This document shows, in pieces, positions 1 to 64,000 of a stretch of 64,000 nt of DNA. A program made the position numbers and the translations under genes. Location of the stretch: IMG/VR virus record IMGVR_UViG_3300033153_008400, positions 58,744 through 122,743 of that record, one strand, 5' to 3'. Below the pieces are notes generated by a model. It did no database searches, was not told the DNA's origin, and was given only the letters and a program-made list of their open reading frames with translations. The first letter of the stretch is position 1, and each line of letters begins with the position of its first letter. Source of the DNA: a virus.

Positions 1-2118
1 AGATTAAAAGATAAAGTATCTGCATCTTATGAAGAAAAAAGAATAGAACTTGGTGCTCAATTAATGGCAGGAAGAGATGTTCAAAAACAATTAGATGAAT
101 TAGATGTCCAAAAACAAAGGTCAATCGACTATTATGAATCATTAGCAGAATTAGCAGGAAAAGACTCTGAAAGAGCTAGAGGTGCCTTATATAAAGATGA
201 AGTTAATTCTAGGTATACTACAATGTTTGGTCAAATTAAAACAGAGACACAAATATTATCTAGTCCTCCAGCAAATTTTCAGTTTAAATTAAAACAGGAA
301 GCTAATGATATATGGCAGTGGGAACAGGAACAACTATATAAAAGGGATCGAGATAAAATAGAAGATTCACAGTGGCAAGCAACTCATGATCAAAGAGCAA
401 AATTAGCTGGTGATAAATTAAAAGCTGATAATGCTGGATTAGATGGAGGAGGTACGGGGCCTGCAGGAAGTGGTGGTGCTCTTCAAGGACCTGAAGATGC
501 TAATTTTGACAACTCTAGTTTCCAACAACAAAATTATATAAATGCTGGTGTACGTCTAAAAGAAGCTAATAATGCATTAGTATATAAATTTTTAACAGAT
601 ACTAATGGAGTTCTTGAAGATGAAGTAAAGGATATGGTGACACAGGGAGTGTTATCTGAAACAGAAGCAATAAATTTTGTAATTGATAGGGAATCCAAAG
701 GAGTTATACTTGATGAAGAGCTTCAAAGAGTTAATGCTATCAGAATATCAAATAGTCAAGAACCTCAAACTAAGCAAGAGTTATATGTTGAAAAAGTTAT
801 AGATGCTACTTCAAAGGAATTATTCAGTATGCGTCCACAAGACAGACAACAAAAGCCTATATCTACACATTTATTAAGAGAACAAATAAAAGCTAATAAA
901 GCTTTTACTGCTGAAAGTCTTGATAATAAGACAATAGAAGATGCACTTCTTATAGATTTTAAAGATCAATCCGAACCAGAGTTAATTGCATCGGTAGAGC
1001 CTCAAACTATGGTGTATAAGGATATAGAATATGAGTTATCCCCAAAAGATATAGTTGACTTAGCTATTATTAGAAGAGGAACTAAGCATAGAATATTTGG
1101 ATTTTTAGATAATAGATTGGCTAGAAGAGCAGCAGAACAGGCACAGAATAGACTTAAAGCAAATGGTAAAGGACCTGTAATTGATGCTATGCGTGCAGAT
1201 TTAGTTGTGCATGATGCAAGTCAAGATCCATTTAATTATATACCTTCATTAATTAAAGATAATGTTATTCAGATAGGAATAGAAGCTTACAAATATGAAT
1301 CAGAGAGAGGAGTTCCTACTAGAAAATGGGATCAAATGTTTAAAGTTTATGATGCAATCAATAATGAGAAGTCTATACAGAGGATGGAGAGAAGAGAGGA
1401 AATTACAAAAGAAGTGTATTCTAAGAATCCTAATTTAAATACAGGACTTCTTACTGGAAACACAGAAACAGATAAAAAGACTATAACAGCGTTGTCACGA
1501 ATGGCTGGAGAATATAATGAAATAGGACAAAATATGTCTCCTACTTTTGCAGCATTTTATACACATATAAATGATGCAAGGAAAAATGAGTATGGTATAG
1601 GCACAAGTGTAGTTACTGGTGCTGATAATCAGCCTGCAGTCTCTGTGAAAATATATGATAGTACTCTTGATGGAGGAAAAAATACTCCTGCTATGGTTAT
1701 TACTGATGCACAAGCGAAAGAATTACAAGTAGATACAGGAAGATTATTTGATACACCAGAGGTACACAATGTAAGAAAGACACTTGATAATCAAGGTAAG
1801 ACTAGTAAATGGAATATTGAAGAATTATCTACTTATTTAAAAATTGGTGGAGGATATTTTACAATGAATGATTTACCTTATTTAGAATCGAACATTGTGG
1901 ATGTTCAAGCAAATATTGAAAAAAGAGGGAATATGTATTTTCCTATCCTTTATATCAATAACGGGGAAGTGAGATTCACAGAATGGCTAACAGAGTCTTC
2001 TAATTTGGGTGATGTAGTAAGAGAAATAAAAAATAGTGATGCTCTATTAATTAATAGTTTAATATCAGAAGAATATGTCAAACGGCAAACCGAATACAAT
2101 AACAGGGTCAAAGAGTAG
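1..2118 (+). CDS. Putative virion cargo/ejected protein, 5'-truncated by the window
   Basis: Frame is open from base 1 to the ATG at 64. Helical, charged protein with a Gly-rich linker, directly upstream of the giant vRNAP gene as in crAss-like cargo loci. Confidence 0.55.
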   Translation, partial: RLKDKVSASYEEKRIELGAQLMAGRDVQKQLDELDVQKQRSIDYYESLAELAGKDSERARGALYKDEVNSRYTTMFGQIKTETQILSSPPANFQFKLKQEANDIWQWEQEQLYKRDRDKIEDSQWQATHDQRAKLAGDKLKADNAGLDGGGTGPAGSGGALQGPEDANFDNSSFQQQNYINAGVRLKEANNALVYKFLTDTNGVLEDEVKDMVTQGVLSETEAINFVIDRESKGVILDEELQRVNAIRISNSQEPQTKQELYVEKVIDATSKELFSMRPQDRQQKPISTHLLREQIKANKAFTAESLDNKTIEDALLIDFKDQSEPELIASVEPQTMVYKDIEYELSPKDIVDLAIIRRGTKHRIFGFLDNRLARRAAEQAQNRLKANGKGPVIDAMRADLVVHDASQDPFNYIPSLIKDNVIQIGIEAYKYESERGVPTRKWDQMFKVYDAINNEKSIQRMERREEITKEVYSKNPNLNTGLLTGNTETDKKTITALSRMAGEYNEIGQNMSPTFAAFYTHINDARKNEYGIGTSVVTGADNQPAVSVKIYDSTLDGGKNTPAMVITDAQAKELQVDTGRLFDTPEVHNVRKTLDNQGKTSKWNIEELSTYLKIGGGYFTMNDLPYLESNIVDVQANIEKRGNMYFPILYINNGEVRFTEWLTESSNLGDVVREIKNSDALLINSLISEEYVKRQTEYNNRVKE

Positions 2119-5100
2119 AAGGGGAGAAAATTTCATAAATAGAAAGGCTACAGTTCCAAATTTACCTAGTACTCCTACTTTACCAATTGTAGAACCGTAT
2201 AATACGGGTGCTCCTGGTGTGATGACAGCTAGAGACATATGGAATCAAAGATTGGCTACTGGAAGTTATAATAAAATTGCTCCTCTTAACACTAAAGAAA
2301 TTTATTCTGGACCTAGATATAATGAAACTATACCTGGTACAGACTATGAAGAAATGCATGCCCAACAACAAAGCAATTGGGGAAAATGGAGCAATGCTAC
2401 TGCTAAAATGATAGGGACAGCTTCTACTACTTTTGTTACTGGTACTGCAGGGCTTCTTTATGGTATGGGAAGTGCCCTCATAAATTTAAAATTATCTAAT
2501 GTTGTGGATAATAGTGTAACTAGAGCTATGGATGATATCTCTAGGGGAATGGATGATAGTCTTCCTAATTATTATACTCAGAAAGAAACAGAGGCTAAAT
2601 GGTGGTCACCTGATAATATTATGACGGCTAACTTCTGGTCAGACAAAGTACTTAAGAACTTAGGATTTTCTGTAGGTTCAATGGCAGGTGGTATGGCTTG
2701 GGGTGCTTTATTCAGATCTATTGGAATGACTAATCAATTAGTTCGATGGGGAAAAGGAAATGATTTAGCTACAGCAGTAGAAAAAAGACTGGCTGTTGCT
2801 CCAGCTTCAGCAAGATATCCTGCTTTTCAAAGTGCTTTGAATAAGACATGGACTACTGCTAAGATGCCTATGGCCGCTGTTGCCAAAAATTCAGACAGAA
2901 TACTGACTTCTATAATGGCTACTGCAGGAGAAGCTACTATTGAAGGACTTCAAGCAATGCATACATTGAGAGAAAGTTTACTTGATGAATTTAAGTTATC
3001 TCATGGTAGAATGCCATCTGGTCTGGAATTAAATGCTATCAATGAGACTGTACAGACTGCAGGTCTTTATATATATGGAATGAATGGGTTGATTCTTACA
3101 GCAACTAACTACATTCAGTTAGGAAAAATAATAGGTAGTTCACGTAAAGCAGATAAAGCCTTAATCAATAGTATCAGAAGAAATGCTGATACAAGACTTT
3201 GGGAAGCTGCTCTTCCAAAAACTATTGCAGGAAAAGTATTAGGTGTAGCCAAACATATAGGGAGGCTATCATTTGCCCCTGTGGAGGCATTAGAAGAAGG
3301 GTTACAACATGCTGCTACCACTGGTGTAGAGGATTATTTTTCTAGAGCATATAAAAATAAGAATGAAACTAATGATTTACTAAGGGCTGTAGATGACAAC
3401 ATGTTAAATGTTTATTCTAATGTATACCTACATGGTTTACATGAAACTCTTAATACTAAAGAAGGACTAGAAAGTATGTTGATTGGGGCCTTATCAGGAG
3501 GTTTACAACAAATGGGTTTATTTGGTAGTTATAGGGATGAGAAAGGTAAAATCAAATATGGTGTAGGTAAATCTGGTGAAATAGGAGAATATGGTTTATT
3601 TGGTAGAGGAGGTACTCGAGGCATAAATACTAAACGAGCTGTTGAAGAATTAAATCTTAAACAAGTAGAAGATGTCATTAAAGATGGTGTAAACTATATG
3701 GGAGTAGGTATTGGTTCTCAAAAGCTAAGACAACAAGCAATTGAAAATGATGATATACTTGCTGAGAAAGATGCTGAAGAAGATTATGCATTATCTTACT
3801 TGATGCCTAGAATTAAGTATGGAAAACTTGAGAGTGTAATAGAAGAGCTTACCAATTACAAAACTCAGGCTATGAGTACAACAGGATACTCTGAATTAGT
3901 CACTGCAGGATTAGCGAATCAAAATGAAACTGCTGATGAGTTCATACAAAGAATAGATAATTTATTAGAATCTGCTAATAAGACAGATAAGATGTATTCT
4001 TTATTGAATGACAGATATGAGAATGCCAGAAGTGAAGATGGAACAATTGCATATACACCTGAAGTCATTGACAAGATGGTTTATGCTGCTGCTAAAATCG
4101 AAAACTACGACAAACGTATCGAAGAAGTCCAGACTGCTCTACTCTCCTCAGGGGTTGATTTGACCTTGATAGATGAGATTATAAAAAACAAAGATGCTAT
4201 TCCTACTGATGCACAATGGGAAGAAGTATCAAAGACTGCCGATAATGTAAAGATCACAGAACAAGAGACTTTTTCTACTAATTTACTCGATTATGGTGAG
4301 TTATTATTGAGAAGAAAAAAGTTTGCTCAGGAGTATGAGACTATAAAAGATGCTCCATATAATTATCGTGCTGTAGTAGGTGCTCTTCCTCCAGAAGAAT
4401 CAGAGGAAATTAAATCTACTAAAGAAAACAGTATTACTGTACCTGTTACTACTGGTGGGGAGAAAACATATAATATAGATGATACTTATTATTTAGGTAA
4501 TGTACTTGCAGATCAAATTGTATCTGGTGCTGATCTCTCAGCTCCACAAATGAAGATTTTGAGTATGAATGAGGATGGTACAATTAAGATAATGACTCAG
4601 AATGGGAAAGAATTGGATATCACTGCAGGAGAATTAGAGCAACTTAAGTTAGGTAGTGTTAACAAAGCTCTTAAGGATAACAAGAAAGGTGAGTTTTATT
4701 TTGATAATTGGAATACTCCTTTCACTTTTAACTTCGGAGATAATGGTGGTTTTAAAAAAGGAAGAATAATTTATAATGAGAATGATGATAAGATGCATTT
4801 TGTCTATGTGGATGCATCAGGCAATACAAGGGATATAGAGGTTACGAATGACCAATTTGGGCCTAAAGGAGAAAATGAGGCACAGATACAGAGAGAAGAA
4901 GGTGTGAATGACTTCCAGGGAGGCGTAGAAGCACGTTTCCTTGCTGCTAAAGATGAACGTAAGGATAAGAAACATGAAGATAGATTAAAGGTCTTAGGTG
5001 AGTTTGCAGAGGAGATGATGGTGAGACAAGCTGAGCTAACAAAGGTTATTAATAAGAGACAGGAAAATGTTGCTAGGACTAAAAAAATCTTAGGACTCTT

Positions 5101-8100
5101 ACAGGAAGACCTTCTTAAAAATAAAGATAAGCGAACTAAAGATGCTTATACTATAGCTGGTCAGAAAATATTAACTAATATCAAGAGAACAGAAAAAGAT
5201 TTAGAAGCACTTGAAAAAGTAGAAAGAGAATCTTCAGAAGAATTAAATGATATTACTGCAACTTTGGTATATGTAGAAGATCTTATAGAAAATATAGATA
5301 CCCGTGCTACAGACTATGTTAATTTTATAGCTGAAATTAAAGTAGATAAAGTTAATTTGGAAGAACTTCATAAAGAAGTTACAACAGGTATCAAGGATTT
5401 AAAAACTTTAATACAAGAAGTCAAAGATTTTATTCAGACATCTAAAGATGTTCTTAATGATCTTTTATTACAATTATCGGGAGCATTTCCCAATATATCA
5501 AGTGAAGGTGTTTTCTTGGATGATATTGTTACAGTAGAAGACTATTTTACTGATTTAGCTCCTTTGATAGGAGGAACAGAATCAGAAGAAAGTTTAGCCT
5601 TTGCAGGTGTAACTTTGACAGGTATACAACCTAAAAAAGCTCAACTTACTAAAATGGAAAAAGAATTATCTAATGCTAAAAAAGCTTTAGATAAATATGA
5701 TGATGGTATTATAGCCAGAGGAAAAGTACTGGCTAAATTTGGGGAAAGATTGATAGAATGGGAAAGAGCTAAGGAAGAAGAAGCTATTTTAGGAACGAGT
5801 TCTGAGATTAGTTCTGATATATTAGATTCTCAATCTAAGTCATCTTTTGAGAATGATCATTATAAAGAAGGATTTGAATATAAAAAATTAAAAGCTAAAA
5901 ATCTTGTAGTTACAGGAGGTATTGCCCCAGAAGGAAGTGATGGTAAACCTGTAGGAGTATATGCAAAAAGAGCTCAAGCTTTTGGTAATATATTTCATAG
6001 ATTAGTACAAAATGGTAAGGAGTTTAGAGGAAGAGTAGTTACTATTGCGAATGAAAAACATATCATGAAAGGGCTTACTAAACATTTAGCCCAGCCAGGT
6101 ACTGATCCAAGGTTTACGATTGTCTTAGTTGTTACCAATAAAAAAGGAGTTCCTGTAGATGAAAAAGGTATACCTATTACAGATGAAAGTAAACTTTTAG
6201 ATGAAGGAATTTATCAAACATTCCCTGATCCTAAATTAAGAAATTCATATGGTAGTCTGTTTAGAGCAGATGTTAAGTTTAAAGAGCGAGAAAGAATTAC
6301 AAAGATTTATGAAAAATGGGTAGAGAAGACTCTTGGACAGAGTAAACTTCAACCTCTTCAAGATATTTCAGCTTCTTTTGGATTAGTTGATTACATACAA
6401 AAAACAGATAGTAAAGGAAAAATACTTCCAGAAGCTACATCAATGGCTAGATCTAGTATAAATGCTTCAGGATTAATTACTAATATTGAACTAGGAAGTG
6501 GAGATGTTATTAAAGTAGCAACTAACAATGATACTTTAACCAGAGGTACTGTTGAAATTAGTGCTCCTCTTGGACATGTCTTTTTAGAAGCACCAGGAGG
6601 TTATGTAAAATTATATAATCAGAAAAATAGTGAGAAACAATCTGAGCTTATATATAATGTATTGCTTCAGGTTACTAAAAATATTTTAAGGGATAAACAT
6701 GGTAAAGAGGCAGATACTCAACGATTATTTGAATGGTTAAGATCTGTAGTATATTGGGGTCAACCTATGAATTTTCAGACTGGAGAAAGGAAGGAACCTT
6801 CCGATGGCTCTGTTTATTATGAAGTAATAGGTCAGGGTGAAGGAGTTGCTTCTGAAAGAAAACTTCGTATAGGTAAAACGAGTAGATTTGATTTTACTCC
6901 TACTTCTTTAAAGGATAACAAAGATGCAATTATTGCCTTATTACAAAATGTATGGGGTAATACACATGCCCCAGGAGTAGCGAAAGATATGTATGATGTT
7001 GCTTATCATGAAATTACTGCTGTTAACAAAGATGGTACTACTGAAGGTATCACATGGAATAGTTATCAACAATTCTTATTAGCTGATATATATCCAGATG
7101 GTAGTCCTAGAAATTTAGATAGTATTCCTCTAAAAACTAAAGTACGTCCACTCGTTGGAAAAGAGGATACCAATAGACATGCTATTTATTTCTATTTAGA
7201 AGATAGCTCAGAATATATGCAGGATGCTCCTGTTGAGTCTATTGTGAAGAAAACAGTTCCTGGGAAAAAAGAAGTTAGTACACCTAAATATATCTTTGAT
7301 GGTGTGGTAGAGAACATAATAAATTTAGGAACCTTAGGAGAAGCTAAAGTGACTCTAAATTTAGATGAAGCTGTACAAGAATTTCATAGAAGAGAAGGTA
7401 AAGTATTCTCAAGTCTTGAGGAAACACAACAATTTACTTTTGCTTTACTTAGCAAACATATTATTACTATAGGATTAGGAACAGATGTTGAAGCAAACTT
7501 AGTAGAGGCAGGTGGAGCTACAGATAGTTCTGCTCAAAGTAATGCTCAAATGCTTGTTGTTGAAATGCTTTCTAGTCAGATAACAGAGGCTGCAAACAGA
7601 ACAGCGGCCAAGTCTGAACCTGTGCCTACACTCAAATCTTCTATAACGTCTGTAGAAGATCTAATACAAGACATTAATGATGCATTTATCTATATAAATT
7701 CTGGAAAATATAAAGGAGATAGAAAAAATGAAATGACATCAGTAGGAGATAAATTAGTAAAAATTTTCCTTACAGGTTTAAGAAAAGAAGGTTTAGTAAA
7801 AGCAGGGACTAGACGAGCTCCTAGAGCTGATGGTTCTTATGATACAATGACAATAAATGAAGACCTTAAAGGAAAAAATATAGGAAATGATTGGTCTGCA
7901 GCAAAACATTTTAAAGAAAAATTAAGAACTTTTTTCGATACAGAAATAGCTGAACTTAAATCTTCTACTAAAATAACAGAAACAACTGTTAGAACTGAAG
8001 ATAAAAAATGGAAATTAGATGGTTCACCTGAAGTGATGACTGTAGGAGAGAGTAAAGTTACATTTACACTCAAAGATCAAGCTGTAATAGATGCACTCAG

Positions 8101-11100
8101 AGATGATTCTGAGATATTAGAAGATGAAATCAAAAGACTTAAATTAATAACAGGTCTTATTAGAGGTGGTCATTTAGTGATTACTCCTACTCAAGCTGCT
8201 TTGGATAATGGAGAAAAACTGTTAGGTAGTACAGATGCTCTTATTACTATGTTAGCAAATACTATTTTACAGGAAGTAGCACCTCAAATTAAAAAAAATT
8301 GGTTCCTTGCTGATACTGATAAAGGATCAGAAAATTATAGTGATGCTGAATGGGAAGAAATACAAGCTAGATTTAATCCAGAAGGCGAAACATCTTCAAG
8401 AACTGAAGAAGATGATTATACTCGAATAATAGCTGAGAGACATCTTGAACCTTTCAAGGAAACAAATTGGGAAAAAGAAGCAGAATGGATGAAGAAAAAC
8501 TTTCCTCTTATTCCTATAAATGTACTTAAGAATGTTATTCAGGCAACTAATGGTAGACAAGCATGGGGTTTATATCGTCAAGGAGCTGTCTATATATATA
8601 AACATGCTGAGGCTGGTACAATTTATCATGAAGTATTTCATGCTGTGTGGGATATGTCTTTATCTCTTAGAGAGAAAAGACAAATTGCTGAAGAGTTTAG
8701 AAATAGAAAAGGTTCTTATACAGACAGATTTACTTTTAAAGTAATCAAATATAGCGAGGCTACTGATTATCAAATGGGTGAAGAGATAGCTGAAGAATTT
8801 AGAGATAGAGTACTTTATGGTAAAAAACCTACTAGAAAACCTAGGTCTTTAATGCGAAGAGCATTTGAGGGAATAATTAATTTCTTCAACGATCTTTTAT
8901 TCGGTAAAGATGCTTTTACTAATACGAACAAATTATTTGATAAGATGGGTAATGGCGATTATGCAGCCTTTATTCCACATGAAGATGTATTAAGAAAAGC
9001 AGGTGAGTCACAAATCTTGCATATTGAGGGTATAACAGTAAGAAAGGGTGATCAACTTAGACCACTTATAACTAGATTAGAAGGAATCAATGCTGTACAA
9101 GAACATGAGATTTATCAACATATGACATTTGTAGCTGTTAATAAGATGTTTGCCACAGACGATGGGTTGTTTGCTATGAAGGATAGATTGAAAATTACAA
9201 ATTTATATCAAGATCTTAAAAGAAATCTGTTAGGAGAAAATGGTATTATAAACAGAAAACAAATTGATTACAGTCAAATAACAATAAAAAATCCTAAGCA
9301 ACAAGAACAAGTTACTAAAAAAATTAAGGATTTAGATGATTTGAAGATAGCTATTAATGAGAATTGGGATGTCATTAAAAAAAGACATATGGATTCTTTA
9401 GCCCCATATGAGATTACATTTGATGAAGAAGAAAATTTAATCGTAGAGGATGAGACCATAGTGAAAGCAGATTCAATGGATGGTAACAAGATAGATTCAT
9501 ACAGAAAATCTAGTGGTGCTATTAAGTTGTTATTTGCTACTCTTGCAGATTTTGAGAAAGTTCCTGGAGAAAACAGAACAAGACTTAAAACATCTTCTAT
9601 AGGTGGTGCAACATTTGAGCAATCAGATAAGATATATATTACTTTAAAAAATAATTTACATGACTCTACTGGCTTAAATGATATGCTAGAAAGGTTGAAA
9701 GAATTAGCCAACAATGAAGAAACAGGTTATCATTATGCTAAATTATATACTAGAATAACTAAGCAAGACATTAGTGATACAAATAAAAATACTGTTAACA
9801 TTGATAAGATGAGTAACAGTGCCATAATGTTATTGGGAGGCTTTTGGAAAGTGATAAAAGGACAGAATCCAGATGTTCCTATCATATTCATTCTCCAAGG
9901 GGGAGAGGTTGTAATAGGAAATACAGAGTTATCAAATGCATCTAAACAGATAAGATATGAAATGTCTCAAAATATTATAGCACATATTAGAGAAGATGCT
10001 GAGGGTAATGAAAAACTTTATAAAATAAATTCTTTAGGGTTGTATAATCCTACTACAGCTTTAAAAAATGTAAAATTAAATAGTTCTAAACCTGCTGAAT
10101 ATATTAGATTTTTACAAGCATTCGGTATTAATTTTAAATTAAAAGAATTTAATAAATTTTTACCTGATCAAAAAGCTACATTTAGAGAAGCTACAGAAGG
10201 GTTACTTTCTGATCTTTCTACTAGAAAGGATATATATTCTTGGAGTGAGAAAGCAATAAACTCTACTCAAAATTTACTTAAATTAGGGGCACTCAGAGCT
10301 GTAATGGATAATCCTGTTTTTGAAAGTACTTATTTCAGTATAGCTGGAGAACGTACTCAAAAGTTCATAGGCCCTAATGCTACTAGTGATTTATTTCATA
10401 CTTTATCACAAATTACGAATAAACAAGATTTACGTTCAACACGTTATTCTCATTTATTGGATGATGTCTTTACCCAAGGGAGTGTAGTGATGCAGAAGTT
10501 ATTCAATGGGAACGAGCGTAAGAGAAATACGAAAGATATCTTTAAGACCGTATATGTAGGAGGAACTATAAATGAAGAGAATAATAGGAGAACACGATCA
10601 TCCAGACTTTATTATAGAGATAGATTGATTCAGGAAATGAGTCTAAATTTAGAAGGAATATATGCAAACTTAGTTCCTGGGGATTCTGAATTAGAATGGG
10701 CTATTAAGATGCATTCTAAGAAAAGCCCATTTATAACTCCATCTAGTGTTTCTCGAAAAGAGTATCAAAAAATATTCAGAGATTATTTTATTGATGAAGT
10801 TAACTTATCCAGAGACAATAGAATTGTAGCTAAAGGCAGAAGTGCCAGAGATTTGAGATTCTTTAAAGATATTTTAGATGCTTATAATTCTAAAGCTCAT
10901 GCTACTATACTTGATTACTCACATAAAATATCTGCAGAAGAAATATATGAAGAGCATAAGTCAGGGATTAAAGCTGCTGTAGAAGCTTTTATAACTAATG
11001 ATGCTGAGGAAACAATGACATTGTTGAAAGACTATAAAATTATACAAAAAATACCTGGTGAAGCTGAAATATATAAGCATACTCTTTCACTTAAGGATAA

Positions 11101-14100
11101 GGAATTATCTTTTACTGAAATGGAGCTTCAGATAAAGTCACTTACTGTTAACTATATGATAGCAAATATAGAACAACATAAGATATTATATTCTGATCCT
11201 TATCAGTATTCAGATGAATTAAAGCGTATTAAAAACTTTAACTCTCCTCGTCAGGCTCTTATGCATAGTTCTAAAGACCTTTATAAAGCGATTAATAAAG
11301 TTTATAATAAAGGATATAAAGCAGAAGATTTAGGTTATTCTAATATGGATCGTAGTTCTTTTAGAACAGTTACTCTTCAAGATATATGGTCAATAATAGA
11401 TCCTAAATTAGCTAAGCAATATCCAGGATATACTGATTATAAAAATAAAGAAGGTTGGCAAGAAACTGATGGTGCTGGTATGATTACTATGAAGGCATAT
11501 AGATTCTTCAGAATCTTGGCAGGTGATTGGTTACCTAATAATGAAGCACAATATCGTTGGGATATTCAATATCAGGAGAAGGTAATGGAGATAAATGATG
11601 CTACTGGAACTGAAAAATCCAGATTAAATGAAAAATTTAGAGCATTTAAAGCTGCTAGAAAGGTTCATGATCAAAGTACTTATACTCCTATTAAACCTAT
11701 TGTATCTGGTAATAAAGGAAATGGTAGAAATTATAATGATTCAGTATTAGATAAATATGCATTATTTCCAATGCCATTCAGAGTATTTCATATGATGGAA
11801 CCTAATTCTAATATTTTAGAGTTTACTGAAAAGATGCGTAGAGAAAAAATCGATTATGCTATTTATGAAACAGGTAGAAAAGTAGGTGTAGAAGAAACAT
11901 ATCCAGTATATGTGAAAGGTGCTTTAAATACTGCTCCTTTTCAACCTCAAGAAGAGATTGATAGAGTAGCTGAAAATAATCCTGAAGACAGAGTGAAGAG
12001 ATTTGTGACTAATATTCCTTTTTCTATTATGTCTTTACAAACTGAGGTTCCTTCTAAAAAAGATGGTAAAGTGATACAAGGTTCACAAATAACTAAGTTA
12101 GTTACTTTGGATTTCATGAATGGTGGTGTACCTATAGATTTTAATCCTGTGGATAAAGACGGTAATTCAATTGTCACGGAAGATAAGGATGGAAAGGATA
12201 CTACTGATTATGATGCATTAAGTGTTGCCTGGGTTGAATTAGAAACAGAAGCAGCTAAAAAAGAGGCTTCTCTATTGTATAAAGAAATTCAACATAATAA
12301 GCGATTATTACAAGAACGTATACAGCTAGGGTATGAAAATTTATTACGTAAATTAGGTATTATTGAAGATGAAGATGAAGATGGTAATAAGACATATACT
12401 GTTTTTGATAAAGAAAAACTCATAGGAACTATAGAAAAAGAAATATTCAAGCAACAGAAAAATAATAATTTAGTAGTTGCTTTTCAAGAAGTGAGAGAAG
12501 GAAAAGCTCTTATTGAAGCTACTCCTGTATATCAACAAATACGAAATGTTTTATATTCATTAGCTAATGGTAATGTAGTTCGTCCTAAAATAAGTGGAGG
12601 AAGTAAGATACAAATGCCTTCTACTTTATTTGAAGTAGGTGCTAGAATTGAAAAATTTGTTCATGATGGTAAAACATACCTTCATTCGGATGTATTGAAT
12701 TTTTATGAGGAAGGTAAAGTAGCTGAGATTTTTGTAGCTCGTTGGGATAATAGTCCTCTATCTGATGAACAATTATTAAATTCATGGTATAAATTAGATG
12801 AAAATGATAATAGAACATCTGAGTTAACTAAAGAAGGTGAACGTGCTTTAAAAGGTATAGCATTTAGAACTCCTACTCAGAAACAAAATTCTATAGAATC
12901 ATATGTTATTAAAAAATTCTTACCTAGGTCATATGGGGATTCAGTAGTTATTCCTTCAGCGATAGTACGAAAAACAGGTAGTGATTATGATATTGATAAA
13001 TTATCTGTATATCTTAAGAATCTAATTTGGGATGGTAAAAGACTTTTCTCAGTACCATTTCAAGGATTCCAAAGTGAATTAGATGCTAAAAGAGAATTCA
13101 AAAAGATTTTTCATAGATTAATGGAAAATAGAATTTCTAAAGTAGAAGGAAAAAAAGCTAAAGTTATTTCTTTGAAAGCTATGTTTACCAAGATAGCCAA
13201 TGGTACAGCAGAATTTGAAGAATTTGAAGAGTTTACTCCTATTATCAGTACACTTTTAGAAAATAACAATATTAGTCTTAAAGATACTGAAGCAATAAAT
13301 GAATATTTTGATCAACGTCTAGGTAATGGAATAGCACGTATCAATACTTTGACTGTTAAACAATTTGAAGAAGATGCTGCTCAAAAATTTGCTGATAAAT
13401 TATATAGTCAATCAATAGAGAATGAATACATTGAGTCTTTACAAAGACTGGTAATGCATCCTAAAAATTATCATAATCTGATTAAGCCTAATTCTGCTCA
13501 GATTATGAGAGACCTAACAGATCATATTAATGAAAAGTTTAGAAGAACTAAGATTGATTATCATTCTGCTGGATTTATGTTGAGTAGAAAGAAAATGTCT
13601 GGATTACGTCAAGCCTTTGTAGGTGGTAAGAGAGCTATTGGTATTGCTGCCGTTGGTGCAACCAATAATTCAAACAATCAATTAGCAGATACATATACTG
13701 ATACAAATCTTATAGGAACTAATATTATTTCTGATGAAGATGAGTTTTGGTTGAATGGTATGAAAATTACTAAGATTGCCGATGACACTGATGCCGATGT
13801 TAAGTTCTTAGAATATAATAAAAAGATGGTTGATGGCAGACCTATGGCATCTCTCTCCAGGGCTAAAAATTCAGCAGGTGAATATATCTCTGATATTATA
13901 GGAATGTTCATTGATGGTTATGTTGATATTTCTGCAGGACCTTGGATTATGCAAATGGGTGCAACTCCTGAAACAGCAGGGACATGGTTATATTTATTAA
14001 AGATAGGTGTACCTAAAGAAACAGTAGCTTATTTCATGAATCAACCTATTATTACTGAATTATTATTTGATTTAGAAATAGAAGGTAAATCATGGTTATA

Positions 14101-17100
14101 TAATAGAAACAGAATATTTGATCTTTTAAAATTATATGCAGGATCTAAAGCAAACATTGCTATGATTCCTTCTGAAAGAGGATTGGATACTATGATGGGT
14201 AAGAAAAGAGGAGAGTTATCTCTTCTTCAAAAGACTCAACAACAGTTTATTTTAAAAGAGTTTTTAAAATATTCTAAACAAGCAGACCATTTATTCCTAG
14301 TAACTCAAGGTACTAACTTTGATACAGCTACTTTAAATGATCCTTTCTTAATATTTAAAAAATCACGGTTATTTAAAATGGCTCAGAAGACTGTTATTTC
14401 TTCTGCTCAGAAAATTTTAGATACATCTTTCTTAGGTTATTTAAAAGATACTATGGATAAAATCAGAGGAGCATATTCTGTGATACTTCTGTCTGATAAA
14501 AATGACCCAAATAAAGCAATTACTCCTAGAAAAGTATTAGAACGAGTATTGTTACCATATATTAGAATGTCAGATAGAGAATTTGTAGGCCTGAGTCAAA
14601 AGGTTGTAGCAGATTTCTTTGATTGGGCAATGCAAACAGATAGAAGTATTAAAAGTAGTTTTAATTCTTTAATAGTTGAAATACTATTGGGAACTGATAC
14701 TGAAAGAAGTGCTGCTAAACAAATCATACAATTTAAAGAAGATATATTTGGTAGAGAGGCTGATGCAAATAAAGGCATATTAGCTATTGCTCCCAAGGAG
14801 AACCATCCTTTATATAATAATATGATTTTAAAATCTTTTGTATTAGTACCAGGTGCTAGAAAAAATGTTCCTGATAATCTTATTATTAAAGCTAAGGATA
14901 ACAAAGTATATGATCAGAACCAGACTATCAATAGTTTTGAAGAGATTAAGGATTATTTAAGTTCCTTAAAAGGTTCTAATAGTAAATATGCTGGGTTGTA
15001 TGAGAAGATGGTTAGATTAGCTGTAATACAATCAGGGCTTTCTACATCTCCTATATCTTTTTCTAAATTATTGCCTTATGAAGATTTTAAAGAAATATAT
15101 AATCATACATTACTTAATTTAGAAGCTAATCCTACTATAGAAAATTATGCTTCTCTTAATGTATTTGAAAGAAGTAATTGGAATAAAGGAAAATGGATAT
15201 CTACTATTACTAGAAAAGTAGATTATGATGAACATGATACACGTATTGTACGTACTGAAGATAATGTAGATTATAGACTTAGTTCTGCTGAAGATAAATT
15301 TGAGATACCTAAAGTAGTTTTTATTAGTGAAGGTAATCCAAATGCATCAGAAGTAATAGTATATAAATGGTCTATACCAATTACACAAGACGAGAGAATT
15401 AAAAGATCTAAAACAGGAAATACGAGTCATTTGAAATCTCAATTGATGAGAAAGGTATATTATGATAGAGGAGTTGAACCAATACCATTGATTCAAGTAC
15501 ATGATGAATTTAATCCTTACACAGGTAGAAATATTTCTTACAGAGGATTTGTATATGTAGCTATTAATGCTTGGGGAGACTCATTCAGAGGTAGAGAGTT
15601 TTATAATTCTGTTGATGGTACAAACGTTAAGGCTACTGTGCTAGATAATGGATTTGAAAAAGTAATAGAGGATCAAGATATAGTTGGAAATAAGATTTCC
15701 TCAGGAGAGGTAACTGATGAGAAAGTTATAGAAATATTAAGTCGTAAAATGTTAGTTGCTGGTAATAGAGTTACATCTGAGGACACTAAAATTACTCCGA
15801 GCAGTATCTATGAGACCTTAGGGGATAAAACAGCCTCCAGAAATGTAGTGATTGAAAATGTATTCCAAGCTACTGGTGTCAAGTTTGCTAAGTCTATTGG
15901 TGGTATATTTAGTATGAGACTTAAGGGTTCTGATAAACATTTCGGTAATCCATTCAGTTCTACTATAAAAGATAAGTCTTTAATAGCTACTAAGAGTACT
16001 AGAGAAAGTGTAGAAAGATATATTGATTGGATTATACGTGGAACTGATACTAGAGCGAAATGGATTAGAACACAACTTGAAACAGGAGATTTAAAAAGAA
16101 GACCTATTGTTTATTATAAGGAATTAGGAGAACCTTCTCATGCAACTGCATTAGATTATCTGATCAATCAAAAGGATTGGACTGAACCTAAGTTAACACG
16201 GGAAGAGAGTACAGAGCTTGAAGAGTTAAAAGCAAAACGCGAGACACTGGAAACCAACCCTGAATATATTGTATTAAACAGTATACCAAAGATAACTCCT
16301 GCATCTGCTAAAAAAGAGACAGGTGGTAAGGTAGGTATCAATCAGGACATCAATCCAAGCTGGTTATCTAAAGCTGGAGTAACTATTGAAAAGGCTGCAG
16401 AGAATATTTATGCTGATAATTTTTCAGAATCTAATGAATACTCTGAACAAGATATAAGAAACTATATAATAGGTGCATTATTAAAAAGTAAAGTAGAAGC
16501 CAAAAGAGAGATATTTGATGAAAAAAGATTAGATGAACTTTTAAACCCTGGTAATAAAGAGGATATATTATCTCAGACTGACGACATGAATGTTTCTGTA
16601 GCAACGTCCAATACCATTGAACGAATGAAAGCAGCGGCTGCATCCATGGGAATAAATTTGACCTCTCTTTTAAACTATGCTAAAGATAATCCTGATGTAG
16701 ATGTTACTAATGTTAATGGTATTGCCGATTTAACTCAAGGTATTATAGCCATTGCAGAAGGGAAAGAAGATGTAGCTATAACTGAGGAACTTATCCATAT
16801 CGGTAGTGCTATTGTAGAAGCAAATGATCCTAAAAGAATAACAGCATTGATCAGTAAGATTGCTGATTTTAAAATTTATAAAACAGTATTAGATGCCTAT
16901 AAAGGTAAGAAGGCTTATCAATTACCTAATGGTAAACCTGATATAAGGAAAATCAAGAAAGAAGCTATTGATAAATTAATGGCTGAAGTAGTTGTAAATG
17001 GTGCTAATGGTAGCACAGATTTTCCTGAACTCTCAGATCTGACTGTTGTAGGAAGAATCAAAGAGATGTGGAATAGTCTCTTGAGATATATACGTGGAGT

Positions 17101-20100
17101 ATATAGAGTATCAACAATAGATATTTTCAAAGAGACAGGTGAAATGATAGTAGAAGGTAACATTGGCACCGTAGATGACATTGTCTCCACAGGGGTATTT
17201 TCGCAAATGGCTACTGAAAACCAACCATTAAATGATTTATATAAAAGGCTCTTAGAAGAAGACAATCGATTAACATTATATGAGGAGAATGAGATACCAG
17301 GAAAGAAAAGACATTATACTTATGTTGATCCTATTACTGGAGAAACTGTAGATGTAGATTTTAGTGTTACTGAGGATATCAAACTTCAAAAAGAAAAAAC
17401 AGGAAAAACATTTGCTCCTAGATCTCCACAGAATAAAATGATTGATGCGTTCAAGATGAAATGGGGTAATTCAGGTCATAAATATTTAGAGGCTTGGTTA
17501 AAGATCAATTTAATAGATAAGGAAACAGGCTTTGCTAAGTCTATTCCTGGTACTGATCCAGTAGATAATTTTGGTTTAGAAGATGAAGTAACCCAAGAAT
17601 TAGAAAATTTTATTAAACAATTAGTAGATTCTTATCCTAAAGGAACTAAGTTCTTAGCAGAACCTATGGTAATTAATAAACAAAATCGTAATAGAACATT
17701 AGCATCTGCTATTGATTTTGTAGCATTAATTCCTGTTGAAAGGAACAATAAACCTGATGTTAAGATAGAAATGCTGGATTGGAAGTTTACTACAATACTT
17801 GAGTCGGACAAAGTTCCTGATATACCTTGGTACAGTCAAAGTACTTGGAAATCTCAAATGGGTGAGTATACTAAGATGTTGAGAGGTTATGGTATGAAAA
17901 ATTATCAATTACAAAAGGCTAGGATGATTCCTTTTATAATGACATATGGTGAAGATATTCCTGGTAGCCCATGGAGAGGACTATATGCTTCTCAAGTAGA
18001 GATAGGTGATGTAAATAGTTTGAAAGAAACTAATATTTACTTATTGCCTGTTCCTGTTAATATAGAGCCAACAGGTATAGCTGTTGTAGATAAATTACTA
18101 TTTGAATTAAATGCATATTATCAAAGAAATTATGCATATGATGGTAAGTTAAATGCTGATGAGCAAAAGGAAAAAGAAAAAAAATTAAATAATTTAAAAG
18201 TAGCTATTAGGAGATTGCATGTAGCTAGAGATTTTAAACCACTTGTAGGTGTAGCACAAAATTTTGTGAAAGCTGCTCAAACAGTTTTTGATAAGTTTGA
18301 TGTAATGGATTATGCAACTGAAGATCCTAAAGTAATTTCAACTTTATTACATGAATTATCTACATTGAAAAGAGACTCTTTTAGATTTGAAGGAATAAAC
18401 AGAATATTTTTAGAAACTTATAAAGATAAAGAATTTGATAAAGAAGAAAATAAAATCCTACAAGATTTAGGAGATGTTTCTGTAGAAATAGAGAAAATGC
18501 TAGTCAAAATTGTTGAACATCAGAATGAACGTGCTAAATATATCAATTTAAATTTATCATATACTACTGAAGAAGAAGGAGATAGTATTTTAACTCCATC
18601 AAGAGAGTTAAAAAGAATGGCAAAATTATTTAAGGAAGGTAGTAAACTTTCTAATAAACGTGCAAATGCTATAGCTGCTATAGTGCTTCAGGGAAAAAAT
18701 GAAGTAGAGTTGAGATTTAATAAAGAGATGTTTAAGTTTAACAGAATCTTTAAAAAATTATATGCTCAGGCAAATAGCAGAGGAGTGTCTTCGTTCAGTT
18801 TGATAGGTAAGATTGGTAAAGCAGGTGATACAAAAGAAGGTGCTGAAGATACTTTACAAATATATGATAAAGTTAAACCTAACTTTATGAAAGATCTTCA
18901 ACGGGCTAGAACAGATAGGGATAAAACTTTTATTACGACACACATTGATATGAAAGCGCATAATAAATATATCAATGCTGAAATGAAGAAACAAGAAGCA
19001 GAATTGAATGCTCATGTATTCAATCCAAATGATGAAGCAGATAATGATATATCTAAAACTGTGGCAATAGATAAAATGAGAAATTCATTAGATATCTACA
19101 GGACTACTTTTAATGGATGGAATTCTCATCATTTTTTAGAGTCAATGTTTGCTAATGTAAAAGAAAATGATCCTGAATATCAAACTCAGGAATATAAGGA
19201 TATGGCTAAGAACCAAGTTGCTTTAGATGCTTGGAATTATGTCAGAGAATGGGGTGACAGAGCTAAAGTTAATGGACATATTCCTCAATGGAAAGATGCA
19301 TTTTTCCCATTAATTGAGGCTGATTCTATGGCAAAGTTTATGCAGAGTAAGAAAGGAACCATAGCCAATATTAAGGAATATTTCTTAGATGCTATAACAG
19401 GTAGAATAGATGAAAGTAAAGGATATACTAATATTGATCCTGAAACAGGAGAAGCTAGAGAAAGTATTCCAGTATATTTTACAAGATCTAACAAAGATGT
19501 AGAATATATGACCCAGGATATTAGTAAAGCTGTTCCTATGTGGGTTCATTCTATCTTGGATTTTGAAGCTAGTTTAGCAATGGAAGCTGATCTTAATCTA
19601 ATGGTAGATGTAGAAGAAAATATAGGTGTGTTTATTGTAGATGCCAGAAGAAAAATTCAGAGAGTAGCTGGAGAACCACAAGTTACTAAGAGTAAGAATG
19701 CAAATATTGCTGTATTAAGAGGACAGGTAAGTGATGCTATTTATGGTCAAAGAGAAGATGTAGATGAATTAGGTAATGTAGAAATTACTGCTTTAGCTGC
19801 AAGACTTACTAAAATATTTGGTGGATCGGAAGAACAGATGGATCAAATAGCTACTGAGATCAGAATTAAAAAGATTTTAGAAGGAGCTAATAATTGGGTA
19901 AGGAATTTAGGTGTAGGTTTAAAACCTGCTATTGCTATAGCAAATGCAGCAGGACAAACAATGTTATCCTATATATACAAAAGTGGTGTTTACAGAGGTA
20001 GAGAATATGCAAAGAATACTACTAAGGTAATGTCCAATAATCTTTCTACTAAGGAAAGAGGGCTCTTGCATTTTATATCTGCTTTCTCTGAAAATAATCT

Positions 20101-21292
20101 TATATTACAAAGACGTTTAGCTAAGAATGGTTTTATGTCATATCTGAATACATGGTCTATGACAGATATCATACAATCTACTAACTCATATCCTGAAATA
20201 ATACTTCAGAGAATAAATGGTTTGAGTATGATGGAGAATACGATTGTTGTTGATGGTAAATTATTAAATGTTCGAGAGGTAGTATTAGCAGAAGACAGAG
20301 CAACAAAAGAAAAAGGTATTTCACAAGCGGCCCGTCGTGCATTAAATGATTCTTATGAAGATAGAGTAGCTGCACGTAAAGTTAGTGAAACACAATTAAT
20401 AGAAGTAGTAGAAGTAAGTGAAAAGGGTGTAGAATTTCCTGGAGTATCTATAGAAGAACTCGCTAAATTAAGAGTGAGAATAATGGAATATTCAAGAAAG
20501 TTGAATGGACAGATGGATGAAAATGATAAAGCTGCTTATAGAAGAAGTATTATCATGAATAGTTTTATGATGTTCAAACATTGGGTTCCTAAGTTACTTG
20601 AAGGCAGATTTCATGGGATTCATAAAAATTTACAATCTGATAATTGGGAATATGGTAGATCAAGATTGATGGCTAAAACGTTGCTTAAATTAGCAAGTAC
20701 CAGTATTTTAAAAATGTCTGATTTAATACATCAAACAGATGAAGGGAAGAAGATAATGGATCAAATGCTGGAAGAAAAAATGATTGCTCATTTTGATAAA
20801 ACTGGACAAGTTTTACAGATTACGAGAGAAGAATGGTATGATTTAATGAGGCAAGAGTTATCTCGACAAATGAGAGAACTTCAGATGGTATTAATGGTAT
20901 TTACAATATTGATGAGTATAAAGGCTGCAGAGCCACCAGAAAATATTAGTGCTGGAGATAGAAGTAGATTTAATTATTTATTAAGAGTACTTAATAAAGT
21001 AACAGATGAGATATTATTCTTCTATAATCCAACATCATTTGAAGGTATGACTACTGGTAGTATAATGCCTGCAGTAACACTATTATCAAAGGCAGGGAAA
21101 ATATTGAATGCAATTAGAAAAGCAACAGTTGCTGAAACTGAAAAAGAAAGGGAGAATGCGAATGTTGCTAAACATATTTTGAATATAGTACCAATAGGAT
21201 ATCAAGTATCAAAAACATTCATACCATTAATAGATGCTGAATTGGCTAAAGATATGGGTAATAGAATTTCACCAGAAACAAATAGAAGATAA
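2075..21292 (+). CDS. Giant virion polyprotein (6405 aa) containing a crAss-type virion RNA polymerase plus zincin, DUF4326-like and PD-(D/E)xK domains
   Basis: RNAP motifs QETDGAG (~11460), AFRTPTQ...GSDYDIDKL (DYDID 12983-12997; phi14:2 gp66 has DFDID) and DGYVD (~13915). HEVFH...EEIAE at ~8627-8800, FGNPF at ~15941, IDF...DWK...SQMGEY at ~17710-17870. Confidence 0.9.
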   Translation: MSNGKPNTITGSKSRRGENFINRKATVPNLPSTPTLPIVEPYNTGAPGVMTARDIWNQRLATGSYNKIAPLNTKEIYSGPRYNETIPGTDYEEMHAQQQSNWGKWSNATAKMIGTASTTFVTGTAGLLYGMGSALINLKLSNVVDNSVTRAMDDISRGMDDSLPNYYTQKETEAKWWSPDNIMTANFWSDKVLKNLGFSVGSMAGGMAWGALFRSIGMTNQLVRWGKGNDLATAVEKRLAVAPASARYPAFQSALNKTWTTAKMPMAAVAKNSDRILTSIMATAGEATIEGLQAMHTLRESLLDEFKLSHGRMPSGLELNAINETVQTAGLYIYGMNGLILTATNYIQLGKIIGSSRKADKALINSIRRNADTRLWEAALPKTIAGKVLGVAKHIGRLSFAPVEALEEGLQHAATTGVEDYFSRAYKNKNETNDLLRAVDDNMLNVYSNVYLHGLHETLNTKEGLESMLIGALSGGLQQMGLFGSYRDEKGKIKYGVGKSGEIGEYGLFGRGGTRGINTKRAVEELNLKQVEDVIKDGVNYMGVGIGSQKLRQQAIENDDILAEKDAEEDYALSYLMPRIKYGKLESVIEELTNYKTQAMSTTGYSELVTAGLANQNETADEFIQRIDNLLESANKTDKMYSLLNDRYENARSEDGTIAYTPEVIDKMVYAAAKIENYDKRIEEVQTALLSSGVDLTLIDEIIKNKDAIPTDAQWEEVSKTADNVKITEQETFSTNLLDYGELLLRRKKFAQEYETIKDAPYNYRAVVGALPPEESEEIKSTKENSITVPVTTGGEKTYNIDDTYYLGNVLADQIVSGADLSAPQMKILSMNEDGTIKIMTQNGKELDITAGELEQLKLGSVNKALKDNKKGEFYFDNWNTPFTFNFGDNGGFKKGRIIYNENDDKMHFVYVDASGNTRDIEVTNDQFGPKGENEAQIQREEGVNDFQGGVEARFLAAKDERKDKKHEDRLKVLGEFAEEMMVRQAELTKVINKRQENVARTKKILGLLQEDLLKNKDKRTKDAYTIAGQKILTNIKRTEKDLEALEKVERESSEELNDITATLVYVEDLIENIDTRATDYVNFIAEIKVDKVNLEELHKEVTTGIKDLKTLIQEVKDFIQTSKDVLNDLLLQLSGAFPNISSEGVFLDDIVTVEDYFTDLAPLIGGTESEESLAFAGVTLTGIQPKKAQLTKMEKELSNAKKALDKYDDGIIARGKVLAKFGERLIEWERAKEEEAILGTSSEISSDILDSQSKSSFENDHYKEGFEYKKLKAKNLVVTGGIAPEGSDGKPVGVYAKRAQAFGNIFHRLVQNGKEFRGRVVTIANEKHIMKGLTKHLAQPGTDPRFTIVLVVTNKKGVPVDEKGIPITDESKLLDEGIYQTFPDPKLRNSYGSLFRADVKFKERERITKIYEKWVEKTLGQSKLQPLQDISASFGLVDYIQKTDSKGKILPEATSMARSSINASGLITNIELGSGDVIKVATNNDTLTRGTVEISAPLGHVFLEAPGGYVKLYNQKNSEKQSELIYNVLLQVTKNILRDKHGKEADTQRLFEWLRSVVYWGQPMNFQTGERKEPSDGSVYYEVIGQGEGVASERKLRIGKTSRFDFTPTSLKDNKDAIIALLQNVWGNTHAPGVAKDMYDVAYHEITAVNKDGTTEGITWNSYQQFLLADIYPDGSPRNLDSIPLKTKVRPLVGKEDTNRHAIYFYLEDSSEYMQDAPVESIVKKTVPGKKEVSTPKYIFDGVVENIINLGTLGEAKVTLNLDEAVQEFHRREGKVFSSLEETQQFTFALLSKHIITIGLGTDVEANLVEAGGATDSSAQSNAQMLVVEMLSSQITEAANRTAAKSEPVPTLKSSITSVEDLIQDINDAFIYINSGKYKGDRKNEMTSVGDKLVKIFLTGLRKEGLVKAGTRRAPRADGSYDTMTINEDLKGKNIGNDWSAAKHFKEKLRTFFDTEIAELKSSTKITETTVRTEDKKWKLDGSPEVMTVGESKVTFTLKDQAVIDALRDDSEILEDEIKRLKLITGLIRGGHLVITPTQAALDNGEKLLGSTDALITMLANTILQEVAPQIKKNWFLADTDKGSENYSDAEWEEIQARFNPEGETSSRTEEDDYTRIIAERHLEPFKETNWEKEAEWMKKNFPLIPINVLKNVIQATNGRQAWGLYRQGAVYIYKHAEAGTIYHEVFHAVWDMSLSLREKRQIAEEFRNRKGSYTDRFTFKVIKYSEATDYQMGEEIAEEFRDRVLYGKKPTRKPRSLMRRAFEGIINFFNDLLFGKDAFTNTNKLFDKMGNGDYAAFIPHEDVLRKAGESQILHIEGITVRKGDQLRPLITRLEGINAVQEHEIYQHMTFVAVNKMFATDDGLFAMKDRLKITNLYQDLKRNLLGENGIINRKQIDYSQITIKNPKQQEQVTKKIKDLDDLKIAINENWDVIKKRHMDSLAPYEITFDEEENLIVEDETIVKADSMDGNKIDSYRKSSGAIKLLFATLADFEKVPGENRTRLKTSSIGGATFEQSDKIYITLKNNLHDSTGLNDMLERLKELANNEETGYHYAKLYTRITKQDISDTNKNTVNIDKMSNSAIMLLGGFWKVIKGQNPDVPIIFILQGGEVVIGNTELSNASKQIRYEMSQNIIAHIREDAEGNEKLYKINSLGLYNPTTALKNVKLNSSKPAEYIRFLQAFGINFKLKEFNKFLPDQKATFREATEGLLSDLSTRKDIYSWSEKAINSTQNLLKLGALRAVMDNPVFESTYFSIAGERTQKFIGPNATSDLFHTLSQITNKQDLRSTRYSHLLDDVFTQGSVVMQKLFNGNERKRNTKDIFKTVYVGGTINEENNRRTRSSRLYYRDRLIQEMSLNLEGIYANLVPGDSELEWAIKMHSKKSPFITPSSVSRKEYQKIFRDYFIDEVNLSRDNRIVAKGRSARDLRFFKDILDAYNSKAHATILDYSHKISAEEIYEEHKSGIKAAVEAFITNDAEETMTLLKDYKIIQKIPGEAEIYKHTLSLKDKELSFTEMELQIKSLTVNYMIANIEQHKILYSDPYQYSDELKRIKNFNSPRQALMHSSKDLYKAINKVYNKGYKAEDLGYSNMDRSSFRTVTLQDIWSIIDPKLAKQYPGYTDYKNKEGWQETDGAGMITMKAYRFFRILAGDWLPNNEAQYRWDIQYQEKVMEINDATGTEKSRLNEKFRAFKAARKVHDQSTYTPIKPIVSGNKGNGRNYNDSVLDKYALFPMPFRVFHMMEPNSNILEFTEKMRREKIDYAIYETGRKVGVEETYPVYVKGALNTAPFQPQEEIDRVAENNPEDRVKRFVTNIPFSIMSLQTEVPSKKDGKVIQGSQITKLVTLDFMNGGVPIDFNPVDKDGNSIVTEDKDGKDTTDYDALSVAWVELETEAAKKEASLLYKEIQHNKRLLQERIQLGYENLLRKLGIIEDEDEDGNKTYTVFDKEKLIGTIEKEIFKQQKNNNLVVAFQEVREGKALIEATPVYQQIRNVLYSLANGNVVRPKISGGSKIQMPSTLFEVGARIEKFVHDGKTYLHSDVLNFYEEGKVAEIFVARWDNSPLSDEQLLNSWYKLDENDNRTSELTKEGERALKGIAFRTPTQKQNSIESYVIKKFLPRSYGDSVVIPSAIVRKTGSDYDIDKLSVYLKNLIWDGKRLFSVPFQGFQSELDAKREFKKIFHRLMENRISKVEGKKAKVISLKAMFTKIANGTAEFEEFEEFTPIISTLLENNNISLKDTEAINEYFDQRLGNGIARINTLTVKQFEEDAAQKFADKLYSQSIENEYIESLQRLVMHPKNYHNLIKPNSAQIMRDLTDHINEKFRRTKIDYHSAGFMLSRKKMSGLRQAFVGGKRAIGIAAVGATNNSNNQLADTYTDTNLIGTNIISDEDEFWLNGMKITKIADDTDADVKFLEYNKKMVDGRPMASLSRAKNSAGEYISDIIGMFIDGYVDISAGPWIMQMGATPETAGTWLYLLKIGVPKETVAYFMNQPIITELLFDLEIEGKSWLYNRNRIFDLLKLYAGSKANIAMIPSERGLDTMMGKKRGELSLLQKTQQQFILKEFLKYSKQADHLFLVTQGTNFDTATLNDPFLIFKKSRLFKMAQKTVISSAQKILDTSFLGYLKDTMDKIRGAYSVILLSDKNDPNKAITPRKVLERVLLPYIRMSDREFVGLSQKVVADFFDWAMQTDRSIKSSFNSLIVEILLGTDTERSAAKQIIQFKEDIFGREADANKGILAIAPKENHPLYNNMILKSFVLVPGARKNVPDNLIIKAKDNKVYDQNQTINSFEEIKDYLSSLKGSNSKYAGLYEKMVRLAVIQSGLSTSPISFSKLLPYEDFKEIYNHTLLNLEANPTIENYASLNVFERSNWNKGKWISTITRKVDYDEHDTRIVRTEDNVDYRLSSAEDKFEIPKVVFISEGNPNASEVIVYKWSIPITQDERIKRSKTGNTSHLKSQLMRKVYYDRGVEPIPLIQVHDEFNPYTGRNISYRGFVYVAINAWGDSFRGREFYNSVDGTNVKATVLDNGFEKVIEDQDIVGNKISSGEVTDEKVIEILSRKMLVAGNRVTSEDTKITPSSIYETLGDKTASRNVVIENVFQATGVKFAKSIGGIFSMRLKGSDKHFGNPFSSTIKDKSLIATKSTRESVERYIDWIIRGTDTRAKWIRTQLETGDLKRRPIVYYKELGEPSHATALDYLINQKDWTEPKLTREESTELEELKAKRETLETNPEYIVLNSIPKITPASAKKETGGKVGINQDINPSWLSKAGVTIEKAAENIYADNFSESNEYSEQDIRNYIIGALLKSKVEAKREIFDEKRLDELLNPGNKEDILSQTDDMNVSVATSNTIERMKAAAASMGINLTSLLNYAKDNPDVDVTNVNGIADLTQGIIAIAEGKEDVAITEELIHIGSAIVEANDPKRITALISKIADFKIYKTVLDAYKGKKAYQLPNGKPDIRKIKKEAIDKLMAEVVVNGANGSTDFPELSDLTVVGRIKEMWNSLLRYIRGVYRVSTIDIFKETGEMIVEGNIGTVDDIVSTGVFSQMATENQPLNDLYKRLLEEDNRLTLYEENEIPGKKRHYTYVDPITGETVDVDFSVTEDIKLQKEKTGKTFAPRSPQNKMIDAFKMKWGNSGHKYLEAWLKINLIDKETGFAKSIPGTDPVDNFGLEDEVTQELENFIKQLVDSYPKGTKFLAEPMVINKQNRNRTLASAIDFVALIPVERNNKPDVKIEMLDWKFTTILESDKVPDIPWYSQSTWKSQMGEYTKMLRGYGMKNYQLQKARMIPFIMTYGEDIPGSPWRGLYASQVEIGDVNSLKETNIYLLPVPVNIEPTGIAVVDKLLFELNAYYQRNYAYDGKLNADEQKEKEKKLNNLKVAIRRLHVARDFKPLVGVAQNFVKAAQTVFDKFDVMDYATEDPKVISTLLHELSTLKRDSFRFEGINRIFLETYKDKEFDKEENKILQDLGDVSVEIEKMLVKIVEHQNERAKYINLNLSYTTEEEGDSILTPSRELKRMAKLFKEGSKLSNKRANAIAAIVLQGKNEVELRFNKEMFKFNRIFKKLYAQANSRGVSSFSLIGKIGKAGDTKEGAEDTLQIYDKVKPNFMKDLQRARTDRDKTFITTHIDMKAHNKYINAEMKKQEAELNAHVFNPNDEADNDISKTVAIDKMRNSLDIYRTTFNGWNSHHFLESMFANVKENDPEYQTQEYKDMAKNQVALDAWNYVREWGDRAKVNGHIPQWKDAFFPLIEADSMAKFMQSKKGTIANIKEYFLDAITGRIDESKGYTNIDPETGEARESIPVYFTRSNKDVEYMTQDISKAVPMWVHSILDFEASLAMEADLNLMVDVEENIGVFIVDARRKIQRVAGEPQVTKSKNANIAVLRGQVSDAIYGQREDVDELGNVEITALAARLTKIFGGSEEQMDQIATEIRIKKILEGANNWVRNLGVGLKPAIAIANAAGQTMLSYIYKSGVYRGREYAKNTTKVMSNNLSTKERGLLHFISAFSENNLILQRRLAKNGFMSYLNTWSMTDIIQSTNSYPEIILQRINGLSMMENTIVVDGKLLNVREVVLAEDRATKEKGISQAARRALNDSYEDRVAARKVSETQLIEVVEVSEKGVEFPGVSIEELAKLRVRIMEYSRKLNGQMDENDKAAYRRSIIMNSFMMFKHWVPKLLEGRFHGIHKNLQSDNWEYGRSRLMAKTLLKLASTSILKMSDLIHQTDEGKKIMDQMLEEKMIAHFDKTGQVLQITREEWYDLMRQELSRQMRELQMVLMVFTILMSIKAAEPPENISAGDRSRFNYLLRVLNKVTDEILFFYNPTSFEGMTTGSIMPAVTLLSKAGKILNAIRKATVAETEKERENANVAKHILNIVPIGYQVSKTFIPLIDAELAKDMGNRISPETNRR

Positions 21293-21321
21293 AAATTATT
21301 TGTAACTTACACATTGGAAAC

Positions 21322-21377
21322 TAAATACCTTATTTTAGCCTTATCAGATGAAGGATAATGCTATAATAGGGTGTTTT
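21322..21377 (+). terminator. Long imperfect hairpin after the giant gene
   Basis: aaataccttattttagccttatc pairs with gataatgctataatagggtgttt, followed by a T-rich tract. Confidence 0.5.
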
Positions 21378-21414
21378 ATTTATAAGAAAAAAAGAATTAA
21401 TATTATATAAAGAT

Positions 21415-21981
21415 ATGAGTTATACACCACCACCACATTATCTTTTTGGAGTTACTTATGTAGAGCAAGGGACTGTGACAGAGACTACTACTGTGGTAAC
21501 AACTTGCCCCTTAGGAGTAACCTTCCCTGATGCAGGTGTTATAATAGAACCATCTACCCCAACACCTTTATATCTTATAGGGCCTACAACAGCCTATATA
21601 GGAGTTTCGGTGGAAAGTAGCAATTGTGAAGCAGCACCAGTACCGTTGCCACCAGAGGCATGTCCAGTAATATTAAGTACGAATTGTGTATTTTATGGTG
21701 GAAGTACATTGCCTAATACAAATATACAAGCACATGATTCTCTTACAGAGATATTAGAAAAGATAGACATTGTAATAACTGGAGGTGATAAAACTTTTGT
21801 ATTTACACAAGGATTGGTCTCAGCTATATGGACTATATTTCATGATATGGATAAATTTCCTTCAGTAGATGTACAAGATAATGGAGGAACTTGGCAAATA
21901 GGACAAGTAGATCATATAGATAATAAGAATTTAACAATAACATATTCATCAGGCTTCGCAGGAAAAGCCTATTTAAACTAA
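21415..21981 (+). CDS. Putative structural/tail-associated protein
   Basis: Pro/Thr/Cys-rich N-terminus; C-terminal FTQ..SAIWTIFH....PSVDV small beta domain typical of tail accessory proteins. Confidence 0.5.
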   Translation: MSYTPPPHYLFGVTYVEQGTVTETTTVVTTCPLGVTFPDAGVIIEPSTPTPLYLIGPTTAYIGVSVESSNCEAAPVPLPPEACPVILSTNCVFYGGSTLPNTNIQAHDSLTEILEKIDIVITGGDKTFVFTQGLVSAIWTIFHDMDKFPSVDVQDNGGTWQIGQVDHIDNKNLTITYSSGFAGKAYLN

Positions 21982-21986
21982 ATATT

Positions 21987-23813
21987 ATGGCACAACGAAG
22001 TTTTTTAGTAGATATAAATCTAAATCAGAATCAATTAGTATTACCAAGAATACATAACTTGGCAAGTGCTCCAGGAACACCAGTTTCAGGGCAATTGTAT
22101 TATGATACAGGAGATGATAATCTTTATGTATGGGATACTGTAGGATGGGTAGATCTTACTAATCAAGGAGCAGGAGCTGCAAATCTATCCTTAGGTACAG
22201 TAACTGCAACCACTATGAATGTAGACTCTGATACAGGTACAAATGCTACACTTGTTGCAGCAAATACGACAGAGGCAGGGTTATTAAGTGCTGCTAAATG
22301 GAACGAGATTGTAGCTAATAGTTTAAAAGATACAAATGTTTCTACAAACTTAAGTTTAGGTACAGTAACAGCAACTACCATGGATGTTAATTCCTCTGAT
22401 GGTACTAATGCTACTTTAGTAGCAGCGAATACCACAGAAGCAGGACTATTGAGTGCTGCTAAGTGGAATGAAATTGTAGCAAATTCTTTAAAGGATACAA
22501 ATGTTTCTACAGATTTAGGGTATACATCTAGTTCAACAGATGGTACTGTAACAAGTTCAGATGGAACAGATGCTACTTTAATTTTAGCAACACCAGTAGC
22601 AGGCACTAATTTAGCTGGTCTCATGTCTCCTGGTGATAAAACAAAACTTGATGGTATCACAGCAGGTGCAGAACCAGGTACCGTAACCAGTATTGGTGTC
22701 TCGGGAACTGATTTCGATATTACAAGTTCTCCTGTTACAACTTCAGGAACTATAGGACTAACTATAAAAGCTGATGCAGTCACAAATGCTAAATTAGCTA
22801 ATATGGCTGCTAATACTGTCAAGCTCAATGCTACAGGAGGTGCAGCAAATCCAACAGACTTTGCTCTTACTACTAATACCGTATTAGGTAGAATTGCTAG
22901 TAATATTGTAGCTATAGTTATTGATAATGATTTAACTGCAGTAAGTGGTTCACACGATACATTAGCTTCAGCATTATCTATTAAGACTTATGCTGATAAT
23001 CTTTTAGGCGCCAATGATGCAATGATCTTCAAAGGAACTGTTGGCTCAGGAGGGACTCATGAGATCGCAGCTTTTAATGCCTTAGATACTTATGATATAG
23101 GATGGGCTTATAAAGTAATTACAGCAGGTACCATAAAAGGTATAATTTCCGAAGTAGGTGATATGTTTATTTCTACAGTAGATAGAACAGGTGGTTCTGG
23201 TGTTGATGCTGACTGGGTAGTTCTTCAGACTAATTTAGATGGAGTTGTAATAGGACCTGCATCTGCAGTTGCTGATAATGTTGTTTTCTTTGATGGAACA
23301 TCAGGTAAACTTATTAAAGATAGTGGTGTAACCTTATCAGGATCAAATACTGGGGATAACCCAGGTGTTACTTCTGTAACAGGAACTGCTAGTAGAATTT
23401 CATCAACAGGAGGAACAACCCCTGTAATAGATATTGATGCTGCTTATGTAGGACAAACCAGTATTACTACTTTAGGTACAATTGGAACTGGTACATGGAC
23501 TGGTAGTGTAATTGCAGAGGCCTATTTAGAAAATCAGAGTGGTACCAATACAGGTGACCAGTCATTAGCTAGTTTAGGAGCAACAGGAAAATATGCAGCT
23601 TCATTTGGTAATGGTGCTTTGACAACATTTACTATTTCAGAAGCTACACACGGACTAGGAACTGATGGAGATTATATAGTTCAGGCGAGATTATTATCGA
23701 CAGAGGAAGTAGAAGAAGTACAAGTTAGTATTAATACTAGTACAGGATTAATAACAATAGATACTAATTCAGCTCCAGCTTCAAATGATTTGAGAATAAT
23801 AGTAATTGGATAA
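21987..23813 (+). CDS. Tail fibre-like protein
   Basis: G/T/S/A-rich; fibre-type motifs AGLMS..DKTKLDGI, GTVTSI and AVT.AKLA; internal tandem repeat. Confidence 0.75.
   Translation: MAQRSFLVDINLNQNQLVLPRIHNLASAPGTPVSGQLYYDTGDDNLYVWDTVGWVDLTNQGAGAANLSLGTVTATTMNVDSDTGTNATLVAANTTEAGLLSAAKWNEIVANSLKDTNVSTNLSLGTVTATTMDVNSSDGTNATLVAANTTEAGLLSAAKWNEIVANSLKDTNVSTDLGYTSSSTDGTVTSSDGTDATLILATPVAGTNLAGLMSPGDKTKLDGITAGAEPGTVTSIGVSGTDFDITSSPVTTSGTIGLTIKADAVTNAKLANMAANTVKLNATGGAANPTDFALTTNTVLGRIASNIVAIVIDNDLTAVSGSHDTLASALSIKTYADNLLGANDAMIFKGTVGSGGTHEIAAFNALDTYDIGWAYKVITAGTIKGIISEVGDMFISTVDRTGGSGVDADWVVLQTNLDGVVIGPASAVADNVVFFDGTSGKLIKDSGVTLSGSNTGDNPGVTSVTGTASRISSTGGTTPVIDIDAAYVGQTSITTLGTIGTGTWTGSVIAEAYLENQSGTNTGDQSLASLGATGKYAASFGNGALTTFTISEATHGLGTDGDYIVQARLLSTEEVEEVQVSINTSTGLITIDTNSAPASNDLRIIVIG
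22182..22511 (+). repeat. Tandem 165-bp (55-aa) duplication in the fibre gene
   Basis: NLSLGTVTATTM...KWNEIVANSLKDTNVST occurs twice (22182 and 22347), near-identical in protein with many synonymous differences. Confidence 0.95.
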
Positions 23814-23822
23814 TATTAACCT

Positions 23823-24890
23823 ATGGCAGCGAAGAAATTTTTAGTAGACATAGATCTAAATGGTAATGTTATAATTGATGGAGATACTACTTTAGGATTT
23901 GTAACTCCTATTGCAGTGACAACCCTTAATTTACCTGCTAAGACAGTTGGTACATATACACTTGCTACTTTAGCAGACATTCCTACAACTATAGTTGGTA
24001 TAACTGGAACTAAGACTGAGTTTGACACGGCTGTTACAGATAGTGATTTTGTGTGGGCAGAAGATAATGAACCCATAACTGGACTTTGGAATTTTAAAAA
24101 TAATGGGGCAGGTGGATTTACCGATTATGATATTTCAATAGGTGATACAGATGTATCACCTACCTATGGTATGGCAAGATTTGGTTCTGCTACTATTGGA
24201 AGAACAAGTAGAAATACTGCAAATCTTGATTTAGATGGAACAGTAGTGATTATAAATAATGATACTCCTGCAACAAGTAATATCTTATTTGCTATGTTGG
24301 ATGGTAGTAATTCACTTCGATTTGCTTTACCAAAAAGTGCAGTAGGTAATGCAACCTACAATCCACGTTCTATGCTTTTAGCTGGGCCAGTGGTTAATGA
24401 TGATACAGTAGTTACAGTAGGATATTGGCAAGGTCAAGGAATATTTCATAATCTTGCTTGTGATACTGGAACAGATGGTGCTGATTTAGGTGTTCAGAAT
24501 GATTTAGAAGTTGAGGGAAATATATTTATAGATTCCATAAAAGAAAGTACAATAGATACTGGTGTAACAATTGATGGTTTATTAATCAAAGATGGTGGAA
24601 TACCTGAAGCAGCAGTAACTACTCATGAAACTGCATTGTCAATAGCATGGAGTCAGATAACAGGGGAGCCTACTACATTTAGTGGATATGGTATTAGTGA
24701 TACGATGGCTAATTTAGACTCAGCAATATCTGATGGTGATGTAGCTTATCAAGATCAAACATTAGTAGTGGGAGATCATGGAACAGCATCTGTAGATCAA
24801 GTAGTAAATGTTTGTTATGGTACAAGCTCAACCCCTCCAACAGCAAGTGGAACAACAGAAGGGACATTATATATTCAATATACTGCATAA
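23823..24890 (+). CDS. Tail fibre/structural protein
   Basis: N-terminus (KFLVDIDLN) resembles that of the preceding fibre (SFLVDINLN); G/T/D-rich; ends GTLYIQY. Confidence 0.6.
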   Translation: MAAKKFLVDIDLNGNVIIDGDTTLGFVTPIAVTTLNLPAKTVGTYTLATLADIPTTIVGITGTKTEFDTAVTDSDFVWAEDNEPITGLWNFKNNGAGGFTDYDISIGDTDVSPTYGMARFGSATIGRTSRNTANLDLDGTVVIINNDTPATSNILFAMLDGSNSLRFALPKSAVGNATYNPRSMLLAGPVVNDDTVVTVGYWQGQGIFHNLACDTGTDGADLGVQNDLEVEGNIFIDSIKESTIDTGVTIDGLLIKDGGIPEAAVTTHETALSIAWSQITGEPTTFSGYGISDTMANLDSAISDGDVAYQDQTLVVGDHGTASVDQVVNVCYGTSSTPPTASGTTEGTLYIQYTA

Positions 24891-24910
24891 TAATTTTAAA
24901 ACTAAACAAT

Positions 24911-25342
24911 ATGGCAATATTAAATTTAGATGATTGGGCTGATATTATACAAGCAAGTCCAATATTAAATATCCAGCAATGTAATGACCTTAGAGAATCT
25001 GTTCATGCAGGAGTATTTGATGATACAAAAATGATTAAAATTTTTCAATATTCAGGATCTATTGATTTTATAAATAGTCATTCAGATTTATGGAAGATTA
25101 CTAAAAATTTTATAAAAAATTATATGTTTGATGATAATCCAACTCCTGAAGAAGAGGAAGATCCAAACTACATATATGATGTTATTACAAAGAAAAAAGG
25201 AGATTTTTTAGAAAGAGAAATTGATAAAATAAATGAATTTCCTATACAATTAAGAAATGAAATATTAATTGAAATAGGTGAACAAATGGGAGGTAACCTA
25301 TCTACAAAATTACAAACAGCAATAGACTTACTTAATAGTTAG
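24911..25342 (+). CDS. Hypothetical protein (ATG at 24911 preferred)
   Basis: Acidic ORF filling the gap between structural genes; start follows an AT-rich leader. Confidence 0.55.
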   Translation: MAILNLDDWADIIQASPILNIQQCNDLRESVHAGVFDDTKMIKIFQYSGSIDFINSHSDLWKITKNFIKNYMFDDNPTPEEEEDPNYIYDVITKKKGDFLEREIDKINEFPIQLRNEILIEIGEQMGGNLSTKLQTAIDLLNS

Positions 25343-25345
25343 AAA

Positions 25346-28300
25346 ATGGCATATCCAGTATATCAAAGTAATGGTGGAATAGGAACAGGAACAGCTTATG
25401 AAGTAGTTGTTGATTATCCTTCTACTGTAAATGCAGATGATATACTTATTGCTTGTATCATGGATGCTGATAATGATACGTTTGATACACCTTTCGGATG
25501 GACTAAAATATATGAAGATGGTACAGTTAATAACTGTTCAGTAGCTTTTTATTGGAAACGAGCTGACGGAACAGAAACAGGTTCAGTTACTTTTACGTCT
25601 TTACTTAATGCAGGTTCTTTAGTAGCGGGTATTATGTATCGTTATTCAGGTTGCATTAAAACTGGTGTTCCATTTGAAGAAAAAGCACAGTATGCTGTTA
25701 CACAAGCTACATCACAAGTTATTGGTTGGGGAGCTATGTTTCCTGCTAATGGTACAGATAGACTTGCAGTAGCTTTTAATATTGTTGAGGATAATACCAT
25801 ATCTGGGTTTTCAGGTACAGGATGGACAGAAGATAGCAGATTATCTACATCAGTAGGTGGTGATGCTCATTTTGCAGCCGCTTCTGAAGAATTTACTACT
25901 TATGGTAGTGTTGCTACATGGACTTCAGGAAATGAATATAATGGAGGTTTAGGATTATATCTACTTCCTGAACCTGAAATAGATGTTACTTTAAATACAG
26001 CAGATGCATATGATTTTGAAGAAGATACTACTCCTACATTAGAATTTACAGGTGATGCAGTAAGTAATGAAGATTTAGAATATGAAATACAAATTGATAC
26101 TGTTAATACTTTTAATTCAGATGAACGAAATGATGATGGTTATTCTGAAAGTAATTACGATACTGATGCTCCTATTGGCGATTTTACAACAAATAAAGGA
26201 ATAGCTCAAAGTTTTACAGCTCAATCAAGTTCTATCCTTAAATCATTAGATGTTTATCTTAAAAAGATAAGTGCTCCAACAGGAAATGCAGTAGCTAAAC
26301 TTTATTATCATGGAGGTAATTATGGTAGTATTACACTCTCAGCTCCAATAGGAGATGTATTAGCTATTTCTGATACCTTTGATGTCTCAACATTAACAAC
26401 ATCTTATGAAACTGTTACTTTTAATTTTCCTACTTTTTTTGAATTAGAAGAAGGAACTTATTATTTTATTTCTATTGAATATACTGGTGATAGTTCTAAT
26501 TATTTAGAAGCTAAAATAGATACATCTTCTCCAACTCATAGTGGAGTTATAGCTGCATTAAATAGTTCTAATGAATGGTATGGAACAGGTTTTGATTATG
26601 ATTTATGTTTTCAATTAAAAGTAAGTATTCCTTTAATCCAAGCATTATCAGAAGTACCAGATGCAGGGTTTTTGAATACAACAGATAATTGGGAAGCTAC
26701 TACATATTACTTCGATGGTTCAGATGCAGCAGCAGTAGATAGTGGTACAGATTGGGTTGATGTTACTAATTCTGATGATGGTTCTATTTCTACTTATGCT
26801 TATATACCATCAGGAACTTCTATTCTAAAAATAGAGGGAACTAATGCACCTGCAAGTGGTAATACCATTACTCTTGTAAGAACAAGAATATATTATGATG
26901 ATGATGATAATGATACTCCTCATTGGAGTTCTTATTATAATTTATCAATCCCTTCAGGTGGTTGGACATGGGCTAAAGTTCAAGCATTAGAATCTTCTTA
27001 TCTTGTAGGAGGAGGGATATGTACTTTTACTGTTGATACAAATGGAGATGCCGAAGAACTTTTATTTGAAACTTTCAGTTCTTATGATTTTAGAGTTTAC
27101 AAAGTAGAAATAGAAGTAATCACAGGAGATTGGCATCCATTTGATGACAATGAAAAGGTAAGTTATACGGTACAACCAATTGTTCCAAGTATTATAGAAA
27201 CATTTTATTTTGATGGTAGTGATTTACCAGCAGAAGACCAAGGTAGTGATTGGGTTAATGTTACTAATCTTGATGATGGTAGTATATCTACTTACATGTA
27301 CACTACTTCTTTACTTTCATCAGCTATATGGTGTGATGGTACAAATGCACCATCTTCAGGAAGTGCCATTGTAAAAGTACGAACAAGAATTTATGTAGAA
27401 AATGGACAAGGTAATCCTCTTTTATGGGATATTTGGGACGAAACTTCAACTGAATTATTAACTTATGAAGATTACCCTATTGATTTTTCTTTAGGATGGA
27501 CAGATTATGTGAATGTATTGGCTCCTATAGGTGGATGGACATGGGCTGGTGTACAAGGACTTTCATTAGCTATATCCTCAGGATCAGGAAGTGCAGGGCA
27601 AGTTGATGTCTATAAAATGGAAATAGAAGTTACTTCATTAGGTCCTTTACCTGCACCAACAGGAACAGATGTTTACTATTGGAGAGCAAGGGCTAAAAAC
27701 CCAACAGGAATTAATATTTGGGATGATTGGAGTTTCTTAGCTACTCCTATAACTACATATTATTTCGATGGGAGTGATGCAGGTGCAGTAGATACGGATG
27801 CTGTTTGGACAGACGAAACGAACACAGACGATGGTTCTACATCTACCTATGGTTATACCACAACATTAGGTTCAGAAACTACAAATGAAGTTATAATAGA
27901 AGGAACAAATGCTCCTGCAAGTGGAGCAGATATTTTTTCTGTTAGAGCAAGATATTATGCTAATTTTTCAGGGGGTGATGGTTGGTCTGATTATGTAGAA
28001 TTATCTATTCCTTCGGGCGGTTGGACATGGGCTAAACTACAAGCTCTTGAAGCTATTACTTATTATACACAACAAATTGGAGAATATGGAGCTTTATCTA
28101 TATACACAAATGGATTAGGAGAAAGATTACTTCAAGTAATAGCTCATAACGAAATTGCCACAACTCAATATAATCTTTATAAAATAGAACTTGAAGTAAC
28201 CCCTTACAAAACTTTTGAACTTACAGAAGCAACAGGTACTACTACGACTACCACAACAGTAGGAGGAGGAATTAATATAAAAGTAAACATAGGAGATGAT

Positions 28301-28402
28301 TGGAAAGAAGCAACAGCTATGAAAATAAACATAGGGGATGATTGGAAGGAAGTGATAACTGTAAAACAAAATATAGGAGGAATTTGGAAAACAGTTTTTT
28401 AA
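25346..28402 (+). CDS. Multidomain virion surface/receptor-binding protein (1018 aa)
   Basis: Beta-rich and acidic; FN3-like motifs (LEYEIQID, YYWRARA); three ~150-aa repeats; T7 linker; C-terminal K.NIG..WK triple repeat. Confidence 0.7.
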   Translation: MAYPVYQSNGGIGTGTAYEVVVDYPSTVNADDILIACIMDADNDTFDTPFGWTKIYEDGTVNNCSVAFYWKRADGTETGSVTFTSLLNAGSLVAGIMYRYSGCIKTGVPFEEKAQYAVTQATSQVIGWGAMFPANGTDRLAVAFNIVEDNTISGFSGTGWTEDSRLSTSVGGDAHFAAASEEFTTYGSVATWTSGNEYNGGLGLYLLPEPEIDVTLNTADAYDFEEDTTPTLEFTGDAVSNEDLEYEIQIDTVNTFNSDERNDDGYSESNYDTDAPIGDFTTNKGIAQSFTAQSSSILKSLDVYLKKISAPTGNAVAKLYYHGGNYGSITLSAPIGDVLAISDTFDVSTLTTSYETVTFNFPTFFELEEGTYYFISIEYTGDSSNYLEAKIDTSSPTHSGVIAALNSSNEWYGTGFDYDLCFQLKVSIPLIQALSEVPDAGFLNTTDNWEATTYYFDGSDAAAVDSGTDWVDVTNSDDGSISTYAYIPSGTSILKIEGTNAPASGNTITLVRTRIYYDDDDNDTPHWSSYYNLSIPSGGWTWAKVQALESSYLVGGGICTFTVDTNGDAEELLFETFSSYDFRVYKVEIEVITGDWHPFDDNEKVSYTVQPIVPSIIETFYFDGSDLPAEDQGSDWVNVTNLDDGSISTYMYTTSLLSSAIWCDGTNAPSSGSAIVKVRTRIYVENGQGNPLLWDIWDETSTELLTYEDYPIDFSLGWTDYVNVLAPIGGWTWAGVQGLSLAISSGSGSAGQVDVYKMEIEVTSLGPLPAPTGTDVYYWRARAKNPTGINIWDDWSFLATPITTYYFDGSDAGAVDTDAVWTDETNTDDGSTSTYGYTTTLGSETTNEVIIEGTNAPASGADIFSVRARYYANFSGGDGWSDYVELSIPSGGWTWAKLQALEAITYYTQQIGEYGALSIYTNGLGERLLQVIAHNEIATTQYNLYKIELEVTPYKTFELTEATGTTTTTTTVGGGINIKVNIGDDWKEATAMKINIGDDWKEVITVKQNIGGIWKTVF
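26699..28200 (+). repeat. Three dispersed ~150-aa domain repeats
   Basis: YFDGSD...W...TN.DDGS.STY...GTNAP.SG...GGWTWA..Q.L...YK.E.EV starting near 26700, 27200 and 27750. Confidence 0.9.
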
Positions 28403-28406
28403 TAAT

Positions 28407-28414
28407 TAAATTCG
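28407..28414 (+). promoter_or_regulatory. Possible Bacteroidetes -7 box variant upstream of the lysis cassette
   Basis: TAAATTCG, one mismatch to TAnnTTTG. Confidence 0.35.
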
Positions 28415-28433
28415 TATTGTGAAACAAAAGGAA

Positions 28434-28712
28434 ATGATAATAGAAAAAGAAGTAAAACCTCTTATTGACTATTTGGTAGACAGACTTGTAAGTAGAAAAT
28501 TCATTGCTGCATGTGTAGCCACATGGTTAGTTTGGAATGATAAAATTGATGGTAATGCATGGACTATTTTTATGGCTTGGTATATTTCAACATTAGTGTT
28601 CTTAAAAATATTACCATTTTTTGCTAAAAAGCAAGAACGAAACTTTAAGCATTTTAGATTTAAAAAAGATGATAATGCTATTGATACAAAACACATACCA
28701 GAAAAGGATTAA
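28434..28712 (+). CDS. Putative holin
   Basis: SRKF followed by two hydrophobic segments and a basic C-terminus; lies upstream of the endolysin. Alternative GTG start at 28419. Confidence 0.55.
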   Translation: MIIEKEVKPLIDYLVDRLVSRKFIAACVATWLVWNDKIDGNAWTIFMAWYISTLVFLKILPFFAKKQERNFKHFRFKKDDNAIDTKHIPEKD

Positions 28713-28728
28713 CGAAATACTACACGCA

Positions 28729-28977
28729 ATGACACAGACATTAAACAAAGTTACGTTTGGACATCTTCTCACTATTTTAGCAATAATTCTAATACCATTA
28801 CTTGTTTGGGGAGTTTCAATAGAGAATAGATTTGAACAGGTAATTGACAATACAGAAGATATTAAAGATCTTGAAAAAGAAGATAAATCTTTAGAAGATA
28901 CTATAGATACAAATCATATTGAAATAATGAAAGTATTACTTGAAATTCAAATAGAACAAGCAAAAGCACATAAATAA
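28729..28977 (+). CDS. Small membrane-anchored coiled-coil protein (lysis accessory?)
   Basis: N-terminal transmembrane segment (LLTILAIILIPLLVWGV) then an acidic coiled coil. Confidence 0.5.
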   Translation: MTQTLNKVTFGHLLTILAIILIPLLVWGVSIENRFEQVIDNTEDIKDLEKEDKSLEDTIDTNHIEIMKVLLEIQIEQAKAHK

Positions 28978-29420
28978 TGGTACCTATAATTAAAATAGAA
29001 AGAATGTGGCAAAATGTTAATGAAACATTTGGAACTTGTACAGTTATAGGAAACGAGAACATGCCTTTATTTTCATCATTATGTGTTGAAAGAGGTTGGA
29101 GAAATAATAAAAAAAGTGTCAGTTGTATCCCTAAAGATTCTGGACCATATGAAGTTGTATGGGAATATTCTAATAAATTTAAAAGAATGTTATGGGAAAT
29201 TAAAGGAGTCCCTAATAGAAGTGAGACCAAGTTTCATGTTTCAAATTACTGGCACGATCTAAATGGTTGTATTTCCCTTGGGAGACGACCTAAGGATATT
29301 GATAAAGATGGTTATATGGATGTGACTTCATCTACTGATACTATTAATGATTTTCATAGAGCTTTGAAACATTTTGACAAAGCTATACTAGTAATAGTAG
29401 GTAAACAAAATATATCATAA
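28977..29420 (+). CDS. DUF5675-family putative endolysin (L,D-peptidase-like)
   Basis: TFG...ER.W.NN...SCIP...GVPNRS...FH..N...D..GCI.LG pattern with a His/Cys pair. Confidence 0.75.
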   Translation: MVPIIKIERMWQNVNETFGTCTVIGNENMPLFSSLCVERGWRNNKKSVSCIPKDSGPYEVVWEYSNKFKRMLWEIKGVPNRSETKFHVSNYWHDLNGCISLGRRPKDIDKDGYMDVTSSTDTINDFHRALKHFDKAILVIVGKQNIS

Positions 29421-29806
29421 TGATAGAAAATTTAAAAAAATACAAATGGGTATACACTGTTTTAGTTATTATAATTGGAGGTGCTACATGGATCTATACT
29501 CAAGGTGGAATTGATTACGATAAAGAAAGTAGATTATTTACTACTCCTGAAAAAAGAATTGAAACTGAAACTTATTTTGAACAACGACCTTCTCCAGTAC
29601 AAGAAATGCGACAACTTATTTTAGATAGTGTTGCAGCTAGAGAAGTGATTAAAAATTCTAAAGATGCTACACGTTCAAGAGCTAAACGAGATTCTTTATA
29701 TAAAGAAGAACGTAAAGCTAGGCAGATAACTGATTCTATAAATAAGTTAAATGCAGATCAGATGTATCAGATCAAGGAAGAACTCAAAAGAATTAAACAA
29801 GAATGA
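29420..29806 (+). CDS. Membrane-anchored coiled-coil protein (spanin-like/lysis accessory)
   Basis: N-terminal transmembrane segment and charged helical remainder; follows the endolysin. Confidence 0.5.
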   Translation: MIENLKKYKWVYTVLVIIIGGATWIYTQGGIDYDKESRLFTTPEKRIETETYFEQRPSPVQEMRQLILDSVAAREVIKNSKDATRSRAKRDSLYKEERKARQITDSINKLNADQMYQIKEELKRIKQE

Positions 29807-30366
29807 AAAATCTACTAATTATATTCATATCAGTATTTCTTATAGGATGTTTAGGTTCTAAAACAGTCAGTGAATCTACCATTAAAACAAAAGAAGTTGA
29901 TAAATCTGAAAAGGTAAAAGATTCTATTTCTACCAAAGATACCAATAAAGCAATTGATGATAAGATTGTTACACCAGTACCAAAAACTGGTAATGCTGAG
30001 ATGGATGCAAGATTTGATGCATTATTATCAGCTATGAATACATCTAAAACTTCAGGAGATAACTCTTATAAGCGTTATTATGACGAAAATACACGACAAC
30101 TCATAGAAGAATTTAAAATAGGTGAGACCACTTCTGAGAAGATTGATGTTAATGAGAGTGAAAAAGTTGAAAAAACCTTTGAAGAGCAACAAAATGAATA
30201 CTTTAAAAAGAAAATAACAACAATGCCCTGGTACCTATGGGTTGCATTATTTGTATTCTTATGGCCTACTATATGGAAGTTCTTGAAGCCAATTATACAA
30301 GTAGCTACAGGACCAGCTAATATAGTAACAGGAGTGACTAATCTTATAAAACCAAAAGATAAATAA
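29803..30366 (+). CDS. Lipoprotein with a C-terminal transmembrane segment (unimolecular-spanin-like)
   Basis: Lipobox FLIG|C and C-terminal PWYLWVALFVFLWP. Confidence 0.6.
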   Translation: MKNLLIIFISVFLIGCLGSKTVSESTIKTKEVDKSEKVKDSISTKDTNKAIDDKIVTPVPKTGNAEMDARFDALLSAMNTSKTSGDNSYKRYYDENTRQLIEEFKIGETTSEKIDVNESEKVEKTFEEQQNEYFKKKITTMPWYLWVALFVFLWPTIWKFLKPIIQVATGPANIVTGVTNLIKPKDK

Positions 30367-30373
30367 AATATTT

Positions 30374-30390
30374 TGTTACCTTTGGTAACA
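30374..30390 (+). promoter_or_regulatory. Bacteroidetes -7 promoter box inside a 7-bp inverted repeat
   Basis: TACCTTTG (30377-30384) lies within TGTTACC-TTT-GGTAACA, about 27 bp before the glycosyltransferase ATG. Confidence 0.65.
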
Positions 30391-30411
30391 CACACAATAA
30401 ATTAACTACAT

Positions 30412-31458
30412 ATGAAGAACGTAAAGTTTATTACTGCATGTCCTGATGATAACTATTATACATGGCAAGTCCATTTATGGTTAGAATCTTTGAAAGACTT
30501 AGATAAATCCAAAGATGCAATCGTTTTAATCTACAGACCATTGGTTAGGGAACCAAATACAAAATGGAAGAAAATTGAAGAGCTTTATCCTGAAGCAGAG
30601 TTCAATTATATTGTAGAACGTGTAGGAGAGAACATGAATACGTTGATCGGCATCTATATTCCAATTATAAGAACGTATAGTATGTGGCGTTACTTGAAAG
30701 AGAATCCCTCCCTGGGGTTAGATAATGTATTGTTCTTTTGTGATTCAGATATTTTGTTCACGAAAGATTTCAATATAGATAAATTTTTAGAAGAGGATGA
30801 TGATGTCAATTATGTATCAGATTCTGTAAGCTATATGGGAGCAGTATACTTTGACAACAAGATCAGTGAAGTACTTCCTGAGAAGAAAGAAGAATTCAAG
30901 ACTCGGGATGTTTTAGCAGAGTTGTTAAGTATCATAGGAGTTGAAAGAGAAGTTGCAGATAGAAATCAAGAACATAGTGGAGGAGTACAATATATTTTAA
31001 AGAATTCTACTCCTGATTTTTGGCAAAAGGTAATGAATGATGCTATTTTGATTAGGACGTATATGCAAAAGGTAAACAGAGAGTTTTTTCCTACTCAAGA
31101 TTTAGGATATCAAAGTTGGTGTGCTGATATGTGGTCAATTTTATGGAATTTATGGTTTGGTAACCTTGAAGTAAAAGTTGTTCCTGAATTAGATTTTAGT
31201 TGGGCATCTTGTAAGATAGACCAATTAGATAAGAAAACGATTTTTCATAATGCAGGAATTACAGGAGAGAGTATGCCACACGATGGAGGTGGAACTCATT
31301 TATGTTTTTATAAAGGAAAGTACCACAGAGGTTCTGACCCAACTAAAGATCCTGTATTAGATCAAATTATAAATAGTGAAGATTCTCAAAAATTTTGTAC
31401 TTGGTTTTATGCCAAGAAGGTAAAAGAAATTGGAGAAAAATATAAAATAGATTATTAA
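30412..31458 (+). CDS. GT-A glycosyltransferase resembling HPAT/SGT1 (GT95/GT96) peptidyl O-glycosyltransferases
   Basis: YYTWQ, YIPIIRTY..WRYL, FCDSDI (DxD), GGVQY, WCADMWS and IFH occur in the same order as HPAT/SGT1 motifs (Y..WQ, Y...NRP...WL, EPDH/DAD, W..EMY), recalled from memory. Confidence 0.7.
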   Translation: MKNVKFITACPDDNYYTWQVHLWLESLKDLDKSKDAIVLIYRPLVREPNTKWKKIEELYPEAEFNYIVERVGENMNTLIGIYIPIIRTYSMWRYLKENPSLGLDNVLFFCDSDILFTKDFNIDKFLEEDDDVNYVSDSVSYMGAVYFDNKISEVLPEKKEEFKTRDVLAELLSIIGVEREVADRNQEHSGGVQYILKNSTPDFWQKVMNDAILIRTYMQKVNREFFPTQDLGYQSWCADMWSILWNLWFGNLEVKVVPELDFSWASCKIDQLDKKTIFHNAGITGESMPHDGGGTHLCFYKGKYHRGSDPTKDPVLDQIINSEDSQKFCTWFYAKKVKEIGEKYKIDY

Positions 31459-31475
31459 CATTAAATACAATTATC

Positions 31476-31757
31476 ATGAAAAAAAGAGACCTCAAAGGGT
31501 ATGTCAGATTCGATGGATCAGGCCGAATTGTAGCAGGAAGTTTAGTACTAAGAAGAAAAATGCCTAAAGTGGGCAAGTGGCAAGAAGTCCCTTCTTATGA
31601 ATGTTGTAATACGACGACTACTACTACAGCAGCGCCTACTACGACAACGACTACTACGGCAGCTCCGACAACAACAACAACGACCACGGCAGCGCCTACG
31701 ACTACTACGACAACAACCGTAGCACCGACAACAACAACAACAACAACAGGAGCATAA
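31476..31757 (+). CDS. Small mucin-like protein: basic 45-aa head plus (T7AAP)n tail
   Basis: 34 Thr in five tracts separated by AAP/VAP; no signal peptide. Confidence 0.85.
   Translation: MKKRDLKGYVRFDGSGRIVAGSLVLRRKMPKVGKWQEVPSYECCNTTTTTTAAPTTTTTTTAAPTTTTTTTAAPTTTTTTTVAPTTTTTTTGA
31611..31748 (+). repeat. 30-bp-period repeat encoding T7-AAP
   Basis: All four Thr codons are interleaved while the 10-aa period is kept. Confidence 0.95.
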
Positions 31758-31761
31758 TAGT

Positions 31762-32172
31762 ATGAATAATATATTTCCAAAAGGCATGATTAAACAAGAA
31801 TTGACTTGTGAAATAATAGCCTCAAAATTATCGATTTTTTATGAGCAAATTCATTTGCTTCATTTACAGACTTCTTCTTATGCTGAGCATATGGCCTTAG
31901 GTGGTTTATATGAATATATAGGAGGATTTAAAGATGATACTTTGGAAAAAATTATGGGATACAAAAGTGTAAGACTCAAAGCATTTGATTTAGGAGGTAC
32001 TCTTAAAGAGTACTCTCCTGGATTAAGTATTGAGCTTGTACAGGAATTAAAGGATTTTGCATATGATTTACAATTATATGCAGGAGAATATAATATGCCT
32101 GATATTGAGAATACAGCACAGGAATTATCTGGTCAAGCAGCTAAAACATTGTATCTTTTAACTTTGAAATAA
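31762..32172 (+). CDS. Ferritin/Dps-like four-helix protein (DUF5856-like)
   Basis: HLLHLQT.SYAEH.AL..LYE...D...E...G and C-terminal YLLTL. Confidence 0.7.
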   Translation: MNNIFPKGMIKQELTCEIIASKLSIFYEQIHLLHLQTSSYAEHMALGGLYEYIGGFKDDTLEKIMGYKSVRLKAFDLGGTLKEYSPGLSIELVQELKDFAYDLQLYAGEYNMPDIENTAQELSGQAAKTLYLLTLK

Positions 32173-32454
32173 GTGGAAACTCTCAGGAAATTCTTTCCTT
32201 CGATATTATCTGAGAATGAAGCAACATATTTTGCTCAATTAGAAGGTATAGTTGGTTCTGTAGATGAACTTAGTTCTTTACAGATAACGCGAACTTCAGA
32301 TTCTTATGCTTTTAGGATAGCTCCAAGTCATCCTAAGTATAATAATTTGTTGATAGAAGAATTATTGAAGTATCATAATTTATTTAAAATTAGATTGGAT
32401 ATGTCTAAAAGCATAAAAACATCTGGTACTATTGTATTTAAAATAAGTTTATAA
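32173..32454 (+). CDS. Hypothetical protein
   Basis: Abuts the preceding stop codon; GTG start. Confidence 0.55.
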   Translation: METLRKFFPSILSENEATYFAQLEGIVGSVDELSSLQITRTSDSYAFRIAPSHPKYNNLLIEELLKYHNLFKIRLDMSKSIKTSGTIVFKISL

Positions 32455-32468
32455 CTAAAAAAGTTATT

Positions 32469-32506
32469 AAAAAAGAAAGAGCCTATCAGTTAGATGATAG
32501 GCCCTT
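32469..32506 (-). terminator. Intrinsic terminator on the minus strand
   Basis: Minus strand reads AAGGGCCTATCA-tctaac-TGATAGGCTCTT followed by TCTTTTTT. Confidence 0.7.
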
Positions 32507-32556
32507 ACATGGCAGAATTCATAAAGTACTAGTTTAATATTCGAGTTTATTCTCGC
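32469..32556 (-). ncRNA. Candidate ~85-nt small RNA
   Basis: Minus-strand TATGTTTG box (32568-32561), 5' hairpin CGAG-aataaa-CTCG, terminator, and no substantial ORF. Confidence 0.45.
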
Positions 32557-32616
32557 TTTACAAACATACAAAATTAATTCTAACTAAAAAAATTAGTAAT
32601 TTTATATATTTTTCAC

Positions 32617-32624
32617 TAAATTTG
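32617..32624 (+). promoter_or_regulatory. Bacteroidetes -7 promoter box
   Basis: TAAATTTG about 25 bp before the ATG at 32650; overlaps a short TCAC/GTGA inverted repeat. Confidence 0.6.
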
Positions 32625-32649
32625 TGAGTAACATTTAAAAACTACATTT

Positions 32650-32943
32650 ATGACAGCAGAAAAAGATAAAAAAGCACCTATCAAATTAAAAGCAAAACCA
32701 GTATATGATCCAGCTAAGAAATACACTTGGCCTAAGGATGCAATATTTGAATTAACAGGAGATCAATTTGGTCTTTGGTTAAATTCTGTAAGGAATAAAG
32801 TAACATCTAAAGAAGCTATGAATTATAGAATAGCTTTTGAAGCAAATAATGTTATTGAAGGTATAATGGCTAAAGGCGTTGAAGCTGGTGTCATTACAGA
32901 AATGGAACAATCTCAACAAAATGGCAAAGAAAACAACTCATAA
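32650..32943 (+). CDS. Hypothetical protein
   Basis: ORF with its own candidate promoter. Confidence 0.6.
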   Translation: MTAEKDKKAPIKLKAKPVYDPAKKYTWPKDAIFELTGDQFGLWLNSVRNKVTSKEAMNYRIAFEANNVIEGIMAKGVEAGVITEMEQSQQNGKENNS

Positions 32944-33040
32944 AAAAGCACCAAAGGTACATATTCAAAAAGGTCCTTCCCGTAATTATATGCGAGAGGC
33001 AGATCAAATGAAACCTTCTCAAAAGAGAAATAAAACATAA
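32921..33040 (+). CDS. Small basic peptide (39 aa, not in the ORF track)
   Basis: MAKKTTHKKAPKVHIQKGPSRNYMREADQMKPSQKRNKT; overlaps the upstream stop and ends just before the terminator. Confidence 0.5.
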   Translation: MAKKTTHKKAPKVHIQKGPSRNYMREADQMKPSQKRNKT

Positions 33041-33073
33041 TCATGCATACTTGGTACTCTGTGAAAGTAGAGG

Positions 33074-33101
33074 GGCCTCTTATTAATTTAAGAGGCCTTT
33101 T
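33074..33101. terminator. Terminator at the convergence of the two arms
   Basis: GGCCTCTTA-ttaatt-TAAGAGGCC followed by TTTT. Confidence 0.8.
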
Positions 33102-33106
33102 GTGTG

Positions 33107-33595
33107 TTATTTGATAACGATAAAGTTCTTTCCTGCACCTTTAAAGTATGTTATTCCTTTATTTAGTTTCTCAGATATACCCCGAGCTAATTCTATTTCA
33201 GGTCCTCTGTTTGTATCATCTACTATGATAGGTACAGATGTATCGAACAGGTGTATATTATATAAGAATCCTTCACGACCTATGTTCCCAGGAGGACCAT
33301 CTACCAGAATCATGTCATATTTTACACCTTTGAGTGCAGCTCTTATTGCTATTAACGAATACCATTTATAATTACGATAAGTTTGTATTGGAGCATATAT
33401 GTAATTAGAGTCTTCTACATGATTTAACCATCCTTTGTTATGTTCTATTGAATATACTTTCCACTTTTTGATTAATTCAGTTGTTCCTGTACCACTACCT
33501 AATTCCAATATGGTTTTACCTTCTTCTAAGTTATCAACAATCCATTTGTATAGTTCAGTGGATATTGCCCACCCATTTAAATTTTTTTCATTCAT
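33107..33595 (-). CDS. Class I SAM-dependent methyltransferase (sugar O-methyltransferase-like)
   Basis: ILELGSG.GT, DMILVDGP, IIVDD..R. Confidence 0.8.
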   Translation of the reverse strand: MNEKNLNGWAISTELYKWIVDNLEEGKTILELGSGTGTTELIKKWKVYSIEHNKGWLNHVEDSNYIYAPIQTYRNYKWYSLIAIRAALKGVKYDMILVDGPPGNIGREGFLYNIHLFDTSVPIIVDDTNRGPEIELARGISEKLNKGITYFKGAGKNFIVIK

Positions 33596-33601
33596 AATTG
33601 T

Positions 33602-34225
33602 TTATATGTGTTGGTTAAGGACTTTGAATTTTTCAATCCAACCAAATCCTTTTTTGTTATAATGTAAGTCACTGTGAAATGCATTTAAGCAAAATTCAGA
33701 AAAGTAAGTGTGTTTTATTTGTGATTTGAATGCTAATAATCGTGTTTTCTTTTCAACATAAAAATCATTAATTTCTACGGCTAAGTTAGGAACCCACATT
33801 GTATCAGCAGATGGAGTAAAGTATTCATATAAATTATACTTAGATACCCTAGAGAGCGAACGACCTAAATTACTAACTTTAACATGGAAGAAATGATTAT
33901 CTTCTCTACAGGGGATAAATATTGCATCATACTGTTGTAAATTATATTCTTTTTCTAATTTATAGACAGCTATGTCTTGTTTAAATTTATTAGGTTCTAG
34001 TCCTTCGATATAGATTATGTTTACATTTTCAACATCTTTCCAAAAAGCTATCACTTCTTCATACCTAGTCTTATTCTTAGTCAAATCTAAGTCACCTCCA
34101 AAGCTGAATACATAGATATCAAATACAGTAGATTTAAATTTTAAAATAGTTCCACTCATTGAGTATTCTATATCGTCTGGATGTGGACTCAGACACATAA
34201 CACGATCATTATTTAAGAATTTCAT
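33602..34225 (-). CDS. PIG-L/LmbE-family N-deacetylase
   Basis: LSPHPDD, R..E, D.H..H, K......FKSQ. Confidence 0.85.
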   Translation of the reverse strand: MKFLNNDRVMCLSPHPDDIEYSMSGTILKFKSTVFDIYVFSFGGDLDLTKNKTRYEEVIAFWKDVENVNIIYIEGLEPNKFKQDIAVYKLEKEYNLQQYDAIFIPCREDNHFFHVKVSNLGRSLSRVSKYNLYEYFTPSADTMWVPNLAVEINDFYVEKKTRLLAFKSQIKHTYFSEFCLNAFHSDLHYNKKGFGWIEKFKVLNQHI

Positions 34226-35082
34226 ATACTTGGCATTGATTTGAATAATTTTCCAGTATAAAATTTAATACCATTCCTACGTAAGAAATCACGTAAATCT
34301 TCTGTTATTGGGTTTTGTTCACCATATATCTTCATATCATTTAAATCATAAATGATTATTGATTCAGGTAATCCTAATTCTATTCTATTTTTAAGTGGAT
34401 TATATCCTAAAAATTTTACACCTTTAATTCCTTTTGCAGGGCATAAAACATCATACCATCTTTTTAAAATAGGAAGTAATAATTCTGCTCTTTCTTTAGG
34501 AAGCAATACTTTTTTAGGATACATGTTTTTCCTAATGACTTTACAAGGTACTCCTGCAGCCAATGATCCAGAGGGTATATCTTTAGTAATTATGCTACCA
34601 ATACCTATTACAGTATTATTACCAATGGTAGTATTAGGTAAGACAATACATCTGGCTGGTAACCATACATTATCTTCTATAGTAACAGGACCAAAATCAG
34701 CAGGAAATCCTTGTAGGATATCCAACCATGCTCCGTGTGTCCAGATCATGACACCGTCGCCTATACCAACATCATTCCCTATTTTAACAGGGCTATTTGG
34801 GTTTATTACGGTATTCTCAAAAATACCAACATGGTCTCCTATTTCAACAGTAGCCTCTGGATTCTTATGACCACCTCTACCAACTTCAACGTTCTTTCCC
34901 ATATATAAGTAATCACCTGCTGTAAATGTTTGACAATTTATTGTACAACCATCTTTGATAACACAACAATCTCCTAGTCTGAATGTACCTTTGACATTAA
35001 TCTTAACATTATTTCCTATTACGCAGTTTTTACCATAAAGGATTTTATCTGCATTTATCATTGCGTTTTTATGTATGCTCAT
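34222..35082 (-). CDS. Left-handed beta-helix sugar O/N-acyltransferase
   Basis: Hexapeptide repeats, IWTH, VTIEDNVW, TKDIP...AGVP.KVI. Confidence 0.9.
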   Translation of the reverse strand: MSIHKNAMINADKILYGKNCVIGNNVKINVKGTFRLGDCCVIKDGCTINCQTFTAGDYLYMGKNVEVGRGGHKNPEATVEIGDHVGIFENTVINPNSPVKIGNDVGIGDGVMIWTHGAWLDILQGFPADFGPVTIEDNVWLPARCIVLPNTTIGNNTVIGIGSIITKDIPSGSLAAGVPCKVIRKNMYPKKVLLPKERAELLLPILKRWYDVLCPAKGIKGVKFLGYNPLKNRIELGLPESIIIYDLNDMKIYGEQNPITEDLRDFLRRNGIKFYTGKLFKSMPSI

Positions 35083-35881
35083 TTGATTGATTTTTATTAT
35101 AAGTTATTATTTCTTCTTGTATATCATCTACATATTGACAAGTATTGAACCAATGACTACCCGTTCTTTTTCTTAGATTAATATATTTTTTACTTAGATG
35201 TTCAGTAAGTGAATTTTCTATATCATTCAGTGGTATTACCTTAGTTAAGAATTTAGTACAATATGCTTCAGTCATAGCAGTACATTTGATATTGTAGCCA
35301 TTAACTAATTTAGGAATAGCATTGAATCCCTCTTCAATTAATAATTTAAGTTGCTCCTGGGAGATGATCAAAGATGACTGATGTAGATTCTTGGGTTCCA
35401 TAAAGTCTTCCCCATTTATTGTTACTATCTTGCCTAGACCTCTGTAAGATGCGTGGAAGGCTGGTAGTAATTTCCTGCCTTTGTCTTCCTCATAGGTGAG
35501 GTTTCCAATAATGTAACCATCTAGTTTATTTTCGCCATAGCTATATTTGACAAACTGTTTAAAATTCTTTTCATTGAAAGCTATATCGTCTTCTAAATGT
35601 ATGAATATATCATAGTCATTGACTTTAGATAGCATATCTGCTCTATATAACCATATAAATTCGGGTTCTGGTTGCCAGCCATTGGCCCACACGGAATTAC
35701 TGAAGACCTTGGGCTTGATTATGACGCTGACGACGAGTTCAGTGTCCAAATTGAGTGCTTCTGTAGTATAAATGATGACATCTAAGTCTAAATCAAAGGA
35801 TTTTAAGTTATTTAATATTTTATTTACATGTCTAACTTTCTTATTGCCTTCATAATTTGTTATATATACTAATCCTTTCAT
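35069..35881 (-). CDS. Putative GT-A glycosyltransferase
   Basis: YDIFIHLEDDI and C-terminal EHL; lies in the glycan gene cluster. Confidence 0.6.
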   Translation of the reverse strand: MKGLVYITNYEGNKKVRHVNKILNNLKSFDLDLDVIIYTTEALNLDTELVVSVIIKPKVFSNSVWANGWQPEPEFIWLYRADMLSKVNDYDIFIHLEDDIAFNEKNFKQFVKYSYGENKLDGYIIGNLTYEEDKGRKLLPAFHASYRGLGKIVTINGEDFMEPKNLHQSSLIISQEQLKLLIEEGFNAIPKLVNGYNIKCTAMTEAYCTKFLTKVIPLNDIENSLTEHLSKKYINLRKRTGSHWFNTCQYVDDIQEEIITYNKNQSNEHT

Positions 35882-36420
35882 TTTTTTACTAATATGGTTA
35901 GACCATTATTATTTGTGAATCTTTCTTTAATACTCCATTCAGGATTATCTTCCATAAATTCTTCAATAGCTGGCCATAGTCCTAATCTGGAAAGTCCATC
36001 ATATGATTCACCTATATAAGCATATGTAGTAGTATCATGAAAAATAAGATATTTACTTACTTTTGGAGCATGTAGTTTAAGTTCTACAGATAGTTGATCA
36101 TAATTATGAAGAGTATCAATAAACAATAATTCAGTAGGGTCTATCTCTATTTCTAAGGTATTACCTATTATAAATTGAAAATTTGTATAATTTTCTTCTA
36201 AAGCTTGTTTTTGAAGAGGTTTCCAATCACAATTTCTTATATCATATGATATTAATGTATAAGGATGTCCAGCCAGTAAAGCATATGTAGAAACAATTCC
36301 TCTAACTCCCATTTCTGTTACATGTCTACATTTTTTAGCATATCTTTTCAGAATAGGTAAGTGTTCGTTTATGTCTGAGGGTTTATCCCACAGTTCTTGA
36401 TATTTATTTTCTATGTTCAT
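35878..36420 (-). CDS. SAM-dependent methyltransferase (Methyltransf_24-like)
   Basis: VTEMGVR.G.ST, LFIDTLH.Y, IFHDT. Confidence 0.85.
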   Translation of the reverse strand: MNIENKYQELWDKPSDINEHLPILKRYAKKCRHVTEMGVRGIVSTYALLAGHPYTLISYDIRNCDWKPLQKQALEENYTNFQFIIGNTLEIEIDPTELLFIDTLHNYDQLSVELKLHAPKVSKYLIFHDTTTYAYIGESYDGLSRLGLWPAIEEFMEDNPEWSIKERFTNNNGLTILVKK

Positions 36421-37180
36421 TACAATAATCTTTAAGTTGTTGTTGATAATCTATATCCCAGTGAGGATTTAGTACAATGTTACCTGTAGGAATGTTTCCT
36501 TTAACACGTTCACTTTCTATGTGCTCAGAATTCCTTACTACAATATTAGGTCTTGTATCGTTGTCTTTGCCTAAGCCTGATTGATGATAGGACCTATTTG
36601 CCCAGTAATAGAACCAACTTACTTCATCATCTGGAGGGAATGCTCGAACAACTTTTTCATCACCCAGAGCTCTGATGGATACAACCAATACCATGTCTCC
36701 ACCTGCATTCATGAGTGGACTCTTTCCGATGGCTTCCCATGCCCCTTTGGAGTACACTATACCTGAATTACCTATAGTCATTATCTTAGATATTTTCTTA
36801 TTGTTATAAGCTACTCCTCGGTTCCAATGTAATAAGTTAGTGTCCTTCTTCCAATACTTAACTACATTCTGTAAGTGGTTAGGCATAGCTATGTCATCAT
36901 CATCCCACACAGCTATTAGCGGCCCTTTACAGAGTTCTATAGCATAGTTCTCTTTCTCACCTATCAGTGGAAAGGTATCATCAAGGTTATATATCTTTAC
37001 TTGAGGATGACTAAATTTTAATTTTTGTAGTGGATAGTCATTTACAATGATGAGTTCACACTTATCAGCAGGATAGTCCTGGATAAGAAAACTATGGAGA
37101 GCCTCTTCTAATGTAGGGACTCTGCCGTGCGTGATGCACTTGCATGAAATCATAGGATATTCTTTATCTTTATCATACAT
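36404..37180 (-). CDS. Family 2-like glycosyltransferase
   Basis: S...T.GR...L..AL.SF..QDY, ELIIVND, WDDDD. Confidence 0.85.
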   Translation of the reverse strand: MYDKDKEYPMISCKCITHGRVPTLEEALHSFLIQDYPADKCELIIVNDYPLQKLKFSHPQVKIYNLDDTFPLIGEKENYAIELCKGPLIAVWDDDDIAMPNHLQNVVKYWKKDTNLLHWNRGVAYNNKKISKIMTIGNSGIVYSKGAWEAIGKSPLMNAGGDMVLVVSIRALGDEKVVRAFPPDDEVSWFYYWANRSYHQSGLGKDNDTRPNIVVRNSEHIESERVKGNIPTGNIVLNPHWDIDYQQQLKDYCNEHRK

Positions 37181-37907
37181 ATTTGTAACTTGTTTTATTT
37201 TTAATATTTCTTCTATTAGTTAATTGATCACGTAATGTACTAGGATTCATACCTAAGTATTCAGCTAATTCTTTTGCAGAATCAAAAATTCTTCCTGTTT
37301 CTGTATTAATTACTTCTTTACCTGAAGATTTTGACATTTTAACTTTAGCTTCTTCAGAAAATTTACCACCTTTATTCCAAGGAGTATATCCTTTTTGAAA
37401 AGGACTAGACTTTTTAATACTTTCAATGTGTTTTTTAGATTTTGGCTTACCTTTGGATGCTAATGACATTTTACGTCTAGTTTCAGCAGATTGAGGAGGT
37501 CTAATCTTAACTTTAGCAGCTATTTTAGCTCTTTGAGATTTAGTCCACTTTCTACCAATATTTTTAGCACCACATTTCTTTTTAGTAGTTTTAGAGAACC
37601 CTTTTCCTCCATCTCCTCCTGCTGTATGATTTACAAGGATACCTGTATTGATATCTTGTCTACCATAAAATGCTATTAATTCTATTTCTTTAGCAAGTGC
37701 TTGTTTGGCTGTTACATTATCTAAAACTATCTCTACTTCAACTCCAAATTTATCGGCATAATTAAACCAAAATTTACTTCTACTTCTTCTTCCTTTCCAA
37801 TGACTAGAATTTGCTCTTTGATAATTATCAAAAGATCGCAACCCTCCTACTCCTATGTAGAAAGGTTGCTTATTATCTTTTCTAATATGTTTATAAACAT
37901 ATGCCAC
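37173..37907 (-). mobile_element. Free-standing GIY-YIG-like homing endonuclease with NUMOD3 repeats and a C-terminal HTH
   Basis: YVY.H...PFYIG.G, E..LI...G, L.N.T.GGDG, SAETRRKMS, PWNKG, IFDS..ELA..L. Confidence 0.8.
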
Positions 37908-38170
37908 TATTCTACTAACTCATAAGTTAATTCAAAAATATCAGGTTTACACGGATAGTGTTCTCCACTTATACCTTTTATAATCCAATCTTTAGGATCA
38001 GCTTTCATATCACCTTCTAAAGTGTGTATTACAATTCCTCCATCTCTGGATTGTTCCCAGTCTCTATTCATTTCATTTAGAAATTCAACTAATTCATCAG
38101 ATGCTTCTTCTTCACTTCCTGGAAGTTGAAAAGCTTCTATTATTACGGGTTTCTTTCTATACTTTCCCAT
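37907..38170 (-). CDS. Conserved phage protein (KYRKKPV family)
   Basis: KYRKKPV.IEA.Q...I.TLEG.M....DWIIKG..GE.YPCKPDIF..TYE. Confidence 0.75.
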   Translation of the reverse strand: MGKYRKKPVIIEAFQLPGSEEEASDELVEFLNEMNRDWEQSRDGGIVIHTLEGDMKADPKDWIIKGISGEHYPCKPDIFELTYELVE

Positions 38171-38171
38171 A

Positions 38172-38480
38172 TTACCAGATATGTACAATTTCAAATGGGT
38201 TTATCATCATCACGGACAGATCTTTAGTAAGATTCACCAGATCACCTCGTATGATACCTTCTTTTCCTACCATGACCTCATCACCTATCTTAATATCATC
38301 TGTAAGAACACCTGTTCCTATATCATAGACAACACCTCTTTCTAATTTTTTTGCGGCTTCGGCAACTAGTTCTTTTTTAGCACTGTCTGCCATCTGAATA
38401 GAATACGTTGGTAATTCCATTTTAATATAAATTCTATTTCCTAATAATGTTTTATAAGGTTTTTCTTGTTCTTTACTCAT
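38172..38480 (-). CDS. groES: GroES-like co-chaperonin
   Basis: LGNRI.I, G.V..IG.G, IKIGD.V; about 100 aa. Confidence 0.65.
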   Translation of the reverse strand: MSKEQEKPYKTLLGNRIYIKMELPTYSIQMADSAKKELVAEAAKKLERGVVYDIGTGVLTDDIKIGDEVMVGKEGIIRGDLVNLTKDLSVMMINPFEIVHIW

Positions 38481-38859
38481 TATTTAAATATTTAGTTATT
38501 AATTTTTCTCGTTCTTTATTAATGTACTCATATCGGTACATATCATTCTCAACGTTAGCATGTTCGTCTACTGTCAAAAGTATGATATTTTCTTCAATAT
38601 ATGCTAATTTAGGATACTTGGACTTAGGTAGAATATGATGAAAATATACACTTAATGGTTCTTTACCTAAAGGTATTCCAGAAACTTCAGACCTATGGGC
38701 ACGATTTAACCAGATTTCATGGAAAAATACATGCATTGTCATAGCATTATCAAATTGCTTTAAAGCTTTAGGACCTGTTACTCTCATTTGTTTACGTGGT
38801 TTATGCTGAAAACAATAATTGCTCTCAGCATTTTTACCACAAACTTTACATTTCTTCAT
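38473..38859 (-). CDS. HNH-type nuclease
   Basis: FHHILPKS.YP.L....NI.LL...EH; N-terminal Cys/His motif. Confidence 0.7.
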   Translation of the reverse strand: MKKCKVCGKNAESNYCFQHKPRKQMRVTGPKALKQFDNAMTMHVFFHEIWLNRAHRSEVSGIPLGKEPLSVYFHHILPKSKYPKLAYIEENIILLTVDEHANVENDMYRYEYINKEREKLITKYLNNE

Positions 38860-39094
38860 TTCTATTTATTCCTATTGTTTCTAATGCATGTTCTTTAAGC
38901 ACATTATGTAAGTGATTACATTGTGTACAAGTTTCATTACCACAATGACTAAACCCTTCTCGTATTCCATCTGTTTTACATCCTCTCCAGAATTTTACTT
39001 GTCTGTCAGATACTTTTGAAGATGTTAGGTCATCAAGAACTTCTTCTATAATGAACTTTAATTCTTTTCTCGATTTAGAATATTCGCCTTTCAT
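38846..39094 (-). CDS. Hypothetical protein
   Basis: Overlapping ORF in the operon; Cys cluster. Confidence 0.5.
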   Translation of the reverse strand: MKGEYSKSRKELKFIIEEVLDDLTSSKVSDRQVKFWRGCKTDGIREGFSHCGNETCTQCNHLHNVLKEHALETIGINRNEEM

Positions 39095-40107
39095 GATATT
39101 GTCTCCTCAGGGGAATTGATTTCCTTAAGTATCATATCTACATGATACTTATAGAAATCTTTATCGTTAATAATCTTTTCTTTAAATTCAGTAATATTAT
39201 GCTTTACACCATTTACTGTAATTACCTCTAAGCGAGTTCTAGCTAGTCCATATTGTTTTAAAAGCTCAATGATCTCTCCTATTTTATCAATACCTACTCC
39301 ATAAATAATCTCGAAACTGGCTAATTTAAATGGAGGTGCCATTTTATTTTTAGTTACTTTGATCTTGGTAATATTACCATAGACCTGTTCACCTTCTTTA
39401 GCAAGTTTTTTACTTACTTCAATTCTACAATCAGTATAATATTTTAGAGCATGTCCACCTTGAGTAACAGTAGGATTTCCAAACATAAGACCTATTTTTT
39501 CTCTATATTGAGAAATTGAGATAACACATACATTGTGCTTTGCTAAGGCTGTTTTAAGTTTAGGGTATGCACTACTATTCAATTTGGCTTTGTGTCCAAT
39601 GGCGCTATCTCCTATGTCCCCATCGACTGTCTTTTTGGGCATAAGAGATGAGTCAGTGTCTATAATAATTAAATCTATCTCATCTGATTTGATCATTTCA
39701 AGTGCTATATTAAATCCTTCTTCTCCAGACGATGGTTGAGAAAGTAACATAGTTTCTGTATTTACTCCTAATTGTCCGAAGTATTTTTTATCTACGGCGT
39801 GCTCACCATCAATATATAATACTTTATCTCCCTGCCTTTGACATTCAGCAGTAATATGTCCACAAATAGTAGATTTTCCTGTTCCTTCCCATCCCATGAG
39901 TTCATAGAGTTTACCTTTAGCAACTCCTCCAATTCCTAGTGCTATATAATCAAAAGCAATGGATCCAGTACTATATACCTCTAAATCAGAACGGGGTTTT
40001 GATTCTAAGGTTAGTATAGTACCTTTTCCATATTTGCCTTCGAGCTTCGCCATTGCCTTTTGAAGTTCTGTTAACTTAGTAGCAGACTTAGTTTCCTTAC
40101 TCTTCAT
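39091..40107 (-). CDS. recA: RecA/UvsX recombinase
   Basis: STGS..FD.ALG.GG, G.EGTGKST, YIDGEH, QYREKIG.MFGNP....GG.ALKYY, KNKMAPPF. Confidence 0.97.
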   Translation of the reverse strand: MKSKETKSATKLTELQKAMAKLEGKYGKGTILTLESKPRSDLEVYSTGSIAFDYIALGIGGVAKGKLYELMGWEGTGKSTICGHITAECQRQGDKVLYIDGEHAVDKKYFGQLGVNTETMLLSQPSSGEEGFNIALEMIKSDEIDLIIIDTDSSLMPKKTVDGDIGDSAIGHKAKLNSSAYPKLKTALAKHNVCVISISQYREKIGLMFGNPTVTQGGHALKYYTDCRIEVSKKLAKEGEQVYGNITKIKVTKNKMAPPFKLASFEIIYGVGIDKIGEIIELLKQYGLARTRLEVITVNGVKHNITEFKEKIINDKDFYKYHVDMILKEINSPEETIS

Positions 40108-40459
40108 CGGTAGCGAGCTTTTGTTCTAATAGTGGGAATGCAGAAATTACACCTTCTGTTTCAGCTAATATCCTTGTAGGATGATAATCACCTAAAGTTT
40201 GATTAACCAAAGTAGAAAATTCTTCATCATCATTCATTACTGGGAGAATATATATTTGAGCTTCATCAAAAAAATCAAAGAGACTTCTAGGATTTATCTC
40301 AAGAATAGGTGCCAACTTTTCTACAGAAATTTCAGATTGAATAAAATGTTCTTGCCATTCTTTATTTTTACTGTCTATAACAGCTTTTCTCATTCTTTCT
40401 GTGAACCAAACCTGTAAAGCTTTGGTTACTAACTTATTTTCATTTAATAATTCTATCAT
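40097..40459 (-). CDS. Hypothetical protein
   Basis: Overlapping ORF in the operon. Confidence 0.55.
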   Translation of the reverse strand: MIELLNENKLVTKALQVWFTERMRKAVIDSKNKEWQEHFIQSEISVEKLAPILEINPRSLFDFFDEAQIYILPVMNDDEEFSTLVNQTLGDYHPTRILAETEGVISAFPLLEQKLATDEE

Positions 40460-40989
40460 AATCTTAAAGTTTCAGTATTAATATTATACACTGGCCAAAC
40501 TTCTTGACCATTTGGTATTTCACTACCTGTCTGTCTTTTCCAATATTCTTTAAGAACACTGGATCGATAAAATATCAGATTTTGAAATGATTTTTCCTTA
40601 GAAGGAATTCCTCCTACGTTAATAGTGATCTCTTCTTTAAATAATTTCTGAAATGCATTAGAAGTTTCTGAGTATTTTCCTCTTCTGACTAAATCAAAAT
40701 CTGTTTTATATGCAGGGTTTAAAGTATACACAAGCACTACATGTCCTTCTTCATAATCATAATCATCACAGATAACTCCTTTTTCATACTCTTTTTCTAC
40801 AAATGCTGTAAAATTATTCCAATTGGTTGGTTTAAATAAGATGTATACTGCGTCTTGATATTGTTCAAAACGCAGACCATCTATGGAATAACTATTAATA
40901 TAATTATGTTCTTTTAAAACTGTTAAAGGAATCCCTAATGTGGGAGTCATAAATATACTAGTTGTTGTCTTTTTTTCGCTAAGCATCAT
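40456..40989 (-). CDS. Hypothetical protein
   Basis: Overlapping ORF in the operon. Confidence 0.6.
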   Translation of the reverse strand: MMLSEKKTTTSIFMTPTLGIPLTVLKEHNYINSYSIDGLRFEQYQDAVYILFKPTNWNNFTAFVEKEYEKGVICDDYDYEEGHVVLVYTLNPAYKTDFDLVRRGKYSETSNAFQKLFKEEITINVGGIPSKEKSFQNLIFYRSSVLKEYWKRQTGSEIPNGQEVWPVYNINTETLRL

Positions 40990-42037
40990 ACCTTATGTTT
41001 AATACTCCTCCTGCTTCAGCAGCAGTCTTGGAGATATTCCAGCAATCATTATCAATTGCCCATTCTAAATCTTCTAAAATTTCTTTAACTCCTTTATAAA
41101 CTCTGTTTTTATATGTGAAACCTTCAAGAGCATCAGTCATATCTCTAAAATCTAAAGTATAAATAAGAGGACTAAAGTAATTGATACTGTCACAAACTAT
41201 AAATTTAGGGTATTCTACGCTATAATCCTTAAGTAAAGGATCATTATCTCTCATATGTTCACAAGCTTTAAAATAAAAGTAAGCCTGAATATATGTACGT
41301 CTGTATAAATAATACTCTCTGTAGAAATTTTCTACGCTCCATGTACATTTTAAATCATATACTTGAATAGACATTTTATTATGATCAATGATTATTCTAT
41401 CCATCATACTTTTAGCTTTATGTCCCAATACTTCATATTCATATATTATGTGTTGGTCGAAGACTGAGTATCGTGCATTGGTAACCTGGTTGACAATTCC
41501 TGAGGTGATAGCATTCTCTTTTAATTCAGTTACTATCTTTTCAGCATTATTTACATCATTAGGGTCCACTACCTGAAGATTATTACTTCTTACAGTACAG
41601 ATTTCTTCAAAATATACCATAGCATCAGATTCAGCAAATTTCTTAATTACTGCCTCTACTTTGAGTTTAAAACCACTTTCTTCATATGCTTCAGTTGCTA
41701 TCTCTTCAAAGGTAGCATCCACTACACCATTTTTATCAGTTTTAGCTACAGTTACTCTGTACATTGCTTCCACAAAATTCAACATCAATCCTGTTGGTAC
41801 ATTCACACAGGATGACATATAAAATTTATCATCAAATAGTTCAGGTTCCCATAATAGCAATTCTACTAATTGACCCATCATAATGGCTTGAGTATCTTTA
41901 TCTTTTACTTCTTCTTCCAATACATATTTTCTATAATATTTTTTTCTATCTATAGAAAAGTCTTTGACACTGGAACTACTATCCATTTTAACTTTTCGAT
42001 AGTCTTGTTCTGTTGTTGTTATTTTTTCTGTTGTCAT
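40979..42037 (-). CDS. PD-(D/E)xK exonuclease (RecE/Exo VIII-like)
   Basis: S.S..K, G...E..L, KS..D.I..D, YDLK.T, Y.Q..FY. Confidence 0.8.
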   Translation of the reverse strand: MTTEKITTTEQDYRKVKMDSSSSVKDFSIDRKKYYRKYVLEEEVKDKDTQAIMMGQLVELLLWEPELFDDKFYMSSCVNVPTGLMLNFVEAMYRVTVAKTDKNGVVDATFEEIATEAYEESGFKLKVEAVIKKFAESDAMVYFEEICTVRSNNLQVVDPNDVNNAEKIVTELKENAITSGIVNQVTNARYSVFDQHIIYEYEVLGHKAKSMMDRIIIDHNKMSIQVYDLKCTWSVENFYREYYLYRRTYIQAYFYFKACEHMRDNDPLLKDYSVEYPKFIVCDSINYFSPLIYTLDFRDMTDALEGFTYKNRVYKGVKEILEDLEWAIDNDCWNISKTAAEAGGVLNIRYDA

Positions 42038-42038
42038 A

Positions 42039-42281
42039 TTATTCTTGATTTAAATCTGGGTTCCATTTATATGAGTATAGATAATAATCTTCCATACCTA
42101 TTTTTGAAGTAAATAAAGCTGATTTTGCTTTAATCTTCACTTTGACTTGTACAGGGGTCAATGTCATTTTTCTTCCAGAATGCATAATAATAAGATTTTC
42201 TTTACTATCCATACATGCTTTACGGTCATATGATTTTACATCTACGCACCCTCTGTACAATTTTTTAACTGTTATAATCAT
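42039..42281 (-). CDS. Hypothetical protein
   Basis: ORF in the operon. Confidence 0.5.
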   Translation of the reverse strand: MIITVKKLYRGCVDVKSYDRKACMDSKENLIIMHSGRKMTLTPVQVKVKIKAKSALFTSKIGMEDYYLYSYKWNPDLNQE

Positions 42282-42290
42282 ATTTTAAAT

Positions 42291-42992
42291 TTAGAAGGGT
42301 ACATCTGTATTTAACCACATGATTGTATCCTTATTTTGTTCTTCTAACATTTCATCTACTCTTCTGAATGTATGCCCTGTATCCCATTTTCCATCAGGAG
42401 TTCCTGGGAGATCTTCGAGACATAATGTTCTCCATTTATTACTAATACCTGCTCTATAACCTTGAGCTAGGTCACCTATAAATATAATAGGTACATCTAA
42501 GCCATCTAATATTTTCATTACATGCTTAGTGAAAGGTTCCCATAAATTAGCATGAGTACCAAGTTCTTCTACTGTTAAAGCAGCATTTAACATCATTACT
42601 CCTTGATCCGTGAGATATTTTATACTTTCTTCTTGTATGTAATCTAACTTCAGACCATTGAATACTTCATCTTCAATACCTTTATAGAAATTTTTTAATT
42701 CATATGAAGCCTGACCTATACTGGTACAGTCTAAAAATAATCCGTTAGCCACGGTAACTTTGTCTAAATACCCATCGTAGGGATTGCCTCCCAAAATCAC
42801 CACATTGATCTTCTCCAAAGGGATCTCAAATGCCTTAAAGGTATTATATGATACAGGCATAATTCTTTCTCCTTCTTTCGCTCTACTTTTTAAAAGAGCA
42901 AATATCTCATCACATGTTTCACTTTCTATAAAAGGTCGCATATGACTATGCCAACTCTTGTGAAATTTTCTTTCAAATGAAAACCATTTCAT
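42291..42992 (-). CDS. Family-1 uracil-DNA glycosylase homologue with altered catalytic motifs
   Basis: VVILGGNPY (canonical GQDPY), ANGL.L, L.N.YK, QGVMMLN.ALTV, H...W..FT; the HPSP motif is absent. Confidence 0.85.
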   Translation of the reverse strand: MKWFSFERKFHKSWHSHMRPFIESETCDEIFALLKSRAKEGERIMPVSYNTFKAFEIPLEKINVVILGGNPYDGYLDKVTVANGLFLDCTSIGQASYELKNFYKGIEDEVFNGLKLDYIQEESIKYLTDQGVMMLNAALTVEELGTHANLWEPFTKHVMKILDGLDVPIIFIGDLAQGYRAGISNKWRTLCLEDLPGTPDGKWDTGHTFRRVDEMLEEQNKDTIMWLNTDVPF

Positions 42993-43162
42993 ACTTTCTC
43001 TTTTTTATCTCCAACATTACAATGTGCTTTACAATCAGGACACCAATTATCTTGTTCATCATCTGTTTGAGAACAAGCTAAACCATGTACAATTTTTGTA
43101 TTTATTTCTACCCATGTTACAGTTTGGACTTTATTACATCCACATTTATCACATACTATCAT
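42989..43162 (-). CDS. Small zinc-ribbon protein (57 aa, not in the ORF track)
   Basis: MIVCDKCG...WCPDC; ATGA overlaps with both neighbours. Confidence 0.7.
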   Translation of the reverse strand: MIVCDKCGCNKVQTVTWVEINTKIVHGLACSQTDDEQDNWCPDCKAHCNVGDKKEKV

Positions 43163-44166
43163 ACTATTATTCCTTTATTAATTAAATATTTTTCTACTAA
43201 ATCTAAATCATATACTCGGGCCAAGTCAGCCCAATCTTTGATATGTTGTGCTAAATACTGTTTAGGTACATTGCAATAATCAAAACCATATAATTCGGTT
43301 ATCTGCAGACTATTTTTTACACCAGCCACATCACTATCAAAAGACAATGTCTGCCTGGCTGAATTCTCCTTTAAAAACTGAACGTTCTCTGGAGTAAAGC
43401 ATGCAGTTCCTTCATATTGTACTGCACAAGTATAAGGGTATATCTTTTTGATAACCATGTAATCTTTTTTGCTCTTATTTATAAAAGCATTCTCGCAACC
43501 TATGATATCTTTCTTACCATCCATTACATCTATAGGTACGTTGTTAGGTATCCATTTTTGTCTACGAGGGACAAAAGGTCTGTAAATTTTCCAATGACCA
43601 CTATAGAAATACCCAAAGCGCAATTCAGTAGGTTTTAGTGAAAAAAGCTTTTTATTAAGATACAGTTTATCTATAGAATAAATATGCTCTCTCTTTAAAT
43701 CACTTAAATCTTGATAAAACATGCTCCAGTACTCCAGCTCTTCTCTGGTGAAAGCTCGAGTAGCAGCTTGGATAAGAGAGTATCTTTTACCTTTTTCCTC
43801 AGGTTGTTTATACTCTTTCGTAATAATTTTACGTTTTTCCGTAAGCTCTCCTTTATCTATACCTAATCTAAAATCTTTATCTATCATCTTGAGAAGCTCA
43901 TCCATTGATTGAATGTTATAAAGCTTCTTTACGAATGTGAAACAGTCTCCTTTTAACTCATCATCGGCGAAATCAATAAATCCTAATCGACCTGCTCTGT
44001 TTCCTATCAAAAATGATGCATGTACATCTTTTCTGAAAGGAGAATGAGTAATTGTATTAACGCTCCAATTATTATTGGGCATGTAGTACTTAAAGATATC
44101 ATATTCTGTAATTCTGGATAAGATAGTTTCTACACAGAGGTCTAGTCTCTTTTTACCCTTAATCAT
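43159..44166 (-). CDS. DNA primase (DnaG/TOPRIM type)
   Basis: SPFR.D...SF, DF....GD.F.FV, SFDSD.AG, KD..D. Start at 44166 preferred because the ATG at 44190 lies in a terminator stem. Confidence 0.8.
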   Translation of the reverse strand: MIKGKKRLDLCVETILSRITEYDIFKYYMPNNNWSVNTITHSPFRKDVHASFLIGNRAGRLGFIDFADDELKGDCFTFVKKLYNIQSMDELLKMIDKDFRLGIDKGELTEKRKIITKEYKQPEEKGKRYSLIQAATRAFTREELEYWSMFYQDLSDLKREHIYSIDKLYLNKKLFSLKPTELRFGYFYSGHWKIYRPFVPRRQKWIPNNVPIDVMDGKKDIIGCENAFINKSKKDYMVIKKIYPYTCAVQYEGTACFTPENVQFLKENSARQTLSFDSDVAGVKNSLQITELYGFDYCNVPKQYLAQHIKDWADLARVYDLDLVEKYLINKGIIV

Positions 44167-44175
44167 CTTTAAGAA

Positions 44176-44210
44176 TTTAAAACTCTCCATCGGTTACCCA
44201 ATGGAGAGAA
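44176..44210 (-). terminator. Intrinsic terminator after the SSB-like gene
   Basis: Minus strand reads CTCTCCATTGG-gtaa-CCGATGGAGAG followed by TTTT. Confidence 0.7.
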
Positions 44211-44216
44211 TTAATG

Positions 44217-45098
44217 TTAGTAACTAGAATCAGTGTCATGTGTTCCTTCACCTCCTACAGCTTCATCGGAAGATACCAAATGATCAGCAGGATTGTAATC
44301 TGCTAAGGGATGAAAAGAATAAATGTCTTTACAGCCATACTCTCCTATGACATTTTTAACGAAACGTTCATGAGGTTTAAGGTCCTTATTAGGTTTAGCT
44401 TCAATTCTACCTTTGATTTCAGGATCAGAGAAATCGATTAAATTAAAATGACGCATGCTATAAGCAGGAAGGAATCCTTTATTGTAGATACCTTGATACT
44501 CTTTAGTATCTTCGTCTTCTCCTTTAATGATTACAGTAGCCATTGCTATAAAATCTACAGCATATTCTCCTCCAATCAAATCTCTTAAGTCTTGAACTTT
44601 ACCTTTCATAAGGTCTTTCCAGCTTAATTGTAGCTCAGTATCATCTTCGCGATAATCCAAACCACCTAACCAAGATCTTAATAATCCATAAAAATCTTCT
44701 TCTCCTGAGTAAGCATTTCTATACTCACGCTTAGCAAACCAAGATGGAAGATTTTCTTCGTTTTCTCCCCAAGAACAAATACCAATATTATTGATATATT
44801 GTTGTTTGGTTTCATCTTTGTTCATTCTGTTTTTGTCTTCTAAGAAGAAAGAAACTTTAAATGGTTTAACCTCTTCGTCTGTGGCCTGTAACCAAAAATC
44901 AACTCTAAGATAATTGTTTCCATCATTACTCTCACCTAAATAGATAGCAGCTTTGCTTTCTTCTTTAAGTTCGATACCAAGTACATCTTTGTACTCTTCT
45001 GTTGAAGGGTTGATGGCAATCACTCCAACTTCAACCATACCAATTCTTTTTACATACTCTTCAGTTTGTTCTCTTTTTTTTCCTTTAATTGTACTCAT
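44217..45098 (-). CDS. Putative single-stranded DNA-binding protein
   Basis: Between the AAA ATPase and primase; acidic C-terminal tail ending in an aromatic residue; own terminator. Confidence 0.5.
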   Translation of the reverse strand: MSTIKGKKREQTEEYVKRIGMVEVGVIAINPSTEEYKDVLGIELKEESKAAIYLGESNDGNNYLRVDFWLQATDEEVKPFKVSFFLEDKNRMNKDETKQQYINNIGICSWGENEENLPSWFAKREYRNAYSGEEDFYGLLRSWLGGLDYREDDTELQLSWKDLMKGKVQDLRDLIGGEYAVDFIAMATVIIKGEDEDTKEYQGIYNKGFLPAYSMRHFNLIDFSDPEIKGRIEAKPNKDLKPHERFVKNVIGEYGCKDIYSFHPLADYNPADHLVSSDEAVGGEGTHDTDSSY

Positions 45099-45146
45099 AA
45101 TTTAACTTTAGTTTAATTTATATTATATTTATTAATCACTGAATTC

Positions 45147-46013
45147 TTAATCTTTAAAAATGGTATGCCAATGAAAAACCAAGTCTTTACCAACTTTTTC
45201 ACTTAATAACATTTTACCTTCTAATGCAGAAGATCTACTTCCTGCTATAATTGAGTCATTTTGGACCTCAAAGTTAATCCATCTTTTGTCACCATCAGCA
45301 ATTAATTTGCCTAAAGCTGTGACTTTTGATGAGAAAATTCTTTTAAGTTTACCTGTCAAGGCAATTTCATTACCAATGACTTCTTCTTTACCATCATCTT
45401 TGATGTATTTGTCTACAATATGTGCTGCATATACCCTATAAGGACTGATTTGTCTGAACATAGATATTTGATTCATGAACCAATCTCGCGTATGCTTATA
45501 CCCTGCACCGTCAGGTAAGGATATAACTTCTTTCCAGTCGGGATGTCCCACGGGAAGTTTCTTTCCTCCAGGAATATTACCTGCTCTATTGAACTTCTTT
45601 CCTATTGTAGTATCCATATAGGCTAAGGTTCCTCCTATTACAGAGAACATATCTAAATCAGATAAACCATCCACAATGAGATATTTATATTTTCCTGGTT
45701 CAGAAAGCAATGCATTCCTCCATTTTATATATGCTAAGAATGCATCATAATCATTAGATAAATCAGTTTCATATACACTGATCTTTCTAGCATCGATATA
45801 TTCATAGCCACCTTTTTCTAAATCCAATGCAATTGCATTGTGTGTTCTTGTAAGGGCGCCAAGTATGGTACCTTTACCAATTTTAGGAATTCCTACCAGA
45901 ACTAAGTCTCTAGGATCCGTTCCTGTTGCTTTTGTAATCTCATCAGGTAACTTAAACTCTACTTTCTTAATTTTTATTGTTGTTGCTTCCGTTGTTGTTA
46001 TTGCTTCTGACAT
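45147..46013 (-). CDS. AAA_24/Sak4-like ATPase
   Basis: G.PKIGK.T, LDLE.G, LIVD. Confidence 0.75.
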   Translation of the reverse strand: MSEAITTTEATTIKIKKVEFKLPDEITKATGTDPRDLVLVGIPKIGKGTILGALTRTHNAIALDLEKGGYEYIDARKISVYETDLSNDYDAFLAYIKWRNALLSEPGKYKYLIVDGLSDLDMFSVIGGTLAYMDTTIGKKFNRAGNIPGGKKLPVGHPDWKEVISLPDGAGYKHTRDWFMNQISMFRQISPYRVYAAHIVDKYIKDDGKEEVIGNEIALTGKLKRIFSSKVTALGKLIADGDKRWINFEVQNDSIIAGSRSSALEGKMLLSEKVGKDLVFHWHTIFKD

Positions 46014-46017
46014 GTTT

Positions 46018-47121
46018 TTAATTTTTATTTAAATATATTATTTTGTTCTTATCGAAAAATTCTAACGCTTTTTTCAACCAATTGAGTTCAATCTTATCAT
46101 CAGATGTTAGAATCAATATTTCTGCTCTTTTTTCAGGATTATCATATTCCATACTCATCGCTCTATTGATCTTTTGTGCTAATCGCTCAGCATTACTATC
46201 AAATGAGTTAATTAAGATTCTATTCAATTTCTTATAAGTAACTCCACTTCCACCAATTTTGACTACAGCCATTTGGTTTACTTTTCCACTGACAAAATCC
46301 AGGAAGAGTTCTTTATCTGTACTCTTTCCATGGTGTGTTGGAATACCTAATGATTCAGCGACAGCTACGAGACCACAAAATACTAAGATACGTGCGCCAT
46401 TAGCATCTCTAAGGACCTGTTTGGTTGCCTTAATTTTAGAGATGCTGTTCTGGAAGATTCTGGTGCGCTGTAATCTCATGAAGTTTGCATTTCTTCGTTC
46501 TCTGTCCATCTTATTGATAACCCATGTTATTGCTCTAGCCTGACTTTTATCTGTTCTATCTCGTTTATTATAATTCCCTGTAATTTCATTATCTAAGGGA
46601 ACATATAAAATCTCAATATGATAGTCTGGAACAATCTTATCTTCAATAGCTTCTGCTAAAGTATATTCAGCAATAACTCTTAAGCCTAATTCTTTATAAA
46701 CAATCTTTTCAGTTTTCTCCATCAGGGTACCTGTAAGAGCTAATACTTCACGATTGATCATAAACAACCTTTCACATGCTACACGCTGAGCAGGGCTCAG
46801 TAAATGTATCTCATCAATGATTACAAGACCAAACTTCTTATCCATATGTTTTTTAATAGACATATGGGTAGTATAGGTCACATTGCTGTCGTCGAATTTT
46901 CTAATTTCAAAATCATCTTTCCATGATTGCTTGATTACTCTATCTGGATATGCTATCAATACCTCAATATCCTTAGGTAATTGATTCATAATATTGATAG
47001 AGGTATAAATTTTACCAAATCTTGGCGTCAATAACAGGATACCCCATCTTTTAGCTAACCACATGTTAGCAAACTTACTCTGCAGTTCGTTCCTTCGTTC
47101 TATGTTAATAGTTTGATCCAT
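46018..47121 (-). CDS. Superfamily 2 helicase
   Basis: PRFGK, IIDEIH, LTGT, Q...R. Confidence 0.85.
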   Translation of the reverse strand: MDQTINIERRNELQSKFANMWLAKRWGILLLTPRFGKIYTSINIMNQLPKDIEVLIAYPDRVIKQSWKDDFEIRKFDDSNVTYTTHMSIKKHMDKKFGLVIIDEIHLLSPAQRVACERLFMINREVLALTGTLMEKTEKIVYKELGLRVIAEYTLAEAIEDKIVPDYHIEILYVPLDNEITGNYNKRDRTDKSQARAITWVINKMDRERRNANFMRLQRTRIFQNSISKIKATKQVLRDANGARILVFCGLVAVAESLGIPTHHGKSTDKELFLDFVSGKVNQMAVVKIGGSGVTYKKLNRILINSFDSNAERLAQKINRAMSMEYDNPEKRAEILILTSDDKIELNWLKKALEFFDKNKIIYLNKN

Positions 47122-47122
47122 A

Positions 47123-47293
47123 TCAAAATAATGTATTTAGTATATGTTTAAATACTTGCATACTTGTTAATTCTGGATGATTCCAACTATAACTTAGGTG
47201 CCATATTGTATATCCTATTGATGTTGCAGTTACTATAATATAAAGTATAATAGCACTCCAAAATTTTATCTTTTCTTTAATAATTTGATCCAT
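47123..47293 (-). CDS. Small membrane protein (56 aa, not in the ORF track)
   Basis: MDQIIKEKIKFWSAIILYIIVTATSIGYTIW...; fills the intergenic gap. Confidence 0.55.
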   Translation of the reverse strand: MDQIIKEKIKFWSAIILYIIVTATSIGYTIWHLSYSWNHPELTSMQVFKHILNTLF

Positions 47294-48365
47294 AATCGTC
47301 GTCTTCGTTCATAAAAAAGTCTTTCTTTACCACACTATCATAATCTGCATCAGTCATTTCTCTTCTCCTTGGGAGCTCCTTAAAGAGCCCTACCTGTCCG
47401 AGAAACCCTAATCCAATACGAATATCATCTTCACCATAACTGTTCTTAATCAATCTTAAGCTTCTAAAATACTTAGCTCCCCATTGGTCTTTGAGTCTAC
47501 TAAGGTCATAACCACTAGGGTCCTCAACCTTGTATCTCATAGGATCAAAGAGTGCAAGTACTACATCAGCATCATCTTGAGTATTAGAACTATCTTTAAA
47601 ATCTTCTAGTTGAGGTTCTACATCTCCACTACGTATTCTATTGATGTTTGCTATTTCTCTATTAAACTGAGAAACTACAACAGGTGTATATCCATAAAAA
47701 TCTCTGACATGTCTTAATTCATCTGACATCTTATCAATTCTGGATTTCTTAGTGACATATTCTTTAGTAGGTTTCAATAAACCTATATGGTCAATAACAA
47801 CAATTGTTACTACGCTAGGATCATTGGGTATATATCTCTTATGATATTTGTCTACTACTTCAATAGTGCCGTGTTTCATCGCGTGCTCTTTAAGTTGAGC
47901 TGCAATACCAATAGGGTTTTCAGTACCATCAATGATGTGTACAATTTTGCTTAGGGCATCTATATACTCTTTATAAGATAAGAACAATTTATAGTCATCA
48001 TCTGATAACCGACCTGTCCATCCTAAGAGTCTACCCAATGGTATTAGTCTCCCAGTATCCAGAAATATTTTTCTGCATACCCATTTACCTAGTTTATAAT
48101 TCCTGCTTCGTTCCATCGAACGATAAATTATATGTATCTTTTGTTTTTTATCATTATATAATGATTGTACCCAATCTACAGGATTGAGAACGAAAGCATC
48201 ATCTATTAAACTAGTCTTTCCACTACCAGTAAGTCCTCCAACGAGGAAATACATTTTCTTACGTAGGCCTATGTAATGATTAAGTCTATCAAAGCCCATA
48301 GGGATTCCCCTATTCTTGCCTTCCCGACCATCATCTACATCTCCTTTTAAGTTCGTAAAATTCAT
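47277..48365 (-). CDS. dnaB: DnaB-like replicative helicase
   Basis: GLTGSGKT, SME, VIDHIGL, VSQFNR, D.KDS....DADVV. Confidence 0.9.
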   Translation of the reverse strand: MNFTNLKGDVDDGREGKNRGIPMGFDRLNHYIGLRKKMYFLVGGLTGSGKTSLIDDAFVLNPVDWVQSLYNDKKQKIHIIYRSMERSRNYKLGKWVCRKIFLDTGRLIPLGRLLGWTGRLSDDDYKLFLSYKEYIDALSKIVHIIDGTENPIGIAAQLKEHAMKHGTIEVVDKYHKRYIPNDPSVVTIVVIDHIGLLKPTKEYVTKKSRIDKMSDELRHVRDFYGYTPVVVSQFNREIANINRIRSGDVEPQLEDFKDSSNTQDDADVVLALFDPMRYKVEDPSGYDLSRLKDQWGAKYFRSLRLIKNSYGEDDIRIGLGFLGQVGLFKELPRRREMTDADYDSVVKKDFFMNEDDDYGSNY

Positions 48366-48989
48366 TTATACATCTATTTCTTTACCACGCTTAGAATTCT
48401 CTATATTTTCACCACTTTGTATGAGCTCTATATAAGGTTCAAAACTTCTTTGATTTAAATAAGTAAGACTATTTTGCATGTATGTTAAATTATTTTCTCT
48501 CTTCTTTAGAGAGATTTCTTTCTTTTGTTTAACATTAAGTAACATGGCGTCAATTAACATTTGTCCTGTATATTCTCCTTCATTGAGAATCGCATCAAAT
48601 TTATCTTTGCATTTTTGCCTATTAACACGTATAGTTCTACTACCTTTAAAGGTTCTACCTCCATAAGTGAAATTGTCTGTCCCAGGATAAGCTTTCCACC
48701 ATAGATCAAATAATTCTATAGGATTTTTCTTTTTAGCTAATACAGTGCCTTCTTCAGAGTTAGTAAATACTAAAATATTTTTACCTAAGATTGATATCTT
48801 ACCTTGTTCAGTAATTAAACCTTTTCTCATTAAACCTGCATAAATATTTTTAAGTCTCATACTCCCTGCAATTAATGATTTTAAGTCATAAAAGTCTTCT
48901 TCTAATAGGTTCAACATATAAATCATATCTAAGCTATATGCTTTTTTTGCTAATTCTAGGAAGTGATATGGTGTTATCTTTATTTTCAT
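48366..48989 (-). CDS. Putative replication initiator/helicase loader
   Basis: F..WW.AYP...TYLNQ..F pattern; directly upstream of DnaB. Confidence 0.55.
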   Translation of the reverse strand: MKIKITPYHFLELAKKAYSLDMIYMLNLLEEDFYDLKSLIAGSMRLKNIYAGLMRKGLITEQGKISILGKNILVFTNSEEGTVLAKKKNPIELFDLWWKAYPGTDNFTYGGRTFKGSRTIRVNRQKCKDKFDAILNEGEYTGQMLIDAMLLNVKQKKEISLKKRENNLTYMQNSLTYLNQRSFEPYIELIQSGENIENSKRGKEIDV

Positions 48990-49131
48990 TCTTTAATTTT
49001 TTAATAGGAATTTTAGCAATTACTTTAGCAGGTTGTAAATAATCAAAATATTCTTGTTCTAATAAATTAGCTCCTTCTTGAGTATATATCTGATCCGTTA
49101 ATGCTACTCTTTCCCAATCTTCATTTGTCAT
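48934..49131 (-). CDS. Hypothetical protein
   Basis: ORF in the operon. Confidence 0.45.
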   Translation of the reverse strand: MTNEDWERVALTDQIYTQEGANLLEQEYFDYLQPAKVIAKIPIKKLKNENKDNTISLPRISKKSI

Positions 49132-49133
49132 AT

Positions 49134-49406
49134 TTAATCTTTTAGTCTCAAGCCAAAATGTTCATAAAACCAATCAAATGTTTTTTGAGCTTTGGCCCTG
49201 TTAAATCTAAAAACTTTCTTTAATACAGGGATAGCATACTTTTCAAACTCCCCTCGCTGTTCTCTGGTTAATGTCCAGTTAAATCTCCATCTGTCATCAC
49301 TTACAGTATCAACCATGGTTTTACCTGCCATTTTAAATTGATACTCTAAGAGATGTTGCATTATATTAGCTCTTCTAGGCTTATCATATTTTTCACTTAA
49401 TTTCAT
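49134..49406 (-). CDS. Hypothetical protein
   Basis: ORF in the operon. Confidence 0.55.
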   Translation of the reverse strand: MKLSEKYDKPRRANIMQHLLEYQFKMAGKTMVDTVSDDRWRFNWTLTREQRGEFEKYAIPVLKKVFRFNRAKAQKTFDWFYEHFGLRLKD

Positions 49407-49570
49407 TTTTTATAAGGATTTTCATATTCACATTCTACTAACCATTTTTCATGTAATTCTGTATCAGTCATAATAGCTAACTCCTTTATAGGATTGAATA
49501 CTTTTAATATTCTTATTAATTCTTTCCTTTGATAAGAAGTCATAGTTGTTTCATGTTTATTTTGCTTCAT
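49403..49570 (-). CDS. Hypothetical protein
   Basis: Short ORF overlapping the end of polA. Confidence 0.4.
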   Translation of the reverse strand: MKQNKHETTMTSYQRKELIRILKVFNPIKELAIMTDTELHEKWLVECEYENPYKK

Positions 49571-51590
49571 ACCATGAGTCGCCAATGTGTGCATCAGCCT
49601 TTATTTCAAGATTATCTAAATAATGATTTCCTCCCTCAATCATACAGTCTTCAAGTACAGATTTAGCTAAAGGGGCATAATATTCATCACATTCTACAAT
49701 TATTTCATCGTGTACGGAATTACAGATCTTCACTTTCCATAACAGATCTTGATCAATTATCCATTCAAAGAACATTGCAGTAGCTAATTTTAATTGATGT
49801 GCTCCTGCAGTTTGTACAGGACTATTTAAACATAATCTCTGATAAGCTGATTTTAATTTAAAATATTGAGAAATTCTATAAACGTTCTTTCTGTAATAAT
49901 CATAATCTTCTCTATTTTGAACTTCATATATTTTCTCATCTTCTCTTTCTATACTGTCTTTACGTTTATTATATTCCTTTTTACCATTAGAATAGTGTAA
50001 CCAATCATTTCTAGTCATTTCCTTAATTTCCTTATCTGACTTTACAAAAGAGTTATATTTAGGTAATTTCAATCTCCAACCGTCTACACTTTCTATAAAT
50101 CCACAGGATGTGGCTTCAATAAAGATCATGTTTCCCCAATCGTATAACCCTTCATGAAGGTCCTTAAATCCTACTTCAATTTCTATTGCACGTTTCATGG
50201 GAATACCCTCATTCATATGTAAAGTGTAAGCATTACCTCCATAAGACATTGCAAATCTAGGCGCTTTACTAGCCTTTCTCTTCTCATAATGATTAGTCAT
50301 AATTTCCTTATCACTTAAATCAGCTAATTCAGGAAATAATACTCTCGCTAACAAACTATGTAAGTCAGCCCCTTCGATAACTGATTTAGTCATCGCTTCA
50401 TCACCACTGAAATCAGCAGCAATAACAGTTTCCTGTCCTGACCAGTCACATACGACCATTTTCTTTCCTGGTTGAGATTCAAAACAACTTCTTGTCGCTT
50501 CGTCACTTGGGAAATTAAGGAAGTTAATGCTTCCTCGTCTCGAGCTGAGCCTTGCTGTATCTACCATAGGATTAAAATTTGTGTATACACGATTATCTTT
50601 AATCTTATCATAAATGTGCTGACCAAAAGTTGTTACTCTATGTTTAGCTCCTTGATAATGGAGCCACATGTCTACAAAAGGATGTTTAGATTTTGTAATG
50701 ATCATTTCTTTAATAGAATCTTTACCATCTTTATCCTTTGTATTGATATCATATGCTTTAAATACATTGACCATTTGCTTAGGAGAAGTAACCTTTACTA
50801 AAATTCTCTTCTTCATATCAAACATGTCTACTTGATTGTCAGCAAACTGAGGAAGGGTATTAAAAATATACTCTTCAACTTTACGTTGCCATTCATCTGT
50901 ATCTTTGATATCCTGCACCATCTTCTCTTTCCACTTTTTAGGACTAATTGGTAAACCACATTGTTCCATATATGCTAAAGCTTTAATGTATCTGCAGTGT
51001 AGTTCATAAGTTTTTATCTGTCCATATTTCTCTATCTTTTTCATAAGAGCATCATGAAGTTCAATTAATCTATCTACATCATTAAATGAATAAGTAATAG
51101 CTGTAGGTACACTTAATTTGACTATATGTATGTTCTTTTGAGTAGTCTTATCATATATTTGATCTAACTCTCGTTTCATACAAGCACCAAAATTGTGCAT
51201 TACAGGACGAAATGAACCATAAACTTCTTCAAATTGACCGTTGTAAATAACTTTACTGGCGATCATAGTATCTCTCACTTCCCTAGGGAAAAATCCGTAC
51301 TTATACATAAAGCCTAAATCAAATAAGGCATTATGAAAGATTAAGATTCTATCATGAAGATAAGGTGCCAAGTCTGAAAATTCATAATTGTCATCATACA
51401 TATGGATGAGGTAATTATTTTTACCTGTACCAATCTGCACGCAAAATATGTCACAGGTTTGGGTCACCAGGCCTGTCGTTTCTGTATCCAGGCCCAATAT
51501 TAAAGTTAACACCATTTCTTCCAATGAGCAGAAGTTGTATTTGCCTATATTGTCAAAGAATTCAGGATGTTTTGTTATTATATAATTCAT
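49557..51590 (-). CDS. polA: Family A DNA polymerase with 3'-5' exonuclease
   Basis: DTETTG, HNA.FD, TARLSS, motif A DWSGQE, motif B R...K...F...YG (Phe at the 762-equivalent position), motif C VHDEI. Confidence 0.97.
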   Translation of the reverse strand: MNYIITKHPEFFDNIGKYNFCSLEEMVLTLILGLDTETTGLVTQTCDIFCVQIGTGKNNYLIHMYDDNYEFSDLAPYLHDRILIFHNALFDLGFMYKYGFFPREVRDTMIASKVIYNGQFEEVYGSFRPVMHNFGACMKRELDQIYDKTTQKNIHIVKLSVPTAITYSFNDVDRLIELHDALMKKIEKYGQIKTYELHCRYIKALAYMEQCGLPISPKKWKEKMVQDIKDTDEWQRKVEEYIFNTLPQFADNQVDMFDMKKRILVKVTSPKQMVNVFKAYDINTKDKDGKDSIKEMIITKSKHPFVDMWLHYQGAKHRVTTFGQHIYDKIKDNRVYTNFNPMVDTARLSSRRGSINFLNFPSDEATRSCFESQPGKKMVVCDWSGQETVIAADFSGDEAMTKSVIEGADLHSLLARVLFPELADLSDKEIMTNHYEKRKASKAPRFAMSYGGNAYTLHMNEGIPMKRAIEIEVGFKDLHEGLYDWGNMIFIEATSCGFIESVDGWRLKLPKYNSFVKSDKEIKEMTRNDWLHYSNGKKEYNKRKDSIEREDEKIYEVQNREDYDYYRKNVYRISQYFKLKSAYQRLCLNSPVQTAGAHQLKLATAMFFEWIIDQDLLWKVKICNSVHDEIIVECDEYYAPLAKSVLEDCMIEGGNHYLDNLEIKADAHIGDSWYEAK

Positions 51591-51602
51591 TGTTATTTTT
51601 AT

Positions 51603-51836
51603 TTAATGTTCCCATTTGCTTTTTCCACAATGCATACAACTCATAGCTGTAGTTCCATCAGAAAAGTAAACACATTTTGGTTCTTCAGGAATATACTTGC
51701 AATTCATGTCGACTATAGGAGTAAATTTATCAATTACCTTGTTAGCTTCAATTAACATAGATATAAGTTCCTTCTTAGACAATTTTTTATACATTGTCAT
51801 TTTTTCTTTATTAGTTTGTTTTATAACTTGATACAT
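51603..51836 (-). CDS. Hypothetical protein with a C-terminal Cys/His cluster
   Basis: C....C..CG...H. Confidence 0.5.
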   Translation of the reverse strand: MYQVIKQTNKEKMTMYKKLSKKELISMLIEANKVIDKFTPIVDMNCKYIPEEPKCVYFSDGTTAMSCMHCGKSKWEH

Positions 51837-51925
51837 AATTTATTATAATTTTAAAAATTCTTCTCCATTAGAATAATCAATATCACAGTTATAATATTCA
51901 GGTGGTATAATTTCATTTTTCATAA

Positions 51926-52399
51926 TTACCAATAGTATTTAATTCCTATATACGCACTATCACGCCATAGCTGTTCTACATCTGTTGCTCTTTGATGTTG
52001 TAATTGTATTGAGCCTTTTAACCAATCATTCAATGTATAATCAAATTCTAAATTAAACATATAACTGAAGGCATCTTGTGAATAACTAGTTTCATGATAA
52101 ATTTGTGAAACTGCTATTCCAGGCAATACATGTATTTTTTCAGTAAGGTATATTTCGTAGTCAAATTTACCAAATACCCACTGTTGATATCCTAAATAGT
52201 TAAAAGCTTCATATTCCATTCCATACCAGAATACATCTTGAAATGTATCACTAATACCTATTTTCCAATTCAATGCTTTAGGATTTACATCACTACCCCA
52301 AAAAGCATTGACTCCATCTACGCGAAGTGAAATCTGTTGTCCCCACAATAGAAAGTTACTTAGGATGATGAAGGTCAATGCTAATATTAATTTTTTCAT
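51926..52399 (-). CDS. Secreted small outer-membrane beta-barrel-like protein
   Basis: Sec signal peptide ending LWG|QQ, amphipathic aromatic strands, C-terminus YIGIKYYW. Confidence 0.6.
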   Translation of the reverse strand: MKKLILALTFIILSNFLLWGQQISLRVDGVNAFWGSDVNPKALNWKIGISDTFQDVFWYGMEYEAFNYLGYQQWVFGKFDYEIYLTEKIHVLPGIAVSQIYHETSYSQDAFSYMFNLEFDYTLNDWLKGSIQLQHQRATDVEQLWRDSAYIGIKYYW

Positions 52400-52626
52400 T
52401 ATTCTTCTTTTTTGATTAAGAAATCTAAATGTGCAAATCCTTTAGTAGTATGTACTGTAATTTCGTTCTCATCATGTACAGACTCAAATCTTAATATTTT
52501 TGCTTCACCTGCTTTAATATCTTGGTGTTCTACTATTTCTCCTACAGAGAAATATTCTCCTTCAGAACTTATAGCTATTTTCTTATTGCAAGAAATAAAA
52601 TTCTGTCTTTTTTCGAGTTCTTTCAT
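52399..52626 (-). CDS. Hypothetical protein
   Basis: ORF in the operon. Confidence 0.5.
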   Translation of the reverse strand: MKELEKRQNFISCNKKIAISSEGEYFSVGEIVEHQDIKAGEAKILRFESVHDENEITVHTTKGFAHLDFLIKKEE

Positions 52627-52904
52627 GATTTATTTTTTTTAATTATATGTTTTACAGCTTTATTTACAAAATTTTCCATTAAATACTCTATAATATGAGG
52701 TTCATTTTTTATAAGATATACTTCTCCATTAGTATAAATAAAAGAAGCTTGATCTTTCTTTTTTGTACAGGTATAATTATAAACTCTAAATCCTACAATC
52801 TTTGTTACATCTAAATAAAGATCACTCCACATTGTATCATCATTCATATCAACTTCACCTTCTCCATCTTCTTTAAATACATTCAATTTTAATTTGTAGA
52901 TCAT
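52623..52904 (-). CDS. Hypothetical protein
   Basis: ORF in the operon. Confidence 0.5.
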   Translation of the reverse strand: MIYKLKLNVFKEDGEGEVDMNDDTMWSDLYLDVTKIVGFRVYNYTCTKKKDQASFIYTNGEVYLIKNEPHIIEYLMENFVNKAVKHIIKKNKS

Positions 52905-53579
52905 TTATAATTTATTTAAATTAATAAAGTCCAATGCTCCTATTACACGATAATGAAGCGTTCTTTGTTTTCTAAGAGCATCAGTCATCATATATCGTTG
53001 AGGTGTCCATACATCTTTGTATAGATATCCTTTATCCTTTGGTTTAGGAGGAATACACATTACTTTATTAACATAAAGATGATATCTCTGCCATATCCAA
53101 TTTCTAGTGAAACCAAATGGTACATCAGATGCTCTGTTCACTCCTTTAGGAGCCTTAACATCAAATACTGATATCCATTTATCATCAATGAATTGTGCCT
53201 TAAAATAACAATCCCCTTTCTCGAAGAGATCATTGAATAATGCATTCTTTACATTAGGGTTCCAAATAATGACTCCATCTGGAGTATACTTAGTAGTCCC
53301 AAGGAGTCTCTCATTGTGATAGTATCTCTTTTCAGTTTCTCTAATTGTTCCTTCATAAATAATTTTGTCTTCATACCACTGATAAGTTAAGCCATCAAAA
53401 AGCTGGAAAGTCTCCATCTTCTCCTCAGGGACATATTCAAGAATAATTCCCAAGGCAAGAGCTTCAGCTACCCACAGTAACCAAAACTCTTCCTGAGTAG
53501 GATTATCTAACCTTTCCATATGATATTGAAGATTGAAATAGTCACTATATTTTTTCATATAGTCTATAGTACTAATCAT
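52905..53579 (-). CDS. PD-(D/E)xK endonuclease (resolvase-like)
   Basis: YTPD...DVK. Confidence 0.55.
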   Translation of the reverse strand: MISTIDYMKKYSDYFNLQYHMERLDNPTQEEFWLLWVAEALALGIILEYVPEEKMETFQLFDGLTYQWYEDKIIYEGTIRETEKRYYHNERLLGTTKYTPDGVIIWNPNVKNALFNDLFEKGDCYFKAQFIDDKWISVFDVKAPKGVNRASDVPFGFTRNWIWQRYHLYVNKVMCIPPKPKDKGYLYKDVWTPQRYMMTDALRKQRTLHYRVIGALDFINLNKL

Positions 53580-53584
53580 AAATA

Positions 53585-54145
53585 TTAGTCAAGAATTACC
53601 CAATCATTATTACAAGTATCATTTACGCTAGGTGCCCAAGCATAAACAGTATTATCTGGATATACTATACACATTTGATTTCGATAACGAATATTATTAA
53701 ATAAGATAGGATCAAACCCTTCTTTAGGTGCTTTATTTCTTCTTATGAATTCATCCTTTACAGATTGAGGTAAACTTTGCATATTTGGTACAATTACCAT
53801 ATCAATATCGGCATGTACTTGTTTAAATACAAATAATCCTTTACCATTCCATCCTACGCGTTGTACTCTTTTTCCTTCTTGCAGAGCAATTATTGCATCA
53901 CCAAATGTACATCCTCCATCAAATTCTCTATAAGCTTTATCAAATACATGTTTAGGTGACATAGAAATATAACCTTTGTGATTAGAATGATTACGTTCTG
54001 ATTTAGGGTCTTCAGGATATTCTATTAAATATACTTTTTCATTCGGGTCTTCATCTTCAGGTATATCCCATCCTCTGTAATTACAATACTCTTTTTTTGT
54101 CATAGGCTTAGCCTTAATGATCTTTGTTCCAATGTAAGTTTTCAT
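53585..54145 (-). CDS. DUF2829 (Tad2-like) domain protein with an extra N-terminal domain
   Basis: TFG.AI.AL..GK.V.R.GWNGKG.F...W.PS..D....DW; N-terminal YIGTK...SPK.VF..AY module. Confidence 0.75.
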   Translation of the reverse strand: MKTYIGTKIIKAKPMTKKEYCNYRGWDIPEDEDPNEKVYLIEYPEDPKSERNHSNHKGYISMSPKHVFDKAYREFDGGCTFGDAIIALQEGKRVQRVGWNGKGLFVFKQVHADIDMVIVPNMQSLPQSVKDEFIRRNKAPKEGFDPILFNNIRYRNQMCIVYPDNTVYAWAPSVNDTCNNDWVILD

Positions 54146-54303
54146 TATTTTTATTTTTAAATTTATGTTGTGTTTTAAAATTTTTTCCTTTATTTAAATT
54201 TTGAGATTTTAAAGGTGTATTAATTAGGTTTCTTTTATTAATTTTTTGTTTAAAACCAATAATTTCCCACCATTTAAGCCCTAAAATTGGACAATACTCA
54301 AAT

Positions 54304-54561
54304 TTAATCATAAGGTTTAGTATATTTAGTTGTTGGTAATATTATAGGTGCTACTCTACTTAAAAATGTTACTCTTTCTTCTTTCTCATCAAACATAAAA
54401 TTTCCATTTGGAAGAGGTATTGAATTACCAGAGTGTTGATATGTAAAATTTATCCCTACCCGAGATAAAAATCCATTATATATTCTTTTATCTATATAAT
54501 ATCCTTTATATCTCAAATTACCCATCTGGATGAATATATGACATGACACAGTCTTGAGCAT
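54304..54561 (-). CDS. Hypothetical protein
   Basis: ORF; start uncertain. Confidence 0.4.
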   Translation of the reverse strand: MLKTVSCHIFIQMGNLRYKGYYIDKRIYNGFLSRVGINFTYQHSGNSIPLPNGNFMFDEKEERVTFLSRVAPIILPTTKYTKPYD

Positions 54562-54793
54562 CTACAAAATTTTCATCTACAGTTTCCATTACCAAAAATG
54601 CTGGTATTTCATTATATGTATCTAAAATAGTCTGAGCTTCTAATATAAATTCTCCTCCATCAATTAAATCGGCTTTAATTTGAGCTAAGGGTGTAAATAA
54701 ACTTGGATTATCTACAATTGCCCATTCGATGAACTTTTGTCTGTCTATTGTAAGTTTACTTAAGTCTTTACTAAATGTTTCTGTTGTTCCCAT
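54518..54793 (-). CDS. Hypothetical protein
   Basis: ORF in the operon. Confidence 0.5.
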   Translation of the reverse strand: MGTTETFSKDLSKLTIDRQKFIEWAIVDNPSLFTPLAQIKADLIDGGEFILEAQTILDTYNEIPAFLVMETVDENFVDAQDCVMSYIHPDG

Positions 54794-54794
54794 A

Positions 54795-56060
54795 TTATGC
54801 TACGTTTTGTTGTATTTGTTTATCTATTGATCTAAATAAGGCTATCCCTACTTTCACTTCTACAGAATTTCCAATATGTTTCTTCTGTTCAGTTTGTGTT
54901 CCTTCTAAGATGTACCAAGAGGGAAATCCTTGAATTTTTAACATTTCTTCCACCGTAAGTGGTCTCACTAAAATATCTGATATAGAAAATTTCTTACAAA
55001 ACTCTTTAATGAGTATCATAAATTTATCATCTGTATCTTCTATTTCAGGTATATTAGTCCCATGCTTATACATAGTAATTCCCATAGGAGCTTTATCCTG
55101 ACGAGCTATTAATGTAGCACTAGGCTTTTCAAAGCTTCTGTTGCTTCCACCATATTGTGGATTATGCATAAAACCATTTAGTTTTAAATGAACTAGAGAT
55201 ATTCTATCTTTAGTTGTTAATGTCGCACTGGGCTCATTCACATCTTGATGACCATCTTGTCCATAGTATTTTATCCCAAAATTAGTTCCTTTTTTAGGGC
55301 CAAATTTGTTCAAACCTTTATATATTCGCCTATGTGTTGCTTCTACAAAAGGTTTCTTTCTATCAAATATAGATTTACCTATATTGTCAAGATCTAAAAC
55401 TTCTTTTACAGCTCTCCACTTACGATGAGTAATTCCACACTTAGAGTGTGTCTGAGGTGGATTACCAATATCTTTATAATTCTTAGCAAATTGAAGAAAG
55501 AGTCTTTTCCTAATCGTTACCCCTCCATAGTCAGCAGATATCAGATTCTCATCAAAGTACAAGTGACTAAAGTATCTTCTACCTAAAGTCTTAACCCAAG
55601 CATCATATGAAGTACCTTTCATAACTCCCACAGGATTACCACAGGAGTCTAATGGACCCCATTCTCTGAACTCCTCAACGTTTTCTACCCAGAAGAAGTC
55701 TGGGTTGATACCATCAAGGTATCTGAACATATCTTCAGCTAAAGTTCGGCTATCGGCATCCTTAGGTCCACATTTAGCTTTACTAAAGTTAGTACACTCT
55801 AATGATGCCCATATAGCTATCTTACAATCAGGATACAATCCTCTTAATCTTCTTACCTCTTCTATGAGTGGTGTTAAATCAAATGTTCTGATATCTTCTG
55901 TAGAATGAATGCAATAAGGATAATTCGCGGCGTGTGAACGCAATGCAGTGTCATCATGATTGATACACCATATAACTTCTATATTTGTTCTGCTTTCAAA
56001 GATCGCAGTAGAAGTTCCTCCTGCTCCTGCAAAAAGATCTATTACATAGGTCTTAATCAT
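54795..56060 (-). CDS. Orphan C5-cytosine DNA methyltransferase
   Basis: DLFAGAGG, ASLECTNFS (motif IV), ENV.EF, R.RLF, R.L...E....QGFP, IGNSV. Confidence 0.92.
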   Translation of the reverse strand: MIKTYVIDLFAGAGGTSTAIFESRTNIEVIWCINHDDTALRSHAANYPYCIHSTEDIRTFDLTPLIEEVRRLRGLYPDCKIAIWASLECTNFSKAKCGPKDADSRTLAEDMFRYLDGINPDFFWVENVEEFREWGPLDSCGNPVGVMKGTSYDAWVKTLGRRYFSHLYFDENLISADYGGVTIRKRLFLQFAKNYKDIGNPPQTHSKCGITHRKWRAVKEVLDLDNIGKSIFDRKKPFVEATHRRIYKGLNKFGPKKGTNFGIKYYGQDGHQDVNEPSATLTTKDRISLVHLKLNGFMHNPQYGGSNRSFEKPSATLIARQDKAPMGITMYKHGTNIPEIEDTDDKFMILIKEFCKKFSISDILVRPLTVEEMLKIQGFPSWYILEGTQTEQKKHIGNSVEVKVGIALFRSIDKQIQQNVA

Positions 56061-56382
56061 TTCCGTGTTTCATTACAGATGCAATACCTATATCTCTGGA
56101 TGCTTTAGAATAATACATTTCACTTGTACCTATAACTTTTCCGTTACGGGCTTTTAATATAAAGTATAACTCTCCCCTTTTAGATGTTTTCTTCATAAAT
56201 CTGGATTCAATTTGAGAGTTAGCCATAACAGATTCAATTCCATTGTTTCTGCCTTGTTTAGTCTTATAGCCTTGGCTTACTAATATTATTTCACGATTAC
56301 GTGCTTTAAGATTAAATCTATGTGATCCATCTGATCCAGTAAGCACTGTATAATTAATTGAGTATTTTGGATTATTTTTCAT
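56053..56382 (-). CDS. yegP: YegP/DUF1508 tandem-domain protein
   Basis: Two F.LKA.N...I..S..Y......GI.SV repeats. Confidence 0.85.
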   Translation of the reverse strand: MKNNPKYSINYTVLTGSDGSHRFNLKARNREIILVSQGYKTKQGRNNGIESVMANSQIESRFMKKTSKRGELYFILKARNGKVIGTSEMYYSKASRDIGIASVMKHGND

Positions 56383-56392
56383 TTTTAATAAT

Positions 56393-57457
56393 TTAGTTAT
56401 TTAGTGAACGTAAATTTCCTTTAGTATAATGAGCATGTCTTGGACAACCTCCAGGTTTAACAGGTGCCATACCTGTAAACTTGATACGTTCTCCTATAAG
56501 GAAGTTTCCATGATTTTGCATTAAGGATTTTCTATCTTTATGATCGAAACCATTTAATGATACTGTAAGTTCATTACCATCATCCATTTTCACTTTAAAT
56601 CCTTTAGCCATTCCTGATGGAATTCTATCTTCTTTAAGTTGAGATGTTTTACTACGTCCTAATTCATTGATAGTTTTTATAGCTCCTTTACGAGCTTCAG
56701 TACCTTCTTCAACACTTAATATGATCCCTTCATAATCTTTATTAGAGTCTTTAATTTTAAATCCTTGAGCAGCATTTAATGTAAGACGCCCTGTTTTATA
56801 CAAAGAATTTTTACGCATAAGTACAAGTCCTTCTCCACCATTTGCTATAGATTCAGCATAAGATTGAGTTATAAATTCCATATTGTCAGGTTCAAATTGA
56901 TCAATCAAGGATGCATCGTCATTACTTATTTTCTGACGTTTGAACATATGTTGTAAGTTTGTATATCTTTCATATTTAGTTCTATCATCTCCATTAGTAA
57001 ATACATGGTCAAATACATAGAATCTCAATGATGGATGCCATGTAGTAAGCCATTCAACAGTTCTTCCTGGATATTTCCAACCCTTAGTAGGATCTCCACT
57101 TGTTTTCTCCCACATTTTAGTGTACTTAGCTACAGTTTTTTCTGATGTTACATCCTCTGTTCTAAAGAAATGCATTAATTCAGCAAAATTCATTTCATGA
57201 GAAAAGAATTCAGCTTCAATTACACCAGTATGCTGAGCAAGTAATGTTAAATCTTCACCCATTCGATTAATGTGTAAAGATGGTAATGTCTTTAAACTTC
57301 TACCTTTTACAGTAGCATCTTCAAAGAGTTCTACGCGTGCTCCATCATATTTATGTGACAAAAGCCAATCTTGAGGATTACCAATTCTGGCCTCCCAATT
57401 TATAGTCTCCCCTGCTTTATCATTAGGTAAAAGTAAAGGCTTCCAATTATTTTTCAT
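56393..57457 (-). CDS. ATP-dependent DNA ligase
   Basis: KYDGAR, FYVFD, EGLVL, FKIK and a C-terminal OB fold. Confidence 0.88.
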   Translation of the reverse strand: MKNNWKPLLLPNDKAGETINWEARIGNPQDWLLSHKYDGARVELFEDATVKGRSLKTLPSLHINRMGEDLTLLAQHTGVIEAEFFSHEMNFAELMHFFRTEDVTSEKTVAKYTKMWEKTSGDPTKGWKYPGRTVEWLTTWHPSLRFYVFDHVFTNGDDRTKYERYTNLQHMFKRQKISNDDASLIDQFEPDNMEFITQSYAESIANGGEGLVLMRKNSLYKTGRLTLNAAQGFKIKDSNKDYEGIILSVEEGTEARKGAIKTINELGRSKTSQLKEDRIPSGMAKGFKVKMDDGNELTVSLNGFDHKDRKSLMQNHGNFLIGERIKFTGMAPVKPGGCPRHAHYTKGNLRSLNN

Positions 57458-58004
57458 ATTTAAAATATTGTTTAGTTATATAATGTTTTTTACCTGTTCT
57501 AAGACTTTCTTGTATAAAAGTTCTTGTATAAGGTGTTTCTTTATTAGCATGTCTAATACTATCATGCGTTTGTAAATATTTAGCATCAGAAGAAAATAAA
57601 TATATTTCCTTCTTATTAGCTCTATTTTTCATTAAACCAGTACGTCCTGCATGTGCCATATTTTCTTGATGAGTACACCATTCTAAATTTTCAAAATAGT
57701 TATCTGAAGTATTACCAAATTTATGGTTAATTTCCACCAGTTTTCTTGGATTATCTACAAATGCTTCACCAACAAGTCTATGAACTAAATAAATTATAGT
57801 ACCATAATCAGCTCTAAGACTTACTTTTTTATAACCGAGTTTATCTGTTTTTTGTTTAAGAATACACTCAGGAACTCTTCTAATTCTTATTCCATTTTTA
57901 TCTCTTACTAATCTAGACAAAGATTTAACTCTGCCATGATTACTAATTTGGTAAAACCTATATCCTCCTATCATGCACCATTTTTCTGGTTTAAATTGTT
58001 TCAT
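57447..58004 (-). mobile_element. Free-standing NUMOD4-HNH homing endonuclease
   Basis: YQISN.GRVKSL.R, VHRLV..AF, INH..GN..DN...NLEWCT..EN..HA. Confidence 0.9.
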
Positions 58005-58013
58005 TTTTAAGGT

Positions 58014-58196
58014 TTAAGGTTTATAAACAGTTATACTTTCTTTTAAATCTGGAACAATAAAACTTTCTTGAAGTTCTAAACTACCTGCAAGTTCATTTAT
58101 ATATTTATCTAAAGCTTCTTCTTTAGTATCAGCCTCTACATGATAAATTTCTGCATGCATTATTTTTCCAGTGTCTTTAATTTTGAAAATTGGCAT
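58014..58196 (-). CDS. Hypothetical protein
   Basis: Short ORF. Confidence 0.45.
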   Translation of the reverse strand: MPIFKIKDTGKIMHAEIYHVEADTKEEALDKYINELAGSLELQESFIVPDLKESITVYKP

Positions 58197-58213
58197 TATT
58201 TTTAGGTTTTAAA

Positions 58214-58389
58214 AGGTGAAGTATTATAGTTATCGTTTCATGTAAGCATTAAAGCCCATCTTACACTTCCATTATGCACGCCCTTGTTACAGAGGTTTAA
58301 TACTGTGGGTTTATACAGCCCTCATCATATTCTCATCTTGTTCTCAAATATGTGTGCAATTATAACAGTAATGGTACTATACTTCACCT
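58214..58389 (-). ncRNA. Candidate structured non-coding RNA (176 nt)
   Basis: Perfect 11-bp closing stem AGGTGAAGTAT/ATACTTCACCT with several nested stems; no substantial ORF. Confidence 0.5.
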
Positions 58390-58408
58390 AGATTATTAAG
58401 TAAACTAA

Positions 58409-59599
58409 TTATCTTTCTACTTCTTCGTATTTGTCGAAGTCAGAAGCTGGTGTTTCTACAGCTAGATCACCAACATAGTTATGTTGTTCTTTAGCTAAGT
58501 CAACTCCTTCACTAACGGCGTCTGCCATCAATTCATCAAGTCTTGCAGTAGACATTTTATCATACTCAGAAGAGTGATATATGCCTTTTAATGGCACATC
58601 TAAATCCCAAACATTGTTAGGGAAGATAGCATCAGTTCTGATAGCTCTTCCTTCACTTTGGAAAGATATGATGTCCCCAGGATTAACGAAACATACAAGT
58701 ACAGCTCTCCCTGCGCCTTGATATGTGTCGATGTACAATAATCCACCCGTGTAGAGACCTCCACCACCAAAGGTGTGACTAAGGTTTCTTCTCGCTTTTT
58801 TAGGAAGATGTTGCATTTTTCCTACCTCATATACATATCCTATCTTTTGACCACTATAGAATTTGTCTCCATTTTTATATATAGAAGGTGTAAATAAATA
58901 ATCTTCTAAATGATCAGGTTTTGTATAGGTTTCTTTAACCAAGATATCACCAGTAGTTGGATCAACCTGTGCAGGAATTATCTTATACTTTTTCTTCATC
59001 ACCTTAGTATAAGAATCATTTTCTTCATCATGTTTCATGAGATATTTCCAATCTACTATGTCAGCAACTTTATAAGTAACTAACATACCTTCCTTACTGA
59101 TAGAAATGTCTTGATATGTACACATACTCTCAGCTATATCAGGTTCAATATCTTGGTCTTCAATCAATTTATTTACAGCTTTTTGGTCTGTAAAAGTTGC
59201 TTCTAAATAGGTAGCAAAATAATTACCCATTTGTTCAGTATATCGAGGGTTACTCAATAAACGCGCCCAAGCTTTAAGAATAGGCATAAAGTCAATATCT
59301 TTATCATGAGATTTATTGATAATGTCTATAAGTGTTTGAGGGATAGCATTTGTACTTCTAAAACCATCAAAGGCTAAGAAATACTTATTGGTCACAGGAC
59401 TATAAATTAAGTATTTGTTGGAGCCTGCTACTTCTCCTAAGCGTGCAGATTCAATATAAGCTAATATTTCTGCATCAGGTGTATTTTCTTTTTGAGCTTT
59501 TTCTAGCCAAGCAATAGCTGTATCGGTTCTTGTAATATTGAAGGGCTTTCCTCCAATAGAACCTGTAATAGTAGATTCTAATTTTCTAAAATTAATCAT
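58409..59599 (-). CDS. rIIB: rIIB-like protein
   Basis: Follows the rIIA-like gene; W.RL..NP, I...G....YK, GL..G...Y, V...VNP.DI.. Confidence 0.75.
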   Translation of the reverse strand: MINFRKLESTITGSIGGKPFNITRTDTAIAWLEKAQKENTPDAEILAYIESARLGEVAGSNKYLIYSPVTNKYFLAFDGFRSTNAIPQTLIDIINKSHDKDIDFMPILKAWARLLSNPRYTEQMGNYFATYLEATFTDQKAVNKLIEDQDIEPDIAESMCTYQDISISKEGMLVTYKVADIVDWKYLMKHDEENDSYTKVMKKKYKIIPAQVDPTTGDILVKETYTKPDHLEDYLFTPSIYKNGDKFYSGQKIGYVYEVGKMQHLPKKARRNLSHTFGGGGLYTGGLLYIDTYQGAGRAVLVCFVNPGDIISFQSEGRAIRTDAIFPNNVWDLDVPLKGIYHSSEYDKMSTARLDELMADAVSEGVDLAKEQHNYVGDLAVETPASDFDKYEEVER

Positions 59600-62108
59600 G
59601 GTTTTGTTTTTTGTGAATTGTTTCTAATAATAAATTTAATAATGGTGTACAATCTGCTGAATAATGTGAAATGCTACTAATAATAGGAGCAATAACGGAA
59701 AGTCTCTCTAATTCCTCTTCAACAGAATCTATGTAATCTTTGTCATAAGCGTAAATGTTATGAATCTTCTCAGTATCGAATACCTCCAGTGCCTTGGCCG
59801 CAATTGCGTCCTTGTCCTTTGATCCTACTACTGTCTGGAACTCAGCTAAGTTATCCAAATAGGACAAAATCTCTGTTAATAATGCGTTATCTCCACTTGT
59901 AGATTGTAACATAACGTCTTTTATACTTCTTGCATTATCGTATCGAAATGTGTCGTACTTTTCTTTGTCAATAGATGACAAGGTACAAATAATTTCTGAA
60001 CAATTTGCAAAGTCTAAGTACTTATCTTTCAATTTTTTAAACTGCCAGGCAGTATTTAAATCGACTAATTTTTCACCTATCATAAGCTCTCCTGTTTTTG
60101 AGTCTAATTTTCTAAAATAATTCGTTATATGTATACCTCCCATCTTCATAAAATGCTGAGAATTTTCTTCTGATACAAATACTGCCTCAAAATTGGTAGT
60201 ATTTGGAAAAAGATGATTAATCATTACCATCATTTTACCTAATTTGGTAAACTTAGATGGAACAACCACAAGATCTGTGTGTCTAAAGGTCTCTTCTAAT
60301 TTGCTGATCTTATCAACTACACTTTCTCTCTTAAATTCAATATTTTCATAATAATAATGATCAAAATCATAAGTATACCAAAATACTTCCTTATTCATCT
60401 TCCTCATCTTAGCCTGATTGACCTTATTATCTTCTAAAAGGGCATCATCTACACCCTCTACCTCAGGTTCAATATATGTCCATTCATAATCATCTATGAA
60501 GAGATCATTATACTTTGTGATAAGGTTCAGAGCATACTTTTTAACTAAATCAACTGAATACTCTTTACCTAATTTATGTAAGGCTATAGTAGACTTTATT
60601 CTAGTAATATTCTCTCTAATGTATATAAAAGAGGATACGTTAAATTCATCTAACAGGTGAGAAGCCAATTTAGGACCTAAATTCCCTTCATTAGCATATA
60701 TCAATTTCATATTAGATAATTGATGAAAGGAATTAACTCTTTCTGTCTTTAATTTTAAGCGTGTACCATCCATTATGGTATACACTGTCTTAAAATCAAA
60801 ACTATAAAACAAAAATTCAAATAAGTTTTCTCCTAACACTGCCTGAAGAGGCATAGAATCTTCTTTTAGTATAAATTTGTATTTTGGTCGAATAGCATGC
60901 ATAGCCAGAAAGGAAGAAAACGTGTTGGTCACAGTATATGAACCTCCTCGGGATGATGAATTGTTATAGGCATTATTTAATGCGAATACATTATCCTCAT
61001 TTTCAATCTTAATATTTTGACGTACATACTCTCCTGCTTCGTCTTCAGCAATGCGAATAGACTTTAAAATAGTAGACTTAGTTTTATCTGTCCACTTTAA
61101 AGACTCTCTACTCTGAGTAATATCTACATCATTTGCATTAACCTTTAAAGCAATTTTCCCGCGACGGGTCTCTAATTCGAGCTCACTCCAGTTAACTAAT
61201 CCATAAGATATCCCATCAACTAAAATGTGAGGGGAACTGTAAGTAGAATATTTTGGTATGAGCAGATGTTCACTCTCATACTCTGGTCTTTCATTCAGGT
61301 GATCATAACTATCAGCTTCATCAAGATTTTTAACGTGGAGGTTTACTGCACCATTGAAATATTGAAACTGATTCTTAACAGCTTTGATATATGTATTCTT
61401 ATTATGCTTTTTAACTTCTACAGTAACACTACAAGAATTCTCTTCATTGGATTTTTCCCAATAAATATTCTTATCTATTACATCATTGTTTGCCATAGTG
61501 ACCTTCCACACATCTACTCTGCCCTCAGGGTCAAAAGTTGTTATGTTTTCATAGTCTCTATTATAAATCATAAAAGATGTTTTGTATCCATTATAAACAG
61601 TTGTCATAATGAAATAGTCTACACCAGTTGCTAACGCTGACTTACTACCTAATCCATATAATCCTCTAGTAGTAATAAAATTTCTTTTACTACTCCATCC
61701 AATTTTAAAGTAACCTCGAAGACGACTGCCTCCTAAACCAACTCCACGGTCAATTATGGTAACTTTATCTCTGGGTGTACCTTCTTCATACACTACAGAT
61801 ACTTTATCATTTTCTGATAATTTATCTATATTATAGTAATCTGGGTCATATTCTGAATCTTTTAGTAAGGCGTTATCCTGTCTTTGTAGGAAATATTTTT
61901 CTACAGGATCCCCTCCATATATTTTCCTAAATACATTCTTCTCTATAATTGAGTCCAGGCCATTAGAAATGGTCTCTCTTATGAAACTCTTCATAGGAGA
62001 AGAATAGATATCTGATTGTAGGGCATTAAATATCAGTTCTAATGAACCTTCTTCAATTTCTTTTTTAATCCCTATAACCTCATCTTTTTTTAACACTAAT
62101 TCTGCCAT
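59592..62108 (-). CDS. rIIA: rIIA-like protein (N-terminal GHKL domain)
   Basis: L...IYS.P...IRE..SN..D, D.G.GL, G.YGLG.K, V...Y.L, DI..SRESL. Confidence 0.8.
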   Translation of the reverse strand: MAELVLKKDEVIGIKKEIEEGSLELIFNALQSDIYSSPMKSFIRETISNGLDSIIEKNVFRKIYGGDPVEKYFLQRQDNALLKDSEYDPDYYNIDKLSENDKVSVVYEEGTPRDKVTIIDRGVGLGGSRLRGYFKIGWSSKRNFITTRGLYGLGSKSALATGVDYFIMTTVYNGYKTSFMIYNRDYENITTFDPEGRVDVWKVTMANNDVIDKNIYWEKSNEENSCSVTVEVKKHNKNTYIKAVKNQFQYFNGAVNLHVKNLDEADSYDHLNERPEYESEHLLIPKYSTYSSPHILVDGISYGLVNWSELELETRRGKIALKVNANDVDITQSRESLKWTDKTKSTILKSIRIAEDEAGEYVRQNIKIENEDNVFALNNAYNNSSSRGGSYTVTNTFSSFLAMHAIRPKYKFILKEDSMPLQAVLGENLFEFLFYSFDFKTVYTIMDGTRLKLKTERVNSFHQLSNMKLIYANEGNLGPKLASHLLDEFNVSSFIYIRENITRIKSTIALHKLGKEYSVDLVKKYALNLITKYNDLFIDDYEWTYIEPEVEGVDDALLEDNKVNQAKMRKMNKEVFWYTYDFDHYYYENIEFKRESVVDKISKLEETFRHTDLVVVPSKFTKLGKMMVMINHLFPNTTNFEAVFVSEENSQHFMKMGGIHITNYFRKLDSKTGELMIGEKLVDLNTAWQFKKLKDKYLDFANCSEIICTLSSIDKEKYDTFRYDNARSIKDVMLQSTSGDNALLTEILSYLDNLAEFQTVVGSKDKDAIAAKALEVFDTEKIHNIYAYDKDYIDSVEEELERLSVIAPIISSISHYSADCTPLLNLLLETIHKKQNHD

Positions 62109-62127
62109 ATAAATTTTTAAGGTTTTT

Positions 62128-62161
62128 AATAAAAGCCATACTACATTGTATAGTATGGCTT
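62128..62161 (-). terminator. Intrinsic terminator
   Basis: Minus strand reads AAGCCATACTA-tacaatg-TAGTATGGCTT followed by TTATT. Confidence 0.8.
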
Positions 62162-62170
62162 AAAGTTTGG

Positions 62171-62944
62171 TTATGCTTCAACTTCTTTAGATGATTTTTT
62201 CTTATCATCTACAGCAGTTCCATCATTAATAGTAGTAGCTTCTTTTTCTGCATCATCAATAGCATCTTCTAAATTGGTTTGTTCTCCATGAGGCTTAGGA
62301 GCTTCAAATACTGTTAAAGGAAAGACACTAACATCTTTTCTTGTGAGAAAGGTTAATTCACCCTTATCAGCTCCTCGGGAGACAGTTTTTGGTATAGAAA
62401 ATACTCCTCTAGGCGCTTCAATCTGATATTCGGTATTCATAACTAAATCTACGAAATCAGCTTCTTCAAAGTCGATACCATATATCTCTTCTAATTTTGG
62501 TACTAAGAAGTTCTTACCAAAGGAACTGACAGTGTTAGTGTCAATGCTTCGAGTAGGTTCTCCATCAGCATCATAAGAAGTTGAGCCATATATATCAATC
62601 TTAGGGTTTCCTGCTCTTCCAACAATAGCGATAAACAGCATAGGAGTTGGAGTTGCAATCATTTGCCAGTTTTCACTACTGAAGATATCAATACCATTTC
62701 CTGAAGGAACTAATTTGACTTTGTCTTTTGCAGTATCTTTCCCAGGAATAGTGATCTCTTCTTTAGGACCATAATTTAAGGCATACTTACCTGCAATCAC
62801 AGGATCAGTAAAGATTCTGCCATTTTTGTAAACTCTGAAATGTGCTCCTCCGACGGGAAACTTTTCAAGTTTAACTCTTTCAGCTCTCATTTTAGGAGCT
62901 ACTTCTTTTACTTCGACGTTTTTTAAAAAACTTAAATCCATCAT
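62171..62944 (-). CDS. Hypothetical protein with a charged disordered C-terminus
   Basis: Long ORF with its own terminator. Confidence 0.65.
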   Translation of the reverse strand: MMDLSFLKNVEVKEVAPKMRAERVKLEKFPVGGAHFRVYKNGRIFTDPVIAGKYALNYGPKEEITIPGKDTAKDKVKLVPSGNGIDIFSSENWQMIATPTPMLFIAIVGRAGNPKIDIYGSTSYDADGEPTRSIDTNTVSSFGKNFLVPKLEEIYGIDFEEADFVDLVMNTEYQIEAPRGVFSIPKTVSRGADKGELTFLTRKDVSVFPLTVFEAPKPHGEQTNLEDAIDDAEKEATTINDGTAVDDKKKSSKEVEA

Positions 62945-63005
62945 AATTTGTACTTGGTTTTTGTGTGCACTATATGTGCGTGATTAAATATTTAATTTTC
63001 TGATT

Positions 63006-63296
63006 TTAAACTTCTAAATAAGTACGTATAGACTTTCTAGTCATGAATGTTCTCCTTAACCATGAAAGTTTTACAAATCTTTTTGAGCAAAGTTGTGCAA
63101 CAGCTTCAAGATTTAATCTTATTCTTTTACCTTGTCTTACATCTTCTCTAAGGGAATGTGCAATGCTAGTATGAGTTTTAACTTCTTTGTTAAGATCAGC
63201 ATTTTGATTTTTAAGACTTCTTATAGCCTTATTTAATTTTTTGACTTCTCCTGAAAGAGTAACATTTTTTTCTAATAATTGTGCTTTGGTTGGCAT
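63006..63296 (-). CDS. Coiled-coil hypothetical protein
   Basis: Heptad pattern. Confidence 0.5.
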   Translation of the reverse strand: MPTKAQLLEKNVTLSGEVKKLNKAIRSLKNQNADLNKEVKTHTSIAHSLREDVRQGKRIRLNLEAVAQLCSKRFVKLSWLRRTFMTRKSIRTYLEV

Positions 63297-63327
63297 AACT
63301 TTTAATTTTAATTAATGAATTTATTTA

Positions 63328-63669
63328 TTATTCTTGATGTCCTATATCTAAATGAGTACATCCTATAACATTACCTTTATCGTCTCTTACTGCACCTTTT
63401 GGTGTCAAAAAGTCTTTTCTCTTAGGCATTGCATTTTTTACTAATTGTGATACAATATAGAAAATACCTTCGACATAGTCTGGGACGTCCACTGTTTTGC
63501 TCCATCTTGTAGAACATACTGGTATTCCATCTATATTGTCAATATTTTTTACATTTTCCTTTACCCTAATCATACCGTTACTCTTAGGGAATACCCTCAA
63601 TACAGTTAAATCCTTATTCAAGATATAAACTGCATGAGGTGTTTTGTTAATTATTTTTTGAACTTTCAT
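63328..63669 (-). CDS. Conserved phage protein of unknown function
   Basis: N.TPH....IVS..V....R.D...P...VRD..G..IGC..L pattern. Confidence 0.6.
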   Translation of the reverse strand: MKVQKIINKTPHAVYILNKDLTVLRVFPKSNGMIRVKENVKNIDNIDGIPVCSTRWSKTVDVPDYVEGIFYIVSQLVKNAMPKRKDFLTPKGAVRDDKGNVIGCTHLDIGHQE

Positions 63670-63691
63670 ATTCTATTTCATGATTATTATT

Positions 63692-63997
63692 TTAATTAAA
63701 ATCTTCTTCATTTAAAGACCACCCTTGATGTTGTATTAAAAGTTCTCCTTCAAAACTATGTGGTGGTTGTATTTTACCTTCTTTTACCATAATTTTAAGT
63801 AATTCAATTACTTGTTCAACTTGAAATTCACCATTAGGTGTTCTATCAGCGTATACATTACAATAAAACATATCGCCATCTACATAATTATCCTGTAAAT
63901 CAAAATGTGCAGGTCCCTTTATTCGTTTAGAAGTTAATTCTTCTATTTTTTTGATCTGACTATATACATAATCAGCATCTTTTTCAGTTTGGAGCAT
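63692..63997 (-). CDS. Hypothetical protein, possibly truncated by the window edge
   Basis: ORF reaches the end of the window. Confidence 0.45.
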   Translation of the reverse strand: MLQTEKDADYVYSQIKKIEELTSKRIKGPAHFDLQDNYVDGDMFYCNVYADRTPNGEFQVEQVIELLKIMVKEGKIQPPHSFEGELLIQHQGWSLNEEDFN

Positions 63998-64000
63998 TAT

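Follow-up and report, generated by a model that had tools for sequence, protein, structure and literature searches.

Candidate O-glycosylation of poly-threonine tags on virion proteins by a phage-encoded GT-A glycosyltransferase

Introduction

Mycobacteriophages glycosylate their virions, which has been reported to shield the particles from immune recognition (PMC12619734). In these phages, a glycosyltransferase encoded by the phage acts on structural proteins of its own particle, and the glycans are reported to sit on the C-terminal parts of capsid and tail-tube subunits. As far as we found, virion glycosylation by a phage enzyme had previously been shown for mycobacteriophages only. A literature search at abstract level, with subscription journals and supplements outside its scope, returned nothing on the enzyme family or on the poly-threonine (poly-Thr) tag of phage proteins described below.

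Streptococcal GlyE is a cytoplasmic enzyme whose substrates are surface-displayed serine-rich-repeat adhesins with long repeats of hydroxy amino acids; it works within a bacterial system that has its own GT-B initiating enzyme, a dedicated export pathway and Ser-rich repeats. Plant HPATs (PF23452; GT95) are Golgi membrane proteins acting on hydroxyproline. The capsid glycans of chlorovirus PBCV-1, a eukaryotic giant virus, are N-linked and atypical, and no poly-Thr tag belongs to this system. According to its entry title, PBCV-1 A64R (PDB 2p6w) is a virus-encoded GT-A domain whose cytoplasmic target is the capsid protein of the virus itself.

Here we describe a gene pair from an uncultured 123-kb phage that compares with these systems in several respects. 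Judged by gene content alone, it would share with the mycobacteriophages a phage-encoded glycosyltransferase that decorates the phage's own structural proteins, combined with acceptor extensions on those proteins; Firmicutes phages with the same enzyme family carry their poly-Thr tails where the mycobacteriophage glycans sit. It differs in its hosts, which are Bacteroidota-type and Firmicutes, and in its putative acceptor, a stereotyped poly-Thr decapeptide tag that in fibre-like proteins also makes up long stalks. Unlike the GlyE system, it is phage-encoded and Thr-only, and its proteins leave the cell by lysis. We propose that the enzyme probably O-glycosylates poly-Thr tags of virion proteins in the cytoplasm.

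Results and discussion

The enzyme is predicted to be a GT-A glycosyltransferase

The pair lies within the 64-kb stretch of the phage genome that was analysed as a whole and is hereafter called the window. It consists of the following features.

30412 to 31458, + strand: enzyme gene, an ATG open reading frame (ORF) of 348 aa; the product belongs to phrog_4417 and is predicted to be a soluble GT-A glycosyltransferase whose fold resembles retaining GT8 enzymes
31476 to 31757, + strand: gene of the 93-aa protein, an ATG ORF encoding a head followed by a poly-Thr tail
31476 to 31610, + strand: head module (its residues 1-45), a basic beta domain of small size with YECCN at its end
31611 to 31757, + strand: poly-Thr tail (aa 46-93 and stop), five T6-7 tracts with AAP/VAP spacers, a putative O-glycan acceptor

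The stop of the enzyme gene ends at 31458 and the next ATG lies at 31476, leaving a gap of 17 bp. The head is basic in composition (6 K, 5 R and 4 D/E by manual count), and the tail reads T6-AAP-T7-AAP-T7-AAP-T7-VAP-T7-GA, with 34 Thr in five tracts. The ORFs thus bear out the layout given in the original prediction, namely a 348-aa and a 93-aa protein 17 bp apart, the latter with ECCN at the end of its head and 34 Thr spread over five tracts. Consistent with its statement that neither protein has a signal peptide, no hydrophobic signal-like stretch was seen at either N-terminus when the sequences were inspected by eye. The same inspection discerned no membrane segment in the enzyme.

The AlphaFold model of the enzyme (pLDDT 97.6, pTM 0.94) consists of a single Rossmann-like alpha/beta/alpha domain, in which D111-S-D113 follows the strand 105-110, as in GT-A enzymes. 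Foldseek matched 172 PDB chains to this model at E<=0.001, and the top rows among the matches listed were all GT-A enzymes. In VIA-align, the best solved match was LgtC (1g9r; Z 14.3, rmsd 3.7, 235 aligned), followed by glycogenin (3u2t; Z 14.1), the UGGT catalytic domain (6fsn; Z 13.7), Skp1 alpha-galactosyltransferase (6mw8; Z 13.7), GlyE (5gvv; Z 11.8), which is likewise soluble and of GT8 fold, and PBCV-1 A64R (2p6w; Z 11.1, weaker than the GT8 matches); WbbM was also among the nearest solved folds. Based on the model, we confidently assign the enzyme to the GT-A glycosyltransferases, with retaining GT8/GT24-type enzymes such as LgtC and glycogenin as its closest solved folds, and the DxD glycosyltransferase originally predicted is borne out by the model, the structural matches and D111/D113.

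At the sequence level the enzyme belongs to phrog_4417 (E 2.5e-48; residues 5-340 against profile positions 2-291 of 293), a large phage family without a name that is annotated as function unknown. Y82, D111, D113, Y141, Q234, H279 and K301 are invariant in two alignments of 102 and 66 diverse homologues (A1 and A2), and F262 in A1 only. The DxD motif and the conserved His, Gln and Lys are what we take to be the GT8 metal and diphosphate-binding set, and we likewise presume their residue equivalence with LgtC and glycogenin. Whole-protein likeness to LgtC, glycogenin and UGGT is accompanied by differences: identity in the structural alignments is 7-12%, and the phage enzyme has about 90 extra residues. 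Searches of Pfam and NCBIfam with the window enzyme returned no family (none in Pfam at E<=1), no Pfam GT8 model was among the families matched by the 102 or the 66 members, and searches of PDB sequences with the single protein (phmmer) or the 102-sequence profile gave only noise (E 0.04-1.6, unrelated chains). Longer members of the family are fused to extra glycosyltransferase domains (GT29, GT6, GT2, GT7C), which fits the expectation for glycan-building enzymes. The acceptors of the GT8-type enzymes and UGGT are LPS, tyrosine or glucan, and N-glycans; the likeness in fold is silent on the identity of the acceptor.

The original prediction had compared the enzyme with the plant and algal peptidyl O-glycosyltransferases HPAT (GT95) and SGT1 (GT96), and a true but distant membership in this lineage, with action on peptide hydroxyls, is a possible but rather doubtful reading. 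The ordered motifs on which the comparison was built do exist in the enzyme (YYTWQ, aa 15-19; YIPIIRTYSMWRYL, aa 82-95; CDSDILF, with DSD at 111-113; WCADMW, 236-241). Moreover, one family member in each alignment (1/102 and 1/66) matches PF23452 at E 1.3e-4, and the ESM Atlas contains two viral look-alike clusters with PF23452 on 10% and 40% of their members. However, the link is limited to that single member per alignment, and the window enzyme itself falls outside the PF23452 model (curated cut-off 23.9 bits), with no match at E<=1. PF23452 also found no candidate in the phage's own genome, in a search whose controls were equally silent, and the closest solved structures to the product of 30412-31458, whose GT-A fold Foldseek confirmed, are of GT8/GT24/GT6 type. 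We therefore retain kinship with plant HPAT as a weak lead, in which the proposed likeness would be the direct placement of sugars on hydroxyls of Pro/Thr/Ser-rich extended peptides.

Threonine tracts recur in ten virion-block proteins

The poly-Thr tail of the 93-aa protein is not unique in this genome. A T6-8-[VIA][AS]P tract is present in ten virion-block proteins, the 93-aa protein included, and the genome inventory comprises ten ORFs with T runs of at least six plus one marginal ORF, all on the + strand of the virion block. Most of the nine other tagged proteins are encoded 40-57 kb upstream of the enzyme gene. Tract numbers range from 1 to 22 per protein, the largest belonging to a 1350-aa propeller/LRR protein with 21 tandem tracts and one further tract. 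A 393-aa protein has a C-terminus (..VAPTTTTTTTGA) that ends like the 93-aa protein; it had no PHROG, Pfam or phage tblastn match. Only two ORFs of the window have such T runs, the second being the following.

25346 to 28402, + strand: 1018-aa fibre-like protein with one T7 tract (aa 965-971) between a repeat-rich body and a C-terminal domain

The Thr tracts in the window are far beyond chance. Across the genome their Thr codons are mixed (ACT 123, ACA 126, ACG 75, ACC 24), a mark of selection on the protein rather than of a repeat in the DNA. An origin of the tracts as an artefact of a DNA-level (ACN)n repeat is ruled out by these mixed codons and by the conservation of the flanking head at the protein level.

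Among the tagged proteins, only one of 196 aa has a family-level virion annotation (phrog 'virion structural protein'), and the major capsid protein (517 aa, phrog_11589) has no tract. TerL and portal match phrog_6681 and phrog_6547, respectively. The original prediction spoke of crAss-like phages. By tblastn, the capsid has its nearest cultured relatives in Leptolyngbya phage Lbo-JY46 (27%) and in the Flavobacterium FpV4 group (22%), and no record labelled crAss-like appeared; the FpV group has been counted as crAss-like. Poly-Thr/Pro stretches can also serve as plain linkers.

A modular family with the 93-aa protein as its minimal member

For the head module, strands are predicted at residues 7-13, 24-26 and 35-38, and the pLDDT is about 86-88 between residues 11 and 40. 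No secondary structure is predicted for the tail. Fifteen head positions are invariant among 37 sequences (L6 V10 R11 D13 G14 G16 R17 S22 L23 P30 G33 E37 E42 C43 C44), and these 37 homologues have between 1 and 5 tracts each. The same head stands at the N-terminus of 84 longer proteins, which gives the family a modular architecture of head, T-linker and variable C-terminal domain, with T tracts that are sometimes very short or absent. By sequence, the 93-aa protein is thus the minimal member of a modular family of putative docking heads.

The pairing of enzyme and head, which the original prediction proposed as a check, is strongly conserved. In 73 of the 74 related loci with sufficient flank, a head homologue follows the enzyme gene on the same strand at a distance of no more than 1300 nt, and in 63 loci this distance is at most 60 nt; only L031 has the flank and no head gene. 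The count leaves out six loci whose downstream flank is shorter than 1300 nt, and two of these six still show the head.

This conservation would agree with the 93-aa protein being the main, dedicated substrate of the enzyme, made as a glycan brush that docks through its head, as would the 17-bp spacing, the composition of a protein that is almost entirely tag, and the small T-tailed genes that flank the enzyme on both sides in relatives. Such exclusivity nevertheless seems quite unlikely, given that nine further proteins of the genome bear the same tract, that the head carries real C-terminal domains in relatives, and that the tagged neighbours of the enzyme in Firmicutes phages are capsid and tail-tube proteins. 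The originally predicted dedicated enzyme-substrate pair therefore stands as a conserved pairing, while its exclusivity is too narrow.

Enzyme and tags occur together in other phages

The reading that we favour, glycosylation of poly-Thr tags on several virion proteins, draws its main support from comparison with other phages. Eleven cultured phages with the enzyme were sampled, and in every one of them tails or tracts rich in Thr are present on capsid, tail-tube or small structural proteins; ten of these phages have [TS] runs of at least five, and SAC12B has TTVxP repeats instead. In 9/11, the gene immediately before the enzyme gene is the tagged one. In phage Planchet, the capsid gene adjoins the enzyme gene but encodes no tail, and TTTSTT stands at the end of the tail-tube protein only. 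In siphophages, the enzyme gene is part of the operon for head-tail morphogenesis and comes right after the tagged gene.

As controls, we used six enzyme-less relatives of the phiFL1A tail-tube protein (Javan47, Javan505, Javan377, phiJL-1, cIP1, which is a partial record, and 049ML001). None of these had a T tail on the tail tube (0/6) or on the capsid (0/5), whereas both proteins are tagged in the enzyme-bearing phages phiFL1A and R3.3. R3.3, phiJL-1 and cIP1 belong to the same genus.

In the reverse direction, we took viral records of at least 30 kb chosen solely by a T7-[VA]AP-T7 tract, out of 80 T-tract loci listed (n=36, from 37 loci on contigs of this length, L153 being left out). The enzyme family is encoded in 19 of these 36 (18 at E<=1e-92) and in 8 of the 9 records that are at least 70% complete, although these counts are not independent events since many related loci and several T-tract records come from one clade. 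By comparison, an enzyme match at E<=1e-5 in tblastn was found in 77/50,697 phage records (about 0.15%). Mycobacterium phages are absent from these 77 records, so the enzyme family differs from that of the mycobacteriophage system. One exception is G022, complete at 192 kb, which has a T7 tract and no member of the enzyme family. Independent support comes from a handful of lineages.

These data bear on the possibility that the tracts are unmodified flexible or stiff linkers and that the enzyme targets a polysaccharide, lipid or protein of the host, its proximity to the tags being a coincidence of modular virion clusters. Enzymes of LPS and polysaccharide synthesis (LgtC, WbbM) are among the nearest solved folds, GT2, acetyltransferase-like and deacetylase-like genes lie nearby on the opposite strand, and the Thr acceptor is a putative one. 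We nevertheless consider this reading quite improbable, since enzyme and tags are gained and lost jointly, both in closely related phages and across Bacteroidota and Firmicutes phages, the enzyme is encoded within a morphogenesis operon in siphophages, near-complete T-tract records carry it far above the baseline, and no membrane segment was discernible in it by eye.

That the enzyme instead glycosylates hypermodified bases of phage DNA is very improbable: phage glycosyltransferases are often DNA-modifying (PMC12619734), and the window encodes a DNA methyltransferase and replication genes, but the enzyme gene lies on the virion/late strand and inside structural operons in other phages, it co-varies with protein tags, and a scan of its neighbours (weak evidence) found no hydroxymethylase or other base-modification gene beside it. 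The comparative evidence points to Thr O-glycosylation of virion components, in line with the original prediction, and not to modification of DNA or LPS.

A model for virion glycosylation

Because the enzyme family and the Thr tails appear and disappear together in unrelated phages, this phage probably sugar-coats its own particle. According to our model, the soluble, metal-dependent GT-A enzyme would act in the cytoplasm during late infection and move a sugar from a nucleotide sugar onto the Thr hydroxyls of tracts with a decapeptide period, T6-8-[V/I/A][A/S]P. These tracts would be portable acceptor tags, placed as C-terminal tails or inter-domain stalks on the ten virion-block proteins. The 93-aa protein would represent the smallest tagged protein, with a 45-residue head and five tags only, and the head, which carries variable binding domains in its sister proteins, would most likely dock on the particle. 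The virion surface and the fibres may in this way acquire a mucin-like brush of glycans. Thr as the acceptor and the tagged proteins as virion components are the likely reading of the comparative data, and the brush may serve in shielding, adhesion or baiting.

More tentatively, T7-x-x-P could be a portable, genetically encodable O-glycosylation tag, read by one soluble enzyme family across Bacteroidota and Firmicutes phages and appended to capsid, tail-tube, fibre and 'brush' proteins as bottle-brush stalks of tunable length. If so, it would constitute a second virion-glycosylation system, much more widespread than that of mycobacteriophages.

If the model is correct, virion glycosylation would extend to abundant aquatic Bacteroidota-type phages and to dairy, gut and staphylococcal phages (Lactococcus, Lactobacillus, Enterococcus, Staphylococcus) of practical importance. 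It would bear on phage stability, on adhesion to mucus and polysaccharide matrices, on antibody recognition in phage therapy and on the interpretation of cryo-EM maps. A 348-aa soluble enzyme and a 10-residue tag would also make a minimal pair for cytoplasmic glyco-engineering. The question is directly testable, since cultured phages carry both enzyme and tags, among them Enterococcus phiFL1A, Lactococcus 1706 and CHPC836, Lactobacillus iLp84 and Chryseobacterium MA9V-3. What the window adds is a genome-wide inventory of tags, the placement of the 'mucin-like protein' as a minimal member of the putative docking-head family, and an adjoining strain-specific island of possible sugar-tailoring genes.

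Upstream signals and neighbouring genes

The following features lie upstream of the enzyme gene and at the end of the + strand block.

30374 to 30390, no strand: hairpin TGTTACC-TTT-GGTAACA, a 7-pair stem-loop directly after the stop of the upstream gene
30404 to 30411, + strand: leader AACTACAT, abutting the enzyme start codon
33070 to 33101, no strand: strong two-way terminator-like hairpin (13-pair stem on +, 9-pair stem on -), where the + block meets the - block

The original prediction placed the pair behind a dedicated '-7 box', TACCTTTG (TAnnTTTG), at 30377-30384, a position inside the first hairpin. TAnnTTTG occurs in the window at chance frequency (92 observed, 90.5 +/- 8.3 expected) and stands upstream of the homologous gene in 4/67 distinct related loci, which equals the background of 5.6%; a dedicated box is therefore unsupported. 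A scan for sigma-70 sites over 29700-33200 found fewer promoter-like sites than in shuffled sequences (14 vs 17.3). The leader, in its conserved form AAACCAACTACAT, precedes the homologous gene in most related loci (67 distinct, by eye). It has 8 matches in the window against 4.35 expected and is also found directly before three other starts in the genome.

Downstream of the pair lie the genes listed here.

31762 to 32943, + strand: three small genes of 136 aa (DUF5856/phrog_858-like), 93 aa and 97 aa, kept with the pair in relatives
33107 to 37180, - strand: convergent block of six genes, two of them unknowns, with possible sugar-tailoring functions
33107 to 33595, - strand: methyltransferase-like gene (weak match)
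33602 to 34225, - strand: PIG-L/LmbE-type deacetylase-like gene (below cut-off)
34222 to 35082, - strand: hexapeptide sugar O-acetyltransferase-like gene of the convergent block
36404 to 37180, - strand: GT2 glycosyltransferase of the convergent block

Of 80 related loci, 65 have the 136-aa neighbour, 69 the 93-aa one and 58 the 97-aa one. The GT2 gene is present within the 4-kb flank in 9/80 loci, and the other five genes of the convergent block in 0/80. We regard the genes of this block as candidates for glycan elaboration, forming a strain-specific island.

The gene pair and its upstream region

The ORF coordinates and translations confirmed exactly the two-gene layout of the original prediction. 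The 348-aa enzyme carries the motifs YYTWQ, YIPIIR..W.YL, DSD and WCADMW, and a 17-bp gap separates its gene from that of a 93-aa protein, which consists of a basic 45-residue head with YECCN at its end, followed by T6-AAP-T7-AAP-T7-AAP-T7-VAP-T7-GA (34 Thr). Besides the latter, a single ORF of the window contains such a run, that of a 1018-aa fibre-like protein with one T7 tract.

Features of the window around the gene pair
2075-21292 (+), one ORF of 6405 aa, unusually large for a phage; two pieces of it were scanned, neither with a Pfam match at E ≤ 0.001
25346-28402 (+), 1018-aa fibre-like protein
28419-30366 (+), lysis-cassette look-alike (sequence reading and Pfam), directly upstream of the enzyme gene
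30377-30384, '-7 box' TACCTTTG
30404-30411 and 32640-32647, leader AACTACAT
30412-31458 (+), enzyme
31476-31757 (+), 93-aa protein
31762-32172 (+), DUF5856/phrog_858 gene ('starvation-inducible transcriptional regulator', Dps-like), 3' of the 93-aa gene and, in 65 of the 80 relatives, found alongside the pair
33070-33101, strong two-way terminator-like hairpin where the + (virion/late) and - gene blocks converge

The '-7 box' had been proposed as a dedicated promoter element of the pair, which our data do not support. It lies within a hairpin with a 7-bp stem, and TAnnTTTG is as frequent in the window (92 occurrences) as expected by chance (90.5 ± 8.3). Upstream of the homologous gene, TAnnTTTG was found in 4 of 67 distinct related loci, which equals its background frequency of 5.6% (444/7948 80-nt windows). 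The conserved element 5' of the enzyme gene is instead a leader, AAACCAACTACAT, which abuts the ATG in most of these 67 loci and reads TTAACTACAT in the window. The form AACTACAT directly precedes four start codons, the other two at genome positions 28368-28376 and about 31380-31390. It is not enriched window-wide (8 versus 4.35 expected), and may represent a translation or a late-transcription signal.

Four proteins are encoded by the lysis-cassette look-alike: one hydrophobic (97 aa), one with DUF5675 (147 aa, E 2.9e-22), one with a hydrophobic stretch at its N-terminus (128 aa) and one of 187 aa. The last, lipoprotein-like at its N-terminus (..LIGC) and with a hydrophobic segment at its C-terminal end, looks like a one-piece spanin. 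This block is missing from the flanks of the relatives (found in 0-3 of 80).

The enzyme is predicted to be a GT8-like glycosyltransferase

Sequence searches retrieved no Pfam family at E ≤ 1, no NCBIfam family and, by sequence or by profile, no PDB chain. The only full-length match was phrog_4417 ('unknown function', E 2.5e-48), and none of the relatives found, 1188 proteins at E ≤ 0.001 in a word-indexed search and 692 cluster representatives in an exhaustive one, bears a functional name.

The AlphaFold2 model, built from a 102-sequence alignment (pLDDT 97.6, pTM 0.94), adopts a GT-A fold. The top PDB rows in Foldseek were glycogenin, the UGGT catalytic domain, alpha-1,3-galactosyltransferase and Ktr4 (E about 3e-6 and above). 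A second, independent structure search ranked LgtC (Z 14.3, rmsd 3.7, 235 residues), glycogenin (Z 14.1), UGGT and the Skp1 alpha-galactosyltransferase (both Z 13.7), WbbM (Z 13.2), the serine-rich-repeat glycosyltransferase GlyE (Z 11.8) and the chlorovirus capsid-glycosylating A64R (Z 11.1). In a viral structure library, the only close models were an uncultured phage protein (E 2.4e-28) and Orf49 of Lactobacillus phage LP65 (E 1.9e-13). Across diverse homologues Y82, D111, D113, Y141, Q234, H279 and K301 are invariant; GT8 active sites combine a DxD motif and a His with Gln and Lys. Taken together, the modelled fold and the invariant residues mark the enzyme as a soluble glycosyltransferase of DxD type, GT8-like (retaining-type), from an unnamed phage family.

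The original prediction had likened the enzyme to the plant and algal HPAT and SGT1 peptidyl glycosyltransferases. The GT-A model bears out its assignment as a glycosyltransferase; HPAT membership, partly testable through the Pfam model PF23452, finds no such backing, as this model does not match the enzyme of the window. PF23452 matched one member in each of two homologue alignments (1/102 and 1/66, E 1.3e-4), and in the ESM Atlas it is present on 10% and 40% of the members of two look-alike viral clusters. A PF23452 search of the phage's own genome gave no candidate, and the search controls were equally silent. We take these matches as a faint lead towards a distant relationship rather than family membership, and regard true HPAT/SGT1 kinship as improbable.

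A conserved head module accompanies the enzyme

We compared 80 related IMG/VR loci, on contigs of up to about 120 kb, with enzymes 53-61% identical. Flanks of at least 1300 nt downstream of the enzyme gene were available for 74 of them. All but one of these (L031; 73/74) have a head homologue on the same strand within that distance, 63 of them within 60 nt; two or three tandem head paralogues are common. Since these loci form one clade, the co-occurrence called for by the original prediction is present as conserved synteny, not as repeated independent association.

Among 37 head sequences, L6, V10, R11, D13, G14, G16, R17, S22, L23, P30, G33, E37, E42, C43 and C44 are invariant, and the proteins carry one to five T tracts, the copy in the window having the most. 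The head is predicted to be a small beta unit (strands 7-13, 24-26 and 35-38; pLDDT about 86-88), and no secondary structure is predicted for the tail of the 93-aa protein.

In related loci, the head also begins proteins of 130-660 aa, in which a short T tract precedes diverse C-terminal domains. A database search gave 84 longer proteins (164-380 aa) with an N-terminal head, one of them named 'Leucine-rich repeat (LRR) protein' by its source. Precomputed Pfam domains were available for 28: PF07603 (11) and PF11999 (10), which we take to be Lcl_C/DUF1566 and ice-binding-like domains; PF13306 (3), presumably BspA-type LRR; and, once each, PF13884, PF03382, PF09603 (to our understanding a tail-fibre chaperone, DUF285 and a Fibrobacter major domain) and LRR models. 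In phage fibres and decoration proteins, the N-terminal module is usually conserved and the ligand-binding C-terminus variable. This fibre-like design leads us to propose particle docking as the role of the head; the 93-aa protein would be the family's minimal member, reduced to dock and stalk.

Two further small T-tailed families, one beginning MAIPSRQIGW..LLWQISKQLE.. and the other MRRC.(D/E)(I/V)YEIVTVYYPT(S/G)C.., lie next to the enzyme gene in relatives (upstream in L001, L010, L013, L019, L025 and others; also in L002, L006-L008, L012, L016 and L039). Neither occupies this position in the genome studied here.

Poly-threonine tags recur across the virion block

The window makes up the right-hand 64 kb of one viral contig of 122,743 bp (GC 32.6%), on which the terminase and portal genes and that of a 517-aa major capsid protein lie at 23.6-31.3 kb. 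A scan of all ORFs of the contig for runs of at least six Thr identified ten ORFs and a marginal one, each of them in the virion block, on its + strand; the major capsid protein has no tract.

Tract-bearing proteins of the virion block
393 aa, ends in ..VAPSTTTTTTVAPTTTTTTTGA, identical to the end of the 93-aa protein
196 aa, 'virion structural protein' (phrog_31752), begins with T8
280, 81 and 105 aa, share a second N-terminal module, T tracts at the end
1350 aa, same second module, DUF5122 propeller repeats, 21 tandem T7 tracts and one more, LRRs
1877 aa, ten tracts
1018 aa, fibre-like
93 aa, head and tail

The four paralogues with the second module, of about 70 residues (..AAG.D.GPF.LYSD.D..V.PFE...AGY..), lie outside the window, at genome positions 35522-36364, 37507-37752, 37762-41814 and 41831-42148. 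T tracts follow the module in all four, two of which also have large C-terminal parts. Judged by sequence, they would be a second dock and poly-Thr stalk family of the same phage.

The spacers between tracts follow [V/I/A][A/S]P (VAP 14, IAP 5, AAP 4), giving a 10-residue period. Thr codons are mixed within the tracts, with ACG enriched (75/348 versus 19/452 in the rest of the same genes).

The tag is therefore a genome-wide feature of the virion block rather than a property of one small gene. Of the dedicated enzyme-substrate pair originally proposed, the conserved pairing stands while the notion of one enzyme for one substrate does not. Such a narrow pair would be a special case of a broader virion glycosylation, and the spread of the tags argues against it.

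Enzyme and tags are gained and lost together

By tblastn, the enzyme family is present in 77 of 50,697 phage records: Lactobacillus 23, Enterococcus 21, Staphylococcus 11, Lactococcus 8, 'Bacteriophage' 6, Clostridium 3, Lacticaseibacillus 2, and Levilactobacillus, Arcanobacterium and Chryseobacterium 1 each. Identity to the query is below 60% in all 77, and 23-30% among the 30 matches listed. We examined the neighbouring genes in eleven enzyme-bearing phages from different lineages. Thr-rich tags occur on structural proteins in all eleven, with [TS]≥5 runs in ten, and a tagged gene immediately precedes the enzyme gene in nine.

Tagged proteins in eleven enzyme-bearing cultured phages
phiFL1A: capsid and tail-tube proteins with terminal T runs; tail-tube gene directly upstream of the enzyme gene
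Semele: 116-aa 'major tail protein' with four TTTTTSTTTVKP repeats, directly upstream
R3.3: terminal T runs on the upstream 305-aa protein and a tail-tube homologue
phiCTP1: gp18
PT94: 109-aa protein with T14
CHPC836: capsid and tail protein
1706: capsid/protease and 'major structural protein' orf13
iLp84: capsid, 125-aa protein with five tracts, tail protein
MA9V-3 (Chryseobacterium): two upstream proteins with internal T/S tracts
SAC12B: TTVKP/TTVAP repeats, no pure runs
Planchet: tail-tube protein alone, ending TTTSTT; adjacent capsid protein without a tail

The phiFL1A tail-tube protein has 76 relatives in the phage collection, including 42 Streptococcus, 14 Bacillus and 2 Pediococcus records, genera without any enzyme match among the 50,697 records. 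Six enzyme-less relatives (Javan47, Javan505, Javan377, phiJL-1, cIP1 and 049ML001) were examined, nearly whole where possible (cIP1: 20.7 of 38 kb), and tblastn at E ≤ 10 gave only noise for the enzyme. No T tail was found on their tail-tube (0/6) or capsid proteins (0/5), the sole Thr run being 'TTTTS' in one unrelated 71-aa ORF. The orthologues end right where the tails of phiFL1A and R3.3 start (..PGETTGDY.NI..). Within the genus Coetzeevirus, R3.3 has both enzyme and tails, and phiJL-1 and cIP1 have neither.

In the reverse direction, a DNA-level scan of IMG/VR for T7-[V/A]-A-P-T7 returned at least 119 stretches. Among the 80 stretches listed, whole records on contigs of at least 30 kb were searched with the family profile, and the enzyme family was found in 19 of 36 (18 at E ≤ 1e-92, one weak at 3.8e-4). 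The proportion was 8/9 for records with an estimated completeness of at least 70%, and 3/4 at 90% or more. The exception, G022 (the record of locus L147; complete, 192,497 bp, CheckV 100%), has a T7-xAP-T7 tract and no family member at E ≤ 0.001; there, the tag is either served by another enzyme or unmodified. At least four of the positive contigs had already figured in our first set of relatives, and a second group is more distant (E about 1e-92 to 1e-100) and includes a complete 33-kb genome. Since the family occurs in 0.15% of cultured-phage records, its enrichment among T-tract records is very large; the number of independent lineages is modest.

A model for virion protein glycosylation and its alternatives

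We consider it probable that these genes constitute a virion protein O-glycosylation system in which the soluble enzyme acts on the poly-Thr tags. The analysis shows the modelled fold with its conserved residues, the order of the genes, the inventory of tags and their co-variation with the enzyme. In the scheme that we infer for acceptor, donor, timing, virion location and function, the enzyme would use an NDP-sugar and a divalent metal (DxD/His) late in infection and, in the cytoplasm, O-glycosylate the threonines of T6-8-xxP tags on freshly synthesised virion proteins, either ahead of assembly or in its course. The tags would serve as C-terminal tails on the 393-, 280-, 81-, 105- and 93-aa proteins, and as stalks between docking module and distal binding domain on the 1350-, 1877- and 1018-aa proteins.

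It is possible, instead, that the tracts are unmodified linkers and that the enzyme acts on a host envelope polymer, in line with LgtC and WbbM being among its structural neighbours. However, this would leave unexplained why enzyme and tags come and go together, and why the enzyme gene lies inside head-tail operons. The same two observations make glycosylation of DNA unlikely.

The nearest known system to the proposed virion protein glycosylation is that of mycobacteriophages, as presented in a passage of PMC12619734. Judging from that passage, the two would share the idea and the C-terminal placement, whereas the enzyme family (no Mycobacterium phage among the 77 matching records), the hosts and the stereotyped poly-Thr tag, which here also builds long stalks, differ. 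We found no description of the enzyme family or of a poly-Thr phage tag in the literature searched, subscription papers and supplements excluded.

Extension or tailoring of the glycan may involve further enzymes. Fusions to GT29, GT6, GT2 or GT7C domains occur in some members of the enzyme family. Genes of possible relevance in the window are the following.

36404-37180 (-), GT2 glycosyltransferase (Pfam 43.7 bits, cut-off 23.3), convergent, 5 kb downstream
33107-37180 (-), convergent block: the GT2 gene, a hexapeptide sugar O-acetyltransferase-like, a PIG-L-type deacetylase-like (below cut-off) and a weak methyltransferase-like gene, and two unknowns

In the 4-kb flanks of the relatives, GT2 is present in 9 of 80 and the other five genes in none, so that they look like a strain-specific island. 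This block may be devoted to glycan tailoring, its link to the glycosylation system being conjectural. A homing-endonuclease-like gene (37173-37907, -; phrog_314, E 3.9e-22; NUMOD3 motif) abuts the GT2 gene.
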